DNA of 64,000 nt from Podarcis gaigeae. Lineage: Eukaryota. The notes beneath the pieces are model-generated. The model was not told the origin of the DNA. It ran no database searches and saw only the letters and a program-made list of their open reading frames with translations. Made by a program: the position numbers and the translations under genes. Shown piece by piece: positions 1 through 64,000 of this stretch. The stretch is taken from assembly GCA_964106915.2 (NCBI GenBank), contig OZ066920.1; one strand, 5' to 3'. Position 1 is the first letter of the stretch; every line of letters starts with the position of its first letter.

Positions 1-124
1 AAAGATAAGTAGCCCTACCCCACACTGACTATTCCCTCAAACCTTGGAAAAATATTGCCCAGTTTCACCACCAATGGGGCTGCAAACTTGAGGTCGTATG
101 TGTTCTCAGCCATAGAATTTATTT

Positions 125-1702
125 ATGACCAGATGTGGTCCAGCCGATGTGGACAGACTCCTCCGAGCTGGAAAGCCCACCACCTGTCCTCTTGACCCGT
201 GCCCGTCATGGCTGATTAGAGCATGTCCAGACGAGGTGCGGGCCCCCCTGGGGGATATCATCAATTTGTCCCTTGGCACCGGGATATTCCCAGGGGAACT
301 GAAGGAGGCAGTGGTGCGTCCTCTCTTAAAGAAAACATCATTAGATCCCTTAGATCTATCCAATTACCACCCGGTCTCGAATCTTCCATTCCTGGGTAAG
401 GTGATTGAGAGAGCGGTTGCTGAACAGCTTGGTAGGTTTCTGGATGAAACATCTGCTCTGGATCCATTCCAGTCCGGCTTCCGCGCTGGCCATGGAACCG
501 AGATGGCTCTGGTCGCCCTAACAGATGATCTCCGCAGGCAGCTGGATCGAGGCGGGTCGGGGCTGCTGATTCTTCTAGATCTGTCAGCAGCCTTCGACAT
601 GGTCGATCACAAACTCCTGGACCACCGCCTTGCCGACGTGGGGATCCAGGGCACAGTCCTTCAATGGCTGCGCTCGTTTCTCTCTGGTCGGGGACAGAGG
701 GTGGCGCTTGGGGGGGAATTGTCATCGCGCCACCCCTTGGTGTGTGGAGTGCCTCAGGGTGCGATTCTCTCCCCAATGCTTTTTAACATCTTTATGCGCC
801 CCCTCGCCCAGCTTGCCCGGAGTTTTGGGCTGGGCTGCCATCAGTATGCTGATGACACCCAACTCTATCTGTTGATGGATGGCCATCCTGACTCGGCCCC
901 AGACACACTGGCGAGATGTCTGGAAGCTGTGGCTGGATGGTTACGTGGGAGCCGGTTGAAGTTAAATCCTTCGAAGACAGAGGTCCTCTGGCTGGGCCGG
1001 GACGATATGGGATTGAGGGGGCAACTCCCATCTCTTGCGGGGGTGCAATTGGTGCCAGCACCGTCCGTTAAGAGTTTGGGTGTAATCTTCGATGCCTCCC
1101 TCTCTATGGAGGCGCAGATTACAGCTATAACAAAGGCGGCATTTTTTCATCTCCGCCAAGCTAAGCAGTTGGCCCCTTATCTCTCTCGCCCTGACCTAGC
1201 CACTGTGATCCATGCGACGGTCACCTCCAGACTGGATTATTGTAACTCGCTCTACGTGGGGCTGCCCTTGAGACTGACCCAGAAACTCCAGCGGGTGCAG
1301 AATGCCGCGGCGAGACTCCTTATGGGGTCTTCACTGTGAGATCACATTCACCCAGTACTATACCAGCTACACTGGCTCCCGGTGGAGTACAGGATCAGGT
1401 TTAAGGTGCTGGTTTTAACCTTTAAAGCCCTATACGGCCTAGGACCCTCGTACCTATGGGACCGCCTCTCCTGGTATGCCCCACAGAGAAACCTACGGTC
1501 TGCAAATAATAACATCCTCAAGGTCCCAGGCCTCAGAGAGGTTAGGCTGGCCTCAACTAGAGCCAGGGCCTTCTCGGCTGCGGCTCCAATCTGGTGGAAC
1601 GCTCTGTCACAAGAGACTAGGGCCCTGCGGGACCTGACATCTTTCCGCAGGGCCTGCAAGACAGAGTTGTTCCACCAGGCCTTTGGTCAGGGCGCAGCCT
1701 GA
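125..1702 (+). pseudogene. L2 ORF2 reverse transcriptase C-terminal part with one in-frame stop
   Basis: ORFs 125-1339 and 1382-1702 share a frame. A single TGA at 1337-1339 interrupts SL*DHIHPVLYQLHWLPVEYRIRFK. Confidence 0.88.
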
Positions 1703-1877
1703 CTCCCTCCTCTGGCAACCTGCACAGAATATTACTTAATTGGTTGCCATTAATTTGATTTTAATTAATTTTTATAATGAATATTTTGAATGTGTGATTA
1801 TTTGATTGTTTGATTATTTTATTATTGTTAGCCGCCCTGAGCCCGGCTTCGGCTGGGGAGGGCGGGATATAAATAAA

Positions 1878-1914
<37 letters not shown>
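125..1914 (+). mobile_element. L2-clade LINE, 5'-truncated, young, with (ATT)n tail
   Basis: RT motifs LDPCPSWL, QSGFR, LDLSAAFD, GVPQGAILSP, YADDTQLY, LKLNPSKTE, SRLDYCNSL. The 3' UTR ends AATAAAA followed by (TAT)n at ~1880-1914. Confidence 0.92.
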
Positions 1915-1916
1915 GA

Positions 1917-2082
1917 ATGGTCACAGAAATCGGACAGCGAGAAATGTTCGAAAACACAATCAGCATCAGAAACCCATGAAATGCTCACAATTGTGTACGG
2001 AGATGAAGCTGTAACTTGAAAAACAGTGTATTGGTGGTTTAAGCATTTCCGTGAAGGGCAGCAAACCATCGAAGATGAATAG
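1917..2082 (+). mobile_element. mariner-type transposase N-terminal (HTH) relic
   Basis: Manual translation SASETHEMLTIVYGDEAVT*KTVYWWFKHFREGQQTIEDE resembles the mariner N-terminal DNA-binding region. It is frameshifted relative to the ATG at 1917. Confidence 0.7.
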
Positions 2083-2969
2083 GATTGCTACCTAATTACA
2101 TTAACATCAATAAGATTTAGGCTGCAGCCCTATGCAACTTTGTCTGGAAGTAAGTCCCGCAGAACACTAGGCATACAGCTAAGATTTAAACACACGGTGT
2201 ATTGCTCTTATATTAGCACAAGCTATAGGAAATGGGAAAACAATTGCCCAAGAGATGCTGCATGGAACAAATGTATATGGCAGGGCCATGTAACCTGAAC
2301 CTTTACTGGCTAATTATGGCTTGGTGTTTGAAAGCTTTTCCTGTAAATCTATCCAGGAATAAAATTAAAAGTAGGGTTTAAAAAAGCGGACAAGTAGAAA
2401 GGGATAAGGTATAAATTCAAAATATGTGATTCCATCAGCACTTTAAAAAGTAATCATATTCTAAAGCCATATCTCCCTGATTTAGCATTCTATGCTTGAA
2501 GGAAAGAATTCATTGTCTTCTGTTTTCAAACTACTTGCGGCTATCAATCTGTAGCACTCATTATATATATTATATTGCCTACTGCATGCATTCCTCAGGG
2601 AAGGGCTTCATGCTGATATTTCAGCAGGAATCTCAACACAGAGTAAGTGTGAGAAAATCTGTTATCTGTAATATAACAGTGACAACTTTGTAATATATTG
2701 GCTTTCTTTGGATCTTAGAAAATCAGATAGTGTTTTGCACACAATCTGGTACCCTTTCATAGGGAGAACTTGTTTGGCAATGATATTCTCCCTCTTTTAC
2801 TGTTACTGGATCTATGGTTGATATTGCATTTGTCTCTGTCAGTGGGAAACGTTTGCCTTAATTTTTTTTAAAAAAACCCAAATGCATTTATTCAACATTT
2901 ATACCAGGAAAGGGAAACTACCTGCCCATGAGGACTCCCCACCCAGGCACTTTCTACGTATCCAAAAAT

Positions 2970-3590
2970 CATTGCTTTCAAGTGTCCCTTATTTGAAGGG
3001 ACAGTCCCTTATTCCAGCGCCATGTCCCACTGCTGTCCCCTATTGATGGATGTCCCTTAAATGTCCCTTAAATGATGCCCCTTAAATGATGTCCCTTAAA
3101 TTTCAAAGGAAGCAGCTCCTCTCTCTCCCTCCCTGCCGGCCAGGGAGGACGGAGGCTCCAACTGTGTTGCTTGGCTGTGGTGCTAACCCAATAAGAAGTC
3201 TAAGAACGACTGGGGGGTGGAGCTTGCTTGCCTTGTATGTGGCTAGTTAATGCAAGCTGAGGGGTTTTTTGAATGCTGGACGCCATTTTGTTGCACGTGC
3301 TGCTGCAAACTTTGCAGTGCAAAGCCAGGCTGGGGAGCCATCTTAAGTTGAGGCTGCATAGGCCTTGTGGTGCATGTGATTCAGATTCTATTCAGTTGAA
3401 CCTCTGGTTACAAAGTTGGTTGGACAGTGTTCTCGAAGCTACCCAGCATGAGTTTGACCAGACTGCAGGAGGACAGGAAGACTGGAGTGCCTGGAACAGG
3501 TGAGGCTGCGAGTCCCTTATTTTGGCTGCTGGTCCCTTATTTTCAAGGCTGCTGGTCCCTTATTTTCAAATCTGTAAGTTGACAGCTATG
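2970..3590. mobile_element. Unclassified non-autonomous DNA element with GTCCCTTA repeats
   Basis: Imperfect termini cattgctttcaag / gttgacagctatg. Clustered gtccctta(t/a) motifs occur at both ends. Related to 36435-37028. Confidence 0.65.
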
Positions 3591-5145
3591 GTTTTAGGCT
3601 TTGCCTGGGACACTTCTAAATTGGACAAATTGAAATAAACGAAGGGGTTTGTGTATACTCACAGTGAAATAAAAGATGTCAACATTGCAAATCATAATCC
3701 AATGGGGAAATTGAGTTTTGAGAAACGGGCACAGAATCTGAAGTTGTGTTTATGCTTTATTTAATGCATTTTGAGTAGTACTAATGAGATAAGATAGAAG
3801 CCATACATAAAATAGGAATCTGGTCTGTCCTTCATGATACAAAGACATTTTTCAGAGAATACCATTGTTCAAAATGCACTGGGTTATCATAATAATATAT
3901 ATGTAATGTACAGCAACATCAGATTTCACCATTTCTCTTTGAACTGTAACCTAGTGCTACCACTTAATTTTTTTTACTGTTTAGAGAAAAAAAATTATTA
4001 CAGTTTTTCAATTCTGTGTCAGTTGACACATGATTGCACACAATATCCAACCATGAAGCCCTTGAGGTTTATTAAAATAGTTTAAGACACAGCAATTTCA
4101 TTAAACAAGAAGAAATGCTGGTCTTATACTAGGAAATATCCTGTACTAAAAATTGCAGCTTGACTTGGCATATTACAAGCTGAAGGGTCGAAGCATTTAA
4201 ATGCAATTTTAATAGAACTCACAGCCAACTAACACAGCTGGAGCCCTGTCACTTTGCATCTTAGGGGACAGTATTGGCACTCTCAATGTAAAATAGAAAG
4301 GATACCCTTGGAACATAGCTATGGAATATCACCTTTCCCCCTTTTTGGACCTGCTAACACAGCTTGACTAAAGCAATTAGGTCCAACCTAAAAGAATGAG
4401 TGCAAAATCATTGAAACCACATTTAGAATTTATACATTACATATGCTCAATATAATGTCACTCAGATCAGCCTGCAACAGCAATAAAATAATAAAGCAAA
4501 ATATGGAAACCTACAATATTTACAATATCAAATTAAAAAGCAAATTTCTAAGCAGTTAACACTTCAGTAACTTATATGGCATATAACTAAATAATAGTGT
4601 GTAAAGGTGTGCAGAGGTGTAGAAACATTTGGCTTTTGCAAGACTGGAATGAAGAGGACTAAACAAAAGTTAATAATCACATCCATTGCTTTGTCCACTT
4701 TTCTGGGCCTCAATTTTTGGCCCAAGTCAGCCTTCTCCGTCCCCTCAATAATAGAGGGGCTGAGTCCCTGTTAGGAATATTGAGGGGCTGAGGACGCCTC
4801 TGCCCCCTAGAATTGGCACACCTGCAGCCCACAGTAGATTGCCCACAAGAGAATGCAGCCCTTGGGATGAAGAAAAGTTCCCCACCTGCATTATAGTTAA
4901 CTTGGTTAATTATTACTACGGCAGCCCTTGAATTTCAATATCAGTAATATTTGTTACTCCACAAGATATTCCATTTTGCAGGTTGTACTGTACAACAGTC
5001 ATTAACATACTGAGAATTCCATTCTACTGAAACTAATCTAAGAGATACTAAAGTCCAAATGCAAATTATGAGAGATGATAACAAAAGATGTGAAATATTT
5101 TGGACATGTACCAAACTTGAAAATGGTCCCACCAAATTTATTAAT

Positions 5146-6125
5146 ATAATAATAATACCTTTCTTGCCAATGTACAATCTGTGTACAATGAAATTAACCA
5201 AGCCTCCCTCCCCCCCTCCACATACACTCAATCACATTGCATTCTGCTTGTCACACAACACACCAACCCTGAAAGTCAGTTGCACTATATTATTGTCCGT
5301 TCAGCAGCCTAACAGTCCACAGATAGAAACTGTTTTTTAGCCTGTTGCTACGACTGATTATACTTCTATATCTCTTGCCTGAGGGTAGAAGATTAAAGAG
5401 GTGCTGGCCGGGGTGTGAATCATCCCTCCTAATTTTTCTCGCTCTCCTAAGGCAATGATCCTTGTGATGTCATCTAGTGGGCTCAGGGAACAGTGCTGTG
5501 TTCACCACCCTCTGTAAAGACTTTCTGTCCGTGGCTGTCAAGCCAATGTAACGCACTTTGATACAATAGGAGAGGACACTTTGTATTGTGGACCGGTAGA
5601 AGGAGGTCATCAATTGTTGTTTAACTTTGTTCTTTCGCAAGACCCTGAGGAAATGGAGTCTCTGTTGGGCCTTCCTAACCACCTGAGTTATATTGTTTTT
5701 CCAAGTGAAGTCTTCACTAAGGTAAACTCCCAGGAATTTAAAGGAAGATTCTCTCTACACCCTACCCCCCAACCCCCGATATACAACATGGCTAGTTCCC
5801 CTCTCTTCCTCCAAAAGTCCAACACCATCTCCTTTGTCTTGCTAATATTTAGATGCAAGTTATTCTCTACGCACCTTGTCAATACTTTTTGAACATCCCC
5901 CCTGTACACTGATTCATCTCCACCTGTAATTAGACCGATTTTGGTAGTATCATTTGCAAACTTAATAATTGTGGTGGATGGATCAGATTAAATACAGTCA
6001 TATGCATACAACAAGTACAGGTAGGGACTCAGCACACATCCCTGTGGGGTGCCAGTGCTGAGCTTCAGGGAGGTAGATGTAACAGGCCCAATCCTCACTG
6101 TTTGTGTCTGATCCCTCAGAAAGTC
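5146..6125 (-). mobile_element. Rex1/Babar-type LINE, 5'-truncated and degenerate
   Basis: Minus-strand fragments QTVRIGPVTSTSLKLSTGTPQGCVLSPYLY, NNLHLNISKTKEMVLDF and KAQQRLHFLRVLRK...FYRSTIQSVLSYCI are characteristic of Rex1/Babar RT. The 3' end has a short (TAT)n tail. Confidence 0.8.
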
Positions 6126-7507
6126 TTTATGAATGGTTTTGTTAAAATAAAATAAATCTCTAGAATTTTTGTGTGTGGTTGCAACCTCATAATATATGAG
6201 AAGCTCAAGCACATTATTTGAAGCTTAAGAAAAATGTCTGTGCATATTGATGCTAAAAATTATGTAAAGGTTTGCATTTGCAAAAGCATGGAAATTTACA
6301 TTAAGTGAGAGGTTCCACTCTAGGTGAAAGAGGAGGTCTGGTGTTTTTTCATTTCACAGGCTTAGGCTACCTGATGACTCATCATTGCAAGAAACCTAAG
6401 CTACAAAGTGCTCAAGAAGATAATTGCAGGCACTCTTGGGGGATGCTGATTATCCTGTCAGTAAGGTAAATCTTCCTGTTCTTTGACATTTGTGGGAAGG
6501 CTATGCTCACTGCACCATCTCTTTAAGAGGTAGGACCAGAAGAGTCTTTTCCAGTGGCCATAGGATATATAGATAAGCCTCTTTGACATTAGAGACAGAA
6601 GTCCTTTCTGACACCACTTGCCTCTTTGAATCTCTGGCCCAACTAATGGATCCCTGGCAGCAGAAGGGCCCCAAAAGGGGGCATGTTGGGGAGCAGTTGT
6701 GGTCCAAAGGATTTTCAGGCCTTCCAGTTCCCTGGGACACACACCTAAACTTGGAGAAAATTTAGGCATACTTTTAAATGTATCTAAAACTCTTCCAACT
6801 CTTCCAATGGGAGAGCAAATGGCCAAGCCAGACATGGAGGGAGAAATGAAGACCATTTCTATGCCCTCAGTTTCACCTTTGTAATTCATCAAGCTTCTCA
6901 TTAGGATTGCAGCCTTAATCACCTTTCTACCAGCTAGTTAAATTTTTGCTGCTTATAATACTTATTTCTTTTTAGTGCTTTAAGTTCGATTCTGCTCATT
7001 TCACTGAATGCTCATTTCACTGAATGCTTATTTTTTGCTTTGTGTACAATGGAGATTTTTGGGGAACTTTGTAAATAACTAAATAGACAATCAATTTATG
7101 TATAGGTTCAGTTCTGTGCATGCACAGAGATCACCACACATATTTACTAGCCCTTTTCCTTCCCTCTTGCCCCTGCAGCTGATCTTGTTGCTCCCTACCA
7201 CCCTCACCAAACACTTTCAAGCTGCTCCTCTGTGGTCTGCCTCTCATATTGCATCACTCAAAATATTTTTTGTAGATGAATAACTAGTTACTTGTACGTT
7301 TTTGAACAATGAATTCTACATGGAAATGTAAGATCTGTGTACCATGGAAACATTTTAAAAAATATATATAAACACTGATTACTGTCTTTCAGGTATTTGA
7401 AGCTCAATAAATATGTGGCTAAAGAGAGGATGGAAATGAACATGTACTGTCAGTAACAATGAAGGCATTGCAACACCATAATATGAGCCAAACTAAGAGC
7501 TTGGTGT

Positions 7508-7843
7508 CTAAACCGCAGAACGTAGGGCTGGCCGATCAGAAGGTTGGTGGTTCGAATCCCTGCGATGGGTTGAGCTCCTGTTGTTCGGTTCCAGCTCCTG
7601 CCCACTTAGCAGTTTGAAAGCATGCCAAAGTGCAAGTAGATAAATAGGTACCACTCCGGAAGTTAAATGGCTTTTCTGTGTGTTGCTCTGGTTCGCCAGA
7701 AGCAGCTTAGTCATGTTGGCCACAAGAACCGGAAGTTGTCTGCAAACAAATGCCGGCTCCCTTGGCCTATAGAGCAAGATGAGCGTGCAACCCCAGACTC
7801 ATCTGCGACTGAACCTAACGGTCAGGGGTACCTTTACCTTTAC
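7508..7843 (+). mobile_element. Sauria (Squam1) SINE, 5'-truncated
   Basis: B-box ggttcgaatcc, body gtgcaagtagataaataggtacc and (ACCTTT)n tail. 15-bp TSD ctaagagcttggtgt (7493) / ctaagtgcttggtgt (7844). Confidence 0.9.
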
Positions 7844-10179
7844 CTAAGTGCTTGGTGTAAAGAAAGTATAAATTGTTTTTTCCAGACAGTTCTACAAATT
7901 AACAATTTTGTTGTTGTTGTTAATTATAGGAGTATCTCAGAGTATTTTGTTGCTTTTGCATCTCAACAGAATCAAAATATTCTAAAGGGAAATCAGCAAC
8001 CATATGGACTCGTTCCCTAGGTTCATCCATGTGACTGCAAAAGAATATGAATATATGAATATAACCTTGTAAATAATTATTCAGTAGATACTCATTCACC
8101 TGAGAAGTGTTAGGGGCAGTGGAGGTAAATGTGGACAAACCCTCACAGTCTATGGATTCAAAGGACAGGAACTGAAGTCCACTTTTGATAGTAATACAGC
8201 TATGAAGAACACTATAGAAAGACATGCTTATATATTTTGGCAAGAAAAGCTTCCCCAATGATGTAGGTACAAAGAAAAAGAAAATATAGGATTATTGTGA
8301 AAACAAGTACATAATGCAAGTAACTGATATGAATTTAATGAAAATATTTATTTAAATGGCGATATATACAATGGAGTGGGGGGGTGACAACTGTTATCCA
8401 AACAAATATCTGTAATGCTTGTAAGTACGTAAATGAAACTAAGAATATAATTTATTGTGGTACATTCTGGTGAAAACACACACACTAATCCTAAATAATA
8501 ATAAAAGTAATGATGATGATGATGGCCTTGTATTACAACACACTTTCCACCCTTTTGGATGCTTTCTGCTGATACCTCAACTCCTGTTTGTGCTTTAATG
8601 AGCAAACAGTGCTTCTTCACATGACGGCAACCCATTTTCTTGGTAGAGAGGGCATTTCTGAGCATGTAAAGAGATATCCCCTTCCCTGTTTTCTGTTATA
8701 GGACAAGTCTTTGTGGATAAGGGACCTCTGTGTGCACATTGAATATTGCTTTCCCCCCCTTCTCTGCCTGCAGTTACTGGCTGGATCAGAATACAGTATG
8801 CTTGTGCTTTCAAAGATACAGACAATATCCCAAATGCTGCTGTAGATAATGACTTAGACTAGCAAGTTCTACCACAGATTCACTGCTGGACTCAGTATGT
8901 GTTGCTTTCTCTCATACTCTGTTTCTCCTTTGTAAAGTGGCTATAACAAAAGATGTTTCAAACATTACACTTTTACCAAAATTATGTGTGAGATCATCCC
9001 AGAAGGTGACCTAATGCATAAGCTCTGAGGTGGTTCTTAGTAGCCTGCCTTGGAGAATGGATTGTGAAGTACTTTGCATGGGCAAAGTTGAACAATCATT
9101 ATGTAGCAGTTTGAAACCACACTCTAATCTTGGTAGTATAGTATTTTTACAGTCAAAGACTATTTTCTAGTGATACAGACTGATATATATCACACATATT
9201 AAAATAACAGTACCTCAATTGATCACTAAGGTCAGTTTGTAGGTCAAGGTAGGGGAAGCAGGCTATATACTTACAACTGTTAGATGCAGTGAGTCTACTA
9301 GCAAAAGAAATATAGTTAAGTAATTTGGTTGTTAATTTTCCAGTGCAGGGTCAGCAGCATCCTTTTACATGCCTTAGGCAATATATGGTTCATTGTGTAA
9401 TGGAACCTGCCAGCCTGCCAGGTATGTTTATACATCCTGCACACTGGTACCATGTACTGGAGCAGATCAGAAATTTGACTCTAATTATGGCAGCTGTGTT
9501 CACTGATGCATCCAAATTAAAAGTGACCTGTGGGAGTCAAATCTGCATTGCTTTTAGTTTGAGCATCCTTTAGGGAATTGTATAACCTATGAAACATTCT
9601 TGGGTTCATTTCAAAAAGGCACAGACTTCAAGATGCAAAATTTCAAGCACCAGTTGTCTAGTTCACACATAAAAGCACAGTGCATGCCCGCTGAGACATT
9701 TTGATCTTCAGCCAGCCAGTAAAGAACCAGATGGACAAATTTTCTAAGGCAATACAAAGTTTCTCCTTATAGCTTTGTATTTGATTCTGCCCAGTGTTCC
9801 CAACCCACCCTTCCCCATGTCCTGTGTAGTTCATTACCAGTGCACGGATGCTGTTTTCTCAGAGGCTCCTGGTGACTGTATATTCTACATTGTGGCACAG
9901 CAGTAGGGCTGCCAGGTCTTCACCCAGAGTTGGTTCTTGTCCTTTTAAAAGTTCCGAGGCACCAAGAGTGGATGGATAAAGACAAACCTGTGTAGTAGCA
10001 GTGATGTCCCAACCCCAGGCATGTATAAGCTGCAGCAGGGGAACAGAGCACATATATCAATTTGTGTGGCATGAAACTATGCCACTCTGCTCCCACACCT
10101 ACCAAGTCAATCTCTACCTTACCCAATCACAGACTGGAGAGGAGGGTGGGGCAAAGGTTCTTTTGGAAATAGTGTAATG

Positions 10180-10315
10180 CAGGCATAGGCAAACTCCGGC
10201 CCTCCAGATGTTTGGGACTACAATTCCCATCATCCCTGACCACTGGTCCTATTAGCTAGGGATGATGGATATTGTAGTCCTAAACATCTGGATGGTCGGA
10301 GTTTGCCCATGCCTG
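10180..10315. mobile_element. hAT-derived MITE (~135 bp, hairpin)
   Basis: Long TIRs caggcataggcaaactc...gagtttgcccatgcctg and a perfect 8-bp TSD gtgtaatg. Confidence 0.9.
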
Positions 10316-12113
10316 GTGTAATGGGAAGTGGCCAGATGTCATCTACGCAAATCCTTCCTCAACACAACCTAAGCCTTTCCTCTGTTGATGGACTTCTTGC
10401 ACTTGTGGACACCTGCAATTCATGGCGTACACCCACCTTTCTCCTCTTGTTTTCCCAGAAATGGTGTTTGTGAATTTGACATCGTAGGTAGGATACAAAT
10501 GTGTGCCACTACACAATTTGTATGGTGCATTTCCAGCATAATAGCTCTATAGTATTATATTTCTGCTACATAGGAGCTATGTATCTCAAACCTGGGCCAT
10601 AGTCAGCCAGGATGGGCACTGGCCAAAGGCCTGATGGCTCACTGGCCTCACCTAGCACTGCTGTCATATCCCACCCTCCCAGCTGGGCCCCCTAATAGCT
10701 GGTTTGGGGTGGAAAGGCAGCAGAGCCGCTTAAATAGGAGCCAAGCTAATGGCCACCTACCACCTTCAATGCTCTAGTATAAGCTAGAGCATTTATATAC
10801 CACCCTATTGCATTCAGATGAATCTAGCAAGTGACCACAGGGCACAAAGCAGAAGGCCTAGATGCTCCAGTAAAATAGATGGGAGGACAAGGAGAGAGGG
10901 GTGGGTGGCAGCAAAGTGACTGCAGTGCCATCCATGTCTGACAATGTTTGAAAGACTGAATGAGCCTAGAAAAACTTTGTTGCAATAGAAAATGGAGCAC
11001 AATTTGTCAAGAAGAGGATGCTGGATATACTGGAAGCCTTTGTTTAGATGCAGAATGCTTGAGGGTATAGTAAGATCTACATTGACAGAGTGGCGGGGTT
11101 CAATGTTTTTGCAGGAAAGAAAAGCTCTTTGCCTGTCTTTTCACACAAAATAACCTTCTATCAATCCAGCACGTGAGTGCCTATCAGGTATATAAAAACA
11201 GATTTTCTGCACAACTTATAAAAATGCTAAATGATATTTTTGCAACATTTCATTCCAATATCCTCAGATTTTAAGCACTGTTGTATGGATTAATTAATTG
11301 TAGCAAATTTGTTTTAAATTGAGCTGACATTCTTTTTTTGTCACTGGAATTTGGTAATGCACAGGTATTGTGTATAAATAAACTATGTTGTTTGTTATCA
11401 ATGTATTACAAATGAGCTCTTGAAACGTTTTATTCTACTGGCAGTCCTTGAATAACAATTCATTGAATTTCCAGACTTATTTCCATGGTGGGTTTAGGAA
11501 TACACGCTTTAAAAAAACACAATACAAATTTCATCTAAATTATTTTTTATTTACTGGTTTAACTGGCAGCTCCACTGCACTCTGGGTGGTTTATTTGCAC
11601 TTGTTAATGTCAAAACTGTCTCTTAATGGTGGTTTTCAAATGTTGATTAATGAGGAGTTTTAAAATTTATTACAGATTGCTTCTTCAGTGCTCTTTAAGC
11701 AACTGTGTGATTTAAACAAATAAACTAACAACTACAAAATACTCTGCATTTGTTAGCAGCCCTATTAATCCTTGTACCACTTAGGAGGGTCATACTAATA
11801 ACACTGACCGCACTGGTGAGAATGTATTGCCTCAGCAGCACATAAAAATTATTTTTATAGGATTCATCACAGTAAGTGGCTTGCACCCTTTTCCACATTA
11901 TGAACACAGCGTATCACCTTGCATGTGTATAAGCTACCCATCCCTCTCATTCTTTTATTGACACATATATTGTACTGTCAGCTCACCGGAACCACTTGAG
12001 CTGTGCAACCCACAGCATGCACCAACCACTCACACTTTGTCTGTACAGAAAGGAATGCTTCAACATTCTCTCATTTTGCCTACTTAAGGGGAACACAGGC
12101 ATTCTGTGCATGG

Positions 12114-12420
12114 TTTTATTTATTAAATTTGTATACAGCCATTCATCAAAAGATCACAAGACTGCTCACAACGTAAAAATACAAAATGAGACAACACAAA
12201 ACACATTTTTTAAAAAACCCCAATAACTTCCCCTCCCACATTATGGTATTGCTCAAGGACTGAAGTTTTCACTTGGGAAACCATCTGAAGTATGACATTC
12301 TCAGGACATCCATGGCCAAGCAAAACAGAAAGCAAGTACAGATGATGCACTGCTGCTGGAGCAGTTGCTAGTGGATGCACTATGGTGTAGCAAGAACATC
12401 CTGAGTGTACAGTCACTGTT
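12114..12420 (-). mobile_element. Old L2-like 3' fragment
   Basis: Begins tttatttattaaatttgtatacagccattcatc, resembling the reverse of an L2 3' end. Highly degenerate. Confidence 0.4.
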
Positions 12421-15012
12421 GGACCTCCTGGTTGGTCTCCACCCTGAGTGCACCACAACTGACCACTCCAAAGAGATAGGCTTGTCTAAGACTTCACATG
12501 GGAATTTACCTCATTATCGAGAGCAATGCAGGCAAGTTCCTTATCAGTGGTGATAGGCCTGAGAGCCCCACCATCTCTTCCAAGGCCCACTACCCAAGGA
12601 CCCTGGTCAGTACTGCATCTGGCTGAGCTGGCTTAAAAACAGGAATTATGTGTAAGTTATGTGTATTTTAATGAACTGAACAGTGTGTGTATTAACAGTG
12701 CTCAGTTTATATTTTTAGTTGCTATTTTATTAATGCTGCTAATATTGTTTTATAGATTATAAATGCCCTAATGATTTGTTTGCTAAGACTTTTGGTGTAA
12801 TTGTGATGCTTCGCTTATTTTTAGATGCTTTTTTTGTTAATAGTGGTTTACAGATTTGTATTTGTTTCATGGATGATTTGTTAATTTTTTTATATGATTT
12901 TTGCTGTATTTGTAATGTTACATTATGTTTTATCGCTGGCATCCGTCTGCCTTGAGAGACAATGGAGTGCTCCTCTGATAAATAATAATGCAATAATTAA
13001 AACTGAAATACCATATATCTGGAATGTTGTTTCCCCATTCAGTCTGGCTCATTTTTGTGCTGTAACAAATATGCATAGTTATAATATATTATGGCCAATT
13101 TATCCACACCATTATATTTGCCTTTGCAATGACTAGTATGCTTTGACCGAACTACAGACTTTCTTAAATACTGTTTGATCATGTATCATTATATATGCTG
13201 GATTTTAAAAAGAGATGCCAGAAGTTATACACAGAAAAGTCTAGACAGATGTACTATTACTAGCTTGAGACCTCTGTGTAGGTAAACATTTGTGCTCCTG
13301 GACAACATGAACCCAGTCCTGCTACCTCTTCAGTTGTAGCTATTATGGAATTAGCAACATATGACTTCTTTTCCTTTCAGTTCCTGCTTCTGTAGTGGAT
13401 GTATACCAGGGTGTGAGCACACAAAAGATTCTGGTGAATGTGGCTTGCCTGAGCTAAATGGGAATCTCTCCAAAGTGTCCCAAACTGAAGCAGGGACCTC
13501 TGACGCAGTATCAATTGACAAAGTGGTACCATGATAATGGGATTATCTCAACATTAAGTACCTTACAGCACTATGTGATTGATACAAGTCTCTCTAAAAT
13601 AAAATGGCATAACTTCAGTTCAGCCTTTTTTGTCTATCTGTGTTTTAAGAATGTCCATGCATAACAGAAAACCTTGGTTCACTAATATCGTATTCCAGAA
13701 CATTTCTGTATCTGCTGTAGGATTCTATGTTTCAAAAATTAATTGGAAAATGAACTGGAAATTAAAATACAGGAAAACAACAAGGTGGGGGAGGGAGAGA
13801 CATAAACATGCACAGAAGCTCAATCTAGCAATTGTTGCCCCTAGGTAAAGAGTAAGAATGACAGTTTGTGTGCATAGGTCCCGTGTGATATTGCTGCCAT
13901 TTATTCTATAACTCCAGCTGAAAGAAGATGAAAAGAAAAAATATTTTTATCTAACCTTGAGGGATTCGGTTTTGCAGCATGCTTTAGACTAGAGATGATT
14001 GCTAATGGGCAAAAGTTAAAGATGTTAAAACTGCAATATAGTGAATAATTCAACTGGCAAATGCATGACAACTTAAAATTATCTCCTGATAAAGGGGCCA
14101 TCGGGGGAAAAGAGAGAGAGAAATTCCTTGGATTCTTTGTTGTGGGGAACAAATAGAAGCTTTACAGCACAATAAAATCAATCATCCCAATGTAATGGTT
14201 TTTAATAGGCACAGGAGTCACAATGCAAACACAAGGGCTTTTACCTTTCTATAAAGGAAGCAGATACATGTGCACATTGCATTTAACACACGGATTATTA
14301 GAGTCCAGAAAAATGAATGGAGCAGCTGCTGTGTGCAGGGGAGGTGTATGCGCTTATTGGAGAGGTTCTGATGTTTGCATGGTGTGCAAAACACGATTAC
14401 AAAAGCTACAGGAACTTGGACCTCACTTTTCATTTGCTGGTTAGATACACATTCACCCCAGTATAAAATGCATACAGTACAGTATCCTCCTTCAGATGTG
14501 AATGGTGCACACATGCAGGATTAGGAAGGAGTGCCCAGAAGGAGCAGCTAGACTGCAAACTATTTTGTTATATACATTTCGCATTGACAGGATGCATGTG
14601 TATTTTGTCCTAAGCATACGTAGCCAAATAGAAAAAAATGTTTTTGAAGAATCCACCCCATGGCAAAGAGAATAAACATACACAACTGGATACATTGTTA
14701 CAGCCAAGGTTTTTAAAAGAAACAAAAGCAAAATGCATCTTTCCTTGTCTCTTTTACTTTCATCATGACATTAAAAATGCTTAATACAAACTTAATACTA
14801 GGTATAAAAACAGAACACTGAACAAAGATGGCATTCTGGGGGTTGGACTGATTTTATTTTATTTTCTACTAGGAAAATAATGAATTAGCTTTTAAAAAGG
14901 AAAAGTGAATGGGGAAAAAATCACTAATGGTGATGGCTACAAAGATTATGATGAATCAATTATTATGGTAAAGATAGATACATTTTTCTTGAGATGGATA
15001 CTTGTCATTTTA

Positions 15013-16885
15013 TTTTATTTTTTAATATAAATTTTTATTGAATTTTCAACTTTTTTAACACACAAACACACATAAAAACAAAAACAAAACAAAACATCTC
15101 AAATTTCATACTCTTACTTTCGTTGCCTTCTTTCATTGACTTCCCCACACCCCCCTTCCCACCTTCCAATTTCATTAATTATCTCAGCAAGTTATTTCCT
15201 CTCATCTCTTAAATACTATTCTTATCTTTTCTTAAAATTTATCATTTTTACTTGGTCCAGTTTTACTTATCCAATTTTACACATTTAATCCTTTTTCTAA
15301 GGTCGGCCCAAATTCTCTCCCACGAATTCCTCCCTTCTTGTGTTAAACCAAAGATCATAATATTTCAATTCAAAATCTCAGATTCTTACTACTCTACTCT
15401 CCCCTCCCCCCCCTGGCCCGGTTCCTGTCCCTTCCCAAACCAATGTCCTCAAAAGAGGAAAAAAAAACAGTTTAGCCCGGATTTCTCACATCAGAGGCCC
15501 TTAAGCCCCAGTTAGTCTCTCTCCACCAGTTTTGTTGATATTCCTTTTTGTTGGCCCTCTCTTCTCGAGGAAGTTCTGTCACAAGCCCCTCATATTTTCC
15601 TCCTTCCAAATCATTCAGAAACAGTTTCTGCCCAGGATCCACCAATCTCCCATGCTCCAGCCTGAAGAAGAAGTCCCCAATATACTTATTTGTTCTTTTA
15701 TAGTCCAATATTCCAGTTATTCCAGGGGTTTCTTCTTTTAACTTTCTCTCCTTTTGCAGATTTGTAATCCACTGGTCATCTTCTTTGTTTCCTTTGTTCC
15801 CAAAGGTTACAGGCTCTGGATTGATATTCTCCACCTGGACTTCCTCTTCTCCTTCTTCTTCTTTTTCCCCCAGTTCCAAAGTTATCTCTTCTTCTGCAGC
15901 TGCAGAGTTTTTTTCCATTCACTTAATGCCATCCACAGAGTTGTTTAATTTAAGATTGAAGGTCACCAGCTGTTTACTCATGGCCATACTCTGCTCTTGT
16001 AGAATTCCCACAAAAGAAAACATTTTCTCTATCTCTGCCAGTAATTTTCCTTCAGCAGCCATTGCAATGTCTTTAGTTTCCTCCAGGGGGATTACCATCA
16101 TAATTCTTTTCCAACAGTCTGTTACTTTGTTATTCAGAATTACTTTGTTTCCAGTCAATTCAGTTTTATTGTAGCACTTTTAATCCAAAAAGATATTTGT
16201 AACACAGTTCCAGGCCTTGGCCAGCCGTTTGACAGCTCTTTTGACAGCTGTCAAACTCTTTATTCTTTCCTCGGGCTCACACGCAGGGCGCTCCCGGGTT
16301 CCCAAAAAAGGGGGGGGGGGTTAACCAGAAAAGAAAAACTTCTGAAATTTCTCTCTCCTCCTCTCCAGCACAGTGACTTCTTAGTCCAATTCGTAAAAGT
16401 TATCTGTTTAAACACCAAAGTCTTTCCGCCTTAATGCTCCTCTCCTTGCTTTAAAACTTTTGGTGGGGGGGGGGGAGTGTGGACTTCCTTTTTAACACGT
16501 CCCCCGATCGTACTCGAATTCAAGGATAAAAACTTTAGTGCCGAAATTTCATTTTACTCACGGGTTGCTTGTTTCAGTCCAAATTTCAGGAAGAAAGACA
16601 GCGCTCTTCGGTCATGGCTCGCGGCTTCGCTCCGCCGAGGTAGCGATGAACTCTCAGCACCGCACCGCTCTCCAGTCCACTCCGTAGCCTTTAAAAAGGC
16701 TCTTCGCGGGTCGGGGAGGGCGCTTAAGGTGCCCACCGAGTTACCAGGTCTGCAGGCTTCCGCGCCTGCGGTTTTTAAGGGTCCCCGTGTCGCCGGCACG
16801 GCAAGACCCGTCCTCGACGGAGCCGATTCCCTCCGGAGCTCAGAGGGAATCCGCCATTACCCGTTCGCGCTATCCCGGAAGTCTC
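15013..16885 (-). mobile_element. Full-length ~1.87-kb non-autonomous L1-dependent retroelement (HAL1-like), single ORF, no RT
   Basis: TSD gatacttgtcattt(ta) at 14997 and 16886. The target reads TT/AAAA in element sense. 5' end GAGACTTCCGG...AATGGCGG, G-rich 3' UTR, AATAAA (~15039-15034) and an A-rich tail. Confidence 0.85.
15472..16101 (-). pseudogene. Element-encoded ORF (~196-209 aa) interrupted by one TGA; unknown product
   Basis: ORFs 15919-16158 and 15472-15918 are contiguous and in frame, separated only by the TGA at 15921-15919. ATGs lie at 16101, 16098 and 16062 (gcaATGg). Confidence 0.65.
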
Positions 16886-17777
16886 GATACTTGTCATTTT
16901 AAAAGCATCATAGCAAGAAAAAGTGGCCCATCCTGTCAGATTGGATTTAGCCCTGCTATGCATTTCCTCTTGTACCATTCCTCCCAACTTGGTCAGATAT
17001 TGTCTCGGAGATTGATACTAATCCCAGTCCAAAAGGTGCAAAGGGACACTCAGCCAGCAATCCCCTTTCCTCTGTGCTGCAACACAAGCAGTTTTTTAAT
17101 CTCTCATAAATGCAAAACAGGGTGCATTGAGAGTGATTGAATGATAACAGTAATAGTGTATGGATTTTATTGTGTTGTTTTTTTAAAAAAAAATGATGTG
17201 GATGCAGGCATGACTGCATAGGTAAAAGGGCCCTCTGCATCAAAGTTCTAGCCTGGTTAAAGAGGGCTGGCCTATGATGACATCTTGCTCTCTGAGGCAA
17301 TGGACAAGATGGCAACCCCTCCCTCATAGCACATGCAGAAGGGAACTGGATTGGCTGTTATACCACATCATACACCACACCAGAGGGTAGCAGGCCAGTG
17401 TAAAGCTCACACTGCATGCACAGCTTTGTCTTCCAATGGAGGAAAATAGTTGGGGGTGGAAAGACTTGGAAGGATGACCGCCTCCTTGCCCCAATACTCT
17501 TTAGCATGTTGCCTAAGATGGCCCCTCTACCTAATGCTGGGGCTGACCTTGAAGCTGAAGGAGCACCAGAGGTAATCTGATGGAGAGTCAGACAAAACTA
17601 AGTAACAGCTTCTGTCACAGATACAATATCAGATCCAATGCTTATGCCAATTTCTATTAGAATATGCTCGCCCTTGATTATTTGAGAACATGGAACTATT
17701 ATTTGGCTATTCACTTTGTGTAAGGGAGAGACACTACACCTGCCAGCAATTCCTCATTCTTCACATGATGTCTACTT

Positions 17778-17911
17778 CAGGTATAGGCAAACTCGGCCCT
17801 CCAGATGTTTTGGGACCACAACTCCCATCATCTGAGCACTGGTCCTGTTAGCTAGGGATGATGGGAGTTGTAGTCCCAAAACACCTAGATGGCCGAGTTT
17901 GCCTATGCCTG
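17778..17911. mobile_element. hAT-derived MITE, same family as 10180-10315
   Basis: TIRs caggtataggcaaactcggcc / ggccgagtttgcctatgcctg and a perfect 8-bp TSD gtctactt. Confidence 0.9.
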
Positions 17912-18417
17912 GTCTACTTGATTCATATGCATGTAGGGTCCCAGAGACGGACTTTGGAAATCTTTTGTAATATGGCACCATGTGTGAGGCCATTTGGTGT
18001 CCCCAAATGGATCTTCTCAGTTATGGATCTTCCAAATTTTGTGCCTCCTTGGCTTGGCACCCTTTGTGAGGCAACCACCTGCACTACCCTAAATCTGGCA
18101 CACAGGATCCTGTTTGTGAGCCTCCGTCAAATATGGTGATCCTGCATAGCAGATGTAGCTTACAGAACAAGTGTCCATCAAGGAATGACTTGCTGCCTGA
18201 AGTTTTGAGGATACTGTTTTGATCCTCTGTAAAAGTAGAAAACGTTCTCCATCAAAAAAGAGATCAAACATTGCACTTTGTTCATCAATATTAACAGATT
18301 AAAAACAAATACTATTTGTTTTAATGTTCACCAATATATGGGGATGAGAGAGCTAGGTAACTTGCAGGTTCCACTTGTACCATCTTCATCCCAGTACTTA
18401 AATATATATGCAAAATA

Positions 18418-18656
18418 CAGTGTTACCTCGGGTTAAGTACTTAATTCGTTCTGGAGGTCTGTTCTTAACCTGAAACTGTTCTTAACCTGAAGCACCACTT
18501 TAGCTAATGGGGCCTCCAGTGGCTGTGCCGCCAGAGCCCGATTTCTGTTCTTATCCTGAAGCAAAGTTCTTAACCTGGAGCACTATTTCTGGGTTAGCGG
18601 AGTCTATAACCTGAAGCGTATGTAACCTGAAGCGTATGTAATCTGAGGTACCACTG
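18418..18656. mobile_element. Tc1/mariner (pogo/Tigger-like) MITE, ~240-bp family
   Basis: TIR cagtgttacctcgggtta / taatctgaggtaccactg, with TA on both sides. Confidence 0.88.
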
Positions 18657-21437
18657 TAATCTAGTAAAGTAGAACATGATAACTTTAAATTGTACAACCT
18701 AATTTTGTGCATATTTCTTTGGCAACATACCCAGATACATTCAATTAGACTTATGGAGGGTAAGCGTGCATGGGGTTTCAAACTCTGATGCACTTAACTG
18801 CGACTGAACCTCAATGAATACAGTGAGTCTTGAAAAGCAGCATACGATAGTGCTGTAAAAATAACACTTCAACTGAAAGGTACCACTTTATCACAACACA
18901 TTACCTGTTTCAATATGGACATGTGCTGACCGATTCCTGAAAAAAAATCCATTACGTGGATATTAATGTTACTCCTATTTAACATTACACTAGTGACATG
19001 GTGTGCAAACTAGATGCAATTTTATTGTCTGGCACAAGGACCAAGGAAGCTGATATTTCGGCCAACAGAATTTACTAATTTGCTTGTGCGTTTGCTACTC
19101 ATTTGAAGAATAAAAGCTAGTATTTCATTCCTCATAAGAGACTTATCAAAAAGTAAAAAGCTAAAGAATAAAACAAGAACAAATTAAATGGTGTTGAAAG
19201 CCTCAAGGGGAAAAGTAATTCAGTTTGCGTTGCTTGGGATTTTAATTGCTGGCAAATTATATTTTGGAATGCATTCAGGAGATGAAATGGTTTCTGCTCT
19301 GTTTTGTAAATCATTTTCATATTTTACAGGCATGCAGCCAACTGGTTATAATGACATATTGAACTCAAAGTCCCACATGATGTGTACTGATGATACACTC
19401 ATACTGAAAAGAGGATTTCCAACTATGCTTTCTAACTATATCTAACCATCTGTCTATCTATGAACTGTTGACTGCAAAAGAATATGAATATATGAATATA
19501 GCCTTGTAAATAATTATTCAGTAGATACTCATTCACCTGGTCCTTTACCTATCTGCACACCTGCCCCACCTCCACCATCAAACAAAGGGACAACTTTTCT
19601 CCAGCTAGCACAGTAATTTGATTAGTAGCACTAGAAGTAATTATTAGAGAGATAACTAGTCAAAAAACAAAGGTTGGTAGCTCTTCTCTTAGTTTTTCTC
19701 ATTTACTTCTTCTTACTGTATTGCCGATTTAAGACTAACACACAGGCTATTGAGTTCAAGAGTTGCTCAAATTTGCATCTCTTTGATGTTGGCATTTAAA
19801 CTGTTCTAAACTCAAATCTATAAACTGCATGCAACTTTTTTCCCCGTTGAGTATCTCCATGTTTTGTAAGTGTCAAATGCCACCAACGCAAGTTCCCAAA
19901 TAGAATGCTGCACACCAAGTATCAGCCCGTGCAATGCAACATGCTGTCCATTGAAAAAAAAGAAAGACATGTTTTCCTCCTTATTTTTCCTACCAGCTAT
20001 GATGTTATTCATGAACCTTGAGGACACTTAGCCCTAAACTGGGATTTTGGCACTATGAAGACAGGGTGCTTTTGAACAGGACTGCACCTCTTGGGATTAT
20101 TCTGCTTCAGAATAGCCTTAGAAAGACTGCAAGTTCAATTTCTTGTCATGACAAAATCTCTCCATACCATCACTTCATGATAAGGCTACCCCAGAAGCCA
20201 CTTCATTGACATGCTAGCTTTCACAGGCAGGGTATATTTGATATCAGCATCCATTCATGCAATTTCCTTCTCCAAGAACATTCTGAATAGCTAGATTCTC
20301 ACTGGAGAAATAAAGAGGAATAATTTACGCTCACTTTCTCTAAATGGATAGCTTTTAAAGTACTGGAAATTATGGAGATAAATAAACAGGCCAAATTCAA
20401 ATGACCATAAGGAGTTATACACTTAAGTCCTACTTTATGAGAAGTCTGGGGATAATAATTTTGTACTTATAAAAGTTGCATTATTAATTTAAAAGGATAT
20501 GCCTGTGGTTTAACATCTAAATAATTTTAAAGCAAAATTTCTTTTTCCTTTTCAAGCGATAAGTTCATAATGTTATTGAATGTGCTTAAAAAGCCCAGCC
20601 CTATGACAGAAAGAAGAGGCACATTGTTTTTCTACCTTGCAACAGTGACCAGTTTTGAGCCACATTAACCAGAGGCTCATGAAATCTAAGGATTTGCCTG
20701 AGGTCCAACAAGATTGTTTACCCTTTTTTATCCATGCTAGCTAACTGCAGGAGGTAACCATCAAACAGAGCATGCAGGCAATACGCTGAGAGGTCCTAGG
20801 GAGGTTGCAAGACATTTGAGATGGGGTACCTGCCAAAGTTAACCTATCTCCTGATGAAATGCTGATGAGCAAGAATGAACAGCTCCATCCTGCAAGCTAC
20901 TGCTTCCTCATTGCCCATAAATTTATCTTGGGGTATGGGAAGAAGGAGAAAGACATTAGTGAGTACTCCCCACACTCTGACAGAGAATTTCTGGGCACTT
21001 TTACTGAATACTCATAAAAGCTCAAGCCTCTGGGGCATTTGATTGGAACACATGCAAAGGCTTGTCTTCTTTTAGGAATAACTTTCCTAGGACCTTTACT
21101 GCTAAGGGAGGTGGGCTATTAGAAGAGAGATTCAAGCATGTTGGGCACTTGCTGAGACCCAAGTGTGGTCACCCTTGTTCTTAGGCCAATGGCAGCTGTA
21201 ATGTTGTGGGGTAATCTGGTCCTCTGCTAGTGCATAGTAGTGGTTTGTCAGATGTGGGATTGCAATAATTGGTGATGACTGCTGCCCAGTGGTATTGTTA
21301 GATGCTTAAAGGACTTAAGTACCATGAAAAAACTTTTGCATAAAATTTGCATATGTATTGATGAACATTAAAGGCTGACTTTCAGAAGCAAAAACACAGC
21401 CTGTGTCTCTCGATGTCAGGGTTTACCCTAAGCTATG

Positions 21438-21801
21438 GGGACACGGGTGGTACTGTGGTCTAAACCACAAAGCCTAGGGCTTGCCGATCAGAAGGTCGGC
21501 AGTTCGAATCCGCACGATGGGGTGAGCTCCTGTTGTTCAGTCCCAGCTCCTGCCCACCTAGCAGTTCGAAAGCACGTCAAGTGCAAGTAGATAAATAGGT
21601 ACTGCTCCGGCGGGAAGGTGAACAGCCTTTCTGTGCGCTGCTCTGGTTCACCAGAAGCGGCTTAGTCATGCTGGCCACATGACCCAGAAGCTGTCTGTGG
21701 ACAAACGCCGGCTCCCTCGGCCTATAGAGCAAGATGAGAGCTGCAACCCCAGAGTCATTTGTGACTGGACTTAATGGTCAGGGGTACCTTTACCTTTACC
21801 T
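21438..21801 (+). mobile_element. Sauria (Squam1) SINE, full length
   Basis: gggacacgggtgg head, B-box gttcgaatcc, (ACCTTT)n tail, and a short tatgg(gg) duplication at the flanks. Confidence 0.9.
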
Positions 21802-24800
21802 TATGGGGTACCAACAGGATTTTCTGGGCCCAGCACATTACATGTGGATTGGGCCCTCCATAAACTGAGATGGGGAGTCTCAGCAGCACTGCACTTTACA
21901 GCCACCTGCCCTGTAGTTAAAGGACTTTCTTTTTTAAAGTGTGGAGGGCAAAGACTGAGCCCCAGTACAAAATACCTAGGTGTTGGCCACCTGGGCTATC
22001 CTCAAACAATGTTCCTGCTGCTGGCAGAGTGGGGTCAGTGATGTATGGACCATGAGTTGGGTGATAATCATATGATGTAACAGCTCATAAGTAGGCCTGC
22101 TGTCCATGGTACTGCAATAATGGTACAATTATCTAGAGTGTGGTTCAAGGACAAGCAAAATTGTGCCACACACATTAGCCCGGCTACCCTTGCCAGACTC
22201 TTCGGTCATTTATTCAGGCAGGGTTATAACCACTACACTTGATAACAGTGTGATCCATTTTAATCCCAGTTCCTGATGTATGCTTCATTATTTCTTTAAT
22301 CTACAATTTGAACTTCTAGAACTTTGGGGATTTCAGTAAAGTTATAAATGCAAGGCAAAATACTGCAATTGCCTTATGTGCTTCTTTCCTTTCTTCTCTC
22401 AATTTTATGTTGCTTGTGAAATTATTTGATTTCAGAAAATAACTAATCCCCATTAGACTAGACTAAACTGGAACAGACTAAAAACTAGCAATTCTGTTCA
22501 TGCAGTGGAATTATTTTGCATATTGTTTCAATAATTCCAATCTATTTCTGCATGGCCCTACCTTTCTAACCACTTTTGACCTTGGCTGTTGTAGGAATTG
22601 AAAGCATCTGCTTATGTGAAATGGCATTAGATTGTTTTTTAGATTAGTATAGTTTGACATAGAGTCTAGTATATGCAAGCCCACATGAGAATATGCACAA
22701 AGAGATAAACATATGGGATGAATAAGGCAATACTCTGTTGATAGCATTAACCAAAATAAAAATAAAAATGTTATCATGTGAATTGGCTCAAAGAGAATTA
22801 GGTTTCCTTCTGTATCCTTTCTAATGATATATTTTATTCAAGTTTGGGTTAGAGATTTCTTTCCTTCTATCAAAAGAATGCCTATCATAGGCTTACAAGA
22901 AACTTGTTAAAAGAGAATTTGATTAGACTAAATCTACTTGTTATTTGACAATAATGCAGCATTAATGGAATAACGCAACGAATAATGGAATTAAGAACTC
23001 TGAAACAGCTCAAACAACATCCCATTACACCAGACTAATTCCACTATTTCAGCAGTAATCTGTTTCACAGCACACCGGAGTGCTTATGCAGTCAAAGCAA
23101 GGAACAGTTGCCAGGGAAACCAATCAATTGAAGATACCTTGTGTGAAAAAGCAAATCGGGGAGGGGGGATATGAAATGGCTGCACATGGTATTTTGCCAA
23201 CTCAAGGTAAGTATGATATTATTTCCTTATCTTCTAGTTAAGTTAATGATCAAGTAAATATTATCATCGCCACCCTCTGCCCCAAAAGGAAAAGACTGGG
23301 TGGACGCATGTATATATGTTCACACTATATATTTAAGACAAAGGTCAACACATGCACAGGACACTTTTTACTTAAAGCTGTTCTGAAGCTAATTTAACAT
23401 GCTGTGAAATAAATTGAAGGTGCAGTCAAAGAACAGAGGCATAATATGAAACCAAGTAGGCACTATTCCAATGAACAGTCCTCATGAACTGGCCAGATTG
23501 AATTCTACTCTTCTGCAGCAACTATTCATTTCATTTCAAATCCCAGTGTGATTTGTTTTCAGATCTGGCTTTAAAAATAATATTTCTCTTATATAGACCC
23601 CCCCCTCCGATTATTCCCTTGGCTGCCAATTGGAAATTTAGAACTATTATTCTGTGAACACATCAAACATTGCTGTATGTAGGAGCTCTACGGGTAATGT
23701 GTAATAATAGGAAGTGTATTTTTCTTACTAATAGTGACCACTTTATAGCCTCCACAGCAACCTATGAATAACCTCCATACCTCTTCTAGCTGATGATAAG
23801 ACCACAAATCATGATTACATTATTTATGCTGCACCTAGGGTTGTCAAAGTGGTTTATATACATTGACAGGCTCCTTGCTTTAAACACACACACAAACACA
23901 CACAGCAAGCCAGAAGTTAATACAATTCAATTCTGAACTTCACAGTTGCGATTATTCATGATTACTCGGATTTATTTCCAGCAAACATTTAGTACTCTTC
24001 ATGATCTCTACAAAAATGCTCATCATGGTTTGATCTGCAAAGTGCAACAAGCATGCCTGAACTATAAAGTTTTGCACTAAGATTTTTTTTAAAAAAAACC
24101 AACAACAAATATGAAAAGAACATTACTGTACATTTAGTAAACTTTGATTATTCAACCAAACTATCTGGTCATCCTGTATTTGAATGGTAGATAAAAATAC
24201 AGCATAGCTGATGTACCAAGACTAAATGAAGAAAAAGTAGCAGAGAAAATGTCTTGCACCAGTAGGTTCAAATTTGCAGTCCCCATATTCCAAAAGATAG
24301 TTGCAGCTTACGTAATGGTAATGTGGTGCTTAGGTAATGTGGTGCTTGCAGGTGTTATTGAAATATAACTTCCATTATCCCAGACCACTGGCCATGCAGG
24401 CTAAGAACAATGCAGTCCAGCAAGTCCAGCAACAACTAAGGTACTCGTGCTGGCCATCTCTTGTGTGCGCTATTGTTCCACACCGTATTCCCTTCTAACT
24501 TTAGGACTGAATATGCTTTTTCACTACCCTGTGCCTTGGCAACAATAGAGAGGATGGGTTTGCTTTCACCTGTAATCAGAAGCCAGGCAAGAGGGGACAT
24601 TTGAAAGCAAACAGAAATATGATTTAACAAACCTAACACAAATTGTTGTGATTTAACAAATTATCTGCACTGTTATCGTGCCAGAACTACTTATACTGCA
24701 AGTACATATTTGTAGATATCGAACAGGAAATTAAGTTTGCCTGAACAACAGGAATAGTGAAAAGAAAAAGGTATGAAAAATATAAAAAGAAAAGACCCTA

Positions 24801-27015
24801 ATCCTAGCAAAACTATGCTTGTTTGAGGAGATATTTCATATCACTATTACTGAATTTAGTAATTTTCCCCTTTGTGTTATAGAAAGAGCTAACTAGAGAG
24901 CAGAAGAAATTCACTTTGCTGTTAATTGCACTGAAAAGCTAACCATTGCATTTCTATTTGGCAATAGTTTTGCTTAATCAGCCTGGATTTTGGAGAAATA
25001 TAACGATTTTGATATTTATTTATTTTTAAATGTAAGTATCACATAAAATCAAAGTTGCCCATGTTGTTTCATGAATGAAAATGAAAATAGCTAAAGGTAG
25101 CTGATAGTGTAGCAATTTTCTGGAACCAAAACTTGCTCCTACAATTTCCTTCCTCAGCAAAAAGGGAAAGGCAAGGCTATTAATGCTTATAAACACAATC
25201 CAGCCATCTTTAAGTTCTATTGATTTTAATGGGGAAATTAACTAAATTTCTCACAGAAAGCAATGGGGCCTAATTAGCTGAATGTTGGTGGATTGGCTCA
25301 TATTAAAAGCCCTTCTGTGAGTGGATTCTACCTATAGTTTATTGTAAAGCTAACCTATGTACTAATGATATAGGAAAGTTTTACTAAACGTTTCAAAGTT
25401 GGAGAAGAACTTGGCTAATCCAATGGCTGCTGTTTTCAGTGACAGTGCTGTGTTAATCATCATTTATCTCCTATACTGTAAATTAACACTTCCAAAGCAA
25501 GATACATTTTCCTACCAATTTGGATACCCATTAAATTCAGAAACAATTCTATGTCATTTTCAAATTAGAATACTGAGACCCCATTTCCCTCTTGAATTAG
25601 TGTCCTAATCTGTCTTGTCTGGAAAACAGGTGGCAGCAGCTGGTAAAGAACAGAGGTTTGGAGAGCAATTCTGCCTTGGGAGACTGATTGTTGGGGATGC
25701 AAACTGTCATATTTCACATGCTTTTATAAAATTGATGATAGTGAATAATTCTGCTCAGAATATTCTACACTGGAGAATATTCATAATTCAGAAGACTATC
25801 TGCAATACTGGAAGCACAGTGAATGCATAGTGCGCTGAAAAGTAGTATTCTGGTATGTTATTGTAAAGGACAACTCTAGATTCCCATAAATGCTAATGGA
25901 AATTGTGTGGTTATGTATTTGTGCACAGCATTCTGAAAATTCACAAAGGAGAATGATTTGTTTATCAGTTTGAGTTGGATACAGTATGAAAGGTGATTAG
26001 TGAGGTGGAGGAAGGAATTCTACACTTATGGATGTTAAAGATGGATTGCTAGTGTGCCCAAATGAATTAGAAGACTAGGTCCCTGGGGTAAGCACCAGAA
26101 AAATGCACCGATGCTCCACTGCACAAAAGACCTATTGAGCAAGAGTGTGTGAAGTTGGGCCATTCACCCCATTTTCCTGAAGCAACTAAAGTGTTGCTGA
26201 AGCTGGGGAGTTTTATCAGCTCAGATTTTTAAAAGAATTTGTACAGTTAATTCTCTCAGCAGTAAAAAAACAAAACACAAAACCTAGCTCCTGGGATTGG
26301 AGGCTGTCGTTTCCAGGAAGATCTAAGACCTGTAGCTCTACAGCTGAACTGTAGATGTGGATATATTTGTTTAGGCAAATCCTGCCCTCCACCTCATGAC
26401 AGCATTCAGAATGACTCTTGTGTTTTGGATTTTGCTGCAGTATATTGTGTTTTTATTATGTTTCTGTAATTTTTGGTTGCTTGTTGGTTTTAAATTGTAA
26501 ATGATTAGTGGTATATAGCAGCTTTAAAATAAATAGATGGGACTAGCTCAACCCACAGGATGCCTGTTTATGGCTGTTTCCAGTTGGTAAAATACCATCT
26601 CCCTAGCATAAAAAACCCCTAAAATCACACAAGTATGAAGTCTGTTCACTCCTGCTCTATCAGAAAAATCAACACTGAATGTTAATGTAGACTTGTTTTT
26701 GAGAGCATAGATACTTAATAACATGTATCTGTTTAAATGATCACACAGCCCAAGACTGCACAATGTGTGAGAGTACTGAGCCTGGAATAAATTTGCAGGG
26801 AATAATATGCACAGCATTATCCTGAATGCATCTACATGGACGCTGACTTCACTGGAGCTTACTTCCCAAGTGCTACCATGCTAAGAACTACAATGTAACA
26901 TGTATACCATGTAAGATCCAAAGATAAAGTCTAAAACATCAACAACATAATTTACTGAAGGTTGCATCTGAGAGTTTTCAGTCTTAATCTTTTGAACAAA
27001 GCTATTGCTGTAAAT

Positions 27016-27382
27016 GGGACGCAGGTGGCGCTGGGACACGGGTGGCGCTGTGGGTTAAACCACAGAGCCTAGGACTTGCCAATCAGAAGGTCGGCGGTTC
27101 AAATCCCCGCAACGGGGTGAGCTCCCGTTGTTCAGTCCCAGCTCCTGCCAACCTAGCAGTTCGAAAGCACGTCAAAGTGCAAGTAGATAAATAGGTACCG
27201 CTCCAGTGGGAAGGTAAACGGCGTTTCCGTGCGCTGCTCTGGTTCTCCAGAAGCGGCTTAGTCAAACTGGCCACATGACCTGGAAGCTGTACGCCGGCTC
27301 CCTCGGCCAATAAAGCGAGATTAGCGCCGCAACCCCAGAGTCAGTCACGACTGGACCTAATGGTCAGGGGTCCCTTTACCTT
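27016..27382 (+). mobile_element. Sauria (Squam1) SINE with duplicated 5' head
   Basis: Full SINE body. TSD tattgctgtaaa (27003) / tattactgtaaa (27383). Confidence 0.92.
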
Positions 27383-27444
27383 TATTACTGTAAAGTTAGC
27401 TTACATTGTCACCGTTTGTCCCCAAAATTCACTCTGATTTACAA

Positions 27445-27582
27445 CAGCAGTACAAAACCTGTCATCCTCCAGATGGTGTTGGATGGCAACTCCCACAGCC
27501 CCTGACCATTGGGTATGGTGGATAGAGCAAATAGGAGTTGTGCCTCCCCAACATCTGGAGGACTACAGGTTCCCCACACCTG
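27445..27582. mobile_element. Older hAT-derived MITE related to the 10180 family
   Basis: cctccagatg...catctggagg and caactccc...ggagttg inverted arms. Imperfect 8-bp TSD atttacaa/gtttacag. Confidence 0.7.
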
Positions 27583-29413
27583 GTTTACAGGTCTACTTGG
27601 TAGTAAGCCCCACTGAATCAAAGGGGATTTACTTTCGAATAAACGTGTATAGGATTGCAACCTTAAGCTGTATATTTCGTTGGGAAGTAAAAAAAGCCAC
27701 CGATTTCATAAGTTCTGCCCTTTTAATTAAAATTGAATATTTTAAGTGAGTCAGTAAACAGGAAGTTATCCCATTCTTTGAAAATCTAAACTGCTACAGT
27801 ACCTGTCTGTCTCAGGGCCTAGAGAGGACAAAGAAAGGCTGTTTCCACTTTCTTTGAGACATCAGGTATTGTCATAACTAATGGCATAAATGAGTCGGAT
27901 GCAGACTTTAAATAAGCATTCATCTTATGTGCTGACAAAAGGGCCATTTTTCACCACACCTTGAGCTCCCTGTGCCCCCTGAAAAACTGCTGCAGTGAAG
28001 TAGCGATCCTCTGAAATAACATGAAAGATGGCACAGAATGCTGAGAGGAGACTTGGTGAAAATCACCACCTGCTCTTTCTCTAGCAAATAGCAAGGTGGG
28101 AAAAGTCTGGATGTAACCCATGTCTCTGCTTGGGATACTATGAAAATATCTGTGCTGGGTATTATGAGGTACAGATATAAACAACTCTGTAGTTTTTCTT
28201 TGTTTCATTAATACAACCTTTCTGCAGCTCTTAAGGCAAATCAGCGCAACAAGAATAAGCACATTCTCACCAGCTTTCTGATTCAATTTGTAAGATTAAG
28301 GGAATCACAAATACTGTTGTTGCTGGCAAAAAAAATGTGCTCCTTTATGAGAGTCTCCAAAGACCCATCTCTCCACCCCAAAATAGCCATCCCTGCAGCC
28401 AGCAATTCTCACCCCTTTCCCAAAAGGAAGGCTTTTTGTATTTGAGACAAGGATGCAAGGCTGAGTTGTACTTAATCCACTCCCTTCCTGCTTTTTTATG
28501 GTTACATGCAAGCAGTTTTTTCAGGCATTTATAAGGAAATCAAAATTGGCTAAAATCTAAGCGAGCTGAAGGGGAGTTTATCAATCACTAAGGAGTATTC
28601 TGAGTGATTTGGTCCTTCAATCACAAATTCAATTTCTGGAAATAATTTTTAATTTTTTTGGGAGGGGTCTACTTTAAACTAAGTAACAATTCCTCTAGTG
28701 CAGGATGCAATTTAGAATGGCAGAATATATAAACTAACAAACATCAAAGGAATAAATTTAAATAATATCAAATGCTTGTTTAGGTACATGCAGGAAAAAA
28801 ATCATATATACTATTGCTGAAGAGCATTTGAATGGTCTTTTGCATATCGTATGACTTGCATTTTGCATTTCTTTTTTATTATTTGTTTAGAAACTGAATA
28901 ACATAAATAGTCATTGGAAATCAAAAATAGAAGGAAACAAGTATTCAATCCATAATTAATAGACATTGTAAAAAAACAAAAAAAATGGTGATTAAGTTCA
29001 CTGTGACCTCCAATTCACTCATTGTGTTGCCCTGATTACATTTTAACTACACACTGAACTTTATCTCCTCTAGATTAATCCACTGCATTTGTAAGATTCT
29101 TTTGTTACCCACAGAAAGTCAATCCGCACCTGCCAACAAATTTAGGTTTCTACAGTGTTCTTTTAAATAAACTCTATATAGAGTTTATATAGAGCATTTT
29201 GCATTTATAAAGGAGCTTACATTTAGAACACATTTTTTAAAAAAACTCAACTAATCAACCAATTCATAGTGTAAGAAATCATTGTTTTAGTGGTATAGCA
29301 ACAATATTCAGGAACTCCCTGCCTATTGACATCAGACAGGCACCTTCAATATACTCTTTTCAGCCCCTACTGGATGTTTTATAAAAAAAAATGTCGAAGC
29401 CTATCTAGGCTTG

Positions 29414-29765
29414 GGGATGCGGGTGGCACTGTGGGTTAAACCACAGAGCCTAGGACCTGCCGATCAGAAGGTCAGCGGTTCGAATCCCCATGACGGGGTG
29501 AGCTCCCATTGCTCGGTTCTTGCTCCTGCCCACCTAGCAGTTCAAAAGCACCTCAAACTGCAAGTAGATAAATAGGTACCACTCCAGCGGGAAGGTAAAT
29601 GGCGTTTCCGTGTGCTGCTCTGGTTCTCCAGAAGTGGCTTAGTCATGCTGGCCACATGACCCGGAAGCTGTACGCCGGCTCCCTCGGCCAATAAAGTGAG
29701 ATGAGCACTGCAACCCCAGAGTCGGTCACAACTGGACCTAATGGTCAGGGGTCCCCTTACCTTTT
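29414..29765 (+). mobile_element. Sauria (Squam1) SINE, full length
   Basis: Full body. TSD tatctaggcttg (29402) / tatctaggattg (29766). Confidence 0.92.
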
Positions 29766-29792
29766 TATCTAGGATTGTAGAAACTGTTGCAC

Positions 29793-30025
29793 CCATCAGA
29801 TGTCAAGGAAATAAACAACTATCCGACTTTCTGAAGACATCTTAAGGCAGCCCTGTTTAGGGAAATTTTTAATGTTTTGTTTAAAGTGTTTAAAGTTTTA
29901 CTTTGTTTTTAATGTTCTGTTGAAAGCCACTCAGAGTGGTTAGGGAAACCCAGCCAGAAGTGAGGGGTTGAAATAATAAATTATTATTATTATTATTATT
30001 ATTGTTGTTGTTGTTGTTGTTGTTG
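29793..30025 (+). mobile_element. L2 3' end with (ATT)n(GTT)n tail
   Basis: Reverse-complement match to 41253-41420 (gcagccctgtttagggaa, cagagtgg...gggaaacccagccaga). Confidence 0.8.
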
Positions 30026-33000
30026 CATGTTTTGATTTGGATTTAACTTCTTGTTTATTTTTTAATGTTTTAAATACTTGTTTTTATATTTTACTGATAA
30101 TTTTCTTGTTTCATTCTTTTTGTAAACTTCTTTGAGATTCTATTGCAATCAAGCAGTATAAAAATGTTGTGAAATAAATATTCAATACCCTGATTTTTAG
30201 AAATGGGAAACATAACTAAATGTGCTACTGACCACAAGACTTCAACCTCTCTGACACAGCAAGATCATAGAGTGATGGAATTATATTGATCTTTACTCAA
30301 GCAAAAGCATTAAGCATTCCCAACTTTCTGAAAATAAAAAGAATTTGCAGCATAGATAAGGAAGCAAAAATTGAATTTATTTACTGATACAAATATTGCA
30401 TAGTTGGTTTCAAGACCATAGCATGAAATTAGATTGCCTTAAAATAGTTGATACCCAATTAGCCATTTGCCTAGCTTTCCCACTTCTTTTGAACACACAT
30501 ACTAATACAACTTAATGATATATAGATGGGGTTGCACACTACCTAAAGGATCTGGGGTATAGTCTCGGGGAGTGGGTGGAGATGGGACTACTTTGACATT
30601 TGATACCCATCTCTCTCTTCAAGAGATTTTCTCACCAGTGGGAAAGAAGTCTGGATCCAAACCAAAGTATTTATACCATAGCATTTGTCTTCTGAATAAC
30701 TGGCAACAATATCTAGAAAGCTAAAACTGAAAGCCCTTCACACATAACAGAATGTGCTTTAAATAGCATAATTTAATAGGAGGAGTAAGCAAGTTTTTTG
30801 GAATTCTGAGGCTGAAAGGAAGGGAAATTATGCTCTGATAATAGTATAAAATGAATGTGGTAGATATTCCCCATAATTAAAAGATGCATAACCATTACTA
30901 CTGCGGCTTGCTTTATCATTCTGTGCATTTTTGCAAAAATAGCTTTGTTTTTAGAATCTATTATTGCAGTTAAATGAAAAGCCAGCATTTAAATTGCATT
31001 TTCCCTCTGCACCTGTTCTTCCAATTTTGTTTCATTTCCCCCCACAATGTAACATACACTATGGTTATTTATGTAGATGTTTGAAAGTAATGGTTTTGAC
31101 TTAAATGTTCTTTTCTCTCAGGCTGTGTACACACTCCCATTTGCCCTGCATCCAGACGACTCCCACCACTAGTTTAGTAAGTGGTGTACACGTTAGCCAC
31201 AATCTATATCAACCCTGTATCTACCTTGTTTCTTACAATATACTTTGTCCTGATGCACTTCTCCCCCCCCTCCAGTTTCAATGCAAATTGGGGGGGGACC
31301 CGACCTATTTGCATTTTAAACCAGTAATGTGTCTACAGGCTCAGTGTCTAAGAAACATGTGAGAAAAAACGAGTAAGGTTAAAGTTGCCATCAAATGTTA
31401 GTATTTTGTGGTGCGGGTTTCTCACACTACAGGAATTATGAGGCAAGGTATTGGATTTTCACTAAAACTTGCTAGGATGCCTTTGCCGTCAATCTGGATT
31501 GGATCTGAGAAATCATTTTCTCCTAGCTTATGCTTTGGAGGGGTGGGGGGCAAATAGCAGCCAGACACGGGGTTCATTTTCAGCAGAAAACCAGTAAGCC
31601 TGCTCTGATCCAGACTAGGAGTATATTCAGGATCAGGACCCTTGAATGCTCTTTCTCCAAAGTAAAAGCAGCCAGGTTAAGCACATGTGACTAACATCAT
31701 ATGGAATGTGGCACTGAGTTGTCTCACTCAACTAATTTGGTTTGGATCCAGCCACTATCTTTTGGGGCCGTTAAGAAAGTGTACTAATATTATTAGCAGC
31801 TTTTAATAGCATAGCCACCCAAGTTTTTCATAAAAGTGTAGAATGCCATAAAGGGTGATGGGGCTGGGGTACAGCCACTTCACTGGTCTAATCCATGGAG
31901 AAATGTTTGTTTAAAGCATTTGCTGGTGTCACTTGGTCCTGCGCTGGCCTGTGGTAAAAGGCTTTGTTTTATTTTCATTTGGTAATGATACAGGGTTTTC
32001 CTCCCACAGAGTTCTAGAAATGAGCAGGACAATATGACCAATGGAAATTCCACTGGAGCCTTTGTAACTTGGGAGGAAATTTACAGTTGGCTAATTGGTA
32101 AAGGATGCTTCTCAGAATTATTTTTACACTTATTTAAATATGGTTAAAATAAATAACCGTTAATGTTTTAGAATGCAATGTCATGTATAATAGAGAAAAA
32201 TGGATTCATTGTCATCCCAATCCTGCTTAATGCATTTTTCATAGTTCAAAAGATGCCTTCTTGAACTTTGTAAAATTCTTGCTATATAAATAGCCTGCCT
32301 AATGCTTGTGTTCTGACTTAAATTGATTGCTACCTTTACCCCATAGAGTATGTTAAGATGGGTAGAATAACTAATTTACTATTTTAAGATTGGTATATTC
32401 TTATACACTAGCTGGCCCATCTATTTTTCCTGTTCTTGCTTATTTACTGTCAACTCAGTGTTTGCAATTCAGTGACAATCATGAGTAGTTTTTGCCCTGT
32501 AGCAGCACCATCTCGCTATCCCTAAGCAACTGAAACAATTGAATAATTGTTGAGCTGGTTGTGGATGTCACAGCCTCTAGGACAAGCATGGGCCTGTCTC
32601 AAATTGCCATCAGGCCAACACGTGACTCACATCAAATCCTTAATTTGATCTTTGCCCCAGCTTGAAAGTGACAAAGGATAGACATATTTGAAGTAAACCT
32701 ATTGTTATGGGCAGACAATCTCCTGGTGACAATTGGCCTTTTGGTGACAGTCTTCCCTATGCAGGGATGGGAAATTGCTCAAGAGTTTGGGGTGTTAAAC
32801 TGGGTGCCAGACCCCTCTAATCCCTGGATACAGCAACTGTTCAAATTAAATCAAGGTTTCTATTTCTTGGAATAGCCAGGCTAGTCTCCTGGTGAGGTGA
32901 GAACCTGGGTGATGAGACATTAAGGAGGATTAAGGGCTCAATGCATTGGGAAATGTATGGTGCCCCATTCCCTCAACAGTAAAAGCTAGAGTTTGGAACA

Positions 33001-33556
33001 GTGGGAGCAGTGGTGTGAACTAAATGTAAAGCAGCAAGCTGGAGAGTGTCAAAGCAATGTTTGAGAGGAATGTTTGATTTCAGATTGAATCCAAGGCTGT
33101 GGCTATGGGAGAAACAAGGCTTCATTTGGGGTTTTAATGTTGTGAACCCTTCCATTAAAGGCCCAGGTTTCATATATGTCATAGAACCATATATCATAAA
33201 GACACCACATTCTCTGCTGTGCCTCATTTCCAAAAGGAAATATGAACCCTGGAGAAGCATCTGGGACCCCTGGAGTCTTGCACTGTTCAGAAATTGGGGT
33301 AGTGTGCGATAATCCATTATTAGAATGGAAATATTTCAGAAATCTTAGCAATTAACAGTAAAGTGAGTCCAAACTCAAGAAGGGAAGAAAAACTACACAG
33401 GTCACTGTTAAAGGGCCTGAAACAGCACTCTTTCAACAGTTATTACTAACCAGCTCATGAAGAATAAAGCATATAGCTAATGAATCTCAGTGCTGAGATA
33501 TTTCTGCTCCTCAGCCTTGACTTCTCCTTTGTGACAGCTGGAAAATCAGCTAGGTA

Positions 33557-34212
33557 CAGTGGTACCTTGGTTCTCAAACATCTTGGTTCCCAAACGCCAA
33601 AAACCTGGAAGCAAGTGTTCCAGTTTTCAAATGTTTTTTGGAAGCTGAACATCTGATGCAGCTGTCGGATATTGTTTCCATGGCACCTGCACCAATCAGA
33701 AGCTGTGCCTTGGTTTTTGAACATTCCAGAAGTCAAATGGACTTCCGGAACAGATTAAGTTTGGTGCTTTTGTTTTTGCTATTTATTTTGCGTTTTTGTT
33801 TTTGAGGCTTTTCGGTTAATTTTGTTTTTGTGACTGTGTGGAACCCAGTTCAGCTACTGATTGACTGATTGTGTGACTGTGGAAATGGATAAAAGCCCGC
33901 CATCCAAACAATGACTATCATCAGTACAGTTAGGGGAAAAAATTAATTGAAATTTTTTATCATCTACAATACAGTCTTATTTATTTTATAGTACAGCACA
34001 TTGATTATTGCTTTCATTTTATGGATCAATGGTCTCATTAGATAGTAAAATTCATGTTAAATTGCTGTTTTAGGGGTTGTTTTTTTAAAGTCTGGAACAG
34101 ATTAATCCATTTTGCATTACTTTCTATGGGAAAACGCACCTTGGTTTTGGAACGCTTCAGTTTTGGAATGGATTTCCAGAACGGATTAAGTTTGAGAACC
34201 AAGGTATCACTG
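33557..34212. mobile_element. Tc1/mariner (pogo/Tigger-like) non-autonomous element, 656 bp
   Basis: 23-bp TIR cagtggtaccttggttctcaaac / gtttgagaaccaaggtatcactg (1 mismatch) and a TA TSD. Confidence 0.88.
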
Positions 34213-34301
34213 TAAAAACCCTTTGAAAATTTTGACATGTGTTTTTGCTGGTGACCAGCGAAAGCTACACTCTGATATAACGTCATATATATTGTAAATA
34301 T

Positions 34302-34305
<4 letters not shown>

Positions 34306-34340
<35 letters not shown>
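34306..34340. repeat. (GT)n microsatellite
   Basis: Direct reading. Confidence 0.95.
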
Positions 34341-34343
<3 letters not shown>

Positions 34344-34780
34344 TGGGAAAGTTAATTCTTATTACATCCCTCAAGTTTTTTTTATTTAAAAACATAATGT
34401 AAATACAATATTTGTTTGGATACACAAAAGAAAAGCAAGTGTGTTTCTTTATGAGTGATTCTCAGAGATCCTGTTTAACACAAGAAACTCAGTTTACTTA
34501 GTTACTGCTGTATGACCACTAAAGCAAAATGTGACAGCAACTGATTTACATCAAAATCCAATGACAGACCACTGGTATCCAAGGTCAGGGGTGCAACACA
34601 TAACGACCCAACTCTCATTTTACATATATGAGTAAAAAAATGTATTTACTTATTAAAAGATTTATATCTTCCCCTTCTAATGCATTTACATTACTCAGAT
34701 CAGCTTACAACAACCAAAATACCACAATCAATGCATGCATGGTCCATTAAGTGTGAAGGGCATGCACCTGCAAAATTATG

Positions 34781-35860
34781 AGAACATAAGAGCCCTGCTG
34801 GATTAAAGGCCTATCTAGTCCAGCATCCTGTTCCAACAGAGACCAAGTAAGAGGCCAGTGGGAAGCTCACGAGCATGAGTGCAATAGCCCTCTCCACATA
34901 CTGCCTCTGGTGCTTGAGGTAATGTAGCCATCATGACTAGTAGCCATGGGATTTCTCTAATCCCCTTCTAAAGCCATCCAAGTTGGTGGCATCCCAACAT
35001 TTTTTATAGCAGATAATTAAATTCGCTAATATGTGCTGTGTGAAATAGTACTTGCTTTTGTCTCTCCCCCCCCCCAAATTCAGCTTCATTGGATGAACCC
35101 AGATCTAGTATTTTGAGAAAGGGGGATTCCCAGGGGCGTTGGAAGGGGGGGCGGGAGGCAGTCCACCCCAGGTGCCATCATGGAGGGGGGTAAAAAATTA
35201 TCAAGGAACAATTACTGCCCTACTAGGGCGGTTCATAAAAAACTTTTTTTAAAAAAAATGCCTGCTCCAAATGTCTTATCTTACTACACTAGGGATTATA
35301 TAGCTATATATGAAATTTCATGCATATCAGTTAATATCTTGACCTTCCTCCACGAAAATAGCTGTTTACTTGGCCATTTTCCTATGTCGTGAAGGCTGAA
35401 ATTTCAATTTTTTGTTTTGGTAAACCACTTTGCAGGTTTTTAAAAACAATTTTTATTAAACAAATAAACAATAAATATAAATAAAATAACACAAGCCAAA
35501 ACACAACCCATCCTGTAGATTTAAATATCTGTCCATAGTTGCCTACTTGTTATCAGAGGCTCAGAATACACATTCCTTTGTAAGAAAATATGAAATAACG
35601 TAAAACCATTTTTGCAGGCAAAAAAAAAAAAAGAAGAAATCAATGTGGGGAGTGGTGACAAGAAATTTTTCGCACCGGGTACCACCTGACCTTCCTACGC
35701 CTCTGGGGATTCCCCCCCCCCCTGCCCATTTTTTCCATCCCATGCATGGTTTTATATACCTCTATTATGTCTCGTTTCCCACTGTAACTTTTCCTTTAGG
35801 GGATGCACTTCAGTCCCTTTATCATTTTGGTTGCCTTTTTCTAAACCTTTTCCAACTCTA
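34781..35860 (-). mobile_element. Old CR1 LINE 3' fragment, interrupted by a hAT element
   Basis: agaacataagagccctgctggat...atctagtccagcatcctg is the reverse of a squamate CR1 3' end. Similar sequence resumes after 35713. Confidence 0.65.
35131..35705. mobile_element. Non-autonomous hAT element, 575 bp
   Basis: TIR caggggcgttggaagg / ccttcctacgcctctg and a perfect 8-bp TSD gggattcc. Confidence 0.85.
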
Positions 35861-36434
35861 CATAATATTAATTCATTGTGAAATTTATTTATTAAATGTG
35901 TATCTCATACTTTTCCCAAAGGGAGTCCAGGATGACATGATTTCTGAGGTGCAGCAAGCAGAAATAATACACCATGTATACACACAGTATTCCATATATT
36001 TGTATAAAAATATTATGATATTGGTAGTTTTATTTTCCTTTTCCTAATGATCCCTAACATGAAAACCACCATTTTCACAGCTGCTGCACCCTGATACCAT
36101 GCATGTGTTTCTTTTCTTTTCTTTTTCTTTCTTTTTTTAAAGTTAGTAATACTAGGAAGCAGCAGCTAGGAAAAAGATTCACTGCTTCCCCTGAGTGGTT
36201 GTTTTTTTTTGGGGGGGGGGGTTTAAGGTAAAAAAAAAGGTAAGAAAAAAAGGCCTTTCAATTCTACATGGGCATCCAGGAATTTTCCTACGCAGCAGAT
36301 GGGGAAGATACCTCGTCCTGCCTCAACGTGATAGCACTGCTATCAGATCTATGATTATATCACACATATTGTTTATTTTTCAATAGATGCTAGAGTTGTT
36401 GCCCACAACTCAAGCCATGATAGCCAATGTAACT

Positions 36435-37028
36435 CATAGTCTCCAACATTTCTCCTATGAAAACAGGGACATCCCATTCCATAATGATAATTTCACTACA
36501 GTAGTACCTTGGGTTACATACGCTTCAGGTTACATATGCTTCAGACTCCGCTAACCCAGAAATAGTACCTCGGATTAAGAACTTTGCTTCAGGATGAGAA
36601 CAGAAATCGTGCGGCAACGGTGCGGCGGCAGTGGGAGGCCCCATTAGCTAAAGTGGTGCTTCAGGTTAAGAACAGTTTCAGATTAAGAACAGACCTCCAG
36701 AACTAATTAAGTTCTTAACCTGAGGTACCACTGTATTTATACCCCCCCACACACACACACACATCTTATTGGCTTGCCCCAGCACTCTGGGCAGCTTCCA
36801 ACATATATAAAAAACCATAATAAAACATTAAACATTTAATAAACTTCCCTATACAGGATTGCCTTCAGATGGCTCAGGGGTTGGATAACTCCACACCGTC
36901 CAATGTATCCCCAATGAAACTAGGGACACTCTAAAGAAACACAGGATATTCCAGGATCAAATCAGAAATCGGGACGGCTTCTCTAAATCAGGGGTGTCTG
37001 TGGAAAACAGGGACACTTGGAGGGCCTG
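36435..37028. mobile_element. Composite GTCCC-repeat DNA element (reverse of the 2970-3590 type) containing an L2 3' fragment
   Basis: Termini catagtctccaac / ttggagggcctg, AGGGAC repeats, an internal second copy of the left terminus (~36891-36930) and an L2 tail at ~36736-36875. Confidence 0.65.
36499..36733. mobile_element. Tc1/mariner MITE (~240-bp family, reversed), nested
   Basis: cagtagtaccttgggtta / taacctgaggtaccactg and a TA TSD. Confidence 0.88.
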
Positions 37029-38458
37029 GCAACATTGGTATAAAAAGTCTTAGTGAATGGAGTGATCTGCTAGTAGTTTGGGCTAACAAGTTGTGCAAGT
37101 GCTAGCACAACAAATAGTGCAACTAGTGCTTAAAAATGAGGTGTACAAATACATGTTCTGCACTAGGATTTGTGCAACATCTGGCACAAATGGAAATTAA
37201 TCATTTCAGCTGTTGCACAAGGCTGCCTCTAGCTGTGCACGCTTTGCACTGGCAGAATACTACTGGATACAAAACACATTATTCTGTTCAGCATATGGAC
37301 AATCATTGGAAGTGTAAGATGAATTCTAACACTGTTGTCACCAAATGAGGTCACTGGTAGCAAGTAAGTATATGAGCAGGAAAGAGGAACTGAGAATTTA
37401 GAAAACAATAGGAGATCTTATGTTTACAAGATTATGTTTACAAATGAATGGGGGAGGATAGGTCTTTTAAATGCCTAGCTTTCAGAGTCTGTGATGCACA
37501 ATATCCAGTAAATGTTATACCGTATAATGCTTTCTTTTCAACTCAATTATACTGTGGTAGCATGATGCATCTGTTATGGCTTTGCTGAATTGTATGTCCT
37601 AGGCTTTTTCTAAAACATAAGTAGGTGAAAGGGATTTTTCAGGTTCTTTATTCCAAACCTGTCCTGCATTTCTAGCCAATCCAAAGAAAATGGGGTTTCA
37701 TTAACCCTGCTTTCCATTTAGAATGTCAAAAGCTGTATTATAATTTTTACTCTTAATCATTTGGGACTAAGTATGCATATGACATTAAGTGTAGTATAAT
37801 TCTACACATTCATCACCTTTTTCTTAAATGGTGGCAAAGGGAAGAAGAAAGGAGACAATGTTATTCACTAGAGTGATTAATAGTAGGTTTATTTTCAGAA
37901 AACCTGACACTTGCTAGTATTAGTTTTGCTATATATTTCAAAAACTGTGAACATATACACACACACACTTAGGCCAAAGGTTTTTGGGATAATATATATA
38001 TATATTTATTTATTTTTTAAAAACACCATTGGGGCAGAGTGAAATGTAGAAAAAAAGAATAGTTTTTTTCTTAGTAGGAATAAATTTTAGGTACTTTTAT
38101 GGGAATGCTTTAAAAAAAACACAACCCTGTTCTGCCACCTTAAGAACAATGGAGCCACAGCTATCGGCACCCAGCAGGCTGCCATGTCTTCCTCTCCCAT
38201 GCCCCACTAGAAATCATTCTACATTATGATGTAGCATCATTCTAAAGGCATTGTGAAGGTGAAAAGATGGGTCTCCCACAGGCCATTGTTGGAGCAATTC
38301 AGTTTAAGAAAGAAAAACAGCCAAACAGCTGCTTCCACAACTGCTTTTTTGTAGTAAGCCCTCAAGACAAAACTTTATAGTCAGTACCAATGGAAAATAA
38401 CGCCTATTGAAATATATTTTTAGTACTTTGGCTAAGAAAGTTATAGCTAAAGAGCAAA

Positions 38459-38688
38459 ACCTTGGGTTACAAACTTACAGTAATTCGTTCTGGAGGTCCG
38501 TTCTTAACTCGAAACTGTTCTTAACCTGAGGCATGCTTTTGCTAATGGGGCCTGCCGTATTGCCTGTGCGCGATTTCCGTTCTCATCCTGGGGCAAAGTT
38601 CTCAACCCAAGGTACTACTTCTGGGTTAGCAGAGTTTGTAACCCGAAGCGTTTGCAACCCGAAGCGTTTGTAACCCGAGGTAACACTG
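38459..38688. mobile_element. Tc1/mariner MITE (~240-bp family), left TIR clipped
   Basis: Body matches the 18418 copy. Right end taacccgaggtaacactg followed by TA. Confidence 0.8.
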
Positions 38689-41160
38689 TATTGTACAGTT
38701 GAGTTGTAGGAAGGCAAAATTCTGTTTTGAAAGACATAATGCTATGCATCTTCAGGGAGAAAAGGAGGAATTTAAATACTTCTGCCTACAAACCATGCTT
38801 TCTCCTCTGAATGCACCTATGCACAGGTAAAAATGTGGCATTTGACCATGTTCTCTTGGCTTGTTATTTTAATATTGTTCTCTTTATGGTTGTTTTATTA
38901 CATGTTCTTAAATTTGATGCACATAGACCTGCCCACACATTCTCCATCACTCACAACATCCCATTTTGTTTTTCTTGTGAAATCTTCTGCGATGCAAGCA
39001 AGGTTCAGTTTAACATGCTAGCCGAGCTATCAGTGTTTTGTTTCTTTTTTACAGCTGCCAAAAAAGTCAGTCCTACTGTCTCTGTATTTTAGGGACATAT
39101 ATACCTTTGACTCACTCCCTAAGAATGCATTTTCTCATATATTTTGAGAGGCTGGAGAAGCTTAGGGGCTTATTAAAGGGGATTATGATGAGAACAAACC
39201 CTAAGCAATTGTGAACAGTAGATATATACATGTTTCTGTGACCTAGAAACTGGAAAGGTTTGATTTCCTTGCCTCAACTTTTCTGCACTGATACCAGTTA
39301 ACCCTTCCATGTGTTTCATCCTTTTGCTCCTCTACAAACTTTCTTCTCCTATTACTTATGTCACGTTGTTCCTTCCTTATAATTTACTTTAAAAAATATT
39401 TTAGGGTTGTCTACTAAACAAGAGACAAGAGGTGAAATTCAACATTGCTCCAAGACACGTGTTTTGTTTTTGCAAGCATTTCAGTTTACTGGACAGAACA
39501 ATGGCCTGCTCTTTCTCCATTCACTATTCTGGGGTTCTCCTGAACCCTCCTCCCAGCCAGTTTTGGGACTCTTGAGTGTGTGCATATAGAAGAGATGGAG
39601 GAAATCCCATTGCAGCAGTGCTTGTGCAAGGCCTCTGCTGACAGGACTTGTGAGGTAAATCCTCCCCAAGACATATAGAAGCTCAGGAGAAACCTGAGAG
39701 TAGATGAGCAACACTTTTGTATTTGTGCTATAAAATGAAGGCAGTGCTCATCCTACATTGTTTGTTAAAGTGAAATAAATAACAACAAATAAATAATATG
39801 AGTATAATAAGTGTGTTTCACTGGTCATCATTCCTGTCAGTCACTAGACATTGTGGCCTGGCTCTCATATATCTGTGGTGGCGGCCTTGATCTAAGATTG
39901 TATTCTAAGGAGGTCTCAAAGCTCCTGAATCATTCAGAACCACAGTACGTGGTCGTACAACTAGTTTATCCCTCCTGACTGGCAGAGGAAAGAAGAGTTA
40001 ACAAACTAGGTATTCTAATTCAGATCTTTCAGGTGTGGAGTCTGACTAGACCAGCTAACCAACTTATAGACTCCCCTTGAAGAAGGCAGAAGACTAGTTG
40101 CAAAAGCAGTCATAATCCAAAGTACAATATGTCATGCACAAGAATTTATGCAGTAGAAGCAGTGGGCTTTCTCCCCTATTCCCAGTAGCAACAGCTAAGA
40201 ACACATGATCAGAATTAAGAAAACCTGGGAGACTGCTTGTTAAATAAACAGAGTTCTTCATATTGCCCTCTTTTCGTTGTTTTGAATGAATGCATAGCTT
40301 TGCAAATAGTGCTACAAAGATTCATTTGAATAATGGGGTGGTGATGGAATAGCAATGAATTGTTGCAATAATTAAAAGGTAGAGGTGTTTGTTTGTTTTT
40401 TGTTTTGAGGTGCTTAACATTTGATAATCAAGCCAGTTGACTGATGCTTCTATTGTTTAAAAAATGAGTGCTATGCTTGTTATCATGATAGCACATTATA
40501 AAACCACTGAACATTTCTACCCAGCAGCCCTAATTTATCTAGGGACCCCCAGCCTAAGGAATCTTTCCCTAAGAACTCGAATCCTGTTTGACAACATATT
40601 TACTATAAGCATAAATTCTACAGTCCGATGTCTAAACTTCTTGATTTCATAGCATGTGACAATATATATCTGTGGGACAATATCAAAATGTGGAAGACCT
40701 GAATTTGTTGTGACTGTATTTCTACCAGCAATTTTATTATCTGTTCAAAATCATGCCTGGAGAGTAAACAAAAAATCAGTAGACTTGGACTAGACTGTAA
40801 GCATGCAAATCTCTGTCTGCTTCAGAACTTAATTTACTTTGGGAAGATAAATATTCACCCAGCAATATTCATCTAAAGATAACAGTTGTTTTATATTTGA
40901 TTCTGAAACTGTTTGCTACAACATGCATATTTTCAGAACGTACATATTAAGATGTGTAAATCCCTTCACAATGGTAGACTATTGACAACATAAAGACAGC
41001 AGTGAAGTTGTGGTGTGCAGGTGTTCCAGCTGCACAAGCACCTATCATACTGGAATAATGATGCCCTGAAATAAGATATTTCCAAATACTGTTGCATTTA
41101 TAATTAAGTGCTCTTTCTAAAATAAATCTAGTCTATGCATTAGCTTTGTTCATATTTCAG

Positions 41161-41201
41161 TAATAATAATGATAATGTTGTTGTTGTTGTTGTTGTTGAT
41201 G

Positions 41202-41254
<53 letters not shown>

Positions 41255-41785
41255 TTATTTATACCCCGCCCATCTGGCTGGGTTTCCCCAGCCACTCTGG
41301 GTGGCTTCCAACAAAATATTAAAATACAATAATCTGTAAAACATTAAAAGCTTCCCTAAACAGGGCTGCCTTCAGATGTCTTCTAAAATCTGGTAGTTGT
41401 TTTTCTCTTTGACATCTGGTGGGAGGGTGTTCCACAGGGAGGGTGCCACTACCAAGAAGGCCCTCTGCCTGGTTTCCTGTAACTTCGTTTTTCACAGCGA
41501 GGGAACTGCCAGAAGGCCCTTGGCACTGGACCTCAGTGTTTGGGCAGAATGGTGGGGGTGGAGATGCTCCTTCAGGTATACCGGACCGAGGCCATTTAGA
41601 GCTTTAAAGGTCAGCACCAACACTTTGAATTGTGCTCAGAAACATACTGGGAGCCAATGTAGGTCTTTCAAAACCGGAGTTATGTCGTCTTGGTGGCCAC
41701 TCCCAGTCACCAGTCTAGCTGCCGTGTTCTGGATTAGTTGTAGTTTTCAGGTCACCTTCAAAGGTAGCCCACAAAGAGCGCACAT
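41161..41785 (-). mobile_element. L2 LINE 3' fragment with compound microsatellite tail
   Basis: The reverse strand encodes the L2 RT C-terminus (LHWLPV...FKVLVLTFKALNGLGPVYL). An (AAT)n/(GTT)n tract lies at 41161-41253. Confidence 0.88.
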
Positions 41786-44108
41786 TTAGTACATTTATTC
41801 AAAGCGCATTATTAAAGTACAGATACTGGCATATAACTCAATAGGCTCTAAACTGATTTCACTTAATGGATCTACTCAGTAAGCCAAAGTAGTTTCCTCT
41901 ACATGGACTACAACTCCCATTATCCCTGACCAATGGTCATATGGGCCTGATGGGAACAGCATCTGGACAACAACACCATTGGCTACCCCTTCCTGAAGGC
42001 ATATAGTTTCATACAGCTTGGAAAAAGACTGCCACCTTTAAAAAAACCACCGAATTCTAGTTTCTGTGTCAAGTTACTATTTTGACATTGCATTTGAACT
42101 ATTGTACTGAATATCTAGTTTATGAGTGAAACACACAAAAAATCACATTAGCCTATTAAAGGCAACAATTACAAAGGGATGTAAATTGGAAATGCAGACT
42201 TATCGTCAACAAGCAGACTAATACCATCTTTGAATAATGCATCTTTCATTCACTCTTCCAGAAGATATAAGAGCACTATAGCCACTTGCCAAGTTTCATA
42301 CTAATGTGCCACGGGGTGAATGGAGACCCTAAACTGTCACACCTTATTTAGATCATACATGTTGGAGAAAAGCTACTTCAGTTGCTTCACATATTAAATT
42401 ACTATTACTTTACTCATATTTCTTTATGGACAGTCTACAAACCCAAATAAATTATTAAAGAAGTGGTTTTTGAAGAGAAGATTATTTCCTTTTCTGCACA
42501 AAATGCATCCTAATATGATACTGTGCAAAGGTAACAGTCACAAAGAAAAAGAAAGAAAGAATCAATTTATGTAGTCAAGGATACAATTACATGCCAAAAC
42601 ATCCGGTTTCCCATTTATTTTGTGGGGGGCACTTTTGAATTTATATTACAATGTCACCTGCATAACTGCACAGACAACAAGAGGAAATGTCATACTTAAG
42701 AATCCTAGCATAGCCCTTATTTCAGTAATCAGTTATCACAAATTCTTAATTAACCCATAGCAAATTGTTGCTGACAGTAATTAAAATTTGTCCTTCTGAC
42801 ACATGCGTTCATGCACTATTGTTTAGAGTTCAAAGTAGTTATTATTGAGTTGTATCAGCATCATTAATTATCCTCAACTGTATTTGGCTTCATTCTGGTA
42901 AATCTTTGTTAATTGCTTTGATTGCAGTAGCATTTTCTTGCCTGACACACTGTGTATAAAATGTTAAGGGATTTATTTTTCCTAATAAGGTTGTGTTATG
43001 TGTAGTTTTCAGTTATTGTATTAAACATTTGTGCAAGCAAAGTGCACACACATAAATGTAACTTTAACATTAATCACTTTTAAATACTTCACCGACATGC
43101 TCCTTGAGCCATTCAGCTTCATTTAATTAAATTGCATTTGAAGTCCTTGCTACAAACCGTATGATGGTGGCTATCTAAAGTAATAATTCCATATTAAGTC
43201 TTAGCATATAACTGTGCTATTTGACAGGTATTTGCTTTTCTACACAAGTTTGTCTTAGATTATGTTGTGTGGATTTACCCCTTTGTAAACTGCAAACCTC
43301 AAAACATGCAGTCCTCAAATACATTGATACAACACAACCCCTGCAGGTACAGGTGGTGAATTAAATTGCACAACAGTGCAATTCGGTAAATGTCTACTGA
43401 GAAGGCAGTCCCACTGATTTCAGTGGGGCTTATTTCTAGGGAAGTGTGTATTGGATTGAAGTCCTAGTTAAATTTGCACCATGGTGCTTTAGCTGTATTC
43501 CTGTCATGCTACCTCACCAAATATGGTCAGCAACCTGAAGTTCTGACTCCATCTGCAACATCACATCACCACAGTGATGTTGCACCAGTAGAGCAGTGAC
43601 TTAATCCTATCCAAAATGCTTACTAGCCTATGCAGCAGCCAATGGTATCACGAAGCTCAGCATTTCAGCAGCCTGAAGTGGGCTGATTTTAAAACATGTT
43701 CTGCAGAAACAGGTAGTTCTCTTAGTCATGATATATGAGGCAGTTAAGTTGGTTAAATGCAACTGCTACTGTTGTTTTGTGACAACTCAGGTTTCACTCT
43801 CATTACTGTTAATGTAAGGAAAATTGAACTGTCACTATTTATGCTTTCCCTGATCTACAACAAGATAGATGGCTTTATTTGCCTAGCTTCACACATGCCA
43901 CACTACCACACCATCTGTTTGTTTTGTTAATGGCACTTTGTAAAGTCCTTGGAGTTCCTCATGGGTAAGTTCTAAATCTCTCTTCTTCAAAGTACTTGGG
44001 ATGACTAGGAATGATTGTCAGTTTGGGTCTTAAGTTCATTTTCCAGTCTTACGTTCATTTCCAAATACCGTATGTTTGATAATTTGAAAGTCGATGTGAA
44101 ATGTCATA

Positions 44109-44350
44109 CAGTGGTACCGCTAGTTACGTACTTAATTTGTTCCGGAGGTCCGTTCTTAACCTGAAACTGTTCTTAATCTGAAGCACCACTTTAGCTAATG
44201 GGGCCTCCCACTGCTGCTGCGCCGCTGGAACACGATTTCTGTTCTCATTCTGAAGCAAAGTTCTTAACCCGAGGTAATATTTCTGGGTTAGCGGAGTCTG
44301 TAACCTGAAGCATATGTAACCTGAAACGTCTGTAACCCGAGGTACCACTG
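44109..44350. mobile_element. Tc1/mariner MITE (~240-bp family)
   Basis: cagtggtacc...taacccgaggtaccactg and a TA TSD. Confidence 0.88.
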
Positions 44351-47300
44351 TACACATTTTCATGCATGTTTTTCCTAGTATTGGCAGTCTTGTATGCTGT
44401 TTTTGCTTAGTGTATGCATTTTTGCAATCAGTTTTCTCCTAATAGCATGCATTTGTGTGTGATATTTTCACGAATAGGTTTGTTTTTGTGCACATTTCAC
44501 TAATGTATACACTTTCCTATGCATTTTTAAGTTAAAGAACTGCATTGCAGTGCAAATTTTGAAGGACAGCTGTGTTTCAGTTTGTGCATTGGCTTAGTAA
44601 GTGTGCCTTTGGTAGGGGCACATGAAACTGCGGACTGGACAAACTTCTCTCCCGTTCCCAGTGATGACAATTCAACCCCCTCTGGCAGCATCTCACTGAA
44701 CTCACTGAACTGCCCTCAACCAACAAAATAATCCCTTACTTCAGGTTACCTGTTTTACTGGCACTTTCGCCATTCTGGAAAAAATGAAAACAATAAACTT
44801 GAAAATATTTATCTGCCTTGGTCACCTTAATCACCTCCTGCAGCCATCACATCCTTTCTGGCATTGGTCTGTGAGCTTTAACTGCCCCTGCTAGCAGAGA
44901 CTGTCACATTGTGTTTCGATCCCAAACTATCCCATTGGACTTCATGATCATGTATCTGCTATTAACAGAACCTTCCCCCAGGAACAAGTTCAGCAACTAG
45001 ATTAAACTACATCAACGGTGCTTTCTCTGAAAGAAACGGGTACCTTTAGTTGTGGCTGACAGGCAGCTTGACCAGCCATTGCCTTATCTCTGGCAGGCCT
45101 TACATCCAGTTGACATTGTGAGGTCATCTGGCCACTGAGGGAAAGGCCAATTCTAATCTAGATTGGTGTCATGTGGAAGATGACATACTCGTATGCATGT
45201 CACAGGCAGCAGCTCTGGAGGCCTGTAAGGGGCAGGGGTGAGGACAACACACTCTGGGTTGTGAAACCTGCTGGCAACAAGTTTCACCCCGTACTGCATT
45301 TGATGGTTTCCACTAATTGATTTTTCTGCATGCATGGTTTCTTTTGTTGGGACTCTTTTCACTAGTCACATCCAGAAGTTACATCCAAGTTTTTTCTGAT
45401 CTCTCTTCTTATTTTTAACCATCTTGGGTTCCCTTGCCATTCCTACTTAAGTGCAAAGGGTTGACCCTCTGAAATTTCTTTAAGAGTTAGTACACAACTG
45501 GCCTGTACCTCTGTATAATCGTTCTTATGACTCCTATGAGGTGGCAAAATGTTTGAAAATGTGGTCAATTGGCATAGATTAGGGAAGAAGACTGCACTAC
45601 CCCCATTTCCCAGAGAAGCCTTGTTGCTAGGCAAAAACTAGCAAAAAATTCCTTTTGATGATCTGTCAAAGTTGAACCTTTCCAGAGCAAAAACTGCAAT
45701 GGCAGAGAGTCCTGGTGTCTTTTATTATATTGGTGACATTATATCAGATTATTATTGAGAAGAGACTAGGCCAGAATTAACAAGGAACTGAATTATAGCT
45801 TTATAAATTAGAACAGAAGTAATTATACAGCTAGCTTCCTATTTCTGGTTGCAGTGCCACCTACTGCTGGAAGAGCAACTCATAGTTGCTGCTGTAGAGC
45901 AGCCCCTTAATTTGGCAGTTTTATCCCATTTTTAAAGTGTATGCTGGCACTATTGTTTTTTTTTTTTGTTTTTTTTAAGACATTGCTATTATAGCCTTAT
46001 TATTTTCTGCCAAATATTATATGTTTTTGCAATGTAAAATTTAATAAAGTATTTAACACAGAATAAGTTCCTCAGTTTGCTGCAGATGGTATTCTCAAAT
46101 CATTTGGTACTGAGAAAAACAGCAATATTCCTTGCATGGCAGTGCCAGCTTGAGCAGAATATTTCTTGCAATATCATAAGTACTATGAGTGTATACTCAA
46201 CAGAAGATTTAGTACTAAAGCAATTAGGAGCTTTGAAACACAGTCTGCCTTGGTCCAAAGTAATTCAAAGGCTGCCCAATTCAGTTCAGGGTCCCAGGCC
46301 AAATCTGTTTCAGACAAAAGGCCCATTCACTATGGGAGAAGGCAATTACTATTTAACTTTTTGCTTTTGCAAAAAATCAATGAAATTTGCAGGCACAGGA
46401 GCCCTTCAGAGTGTATTAAACCTACCAAATTACAAGCAAATACAACTAGGATCTTTTGTGTTGAGCACTTTATTAAAAGTTTGATGACGACAACTTTCTT
46501 TTAAAAGGAAATATCTATAGATTTTTTTAATTTCTAGCAGAATTAGATGAAATTTGCAAGCAGATTTGACCCTTTGGAAGAGATTGATCCTACTTAATTT
46601 TGAAGGATAACTGCTTTGGTTTTCCTGCAAGGGTAACCTTTACAGTTATGGGATGGATAAAAATTATTAATTTAATCTCACCTAGTGTTTTGTAAGTAAT
46701 TGTCCTGAAAATAGTGGGCATGAGAGGTAACACTGAATTGTTTTATAAACCATTCACAATTAACACGAACTCTCAAACCTCCCCTGTCAAATGTGTAAAC
46801 CTTGGAGTTTGGAGTTTGGTACTGAGGGAAAATAAGATGCATCCCTAACTTCCCTATCAGCTACCTCTGGCTCCTCGGCTCCTCAGGAAGAATCATCTTA
46901 TCATTAATATTCTAATGTTAAATATTTATATCCAGTTACAACAAGTTCTTTTTCAGCGACTTATCCATCAAGGAACAGAGAGCCATAAGAAATTCTAATT
47001 TTCCTTTGAAAGCAACAGAGCAAACCATCTCCCATGTTTACCAGGTTTGGGTAGGAGGGACTTGGATTGGACAGAGGTGTTCCTCCACCCAGCTCTATTG
47101 GGCAAGCTGGCCACCTGCTGCATGCTACTGGTTCAGAGCTTTCCATTCTGCCTGCTGAACTTTTGGGTGGGCAGAAGTGCTGGTGGTGGGTATGCTGCTG
47201 GTAATAGCCTGTAGACAGCTCCAAAACAGGGTGTTCCAGAGGCTGGGAGGGTTGTGGCTAAGCCATCCTGGGAGCCATTAAATCCTGAGCTGATCCCACT

Positions 47301-47445
47301 ATTGTCATGTTATGATATCAGACCTAATCTGTGCCTGATCACTATACCAGTTGCATGTTGGCACAGTGATCATCCTGGCCTTGTTTTCTGATCATCCATC
47401 ATCACTGGAGGGCTGCAGATGCAGTAGTGGCCTCACCATTCCATA

Positions 47446-47695
47446 AAGAAGAAGAAGAGTTTGGATTTGATATCCCGCTTCATCACTACCCTAAGGAGTT
47501 TCAAAGCGGCTAACATTCTCCTTTCCCTTCCTCCCCCACAACAAACACTCTGTGAGGTGAGTGGTGCTGATAGACTTCAGAGAAGTGTGACTAGCCCAAG
47601 GTCACCCAGCAGCTGCATGTGGAGGAGCGGGGACGCGAACCCAGTTCCCCAGATTACGAGACTACCGCTCTTAAACACTACACCACACTGGCTCC
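47446..47695 (-). mobile_element. tRNA-derived Squam3/MIR-like SINE
   Basis: Minus strand gagccagtgtggtgtagtg (A-box) ...gggttcgcgtccc (B-box-like)...tgggtgaccttgggctagtcac (CORE-like), with a (TTC)n tail. Confidence 0.8.
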
Positions 47696-49171
47696 CTTGC
47701 CAGTCAGCAGTGGGAAGTTTTATTTCCCCCTAACAGGCAATGATAAGCACCTCTCTTACGTACTCAGAGAAGAGGGGAATGTGAGTTGCCATATTACCCC
47801 GTGAATGTATCTGTAAGGTTTTGGGTTTTTTTCATAACCAAATATAACATTCTCAAAAGACACAGAAACTTCAGACCCAGTCCAGTGTACACATCAGCTT
47901 GACAACTTGGGAAAGCTTTGTGTAAAAAGATGTGGGGAGGGCATATTGATCTAGAAGAAAGTGAAGACTTTGTGCACAAATGTTTTGAATAATATACCCA
48001 GACAGTGCAAGAGTGGCCTTGGCAGCATTCAGCTACTACCTTTAAAAAGCTCATTCATATCAATGAATTACACTCTACATAAGCATGAGGCCATTTTCAG
48101 CATTAGTTCAATTCCCATTCTTACTTCCTTCTTACATTTCTCATGCCAAGAAATAAACAGCAGCACAGCACTGAAGCTACCTGTCTTGCTAAAGTTAATA
48201 TTCATAAATATGATGCGTCATTAATATAGATATTTCAGGAATATATAAGGTGTGAATCTGTATTTCTGAGGGGTCATCAACTTTTCTCTATCTGCATATT
48301 TGGCCTTTCATGAGTTACAACATGCATAACTGACATACAACACATTTTATACCCACAGTATCCAAGAAGCAGAGGGTAAAAGCAAGTCCTAGACCAGCAA
48401 ACCAAAAGAGGGATAAATTAATGAGAAGTAGACCTATCCATCAGACAAAGCACTATGAGAGAGACAGAAACAGAGATTGGTGCAGTATGCACCTATGTGG
48501 AAACCACATGAAGTCCTCCTCTCTAATCCCAAATATCTGTGGACTAACAGTGATTAGTAATGGAAAGGCATTCTCTCTATGAACAGATGCATTTTCTTCA
48601 TAACTATTGCTCACATATGTATTATTGATAGTCAACATTCCAAGACATTCAAAGTATGTTCTTCTGGGGTGAGCCATGGTAAGTCCTAGCTCAGATTAAA
48701 CTTGGGGGTGGGGCTACTTCCATGCTTCCATGTTGTGAGATGGACTGTTATCATACCTAGTAGCAATAACATGTCCTAAAATTAGAACAATATATGAATA
48801 AGCAAAATGTTTGTATAAAACACACTATGTTAAACATGTCCTAATTACTTCAGAAATGCAATGCCATCTTGTCTTCAACATTAATGTCACTATAAAGCGC
48901 GGCCCACAAATAGCATCTAGGTGAGGCTCATCTAAAAATCAATGTAACTTCTAATTACTGTGGCAAAATGCACCCAGTCAAAAAGGAGGGGAGGAATGCT
49001 TCAAGTGATGGTGTCCCAGTAGACATAAATGTAATGTTAACCAGTACTCTTGACTATCACATCTGAAAAATTAAAATATTGGCTGAAAGGATTGACAAAC
49101 ATACAAATACACCCTTGGAGTTCCATGAGTTAGACAAGTTATTCTAGAATTGGACAACATGTGAAAACGTC

Positions 49172-49172
49172 T

Positions 49173-49238
<66 letters not shown>
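49172..49238. repeat. (GT)n(GA)n compound microsatellite
   Basis: Direct reading. Confidence 0.95.
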
Positions 49239-49240
<2 letters not shown>

Positions 49241-49850
49241 AGCATGAGTTACAGTTGCTGACAAGGATCACACAGCAAGAGGGAAATGTGCTGCAAGCAC
49301 CAAGAATTGAAAGCACTGAAAATATAACTGGGATAGACTCCAATTCAGACACAGCCTAGAGGGACAGGGCTCCATGAACATACACATGATCCTCTTGACC
49401 CTTGCTGTCACTGAATATGGTAAACAAACAAACAAACAGGCTATGGAGTTTGAGTGGCCTTTGACATTTCACTGTTTACATGTACCATTTTAAAACTAGT
49501 TTTTACACATTCCCGAAAAGAGGGGAGAAAGAAAAAGAAAGATACTACAGCCTTTAACCTTGAGGTCATAGTTAAACCCACACATTTGGGTCATAGCTGA
49601 AACACCAAAAAACAAAACATATTTCCCCAACTTTTAGCACTTGGTATCCAATGTATGTGATCCAAAGAAATATGGAGTCCAGAGAAGCTTCAGAATGCTT
49701 TTTCTTGAACTCTGAGCACTCCTGTGTCAGATGGAAAACATATTTTAAAATTCATGTGATTTTCAAAACAGTGTTTCAAAATTCAGGTGAGTTGTTTGCA
49801 ACATGATTTGGGTGTCCACAAATAAGTAATAAAATTCGACTAATCTAGAG

Positions 49851-50095
49851 CAGGCATGTCCAACAGGTAGATTGCAATCTACTGGTAGAGCGTGGGGTGT
49901 TCCTTGTATATCCTGGTTGATCTCTGGCCCCTCAGTGACCTTTTTACAAAGAAAGCAAAAAACTTTGGCTTCCTAAAAAAAGCTCCATAATTTTGGTGAG
50001 ATCACTGCCAGTCTTTTTACGACAATGGGTAGATCACTGCCAGTTTTTTTTATACTGTGAGTAGATCACAGTTTATTGGGAGTTGGACGTCCCTG
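49851..50095. mobile_element. hAT-Charlie-type non-autonomous element
   Basis: TIR caggcatgtccaac / gttggacgtccctg, TSD atctagag/gtctagag (NTCTAGAN type) and gtagatc repeats. Confidence 0.82.
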
Positions 50096-50156
50096 GTCTA
50101 GAGCAAGTATTTTAAGGAACTTTTTTGATTCTGGACTGTGTTATTTTCTTACAGTA

Positions 50157-50389
50157 CAGTGGTACTGCGAGTTACAAACACTTTGGGTTACAAACACATT
50201 AGGTTACAAACTCTGCTAACCCAAAACTCTGCTAACCCTTGGGTTGAGAACTTTGCCCCAGGATAATGAAAATCATATGGTGGTGGTGTGGAAGGCCCCA
50301 TTAGCAAAAGTGCACCTCAGGTTAAGAACGGTTTGGGGTTAAGAATGGACCTCCGGAATGAATTAAGTTTGTAACCCGAGGTACCACTG
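50157..50389. mobile_element. Tc1/mariner MITE (~240-bp family, reversed)
   Basis: cagtggtact...taacccgaggtaccactg and a TA TSD. Confidence 0.85.
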
Positions 50390-51031
50390 TAATTGTCTTG
50401 TGCTTTAACCTCTTTCCTAAAACATTATGGATAAGTAAAAATGTACAAGTCAAAATTGAGAATTACAGACTAGGAAAGCGGTTATTCTGACTTGTGAAAA
50501 AGAAGTTCCTTATATATTCAAAATAGATACATTTGTCTTCAATTCCATACACTACACTTATGCCATTCCATTTGTCATCCTTGCTTTTAACCTTTCCATC
50601 CAAGCATTTTCCTGTATTGTTCATCCTATACTACAATCCATGCAGGTTTAAACTACATTTTTCCAGCATCAGTGTAGGACCTTCATATGTACGATGAATG
50701 CATCCCACAAATCATTCATATATGTATAGAATGATTTGGGTCCTTCTCACCAGCATACAGTCACCTTCCTTGTACCACAGCTGTTCCCTGTGTCATTCTA
50801 GTTTCTGTGTACTGATGCAAACATAGTTCTGGTTCTGATCATGCTTTAGGCGAGTAGGAATGAGCCCTGGGTTTATCTGCATGAAAATTGAAGCATTCAC
50901 TTTTTACTTAAGAACAAACTTAAGTAGCTCCTTGTTTTGCATCAATTCAGGGAGTTATGGTTTGTTCTGAAAGAAGTTAGTTTAAGAAAACCAGATTAAA
51001 TTGTGATTTGATATCCAAATTAGTTAACTAA

Positions 51032-51198
51032 GGGCTTATCCACACTTCCGTTTCCCCACCACTTTTCCCTGGGAAAACCCATGGATTAGTGTTGAATCAG
51101 AGCAAACGGCAATCTGGCTTTCTGTGGACTGCCATTGGTTCCAATTCATTGCTAAAGCAGGGGAAAGTGGTGGGGCAAACGGTAGTGTGGAAAAGCCC
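51032..51198. mobile_element. PIF/Harbinger-like MITE
   Basis: ~40-bp TIR gggcttatccacacttccgttt / aaacggtagtgtggaaaagccc, flanked by TAA / TTA. Confidence 0.7.
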
Positions 51199-51323
51199 TT
51201 ATCCTAGCAAACATGGGACAAGTGAGAAAACTCTCAGACCCATGCTTTCTAGGCACAGGACAAGTGGAACTGTGAACGAACCCCCTCTTTAGCTAGAACA
51301 AACCTCATTTTCTTGTATGTAAC

Positions 51324-51440
51324 CAGTGGCGTAGCGTGGGTTGTCAGCACCCGGGGCAAGGCAAGTAATTTGCGCCCCCTAACCCATGGATTTGCGCCCC
51401 CTAACCCTAACCCCCCTGCACCCCCCACGCTACGCCACTG
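51324..51440. mobile_element. 117-bp hAT MITE
   Basis: Perfect 17-bp TIR cagtggcgtagcgtggg and a perfect 8-bp TSD tatgtaac. Confidence 0.9.
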
Positions 51441-53599
51441 TATGTAACATGGAACTGAGGTTTGTTCTAATGTGAATGCAGAAACTTATACTCTGCTCCT
51501 CTCAAGTTCAAAGGAGGGGGATTAATGGAGAGCATGTGAGCCTGACATTCACCATGGTTTGTTCACAATCATTTATTAGGTGGTTTAGAATTATCATCTG
51601 AACTGGGCCATAGTCCCAGCCTACTCTAATTTTTCATCACATCCTGCAGTGTTTCTTCGTGTTCCCAAAATATACACTCCAATCCATTGTTCTAGATTTC
51701 CCCAACCACAATACTAAACCACTGCTATTAAGCACTAATCACTATGACAAACTTTACTGAAATAGGTTCAGCTCAGACCTGAAAGAGAGCCTCTGATTAC
51801 TGTATATGATAAACGCCCTTATTATATCCAAATTAGGAATTTTATATTACTTAGGACTTGTTTGATTTTTTTCCAGGGGTAAAAAAATGCTGCGCAGATC
51901 ATCAGACACTATTACTAGCCAGTATTTCATTTGTAGAAATCTAGGCACAAAGTGGCATTGATTGTATTTTTTCCCTAGTCTGGAAAAGAATTGATTATCA
52001 CTGACCTCATCTACTTGTGTCTAGGACATTGTACCATGAGCCTTTCCCACAACTTCATTATATGCTTCATTAACTTAACACCTTTATAATTTCCACATTC
52101 CTTGGTGTCTACTTTGTCTTGAAAAACCGGTGCTAAATTATTAGCTCCCTGTGCTTTAAACATCCCCACCCATTAAAAATTGAATTCAGGAGTTTCACTC
52201 GTCCCCAACCACATCCTTTCTAGTCCCTGCTGTGTGTGCTGCTCCATGCATAGAAATCTCCCTAGTACTGCTCCCTCCCATCCATAGCCCTCCTGCACAC
52301 AGATATATGCATTTGTATCAGGGTTACGTAATGCTGTTGAGTGCCTTCAGAGATTTACTGGGGATTCCATTCTGCCCCAGGGATTGTTCTCTCTTTGGTG
52401 CTACTTCCGTCTCATGCATTACAGCAGCAAGCCATTATTATTTCTAATTTAGATGATACTCCCCAGATAATGCATTGAATTGAGAAAGTCATGAAAATAT
52501 TTTTCCTTATCAGTTTTAATGAACACTTTTATTACTATACTTAATAATTTCCACTTTATTCAAAAATTGAATTATTTTATTTTAATTTTGCCAGGTTTCC
52601 CTTTTTTCTCTTCACTTGTTACCTGCTCTTTTATTTAGCATATAGTAACTTATTTGAGGAGCTTCCTCTAATATCAGCCCCTGCCACTTTAATATTTTCT
52701 CTTTTGTTTTGTTTTCCCCCACCTGTAAGACCTACAGGTCTTATCTATACTATTAGTATGATCTGATTTTGCACTGAACAAGAATTGAAATTCCACAGAC
52801 TCTTCACTCAATAAAATTTGCAATAATCACATATGTTGAGGTTTTGAATACATTAGAATTAGAATGACACAAACTTACTGAAGAGAGATGGGAGGGGAAC
52901 TAGGAGAACTATGGGGCCATGTGCAAGAACAGGAAATGTTGCTAACACAAATCACAGATCACTGTATGTCTTACTCATACAACATCTATTTCTGAGACAG
53001 TTTCAGACATTCACCCTAATGCAAAGTATCATGTACACTCATATGCATACATGATTTTCTTGTGAGCACAAGAAAATTATTCATTCATACACATACTACA
53101 AACACATTATTTTCTGCTCATGGGAATAAAGGAGAATGGGATGGAGAGAGAGAGAGAAGGAGAAGATAAAGGGACAGAGGAAAAGGGACAGAAGGATGGA
53201 CTGCCTTCTTTGCCAGCTGCTGCTGTTGAAAAAGGGAGCAACAATGTCAGGAGGAATTGCTGATGCACTAGCAGAAGCAGCCAGGAAGGGGTTGAGGAGC
53301 TCCTAGGAACTTGGAAGGGAAGGAGTCAGATTATGTGGCATTCTCAGTGATGCCCAAGTCCCAGTGATGCCCAAGTCCCAATTCAGCTTGAATTGGGGCT
53401 AGGGATTAATCAAGTTATTTTTGGGTCCTCACCCTGTCCCAAAAATGACTTGCTTTACCAAACACAGTTCAAAATGGAATGAAAGGATTCACAAACCATG
53501 ATTGGTCTGTGCTTTAATTCATCATGCCCATATACAGAAACAAAATGAACAACCCATTCCCCTACTTTAGAAATACATGATAAATTTGAATCCATGAGT

Positions 53600-54375
53600 G
53601 GCCAAATTAGCAGTGAACTCTTGGTTTGTTTCCAGATTCAATTCAAGGTGCTAGTGCTAATTTTTAAAGACCTAAAAGCTTGTGACTGGGTTACTTAAGA
53701 TTTACCTTCATATGTCCCGATGCACATGCTCTGTCATCATCTGTTGCCCTGCTCTAAATCTCTCACACCCTGAGGCACAGCTTCCAGTGACGAGGGCAAG
53801 GTTAGTAGTTCCTGTCCTCTGGAACACCTTACTAAGTGAGATGCGCCAAGCCCCATCACTGTGCTATTTTTAGCTAGTTGGTAAAAAATGTGGCTGCTTA
53901 TAGATGCATGTGGCTGATTGTTTAATCTCTGATGTTTTGGTTCTGGTGGTTGTTTTGAAATTATTTATTGTGGTTTAGATTTGATATACAGTGGACGCTC
54001 GGGTTGTGAACATGATCCATGTGGGATGCACGTTCGCAACCCGCAGCATTCACAACCCACAGTGGTGCTTCTGCACATGCGCAAAATGCGATTCAGCACT
54101 TCTGCACATGCGCAAAATGCGATTTAGCACTTCTGTGCGTGCGCAACCGCCAAAAGTTAGAAGTAACCTGTTCCGGTACTTCCAGGTTTTGGCAGGTCCG
54201 TAACCCAAAAAAACGCAACCTGAAGGGTCTGTAACCCGAGGTATGACTGTATATTGATATTTTGATTTTATAATGTAATGTTACAATAGGAATATATTTT
54301 AATATGGTTGTTGCATTTGAATTCATTAGGTTCCTTGAATTTCTTTTGAAAATTGGGCAAGGTATACACTTTTTA
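53600..54375 (+). mobile_element. Old L2 3' fragment (interrupted by a MITE)
   Basis: ttccagattcaattcaaggtgctagtgcta translates to FQIQFKVLVL. It is followed by LWNTL and a T-rich 3' UTR. Confidence 0.6.
53989..54249. mobile_element. Tc1/mariner MITE, distinct subfamily with internal ~29-bp tandem repeat
   Basis: cagtggacgctcgggttg / taacccgaggtatgactg, a TA TSD, and cttctgcacatgcgcaaaatgcgatt twice. Confidence 0.8.
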
Positions 54376-54467
54376 AAAAATAATTAACATTATTTACACT
54401 TGAGTGAGTGGCAGGCTTGGCCATCATAGCCCCTGTATGTACTAAATTACGCTAGTCTGGCTATGGA

Positions 54468-54496
54468 GTTGTTGTTGTTGTTGTTGTTGTTGTTGT
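54468..54496. repeat. (GTT)n microsatellite
   Basis: Direct reading. Confidence 0.95.
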
Positions 54497-55034
54497 ATAG
54501 AAGCCACTTTGAGAAAGTTTGTATGTATAAGTTAAGTAAGTGAGTAACTTTCAGTCTCAGCTGGGCTTTGTAATGTTTTCTCCGCTATTCACACCCTGCC
54601 CCCCCCCCCCCGCCAGCTATACTATGCAGCTATACTGGACTAATTTCAGATGCAGATTTTTGCAGATATATTTTGAGGAAGCCATTCCCCACTCCAAATA
54701 ACAGAAAGAAGAGGGGGAAATCTCTACTTCAGAGCTAGGCTGGGTAGCTAGAGCTTTCTATAGTGTGGTAGTAAAATATATATTTGTTGACCCAAAGAGA
54801 AGGACAAGAAGAAAAGGAAAGTCAGTGGCACACCTCGGCATCTCAAATTTCAGTGGTGCCCTGTGCAACACCAAAATCCGGTGCCCCCTCACCTCCCGTT
54901 CAACATCATAGTTGTGGTGCTTGCTACACCGACCCAGAAGCTCTGCATGTGGTGCGACCAAATTGGCTGTGCGCCCCTAGATCTGCCCTTGGGGAAGTGC
55001 AGGAAAGCAAATTTTAGCTAACAGGAAAAACCAG

Positions 55035-55190
55035 ACAGCCTCATAAGGTGATGAAGTCTTCGTCACTGGAATTATTTAAGCACAGACTGGATAAACATTT
55101 GTTAGGGATGCAGTGGTTGCATCCTGCATTGCACAGGGGGGTGAATTAGATGACCTCCTAAGTCCCTTCCAACTCTGTGTTTCTATGAAT
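55035..55190 (+). mobile_element. CR1 LINE 3' end
   Basis: actggataaacat...tagatgacctcctaagtcccttccaactctgtgtttctatga is a typical CR1 terminus. Confidence 0.75.
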
Positions 55191-58100
55191 ATTTTTTTTT
55201 TACATTTGGTGGGAAAAGAAGCCAGATTAGGAAAAATCAGAGAAAGAAATCCACATCTCTCTACCTTCCCACAAGATAGGAAGATGCCTCCACCTGCCTG
55301 CACCATTTGAATACTTCCAAATGACATCATTGCTCATGTTGTGCTTCCCAGAACCTTCATTGAAATAACTGCTTCTTCCGGCACTTGCTGAAAGCACATT
55401 TATGGGGTAGATTCTCATTTCCAGTAAATCTGTTATAGCACACACAAGATGTGAGTTAAGAGTGCTGCATGTACATACACATACCATCAATACAACATGC
55501 ATATATTTGTCAAAATATCCATAGCTTTATACTGAGAAATTCAATAGGAAGGCGACGATAAAAGATAAGAATAAACAATAAAATCCCATAAGGTGATAAG
55601 ACTCTGACTCCCCGGCTGAAGCAAAACAACTATCTGGCTGTATCAAGTATTCAGACTATAGCAGGAACATGAACTCCCTGATCACCTCCAATATCTGTTT
55701 CAACTTTTCGTTTGTGCATTCTATGCCAGAGTTCAGCATTGACATTTGTAGAAATGAGAGGCAGAACACAAAGAAGGCAGTTTTAATTATTATTCATAAA
55801 TCAAGTGTCATCAGTGGCAGGCATCACTTTCCACGCACCCTAGTAAAATGTTCATTTTAATCATTTTAAGTAGCTTTTTCACAGCATCACCCTGTGCATG
55901 CAACATTAAAACCCCCATTAATTCCCAATTAGTATCCTTTAATTAAAAATAATAATACATAACTGTTTTCAACAATAGCATTTATATTTGTAAAGAAAAT
56001 TTGAACTTAGCTGTATTACCAAGAATAAATGGGTTCCAACAATTCAGTGGCTTAACAAATGTAACAATTATAAGTGAATTACATATTTTATCGTGAGATT
56101 ATATGAGAGGGCAAATATACCAAAGAACCAGCAATTTACATCTCTAGGAAAGAGGGGGAAAAATGGGGAAGGGGAACATGATATATCCTCTCTACTTCTG
56201 TCCTCCCTCCCCAGCCATCCTTCTGTCTCTCCTTGCAACCATTTCAACAGATGTCTCCTGCAGTTGCAGCTAGGGATGTCAGAAAAATTCTTCACATTTT
56301 TGCACAAATTCCATATGTTTCAGCATTTCAAAGTGTATCCTGGAACTAAAGTTCCTCCTTGTCTTATATACCCCATTAGCCTTTGAATGAATTTGGTGTG
56401 GTGTAGGTTATGTGGGCATTGTTGTTTCCAAAAAATATTTCTTACCTTTAGTAACTGTGGCAACAAGTCACTCTTTAGTTATGCAACAGTATGTCCAAAA
56501 AAGGAGAAATGTCCCAGGCTATTGACTTTACAAAAGAATTTGGTTTGACTAAGATTAAAATAGGCACTGCTTGGACATTATTCCTTAGGTAATGAAAGTG
56601 TAATGAAGATGTCTAACCATAAATATGAACAGTGCAAAACATGCAGTTCACTGCACAAGGGCAGGGGAGGATAGACTTTTTGCATGCAACACGGGACAAC
56701 GAGAAAGATTCAGCCTACGCACAGGATGGTGGGATAGGGATTCACACATGCCTACTGATAGCCATTGAGGTGTCTTGCTAGAGGAAATCATCAGCCACCC
56801 CTGCAGGGCAATCAAGACAGGAGAGGAAAAGCTGCAGTTTGTTGTTAACTGTCATGAGGTGGCAGGGTGTGTCTCAGTCAGCACTGTGGAAGCACATGGT
56901 TGCTGTCCGACTAGCACCACCACCTATGTTGGAAGCCAATTCTAACACTAGGAACTATTAGTCACTCAGCAACCATGCATTCACATGGTTCTGGATTCCT
57001 GATAGTTACTAGTAAGAATGAGCTTTGCTGCACTGGATGATTGCTACTGGGTGCCAGCCAGAGACCCACCTCACTGGCCAGTGCTGCTCTCTTGTTCTGT
57101 TAGTGCAAAGTACTTTTCACCATATCCTGTGCAACTTCCAAAGTTCCAAGTACATTAAGATGATGGGATAGAAGACCAGTGCTACTGCTGGGAAATATCA
57201 ATGCTTGTCTCCTGAATTCTTGCTGATATTCTTCCTTTCCCACTTTCTCTAAATGACCCACAGCACCTCCAGCCCTACTGCTAAGGCCAGGAAATGTTAG
57301 CAGGGAAAACACAGAAAGGAGAAGTGACAAAACTGTCACTTTACTAGGCTTTGCTTGACTGTTAACTGCACCAAGTGTGGTCAGAAATAGAGCCAATATA
57401 ACAACATCAACAACAACAAATGCTAGAATAATTTGTCTGCACATGTAATAATACATATTAAATATATCACATAAAACAATTTTCAGCCTAGATTTCCAAT
57501 GTATCTACATGATTCTTAATAATATTTTTATTAGTGATTCTCATGTGCTTTACCAAACGGGGTCTAATATAGTATTATGTTTAGTTTATGTACCTTTTGG
57601 TCCAAAATATCCTGCAACATGGAATGGATATATATATATATGAAATTTTAAAATGATGAGGAATGCCTACTTTTGAACCCCAAGCTTTGCCATATAACTG
57701 CTTTTCGTGTATTTTTAAAAAAACAACTATTAATGCCTATCTTTGGTGAAAAAATGATAAACAATGTACATATCAAAATTCTAAAGTGTGTAAATGTGTG
57801 CTTTTTTCAAAATAGTGTTGATTCTCATGGTGAGAAAAGTAATAAGCCCTCATTTTAAAAATAAAAGCAGATATCCTGATAAGAATGAGGAGGCAATGCT
57901 AAAGTGTCTCAAAGGCTGCATGTAGTTTCCAATTCTAGCATTCAACAATGATGCCATCTTCTCAATATCATACAACAGTAGTGGGGAACCTTAAGCCCAT
58001 GGGTCAAATGAGACTCGCCAGCTTTGGAAGGTCATTTTGGCTAACCCCATCTACATTTGCTAGGGCTGACATCATATATGAGATCAGATTTGGCACATAT

Positions 58101-59435
58101 TGAAATTTCAGTCCATGGCCAAAGGAATAAAAGTGCACACTTTCCCCACCCCACCCCCTTGGAGCTAAATGTCAGTGCTTTTAAGATTTTGGTATCTTTT
58201 CCTGACACCCTGCTCAGTGGCAGGAAAATTTTAAAAAGTGCTGGCCTTTGACTTCAGGGGAAGAAGGGGTGTGAGCATAGCTAGAAAATGCTGATGATTC
58301 TTTTTGTGTGTGTCCCTAAATTGAATTCAGAGTAGACATGCAAAAGAACATGTTTTCTCTGCAGTTAAAACCTTCCTTTGCAGGTGTGGTTTGATTTGAA
58401 GAAGGGGCTACAAAGAAAGATTGTTCCTTTGCAACCACTTCTTGAACTCAAGATATGCCTGCAAAGAAAAAAAGGAAGAATGAGGAGCACTCCCAATTAT
58501 TTCCTTTGAAGTCATGGTGGTGCCAGGTGATTTACAGTTGGCTGGCCCCACCCACCTGTCAAAGTGGCCCACAAGGGTGGGGGAGTTCTGAAACCACTCC
58601 ACTGGCTGAATCCAGTTCCCCTCCCCTGCTGTACAACCTTAGCTAGGGAGCACCCCTAGTTTAACAAATCCTCACCTGGAAGTCCTGACGGTGTCCTAAA
58701 CAATGAGCTGCTTTGTGCTCACCCAGATCACAATGCCCCTCTCTTTCTTCCAGGTCATGACACAACATTTTGAAATCAATTATCTGGATCACAGTCCAAA
58801 TAACCAAAGTATGTGAGCAATAGGGTGTGGTCAGTTTAATAAAAAGATCTTTGACTAAAATAGAAGTAATGGAGATAAAGTTGGATGTCATTTTGGAATG
58901 AAGAAGTTCCATATTATGTTACAGCAGAATTTTAGAAATATTCTCTTCCTTCAGAAACATTATAAGAAAATATCCATGAACACAAAGATTTATTGAAATA
59001 TACCTTTAGTCACAAAGCCAGAATCTCCAATATTATAATCAACTGTAAGCTATATCATATGTTACTTTTTATATAGTTCTGTATACAGGTTCAGATATAC
59101 TTTAAAAAACAAATATCAACTATCAGCCATTCCACCTCAATTTTTAAATAAATCACTAAAAACACTTGCTGTCGGAATTAAGTAAGACCACCAACCAAGA
59201 TCTCCAGGAACAAAGTGACTATAGTCCTCTATTTTTAAGTGCTCTAACACTTTTTTACACATTGATTCAATCAGGCAGCTATGTACTCACCTGCAGTGTC
59301 CTTCATAGCTACTAAGAAAGGAAACCCACTGATCCTAGTCAGTCCCATAATAAAATCTGCAGTCATTTCAGCTGGATCACAATTTCAAGCTTAACCAAGG
59401 TTCTTGAATTCTACTTTGATCAAGTAGACAGACAT

Positions 59436-59440
59436 ACACA

Positions 59441-59471
<31 letters not shown>
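59436..59471. repeat. (AC)n microsatellite
   Basis: Direct reading. Confidence 0.95.
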
Positions 59472-60289
59472 CCCTGAAGTTACATGGAGCCTTTTTAAAA
59501 GTACAGTAGTTTAATGCAGGGGTTAAATTAACATTTCTCTAAATTTGTCCAAATACTTTATTACACTTTAAAGTGAATGCTAATTTATTATTACTATTAA
59601 TTCCATTTGTTGGTCTCAAAGTGACTTAACAGGGTGCGCATACGAACACTTTTATTTTGTGTGGAGAACCAAAGTCTGCTGACAAACTCATCTTACAATA
59701 CAGCCGGGTCCACCTTTACTCAGAAGTGAGTGCTAAGTAAATGTGCAGCCTGCAACACCTATTCAGGATTTTGAAACTACAGCCCTTTACAATGCTCCTC
59801 TTCTCTAAACTTCTGGCATATACCTTTTCATAAGGTGACGTTATGGCACCAAAGCCATAGGACCCTTAAACAACTAACCATGTGCTTGTTCCCCATATTA
59901 CTTTTTAACAAGTAACAGCCTCAGAAATAACGCCTTGTGACTGAACAAGTCAATTGAAGCTGCGGCTGGAATTTGCGTGTGCTCCTTTTTAAGCAGACAC
60001 ATGGATTATCCTAGTGATATGGTATTTCCGCTTCAGAATTTGGAATGACCCCACCCATTATTACCCGCCAAGCGCATCTCTGCTTTTAAAGCTCAGGAGA
60101 CAAGCAGGGAAACAGGCGAGGTCTCAGCATCACGCAGCCCAACAGTGCAAAAACAAACGAGTCTCCTAAGGGGCGTGGATGCCATCTCTCCATTGTGTGC
60201 CTATTCAGCCGCTCCTGAAAAGCCCTAAGTGGCAGCACGGGCAAGCCTTGACGGGTCAGTTAATTCAACACACAGAGAGTCCAAGGCGC

Positions 60290-63230
60290 ACGACACGAGA
60301 CAGTTGCCCTTGGAGAAGCGCGGGGGGTGGGCAGACTGTGCTGGGCCCCCACCCCGCCTCCCCAAGAGTTAAGGCAACCGGGCCTCGGCGTCAGACCCGG
60401 CTAGGCAAGTCGCCGGCTCGGAGCCTCTTAGGACACTTTCCCCGGCGACCGAGGCCCGGCTGCGCGCCTTCCTTAGCGCAGCGTGGCTGGAGGGAGTTCA
60501 AGGAAGGGGAGCGTGGTGAGCGCGCGTGCCTTACCTCCAGATCTGCCCCAGCTGCAGGATGTGGATGAGCGACTGCATGAGCCAGATGCAGAAGGCGCAG
60601 GAGGCGGACCGGCTCTTGGGGGGCCGGATGCCGCCGCCGCCGCCGCCCGCCCCTGCCGCTCCTCCGGCGGCGGCGTTGGTGCTGCTGCTGCTGTTGGTGC
60701 TGTTGGTGGCGTTGCCCTTGCTGGCGTTGGACGCCTGCCTCTGCGGCGTGCCGGGCCGGGCGCCGGCCTCCATGTCCCCCGCGGCGGAACCGCTGCTCAC
60801 CAGCAGCTTGCTCTCGCCGTGGCCGCCGGCCGACGAGGAGCCGGGCGCTGCCGCCGCCGCCGCCGCCCCGTCCTCGCTGCTGAAGTCGTGCACGAACCAG
60901 CGGAAGCTGAAGACCTGCACCGAGAGCGAGCCCAGCAGCACGAAGAAGAGCGTCAGCCCAAACCACCAGCGCTGGCCGCGCAGGTAGTAGTCGACCGCCA
61001 GCCAGAGGTCCGTGCCCACGTCCGCGAAGTACACGGCCACGGCCGCCAGGATCCAGAGCCCGTCCCACAGCGTGTAGCGCCGCTGCTCCCGGCCCAGCCG
61101 CAGGCACAGCGAGGACGAGCCGCCGCCCGAGCCCCGCGAGCCCCCGGCCGCCCGACCGCCGCCGCCGCTACAGCAGCAGCGGCAGCCGCCGGATGAGCAG
61201 CAGCCGCCGCCGCCGCCACCAGGCGCCTCGTCGTCTTCGGCGCCGCCGGGCCCCGCCGCCGAGGGCAAGCCCGAGGCCAGCGCCTGCACCGAGCCCGAGT
61301 GCTCCGAGTTCTGCAGCGGCGTGAACGCCACCTCGCTGCCCTTCTTCATCTTCAGCCGCCCCCCGTCGGACTTCGCGGCCATGATGCGGCTGGAAGGCGG
61401 CGGCAGGAGCGGCGGCGGCAGGGAGAGGGACCCCGTCCGGGAGCCCCTTGGAGTCCGCCCCCTCCCTCCCCCGCCGCTGCTGCCGCGGACAAGCCGCTCG
61501 CTCGGCGGCTCTTCTCGGGGCGCTGACGGGGCTGGGCCAGCGGCGCTTGCGGGCGCTGCTGGAGCGCCGCCTGCCTGCGGGGAGACCCGCTCACCCGCCC
61601 AGCCCCAGGCGCGAGCAGCCCGGGGAGCGGTCCCCGAAGCAGACCATCCTTTCCTCGGCCTGGCCCGCCCCGCCGCTTTGCCGCCGCCGCTGCCGCCGCC
61701 GCCACCCAGCTGACTGACGCCGGGAAAGAGGATGACCTCATCCCTCTCCCCCCTCCCCAATACACACACGCGCGCGAGAGCGCACACACACACAGAGCAG
61801 CCGTGGCGCCCAGGAGGGAGGGAGGGAGGGAGGGAGACGATGGCACTGGGGAGGGGACGCTGTGGAGCAAGCAGCCGATGCAACAGGATGAGGGGATTTG
61901 AGGGGAGAAAGAATGAATCGCCTAGACGAGGAGCGCTGAGGGGTGGTCTGCAGAAAACGTTCCGGGAAGGACGGGCGGGAGAGGCGTCCGCCTTCCTTTG
62001 CAGAGCGGAGGGGAAAGGATGGCTACTTGTATTCAGGGGACACGGGGAGGGCTACCAAGATTGCCCTCTAAGCGGGGCGGGGGATTTTATTTGACGGGAA
62101 CACACCTGTGGGGGGTATTTCGGCGGGTGGGAAATATATTAATATGTATATACGTGAGGGGAGAGGTAGAGACTGGAGTTCCACCACAGACTTGCCGCCG
62201 CTGCCCGCTTAGGCTGTTTAGTGCCACGCCGCTGTGGCCCTGAGCCTGTTTCGAGGCTGCAAACTGGGCGGGCGCGAGGAGACAGCCGCGGAGCTGCAGC
62301 TGAGGTGATGGGGCCGCGTGGGAGAAGTTGCAGGTGCCCATCCGCGCAGAAGCGCGTGCTTGCCGCGAGGGGTCTAGTTGCCCTTCCGGACGCCAGTCAA
62401 GCGGAGCAGGTGCTCGCGGGGCGGGGAGGTGGGGGAAGCTGGTTTCCCGCCTTCTTGGTACGGGCGAGTGAGCGGAGCCGCGCAGGCGGCTGCCTCATTA
62501 GCAGTGCTTTGTTACTTCAGGCCGCGTGGCGACGAAGAGGAGGGGAGTCTTCCGCAGCAGGTGGCGCACGGGAGTAGGAGGGAGGGGACCGGGAGGCGGC
62601 TCGCGTGCGACGGGCCATGCCCCCAAGAGGGACCTGCTCCTGTTACACGGATGCATTATGTATGTGTGCCACGAGGGAGGGAGGAGGGGCGGACGCGGGA
62701 AAGCCTTTCTTGGCCGCGCGCCAGCTCCACGCTGGTGGGGACGCGGGGGATGAGTCACGCGGGGGGGGGGGTGCGTAGCGCGCGCTGGAATCAAACGGCT
62801 GAAGCAGCGGTCGCGGGAGCAGAGCGAGTGAGTTTTCGTGGCGCTGCCTTCAGCTGGAAGTGCCTTCGCACGAGAGGCGTCCTTATCCCCCTCTTCCACA
62901 AAGCCAAGTGAGCAATCCCCGCCTGAGGCCATTTGCTGGGGATTGGAGACAGGCACATTAGCATGAGGATGTCGGTTAGGACGAGCCAGACCAACAGCGC
63001 AGCTGACAAGAAGAAAGGCTACGGAGGATTAGCGCCTCCTCGGCGAGGCGCGTCGCTCGTGGGCAGGGAGGCGAAGCGCGAAAGGACAGACAGAGTCGCC
63101 CACCTGGCAGAAAGAGCCCATTGTCTCTTAGAGACGTCTTAACTTGGACCGGTGCAAGAGACGGGGGAGCTCCGTTCGCCACACAGGGAAAACCCAGCGC
63201 CCGCGTATCGCGTCGTTTTTCGGCTCTTTG
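60290..63230. promoter_or_regulatory. CpG island / XKR4 promoter and 5' leader
   Basis: Abrupt rise in GC and CpG density over exon 1 and about 1.8 kb upstream, with a GC box (ggggcgggg, ~62074) and GCC-repeat tracts. The TSS cannot be determined from sequence. Confidence 0.85.
60535..61382 (-). CDS. XKR4: XK-related protein 4 (phospholipid scramblase family), coding exon 1: 282 codons + 2 nt, phase-2 donor
   Basis: Translation [33 protein letters not shown]...[76 protein letters not shown]...[19 protein letters not shown] matches vertebrate XKR4 as I recall it. ATG at 61382 has strong context (atcATGg). The exon ends at AG|GTAAGG (GT at 60534-60533). Confidence 0.95.
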
Positions 63231-64000
63231 CACTCCTCACATCTTAGGCACCTTGTTGAAGGTTCCGCTCCCACAAGGAGACCTGACGGACGGAGCTGAG
63301 GGCTCAGCTCATAATTTTGAATATTGCACAGTTTCTTCATGGCATCCCTTTAAATGGGTGGCAGAAGCCGTATTAGGATTTGGGTTTGGAACAAGAGCCT
63401 GCCTCCGAGCATGTTCAGAGTGCTGCCGGATGCCTGATAGGCTTGGGTTTAGTAGCAAAGGTTCTTGTGTTCATAGCACCCAAAGCCAGGGCATCAGGTC
63501 CAGGGTACAGATTCTAGAAAGTATTGGCTTCAGTACCACTTCGCTCTTAGTTTTCGAAACTAGGCCTTCTATATGGACCATATGCAAGTGTCTTTGCACA
63601 ACCATGTATCTCAGCAACCAATAGCAACTACATGTAAGAGCATACTCAGGGGGAAATACTAGCACACAGACCAAGCACCTTTCCCTACACGAACCTTCCC
63701 AGAACCTGTGTTGCATCTTTGTGTACCCCCTTCATGGACAGTGCAAAATGTGGCCACATGAGAAGTTCCTTTTCAGTAGTGACTGCCCAGTTTTGCACGG
63801 CTCTCCCCAGAGAGATGCACCAGGCACCATCATTATCAACTTGTAGGTAACAGGCAAAAACATTCTTGTTCACTCAAGTATTTGGCTTTTCGTTGGGGTC
63901 ATAAGTTTTGATGATACTGAAGCCTGTATTGGTGTTTGTCTTTTAGTATGGTGGGATAGGATTTGCCCTTTTATTTTATTGCAGGATGAGTACTCTTCTT

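What the first reader, a model, noticed from the sequence alone, without database searches (positions are those of the whole stretch)
14997..16901. Complete 1.87-kb 'half-L1'-like retroelement: L1 integration hallmarks, one ORF, no reverse transcriptase
Seen: a 14-16 bp direct repeat gatacttgtcattt(ta) at 14997 and 16886 brackets a minus-strand unit. The unit has a CpG-rich 5' region, one ORF, a G-rich 3' UTR, AATAAA and an A-rich tail, and the empty site reads TT/AAAA. Established: TT/AAAA, ~15-bp TSDs and poly(A) are signatures of L1 ORF2p target-primed reverse transcription, and mammalian HAL1 elements are ORF1-only L1 derivatives. Inference: both ends are intact with no EN/RT sequence between them, so this was probably retrotransposed as a unit rather than 5'-truncated. 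It could be a protein-coding, non-autonomous parasite of lizard L1. I do not recognise it as a described family.
Basis: partly seen in the sequence, partly recalled or inferred. Interest (0 to 1): 0.8.

Follow-up and report, generated by a model that had tools for sequence, protein, structure and literature searches.

The report
Protein-coding RT-less retroposon family in wall lizards
This is one recently inserted, now disabled copy of a small lizard "jumping gene" that has no copying enzyme of its own but encodes a fast-evolving ~200-residue helical protein, and it was most likely pasted in by the machinery of L1 elements.

Summary
A 1,874-bp minus-strand unit (15012-16885) sits between perfect 15/16-bp target-site duplications at a TTTT/AAAA site. 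It has a CpG-rich 5' leader, one reading frame, a G-rich 3' UTR, AATAAA and a short A-rich tail, and no RT or EN. The frame is broken by one in-frame TGA (15919-15921).

It is not a one-off. Profile searches found 13 protein clusters of 176-208 aa. Their contigs are colinear with the window unit through leader, ORF and 3' UTR. Homology ends about 10 nt after AATAAA, and the flanks beyond that differ. Very different lineages occur in the same sequencing run. In Podarcis lilfordi, seven near-identical gene models lie on at least five chromosomes. The ORF evolves under purifying selection (dN/dS 0.31).

The window is Podarcis XKR4 intron 1.

The "half-L1" label is not shown. The protein has no L1 ORF1p domain (Pfam, PDB and AlphaFold2 all negative), and no L1 sequence was available for comparison.

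Best reading: an RT-less, protein-coding poly(A) retroposon family mobilised in trans by L1-type machinery.

Other first-reader notes from this scan, all unchecked, report similar TSD-flanked 1.7-2.2-kb elements elsewhere in this genome.

The parts
14997..15011 (-). 3' target-site duplication (AAAATGACAAGTATC; 16 bp if 15012 is counted)
   Evidence: exact match, only two occurrences in the window, 0.02 expected.
15012..15023 (-). Short impure A-rich tail (AAAAAATAAAAT)
   Evidence: In relatives, homology stops at the same place and a poly(A) run or unrelated flank follows.
15034..15039 (-). Polyadenylation signal AATAAA, conserved in the family
   Evidence: CAATAAAAATTT is shared by the window, L001, L005, L009 and L011.
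15012..15471 (-). 3' UTR (about 460 nt) with G-rich tracts at 15401-15419 (G4-type motif) and 15138-15163 (conserved ...GGGGGGTG.GGGGAAGTC)
15472..16101 (-). Reading frame of 209 codons plus stop. Upstream in-frame ATGs at 16101 and 16098. The family-conserved start (MAAEGK...) is at 16062. The frame is broken by TGA at 15919-15921. It ends ...LRASDVRNPG then TAA (15472-15474).
   Evidence: 78% identity to P0001. dN/dS 0.31. Neutral simulation P<0.0002.
15919..15921 (-). In-frame TGA that disables this copy; all relatives carry a sense codon here
16102..16885 (-). 5' leader (784 nt). The first ~300 nt form a CpG island. ETS-type ACTTCCGG at 16875-16882 and YY1-type AATGGCGG at 16851-16858. 16-nt perfect palindrome at 16240-16255. 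Only 3 short upstream ATGs.
   Evidence: Colinear with L008 (from element position 350), L013 (from 188, 73-77% identity) and L010.
16886..16900 (-). 5' target-site duplication, preceded by TTTT (cleavage site TTTT/AAAA)

Best explanation
The stretch is one young but disabled copy of a Podarcis/lacertid family of short (about 1.9 kb) poly(A) retroposons. These elements have no reverse transcriptase or endonuclease. They carry a single ORF of about 176-208 codons. The ORF encodes a fast-evolving, mostly helical protein with an N-terminal long helix (probable coiled coil) and an invariant C-terminal motif, ...L[RK]ASDVRNPG. Proposed cycle: (1) Pol II transcribes the element from a promoter carried inside the CpG-rich 5' leader (inferred). 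(2) The RNA is polyadenylated at the element's own AATAAA (shown by contigs that end in poly(A) there). (3) The ORF is translated and probably coats or marks its own RNA, as LINE ORF1/Gag proteins do (inferred from purifying selection, not shown). (4) An L1-type ORF2 protein supplied in trans nicks a TTTT/AAAA site, primes on the A-tail and copies the RNA, leaving a 15-16-bp TSD (the hallmarks are shown; the identity of the helper is inferred). This copy landed in sense orientation in intron 1 of XKR4 and has since acquired one premature stop.
For: Integration hallmarks. Family: phmmer of the intact relative P0001 against 1.84 billion representatives found 6 further clusters of 176-204 aa and no longer proteins. 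A profile word search found 12 clusters. Colinearity of the whole unit: L001-L007 cover element positions 629-1868 at 84%. L008 covers 350-1587 at 76%. L013 covers the 5' leader from position 188 (73-77%), although its protein is only 33% identical. L009 and L011 reach the 3' end. Homology stops about 10 nt after AATAAA, followed by poly(A) in L001 or by different flanks in L009, L011 and the window. Divergent lineages share a sample: L004 and L010 both come from ERR13998651, and L012 and L013 both come from ERR14654793. Dispersal: one cluster at 90% or more holds 7 Podarcis lilfordi gene models on at least 5 chromosomes. Coding constraint: dN/dS is 0.31 against L001 and 0.28-0.81 across lineages. 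There is no indel in 624 nt of ORF, against 16 gap columns in 583 nt of UTR. A neutral simulation using the UTR substitution spectrum expects 62.7 +/- 3.9 amino-acid changes and 5.9 stops; 50 and 1 were observed. The leaders are depleted of upstream ATGs in four lineages. The database holds the annotated lacertid proteomes, yet no named host gene matches.
Against: The species and library type (RNA or DNA) of the Logan runs are unknown. No L1 sequence was available, so neither the helper nor any L1 ancestry was tested. The promoter role of the leader rests on composition, two short motifs and conservation; ATG depletion is also seen on the antisense strand. The protein has no recognisable domain and only a low-confidence model, so its role in mobility is conjecture. 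The P. lilfordi copies belong to a different lineage (about 40% identity) from the window copy.
Confidence: 0.7

Rival explanations
1. Strict half-L1 (HAL1-type): the family arose from a lizard L1 by loss of ORF2. Its ORF is a shortened or diverged L1 ORF1 (or an ORF1/ORF2-tail fusion), and its UTRs are L1 UTRs. This is a special case of the best explanation, not exclusive of it.
For: L1-type insertion hallmarks. An N-terminal long helix as in ORF1p coiled coils. A purine-rich sense strand and a G-rich 3' UTR. Unchecked first-reader notes in the same genome call similar elements L1-derived.
Against: No Transposase_22, trimerisation-domain or other Pfam hit for 10 family members, even at E up to 10. 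No hit to any PDB chain, including the L1 ORF1p and ORF2p chains. Exhaustive phmmer found no protein longer than 204 aa. The models show no RRM or CTD-like domain. UTR homology was not testable.
Confidence: 0.3
2. A lineage-specific host gene family (a fast-evolving coiled-coil protein, for example germline-expressed) that spreads by occasional retroposition. The window copy would be a dead retrogene copy rather than a member of a selfish element family.
For: Purifying selection on the ORF. Transcript-like contigs that end in poly(A). Modest numbers of known copies.
Against: Every lineage keeps the same intron-less leader-ORF-3' UTR unit, and homology ends at the poly(A) site. The leader is better conserved than synonymous sites between distant lineages, as expected for a promoter that travels with the RNA. 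Near-identical copies lie on at least 5 P. lilfordi chromosomes. No homologue was found in the annotated proteomes of four other lacertid genomes or other squamates, although these are in the database.
Confidence: 0.15
3. An ordinary processed pseudogene of a single-copy spliced cellular mRNA or lncRNA.
For: One copy in the window. TSD plus poly(A), as for any L1-made retrocopy. All seven P0001-type contigs start at the same base (element position 629), which at first looked like an exon junction.
Against: L008, L010 and L013 run straight through position 629. There are 13 protein clusters, with several per sample and on several chromosomes. The parent gene structure could not be examined.
Confidence: 0.05
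4. A one-off internal deletion of an ordinary full-length L1, or a 5'-truncated L1.
For: L1-type ends.
Against: The stop codon-to-3' UTR junction and the leader-to-ORF junction are the same in relatives that differ by 16-35% in DNA. No RT or EN remnant was found.
Confidence: 0.02

Closest known systems
HAL1 (half-L1) of mammals
   Same: A non-autonomous poly(A) retroposon that keeps a 5' leader, one ORF and a 3' UTR but has no ORF2, and inserts with L1 hallmarks. HAL1 is described as an L1 derivative encoding only ORF1p that arose several times in mammals (PMC5753468).
   Different: Here the ORF is not recognisably ORF1p: about 200 aa, with no RRM or CTD and no Pfam hit. L1 ancestry of the UTRs is untested. 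The host is a lizard. Several deeply diverged lineages (protein identity down to 33%) all lack RT.
HeT-A of Drosophila (Gag-only non-LTR element that relies on RT from TART/TAHRE; own knowledge; family named in PMC5537684)
   Same: A protein-coding non-LTR retroposon without its own RT. Its own fast-evolving structural protein is kept under selection, and the promoter travels with the element.
   Different: HeT-A targets telomeres and its Gag has zinc knuckles. The lizard element inserts at TT/AAAA sites in ordinary chromatin and its protein has no knuckle.
L1-made processed pseudogenes / retrogenes
   Same: The same insertion chemistry: TSD, poly(A), TT/AAAA, no introns.
   Different: Retrocopies of cellular mRNAs normally lose their promoter and do not found lineages. 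Here there are many lineages of full units with a conserved CpG-rich leader.
Lizard L1 families (Anolis: 20 coexisting, low-copy, young families; PMC3787681)
   Same: The population structure is alike: several divergent lineages coexist, each with few, young copies. L1 is the presumed helper.
   Different: The element is 1.9 kb rather than about 6 kb and has no ORF2.

Membership tests
HAL1 / half-L1 | ORF encodes an L1 ORF1p homologue (coiled coil + RRM + CTD; Pfam Transposase_22) | tested here: not met
   No Pfam family for the window pieces (E up to 1) or for ten relatives. No PDB hit to L1 ORF1p. AF2 models are all-helical with pLDDT 46-48. A very diverged or truncated ORF1 cannot be excluded.
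HAL1 / half-L1 | Lacks ORF2 (EN/RT) between intact ends | tested here: met
   The same short 3' UTR follows the stop codon in L001, L008, L009, L011 and L012.
HAL1 / half-L1 | 5' and 3' UTRs derived from a co-resident L1 family | not testable with these tools
   There is no L1 in the window; the only LINE there is L2/CR1-like. No lizard genome or repeat library is on offer.
L1-dependent (poly(A)) retroposon | TT/AAAA cleavage site, 7-20-bp TSD, AATAAA and a 3' A-tail | tested here: met
Interspersed repeat family | Multiple dispersed copies with different flanks | tested here: met
   Different 3' flanks in the window, L009 and L011. Seven P. lilfordi gene models at 90% or more identity on at least 5 chromosomes.
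Autonomous L1 / LINE | Encodes reverse transcriptase and endonuclease | tested here: not met
SINE | Pol III head derived from tRNA, 7SL, 5S or snRNA; non-coding | tested here: not met
   Rfam scan of 14800-17100 at E up to 1 gave only one sub-threshold lncRNA match. The element carries a selected ORF.
Processed pseudogene | Colinear with the spliced mRNA of one intron-containing parent gene; copies are dead ends | tested here: inconclusive
   A parent locus could not be searched for. Many lineages of full units argue against dead-end copies.

The most novel reading that the evidence does not exclude
An old RT-less retroposon lineage that is not simply a cut-down L1. It encodes its own novel, non-ORF1p protein, kept under purifying selection in at least eight coexisting lineages because the element needs it to capture L1 ORF2p in trans. 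That would make it a protein-coding hyperparasite of L1 in lizards, with a promoter that travels in its CpG-rich leader.
Probability: 0.35. Interest if true: 0.75.

Novelty: new variant of a known kind. Interest (0 to 1): 0.6.

Why it matters
The known protein-coding, RT-less LINE parasites I could identify are HAL1 in mammals and HeT-A in flies. A third, independent case in squamates, with a protein that is not recognisably ORF1p and that has been kept by selection through deep diversification, would open an experimental question. What must an RNA bring along, beyond a poly(A) tail, to compete for L1 ORF2p? Does a self-encoded RNA-coating protein give 'cis-preference by proxy'? There is also a practical point: these units are currently annotated as 'hypothetical predicted protein' genes in P. 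lilfordi and probably inflate gene counts in lacertid genomes.

Tried and rejected

2. The search of earlier findings by sequence was blank for both protein and DNA.

3. Pfam, the PDB sequence profile (only chance KCC transporter matches at E 0.46 or worse) and Rfam gave nothing.

4. ESM Atlas gave no usable hit for P0001. For P0147 the nearest named clusters were retrotransposon Gag-type families (Retrotrans_gag, Ty3_capsid, LDOC1, PNMA) at 0.78-0.84. That is below the 0.9 level, and shuffled proteins reach it a third of the time. I treat it as a lead only.

5. Two AlphaFold2 runs (8 and 16 sequences) gave pLDDT 46-48. I therefore ran no fold search and no complex prediction.

6. Exon-junction idea: all seven P0001-type contigs start at element position 629. 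I rejected this because L008, L010 and L013 are continuous across that point. The break is more likely a graph branch next to a conserved 16-nt palindrome.

7. The first profile word search timed out and a repeat worked.

8. Run accessions were not found in the literature. No paper describing such an element in Podarcis was found. Bao & Jurka 2010 on HAL1 is not held.

The window frame was read with X at its stop for the alignment and tree.
Full report
OBSERVATION. On the minus strand, a 1,874-bp unit (window 16885 down to 15012) is bracketed by AAAATGACAAGTATC at 16886-16900 and 14997-15011. This 15-mer occurs exactly twice in the 64-kb window. Shuffles expect 0.02 matches, and none of 100 gave two. 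One more shared base makes the repeat 16 bp. The upstream copy is preceded by TTTT, so the empty site reads TTTT/AAAATG..., the L1 endonuclease type of site (established knowledge).

The unit has these parts, in order:
- It starts with a CpG island. The first 300 nt have GC 0.61-0.65 and CpG observed/expected 1.07-1.16.
- A 784-nt leader follows.
- Then comes one reading frame, from 16101 to 15472.
- Then a 460-nt 3' UTR with G-rich tracts at 15401-15419 and 15138-15163.
- Then AATAAA (15034-15039) and a 12-nt A-rich tail.

No RT or EN domain is present, and there is no second copy in the window.

RELATIVES.
- A word search with the 148-aa piece found one cluster, P0001 (208 aa, intact, 78% identical). 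It has ten members from Logan assemblies of different runs.
- Seven of their contigs (L001-L007) align to element positions 629-1868 at about 84%. L001 ends in AATAAA plus poly(A), as a transcript would.
- An exhaustive phmmer search with P0001 against 1.84 billion representatives found six more clusters (P0011-P0016, 176-204 aa, 35-57% identity). It found no longer protein.
- A profile word search raised the total to 13 clusters across the two searches.

The contigs of these clusters show that the whole unit is shared, not just the ORF:
- L008 is colinear with element positions 350-1587 (76%).
- L013 matches the leader from position 188 at 73-77%, although its protein is only 33% identical.
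- L010 is colinear through the leader-ORF boundary.
- L009 and L011 reach the 3' end.

At the 3' end, homology stops about 10 nt after the conserved CAATAAAAATTT. What follows is poly(A) in L001 or unrelated sequence in the window, L009 and L011. So the poly(A) site is the family's terminus at independent loci.

Deeply diverged lineages share a sample. L004 and L010 both come from ERR13998651, and L012 and L013 both come from ERR14654793.

One cluster at 90% or more identity consists of seven 'Hypothetical predicted protein [Podarcis lilfordi]' gene models on at least five chromosomes. A protein tree resolves about eight lineages. The window copy groups with P0001/P0005 and P0011.

SELECTION.
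- Window versus L001: dS 0.39, dN 0.12, dN/dS 0.31.
- Across lineages dN/dS is 0.28-0.81.
- The ORF has no indel in 624 nt, while the UTRs have 16 gap columns in 583 nt.
- I placed the observed 95 substitutions at random, using the substitution spectrum of the UTRs. This expects 62.7 +/- 3.9 amino-acid changes (minimum 51 in 5,000 trials) and 5.9 stops. The observed values are 50 changes and 1 stop.

The ORF has therefore been a working coding sequence for most of the divergence. The window copy was disabled recently. This agrees with its perfect TSD and undecayed CpG island.

The leaders of four lineages hold far fewer ATGs than composition predicts: 3 against 13.1, 2 against 12.2, 2 against 8.4 and 0 against 7.3. 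This fits scanning to the ORF. A weaker depletion on the antisense strand tempers the argument.

THE PROTEIN. Conserved features are the start MAA[ED]GKL.AEIERMF.LVGILQEQ, an acidic variable middle, and the invariant end ...L[RK]ASDVRNPG. The family start codon corresponds to window 16062; this lineage has two extra upstream in-frame ATGs. No family was recognised:
- Pfam found nothing for any of ten members, even at E up to 10.
- A PDB profile search gave only chance matches.
- AlphaFold2 with 8 and 16 sequences gave pLDDT 46-48. The models show one long N-terminal helix of moderate confidence and no beta-rich domain.
- ESM Atlas features point weakly (0.78-0.84, below the reliable range) to retrotransposon Gag-type clusters. 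This is a lead only.

CONTEXT. The ORF at 60534-61883(-) holds exon 1 of XKR4. It is 99% identical to P. lilfordi and P. raffonei and 98% to P. muralis. The window is therefore Podarcis, and the element lies in XKR4 intron 1 in the gene's orientation. The same search shows that the protein database contains the annotated lacertid proteomes. Apart from the P. lilfordi 'hypothetical' models, the element's protein has no annotated relative in them.

INTERPRETATION. Shown:
- an L1-type retroposition event;
- a dispersed, multi-lineage family that shares the full leader-ORF-3' UTR unit;
- termination at its own poly(A) site;
- purifying selection on the ORF;
- absence of RT and EN in every lineage for which the 3' part is known.

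Inferred:
- The CpG-rich leader is an internal Pol II promoter. Its first 35 nt carry an ETS-type ACTTCCGG and a YY1-type AATGGCGG. That these motifs cluster just downstream of start sites, and that a YY1 site guides initiation in human L1, is my own knowledge and was not tested here.
- The helper is L1 ORF2p. Among lizard LINE clades only L1 makes such insertions (established knowledge; lizard L1 diversity in PMC3787681).
- The protein serves the element's own mobility.

RIVALS.
- A strict half-L1 origin remains possible (0.3) but failed the one testable defining feature, ORF1p homology.
- A host retrogene family (0.15) is hard to separate in principle. It is disfavoured by the conserved travelling leader, by near-identical copies on many chromosomes, and by the lack of annotated orthologues.
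- A single processed pseudogene (0.05) conflicts with the colinear relatives, and a one-off L1 deletion (0.02) is refuted by them.

COMPARISON AND NOVELTY. Functionally the element resembles mammalian HAL1 (definition in PMC5753468) and Drosophila HeT-A. I do not file it as HAL1. I found no description of it in the literature held here. I could not consult Dfam or Repbase, so an existing library entry is possible.

Other first-reader notes in this same genome report TSD-flanked 1.7-2.2-kb 'L1-like' units with a ~200-aa ORF on other pieces: s1-698008, s1-689269, s1-689298, s1-701537, s1-689310 and s1-689258. They are unchecked and I could not read their sequences. They are leads that the source genome holds more copies, and that the full family length may be nearer 2.2 kb.

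LIMITS. The species and library type of the Logan runs are unknown.

Noticed in passing
window 8032-8102 and 19469-19539: A 71-nt direct repeat, 99% identical, with no homology at all in either flank. The two copies are 11.4 kb apart and bracket the region that contains the retroposon. No poly(A) or poly(T) lies at the inner edges. Unexplained; it could be a very long TSD, a short young repeat or a rearrangement scar.
   Followed up: partly
window 1-1915 (+): The 3' part of an L2/CR1-type LINE. It has an RVT_1 ORF at 125-1339 (E 1e-35), then about 500 nt of 3' region ending in ...GGGCGGGATATAAATAAAATTT plus an (ATT)n tail at about 1880-1915. The same tail motif recurs at 29953-30025 and, inverted, at 41204-41271.
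   Followed up: partly
window 60391-61883 (-): Exon 1 of XKR4 inside a GC- and (GCC)n-rich CpG island. The XK-related domain is 99% identical to P. lilfordi and P. raffonei. The rest of the window is therefore XKR4 intron 1.
   Followed up: yes
window 16240-16255 (-): A perfect 16-nt palindrome, TTTGACAGCTGTCAAA, inside the element's leader. It is conserved in relatives, and all seven P0001-type Logan contigs begin exactly 2 nt upstream of it. It could be a protein-binding site or only an assembly-graph break.
   Followed up: partly
window 17778-17911: An inverted repeat with 55-nt arms, 91% complementary, and a 24-nt spacer, about 0.9 kb from the element. It looks like a MITE or hairpin. A related half-copy lies at 10236-10284.
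   Followed up: no
window 7486-7842, 21438-21798, 27033-27384, 29414-29765: Four copies of a ~300-360-nt SINE-like repeat, 77-90% alike. A second short repeat family occurs in both orientations at 18413-18658, 36497-36738, 38481-38695, 44106-44352 and 50150-50394.
   Followed up: no
L001-L007 (Logan contigs of the P0001 cluster): The seven contigs, each from a different run, differ at 47 of 1,226 columns (0.4-2.5% pairwise) in mosaic combinations of two haplotype-like patterns. This could be high polymorphism of one locus or collapsed assembly of several young copies.
   Followed up: partly
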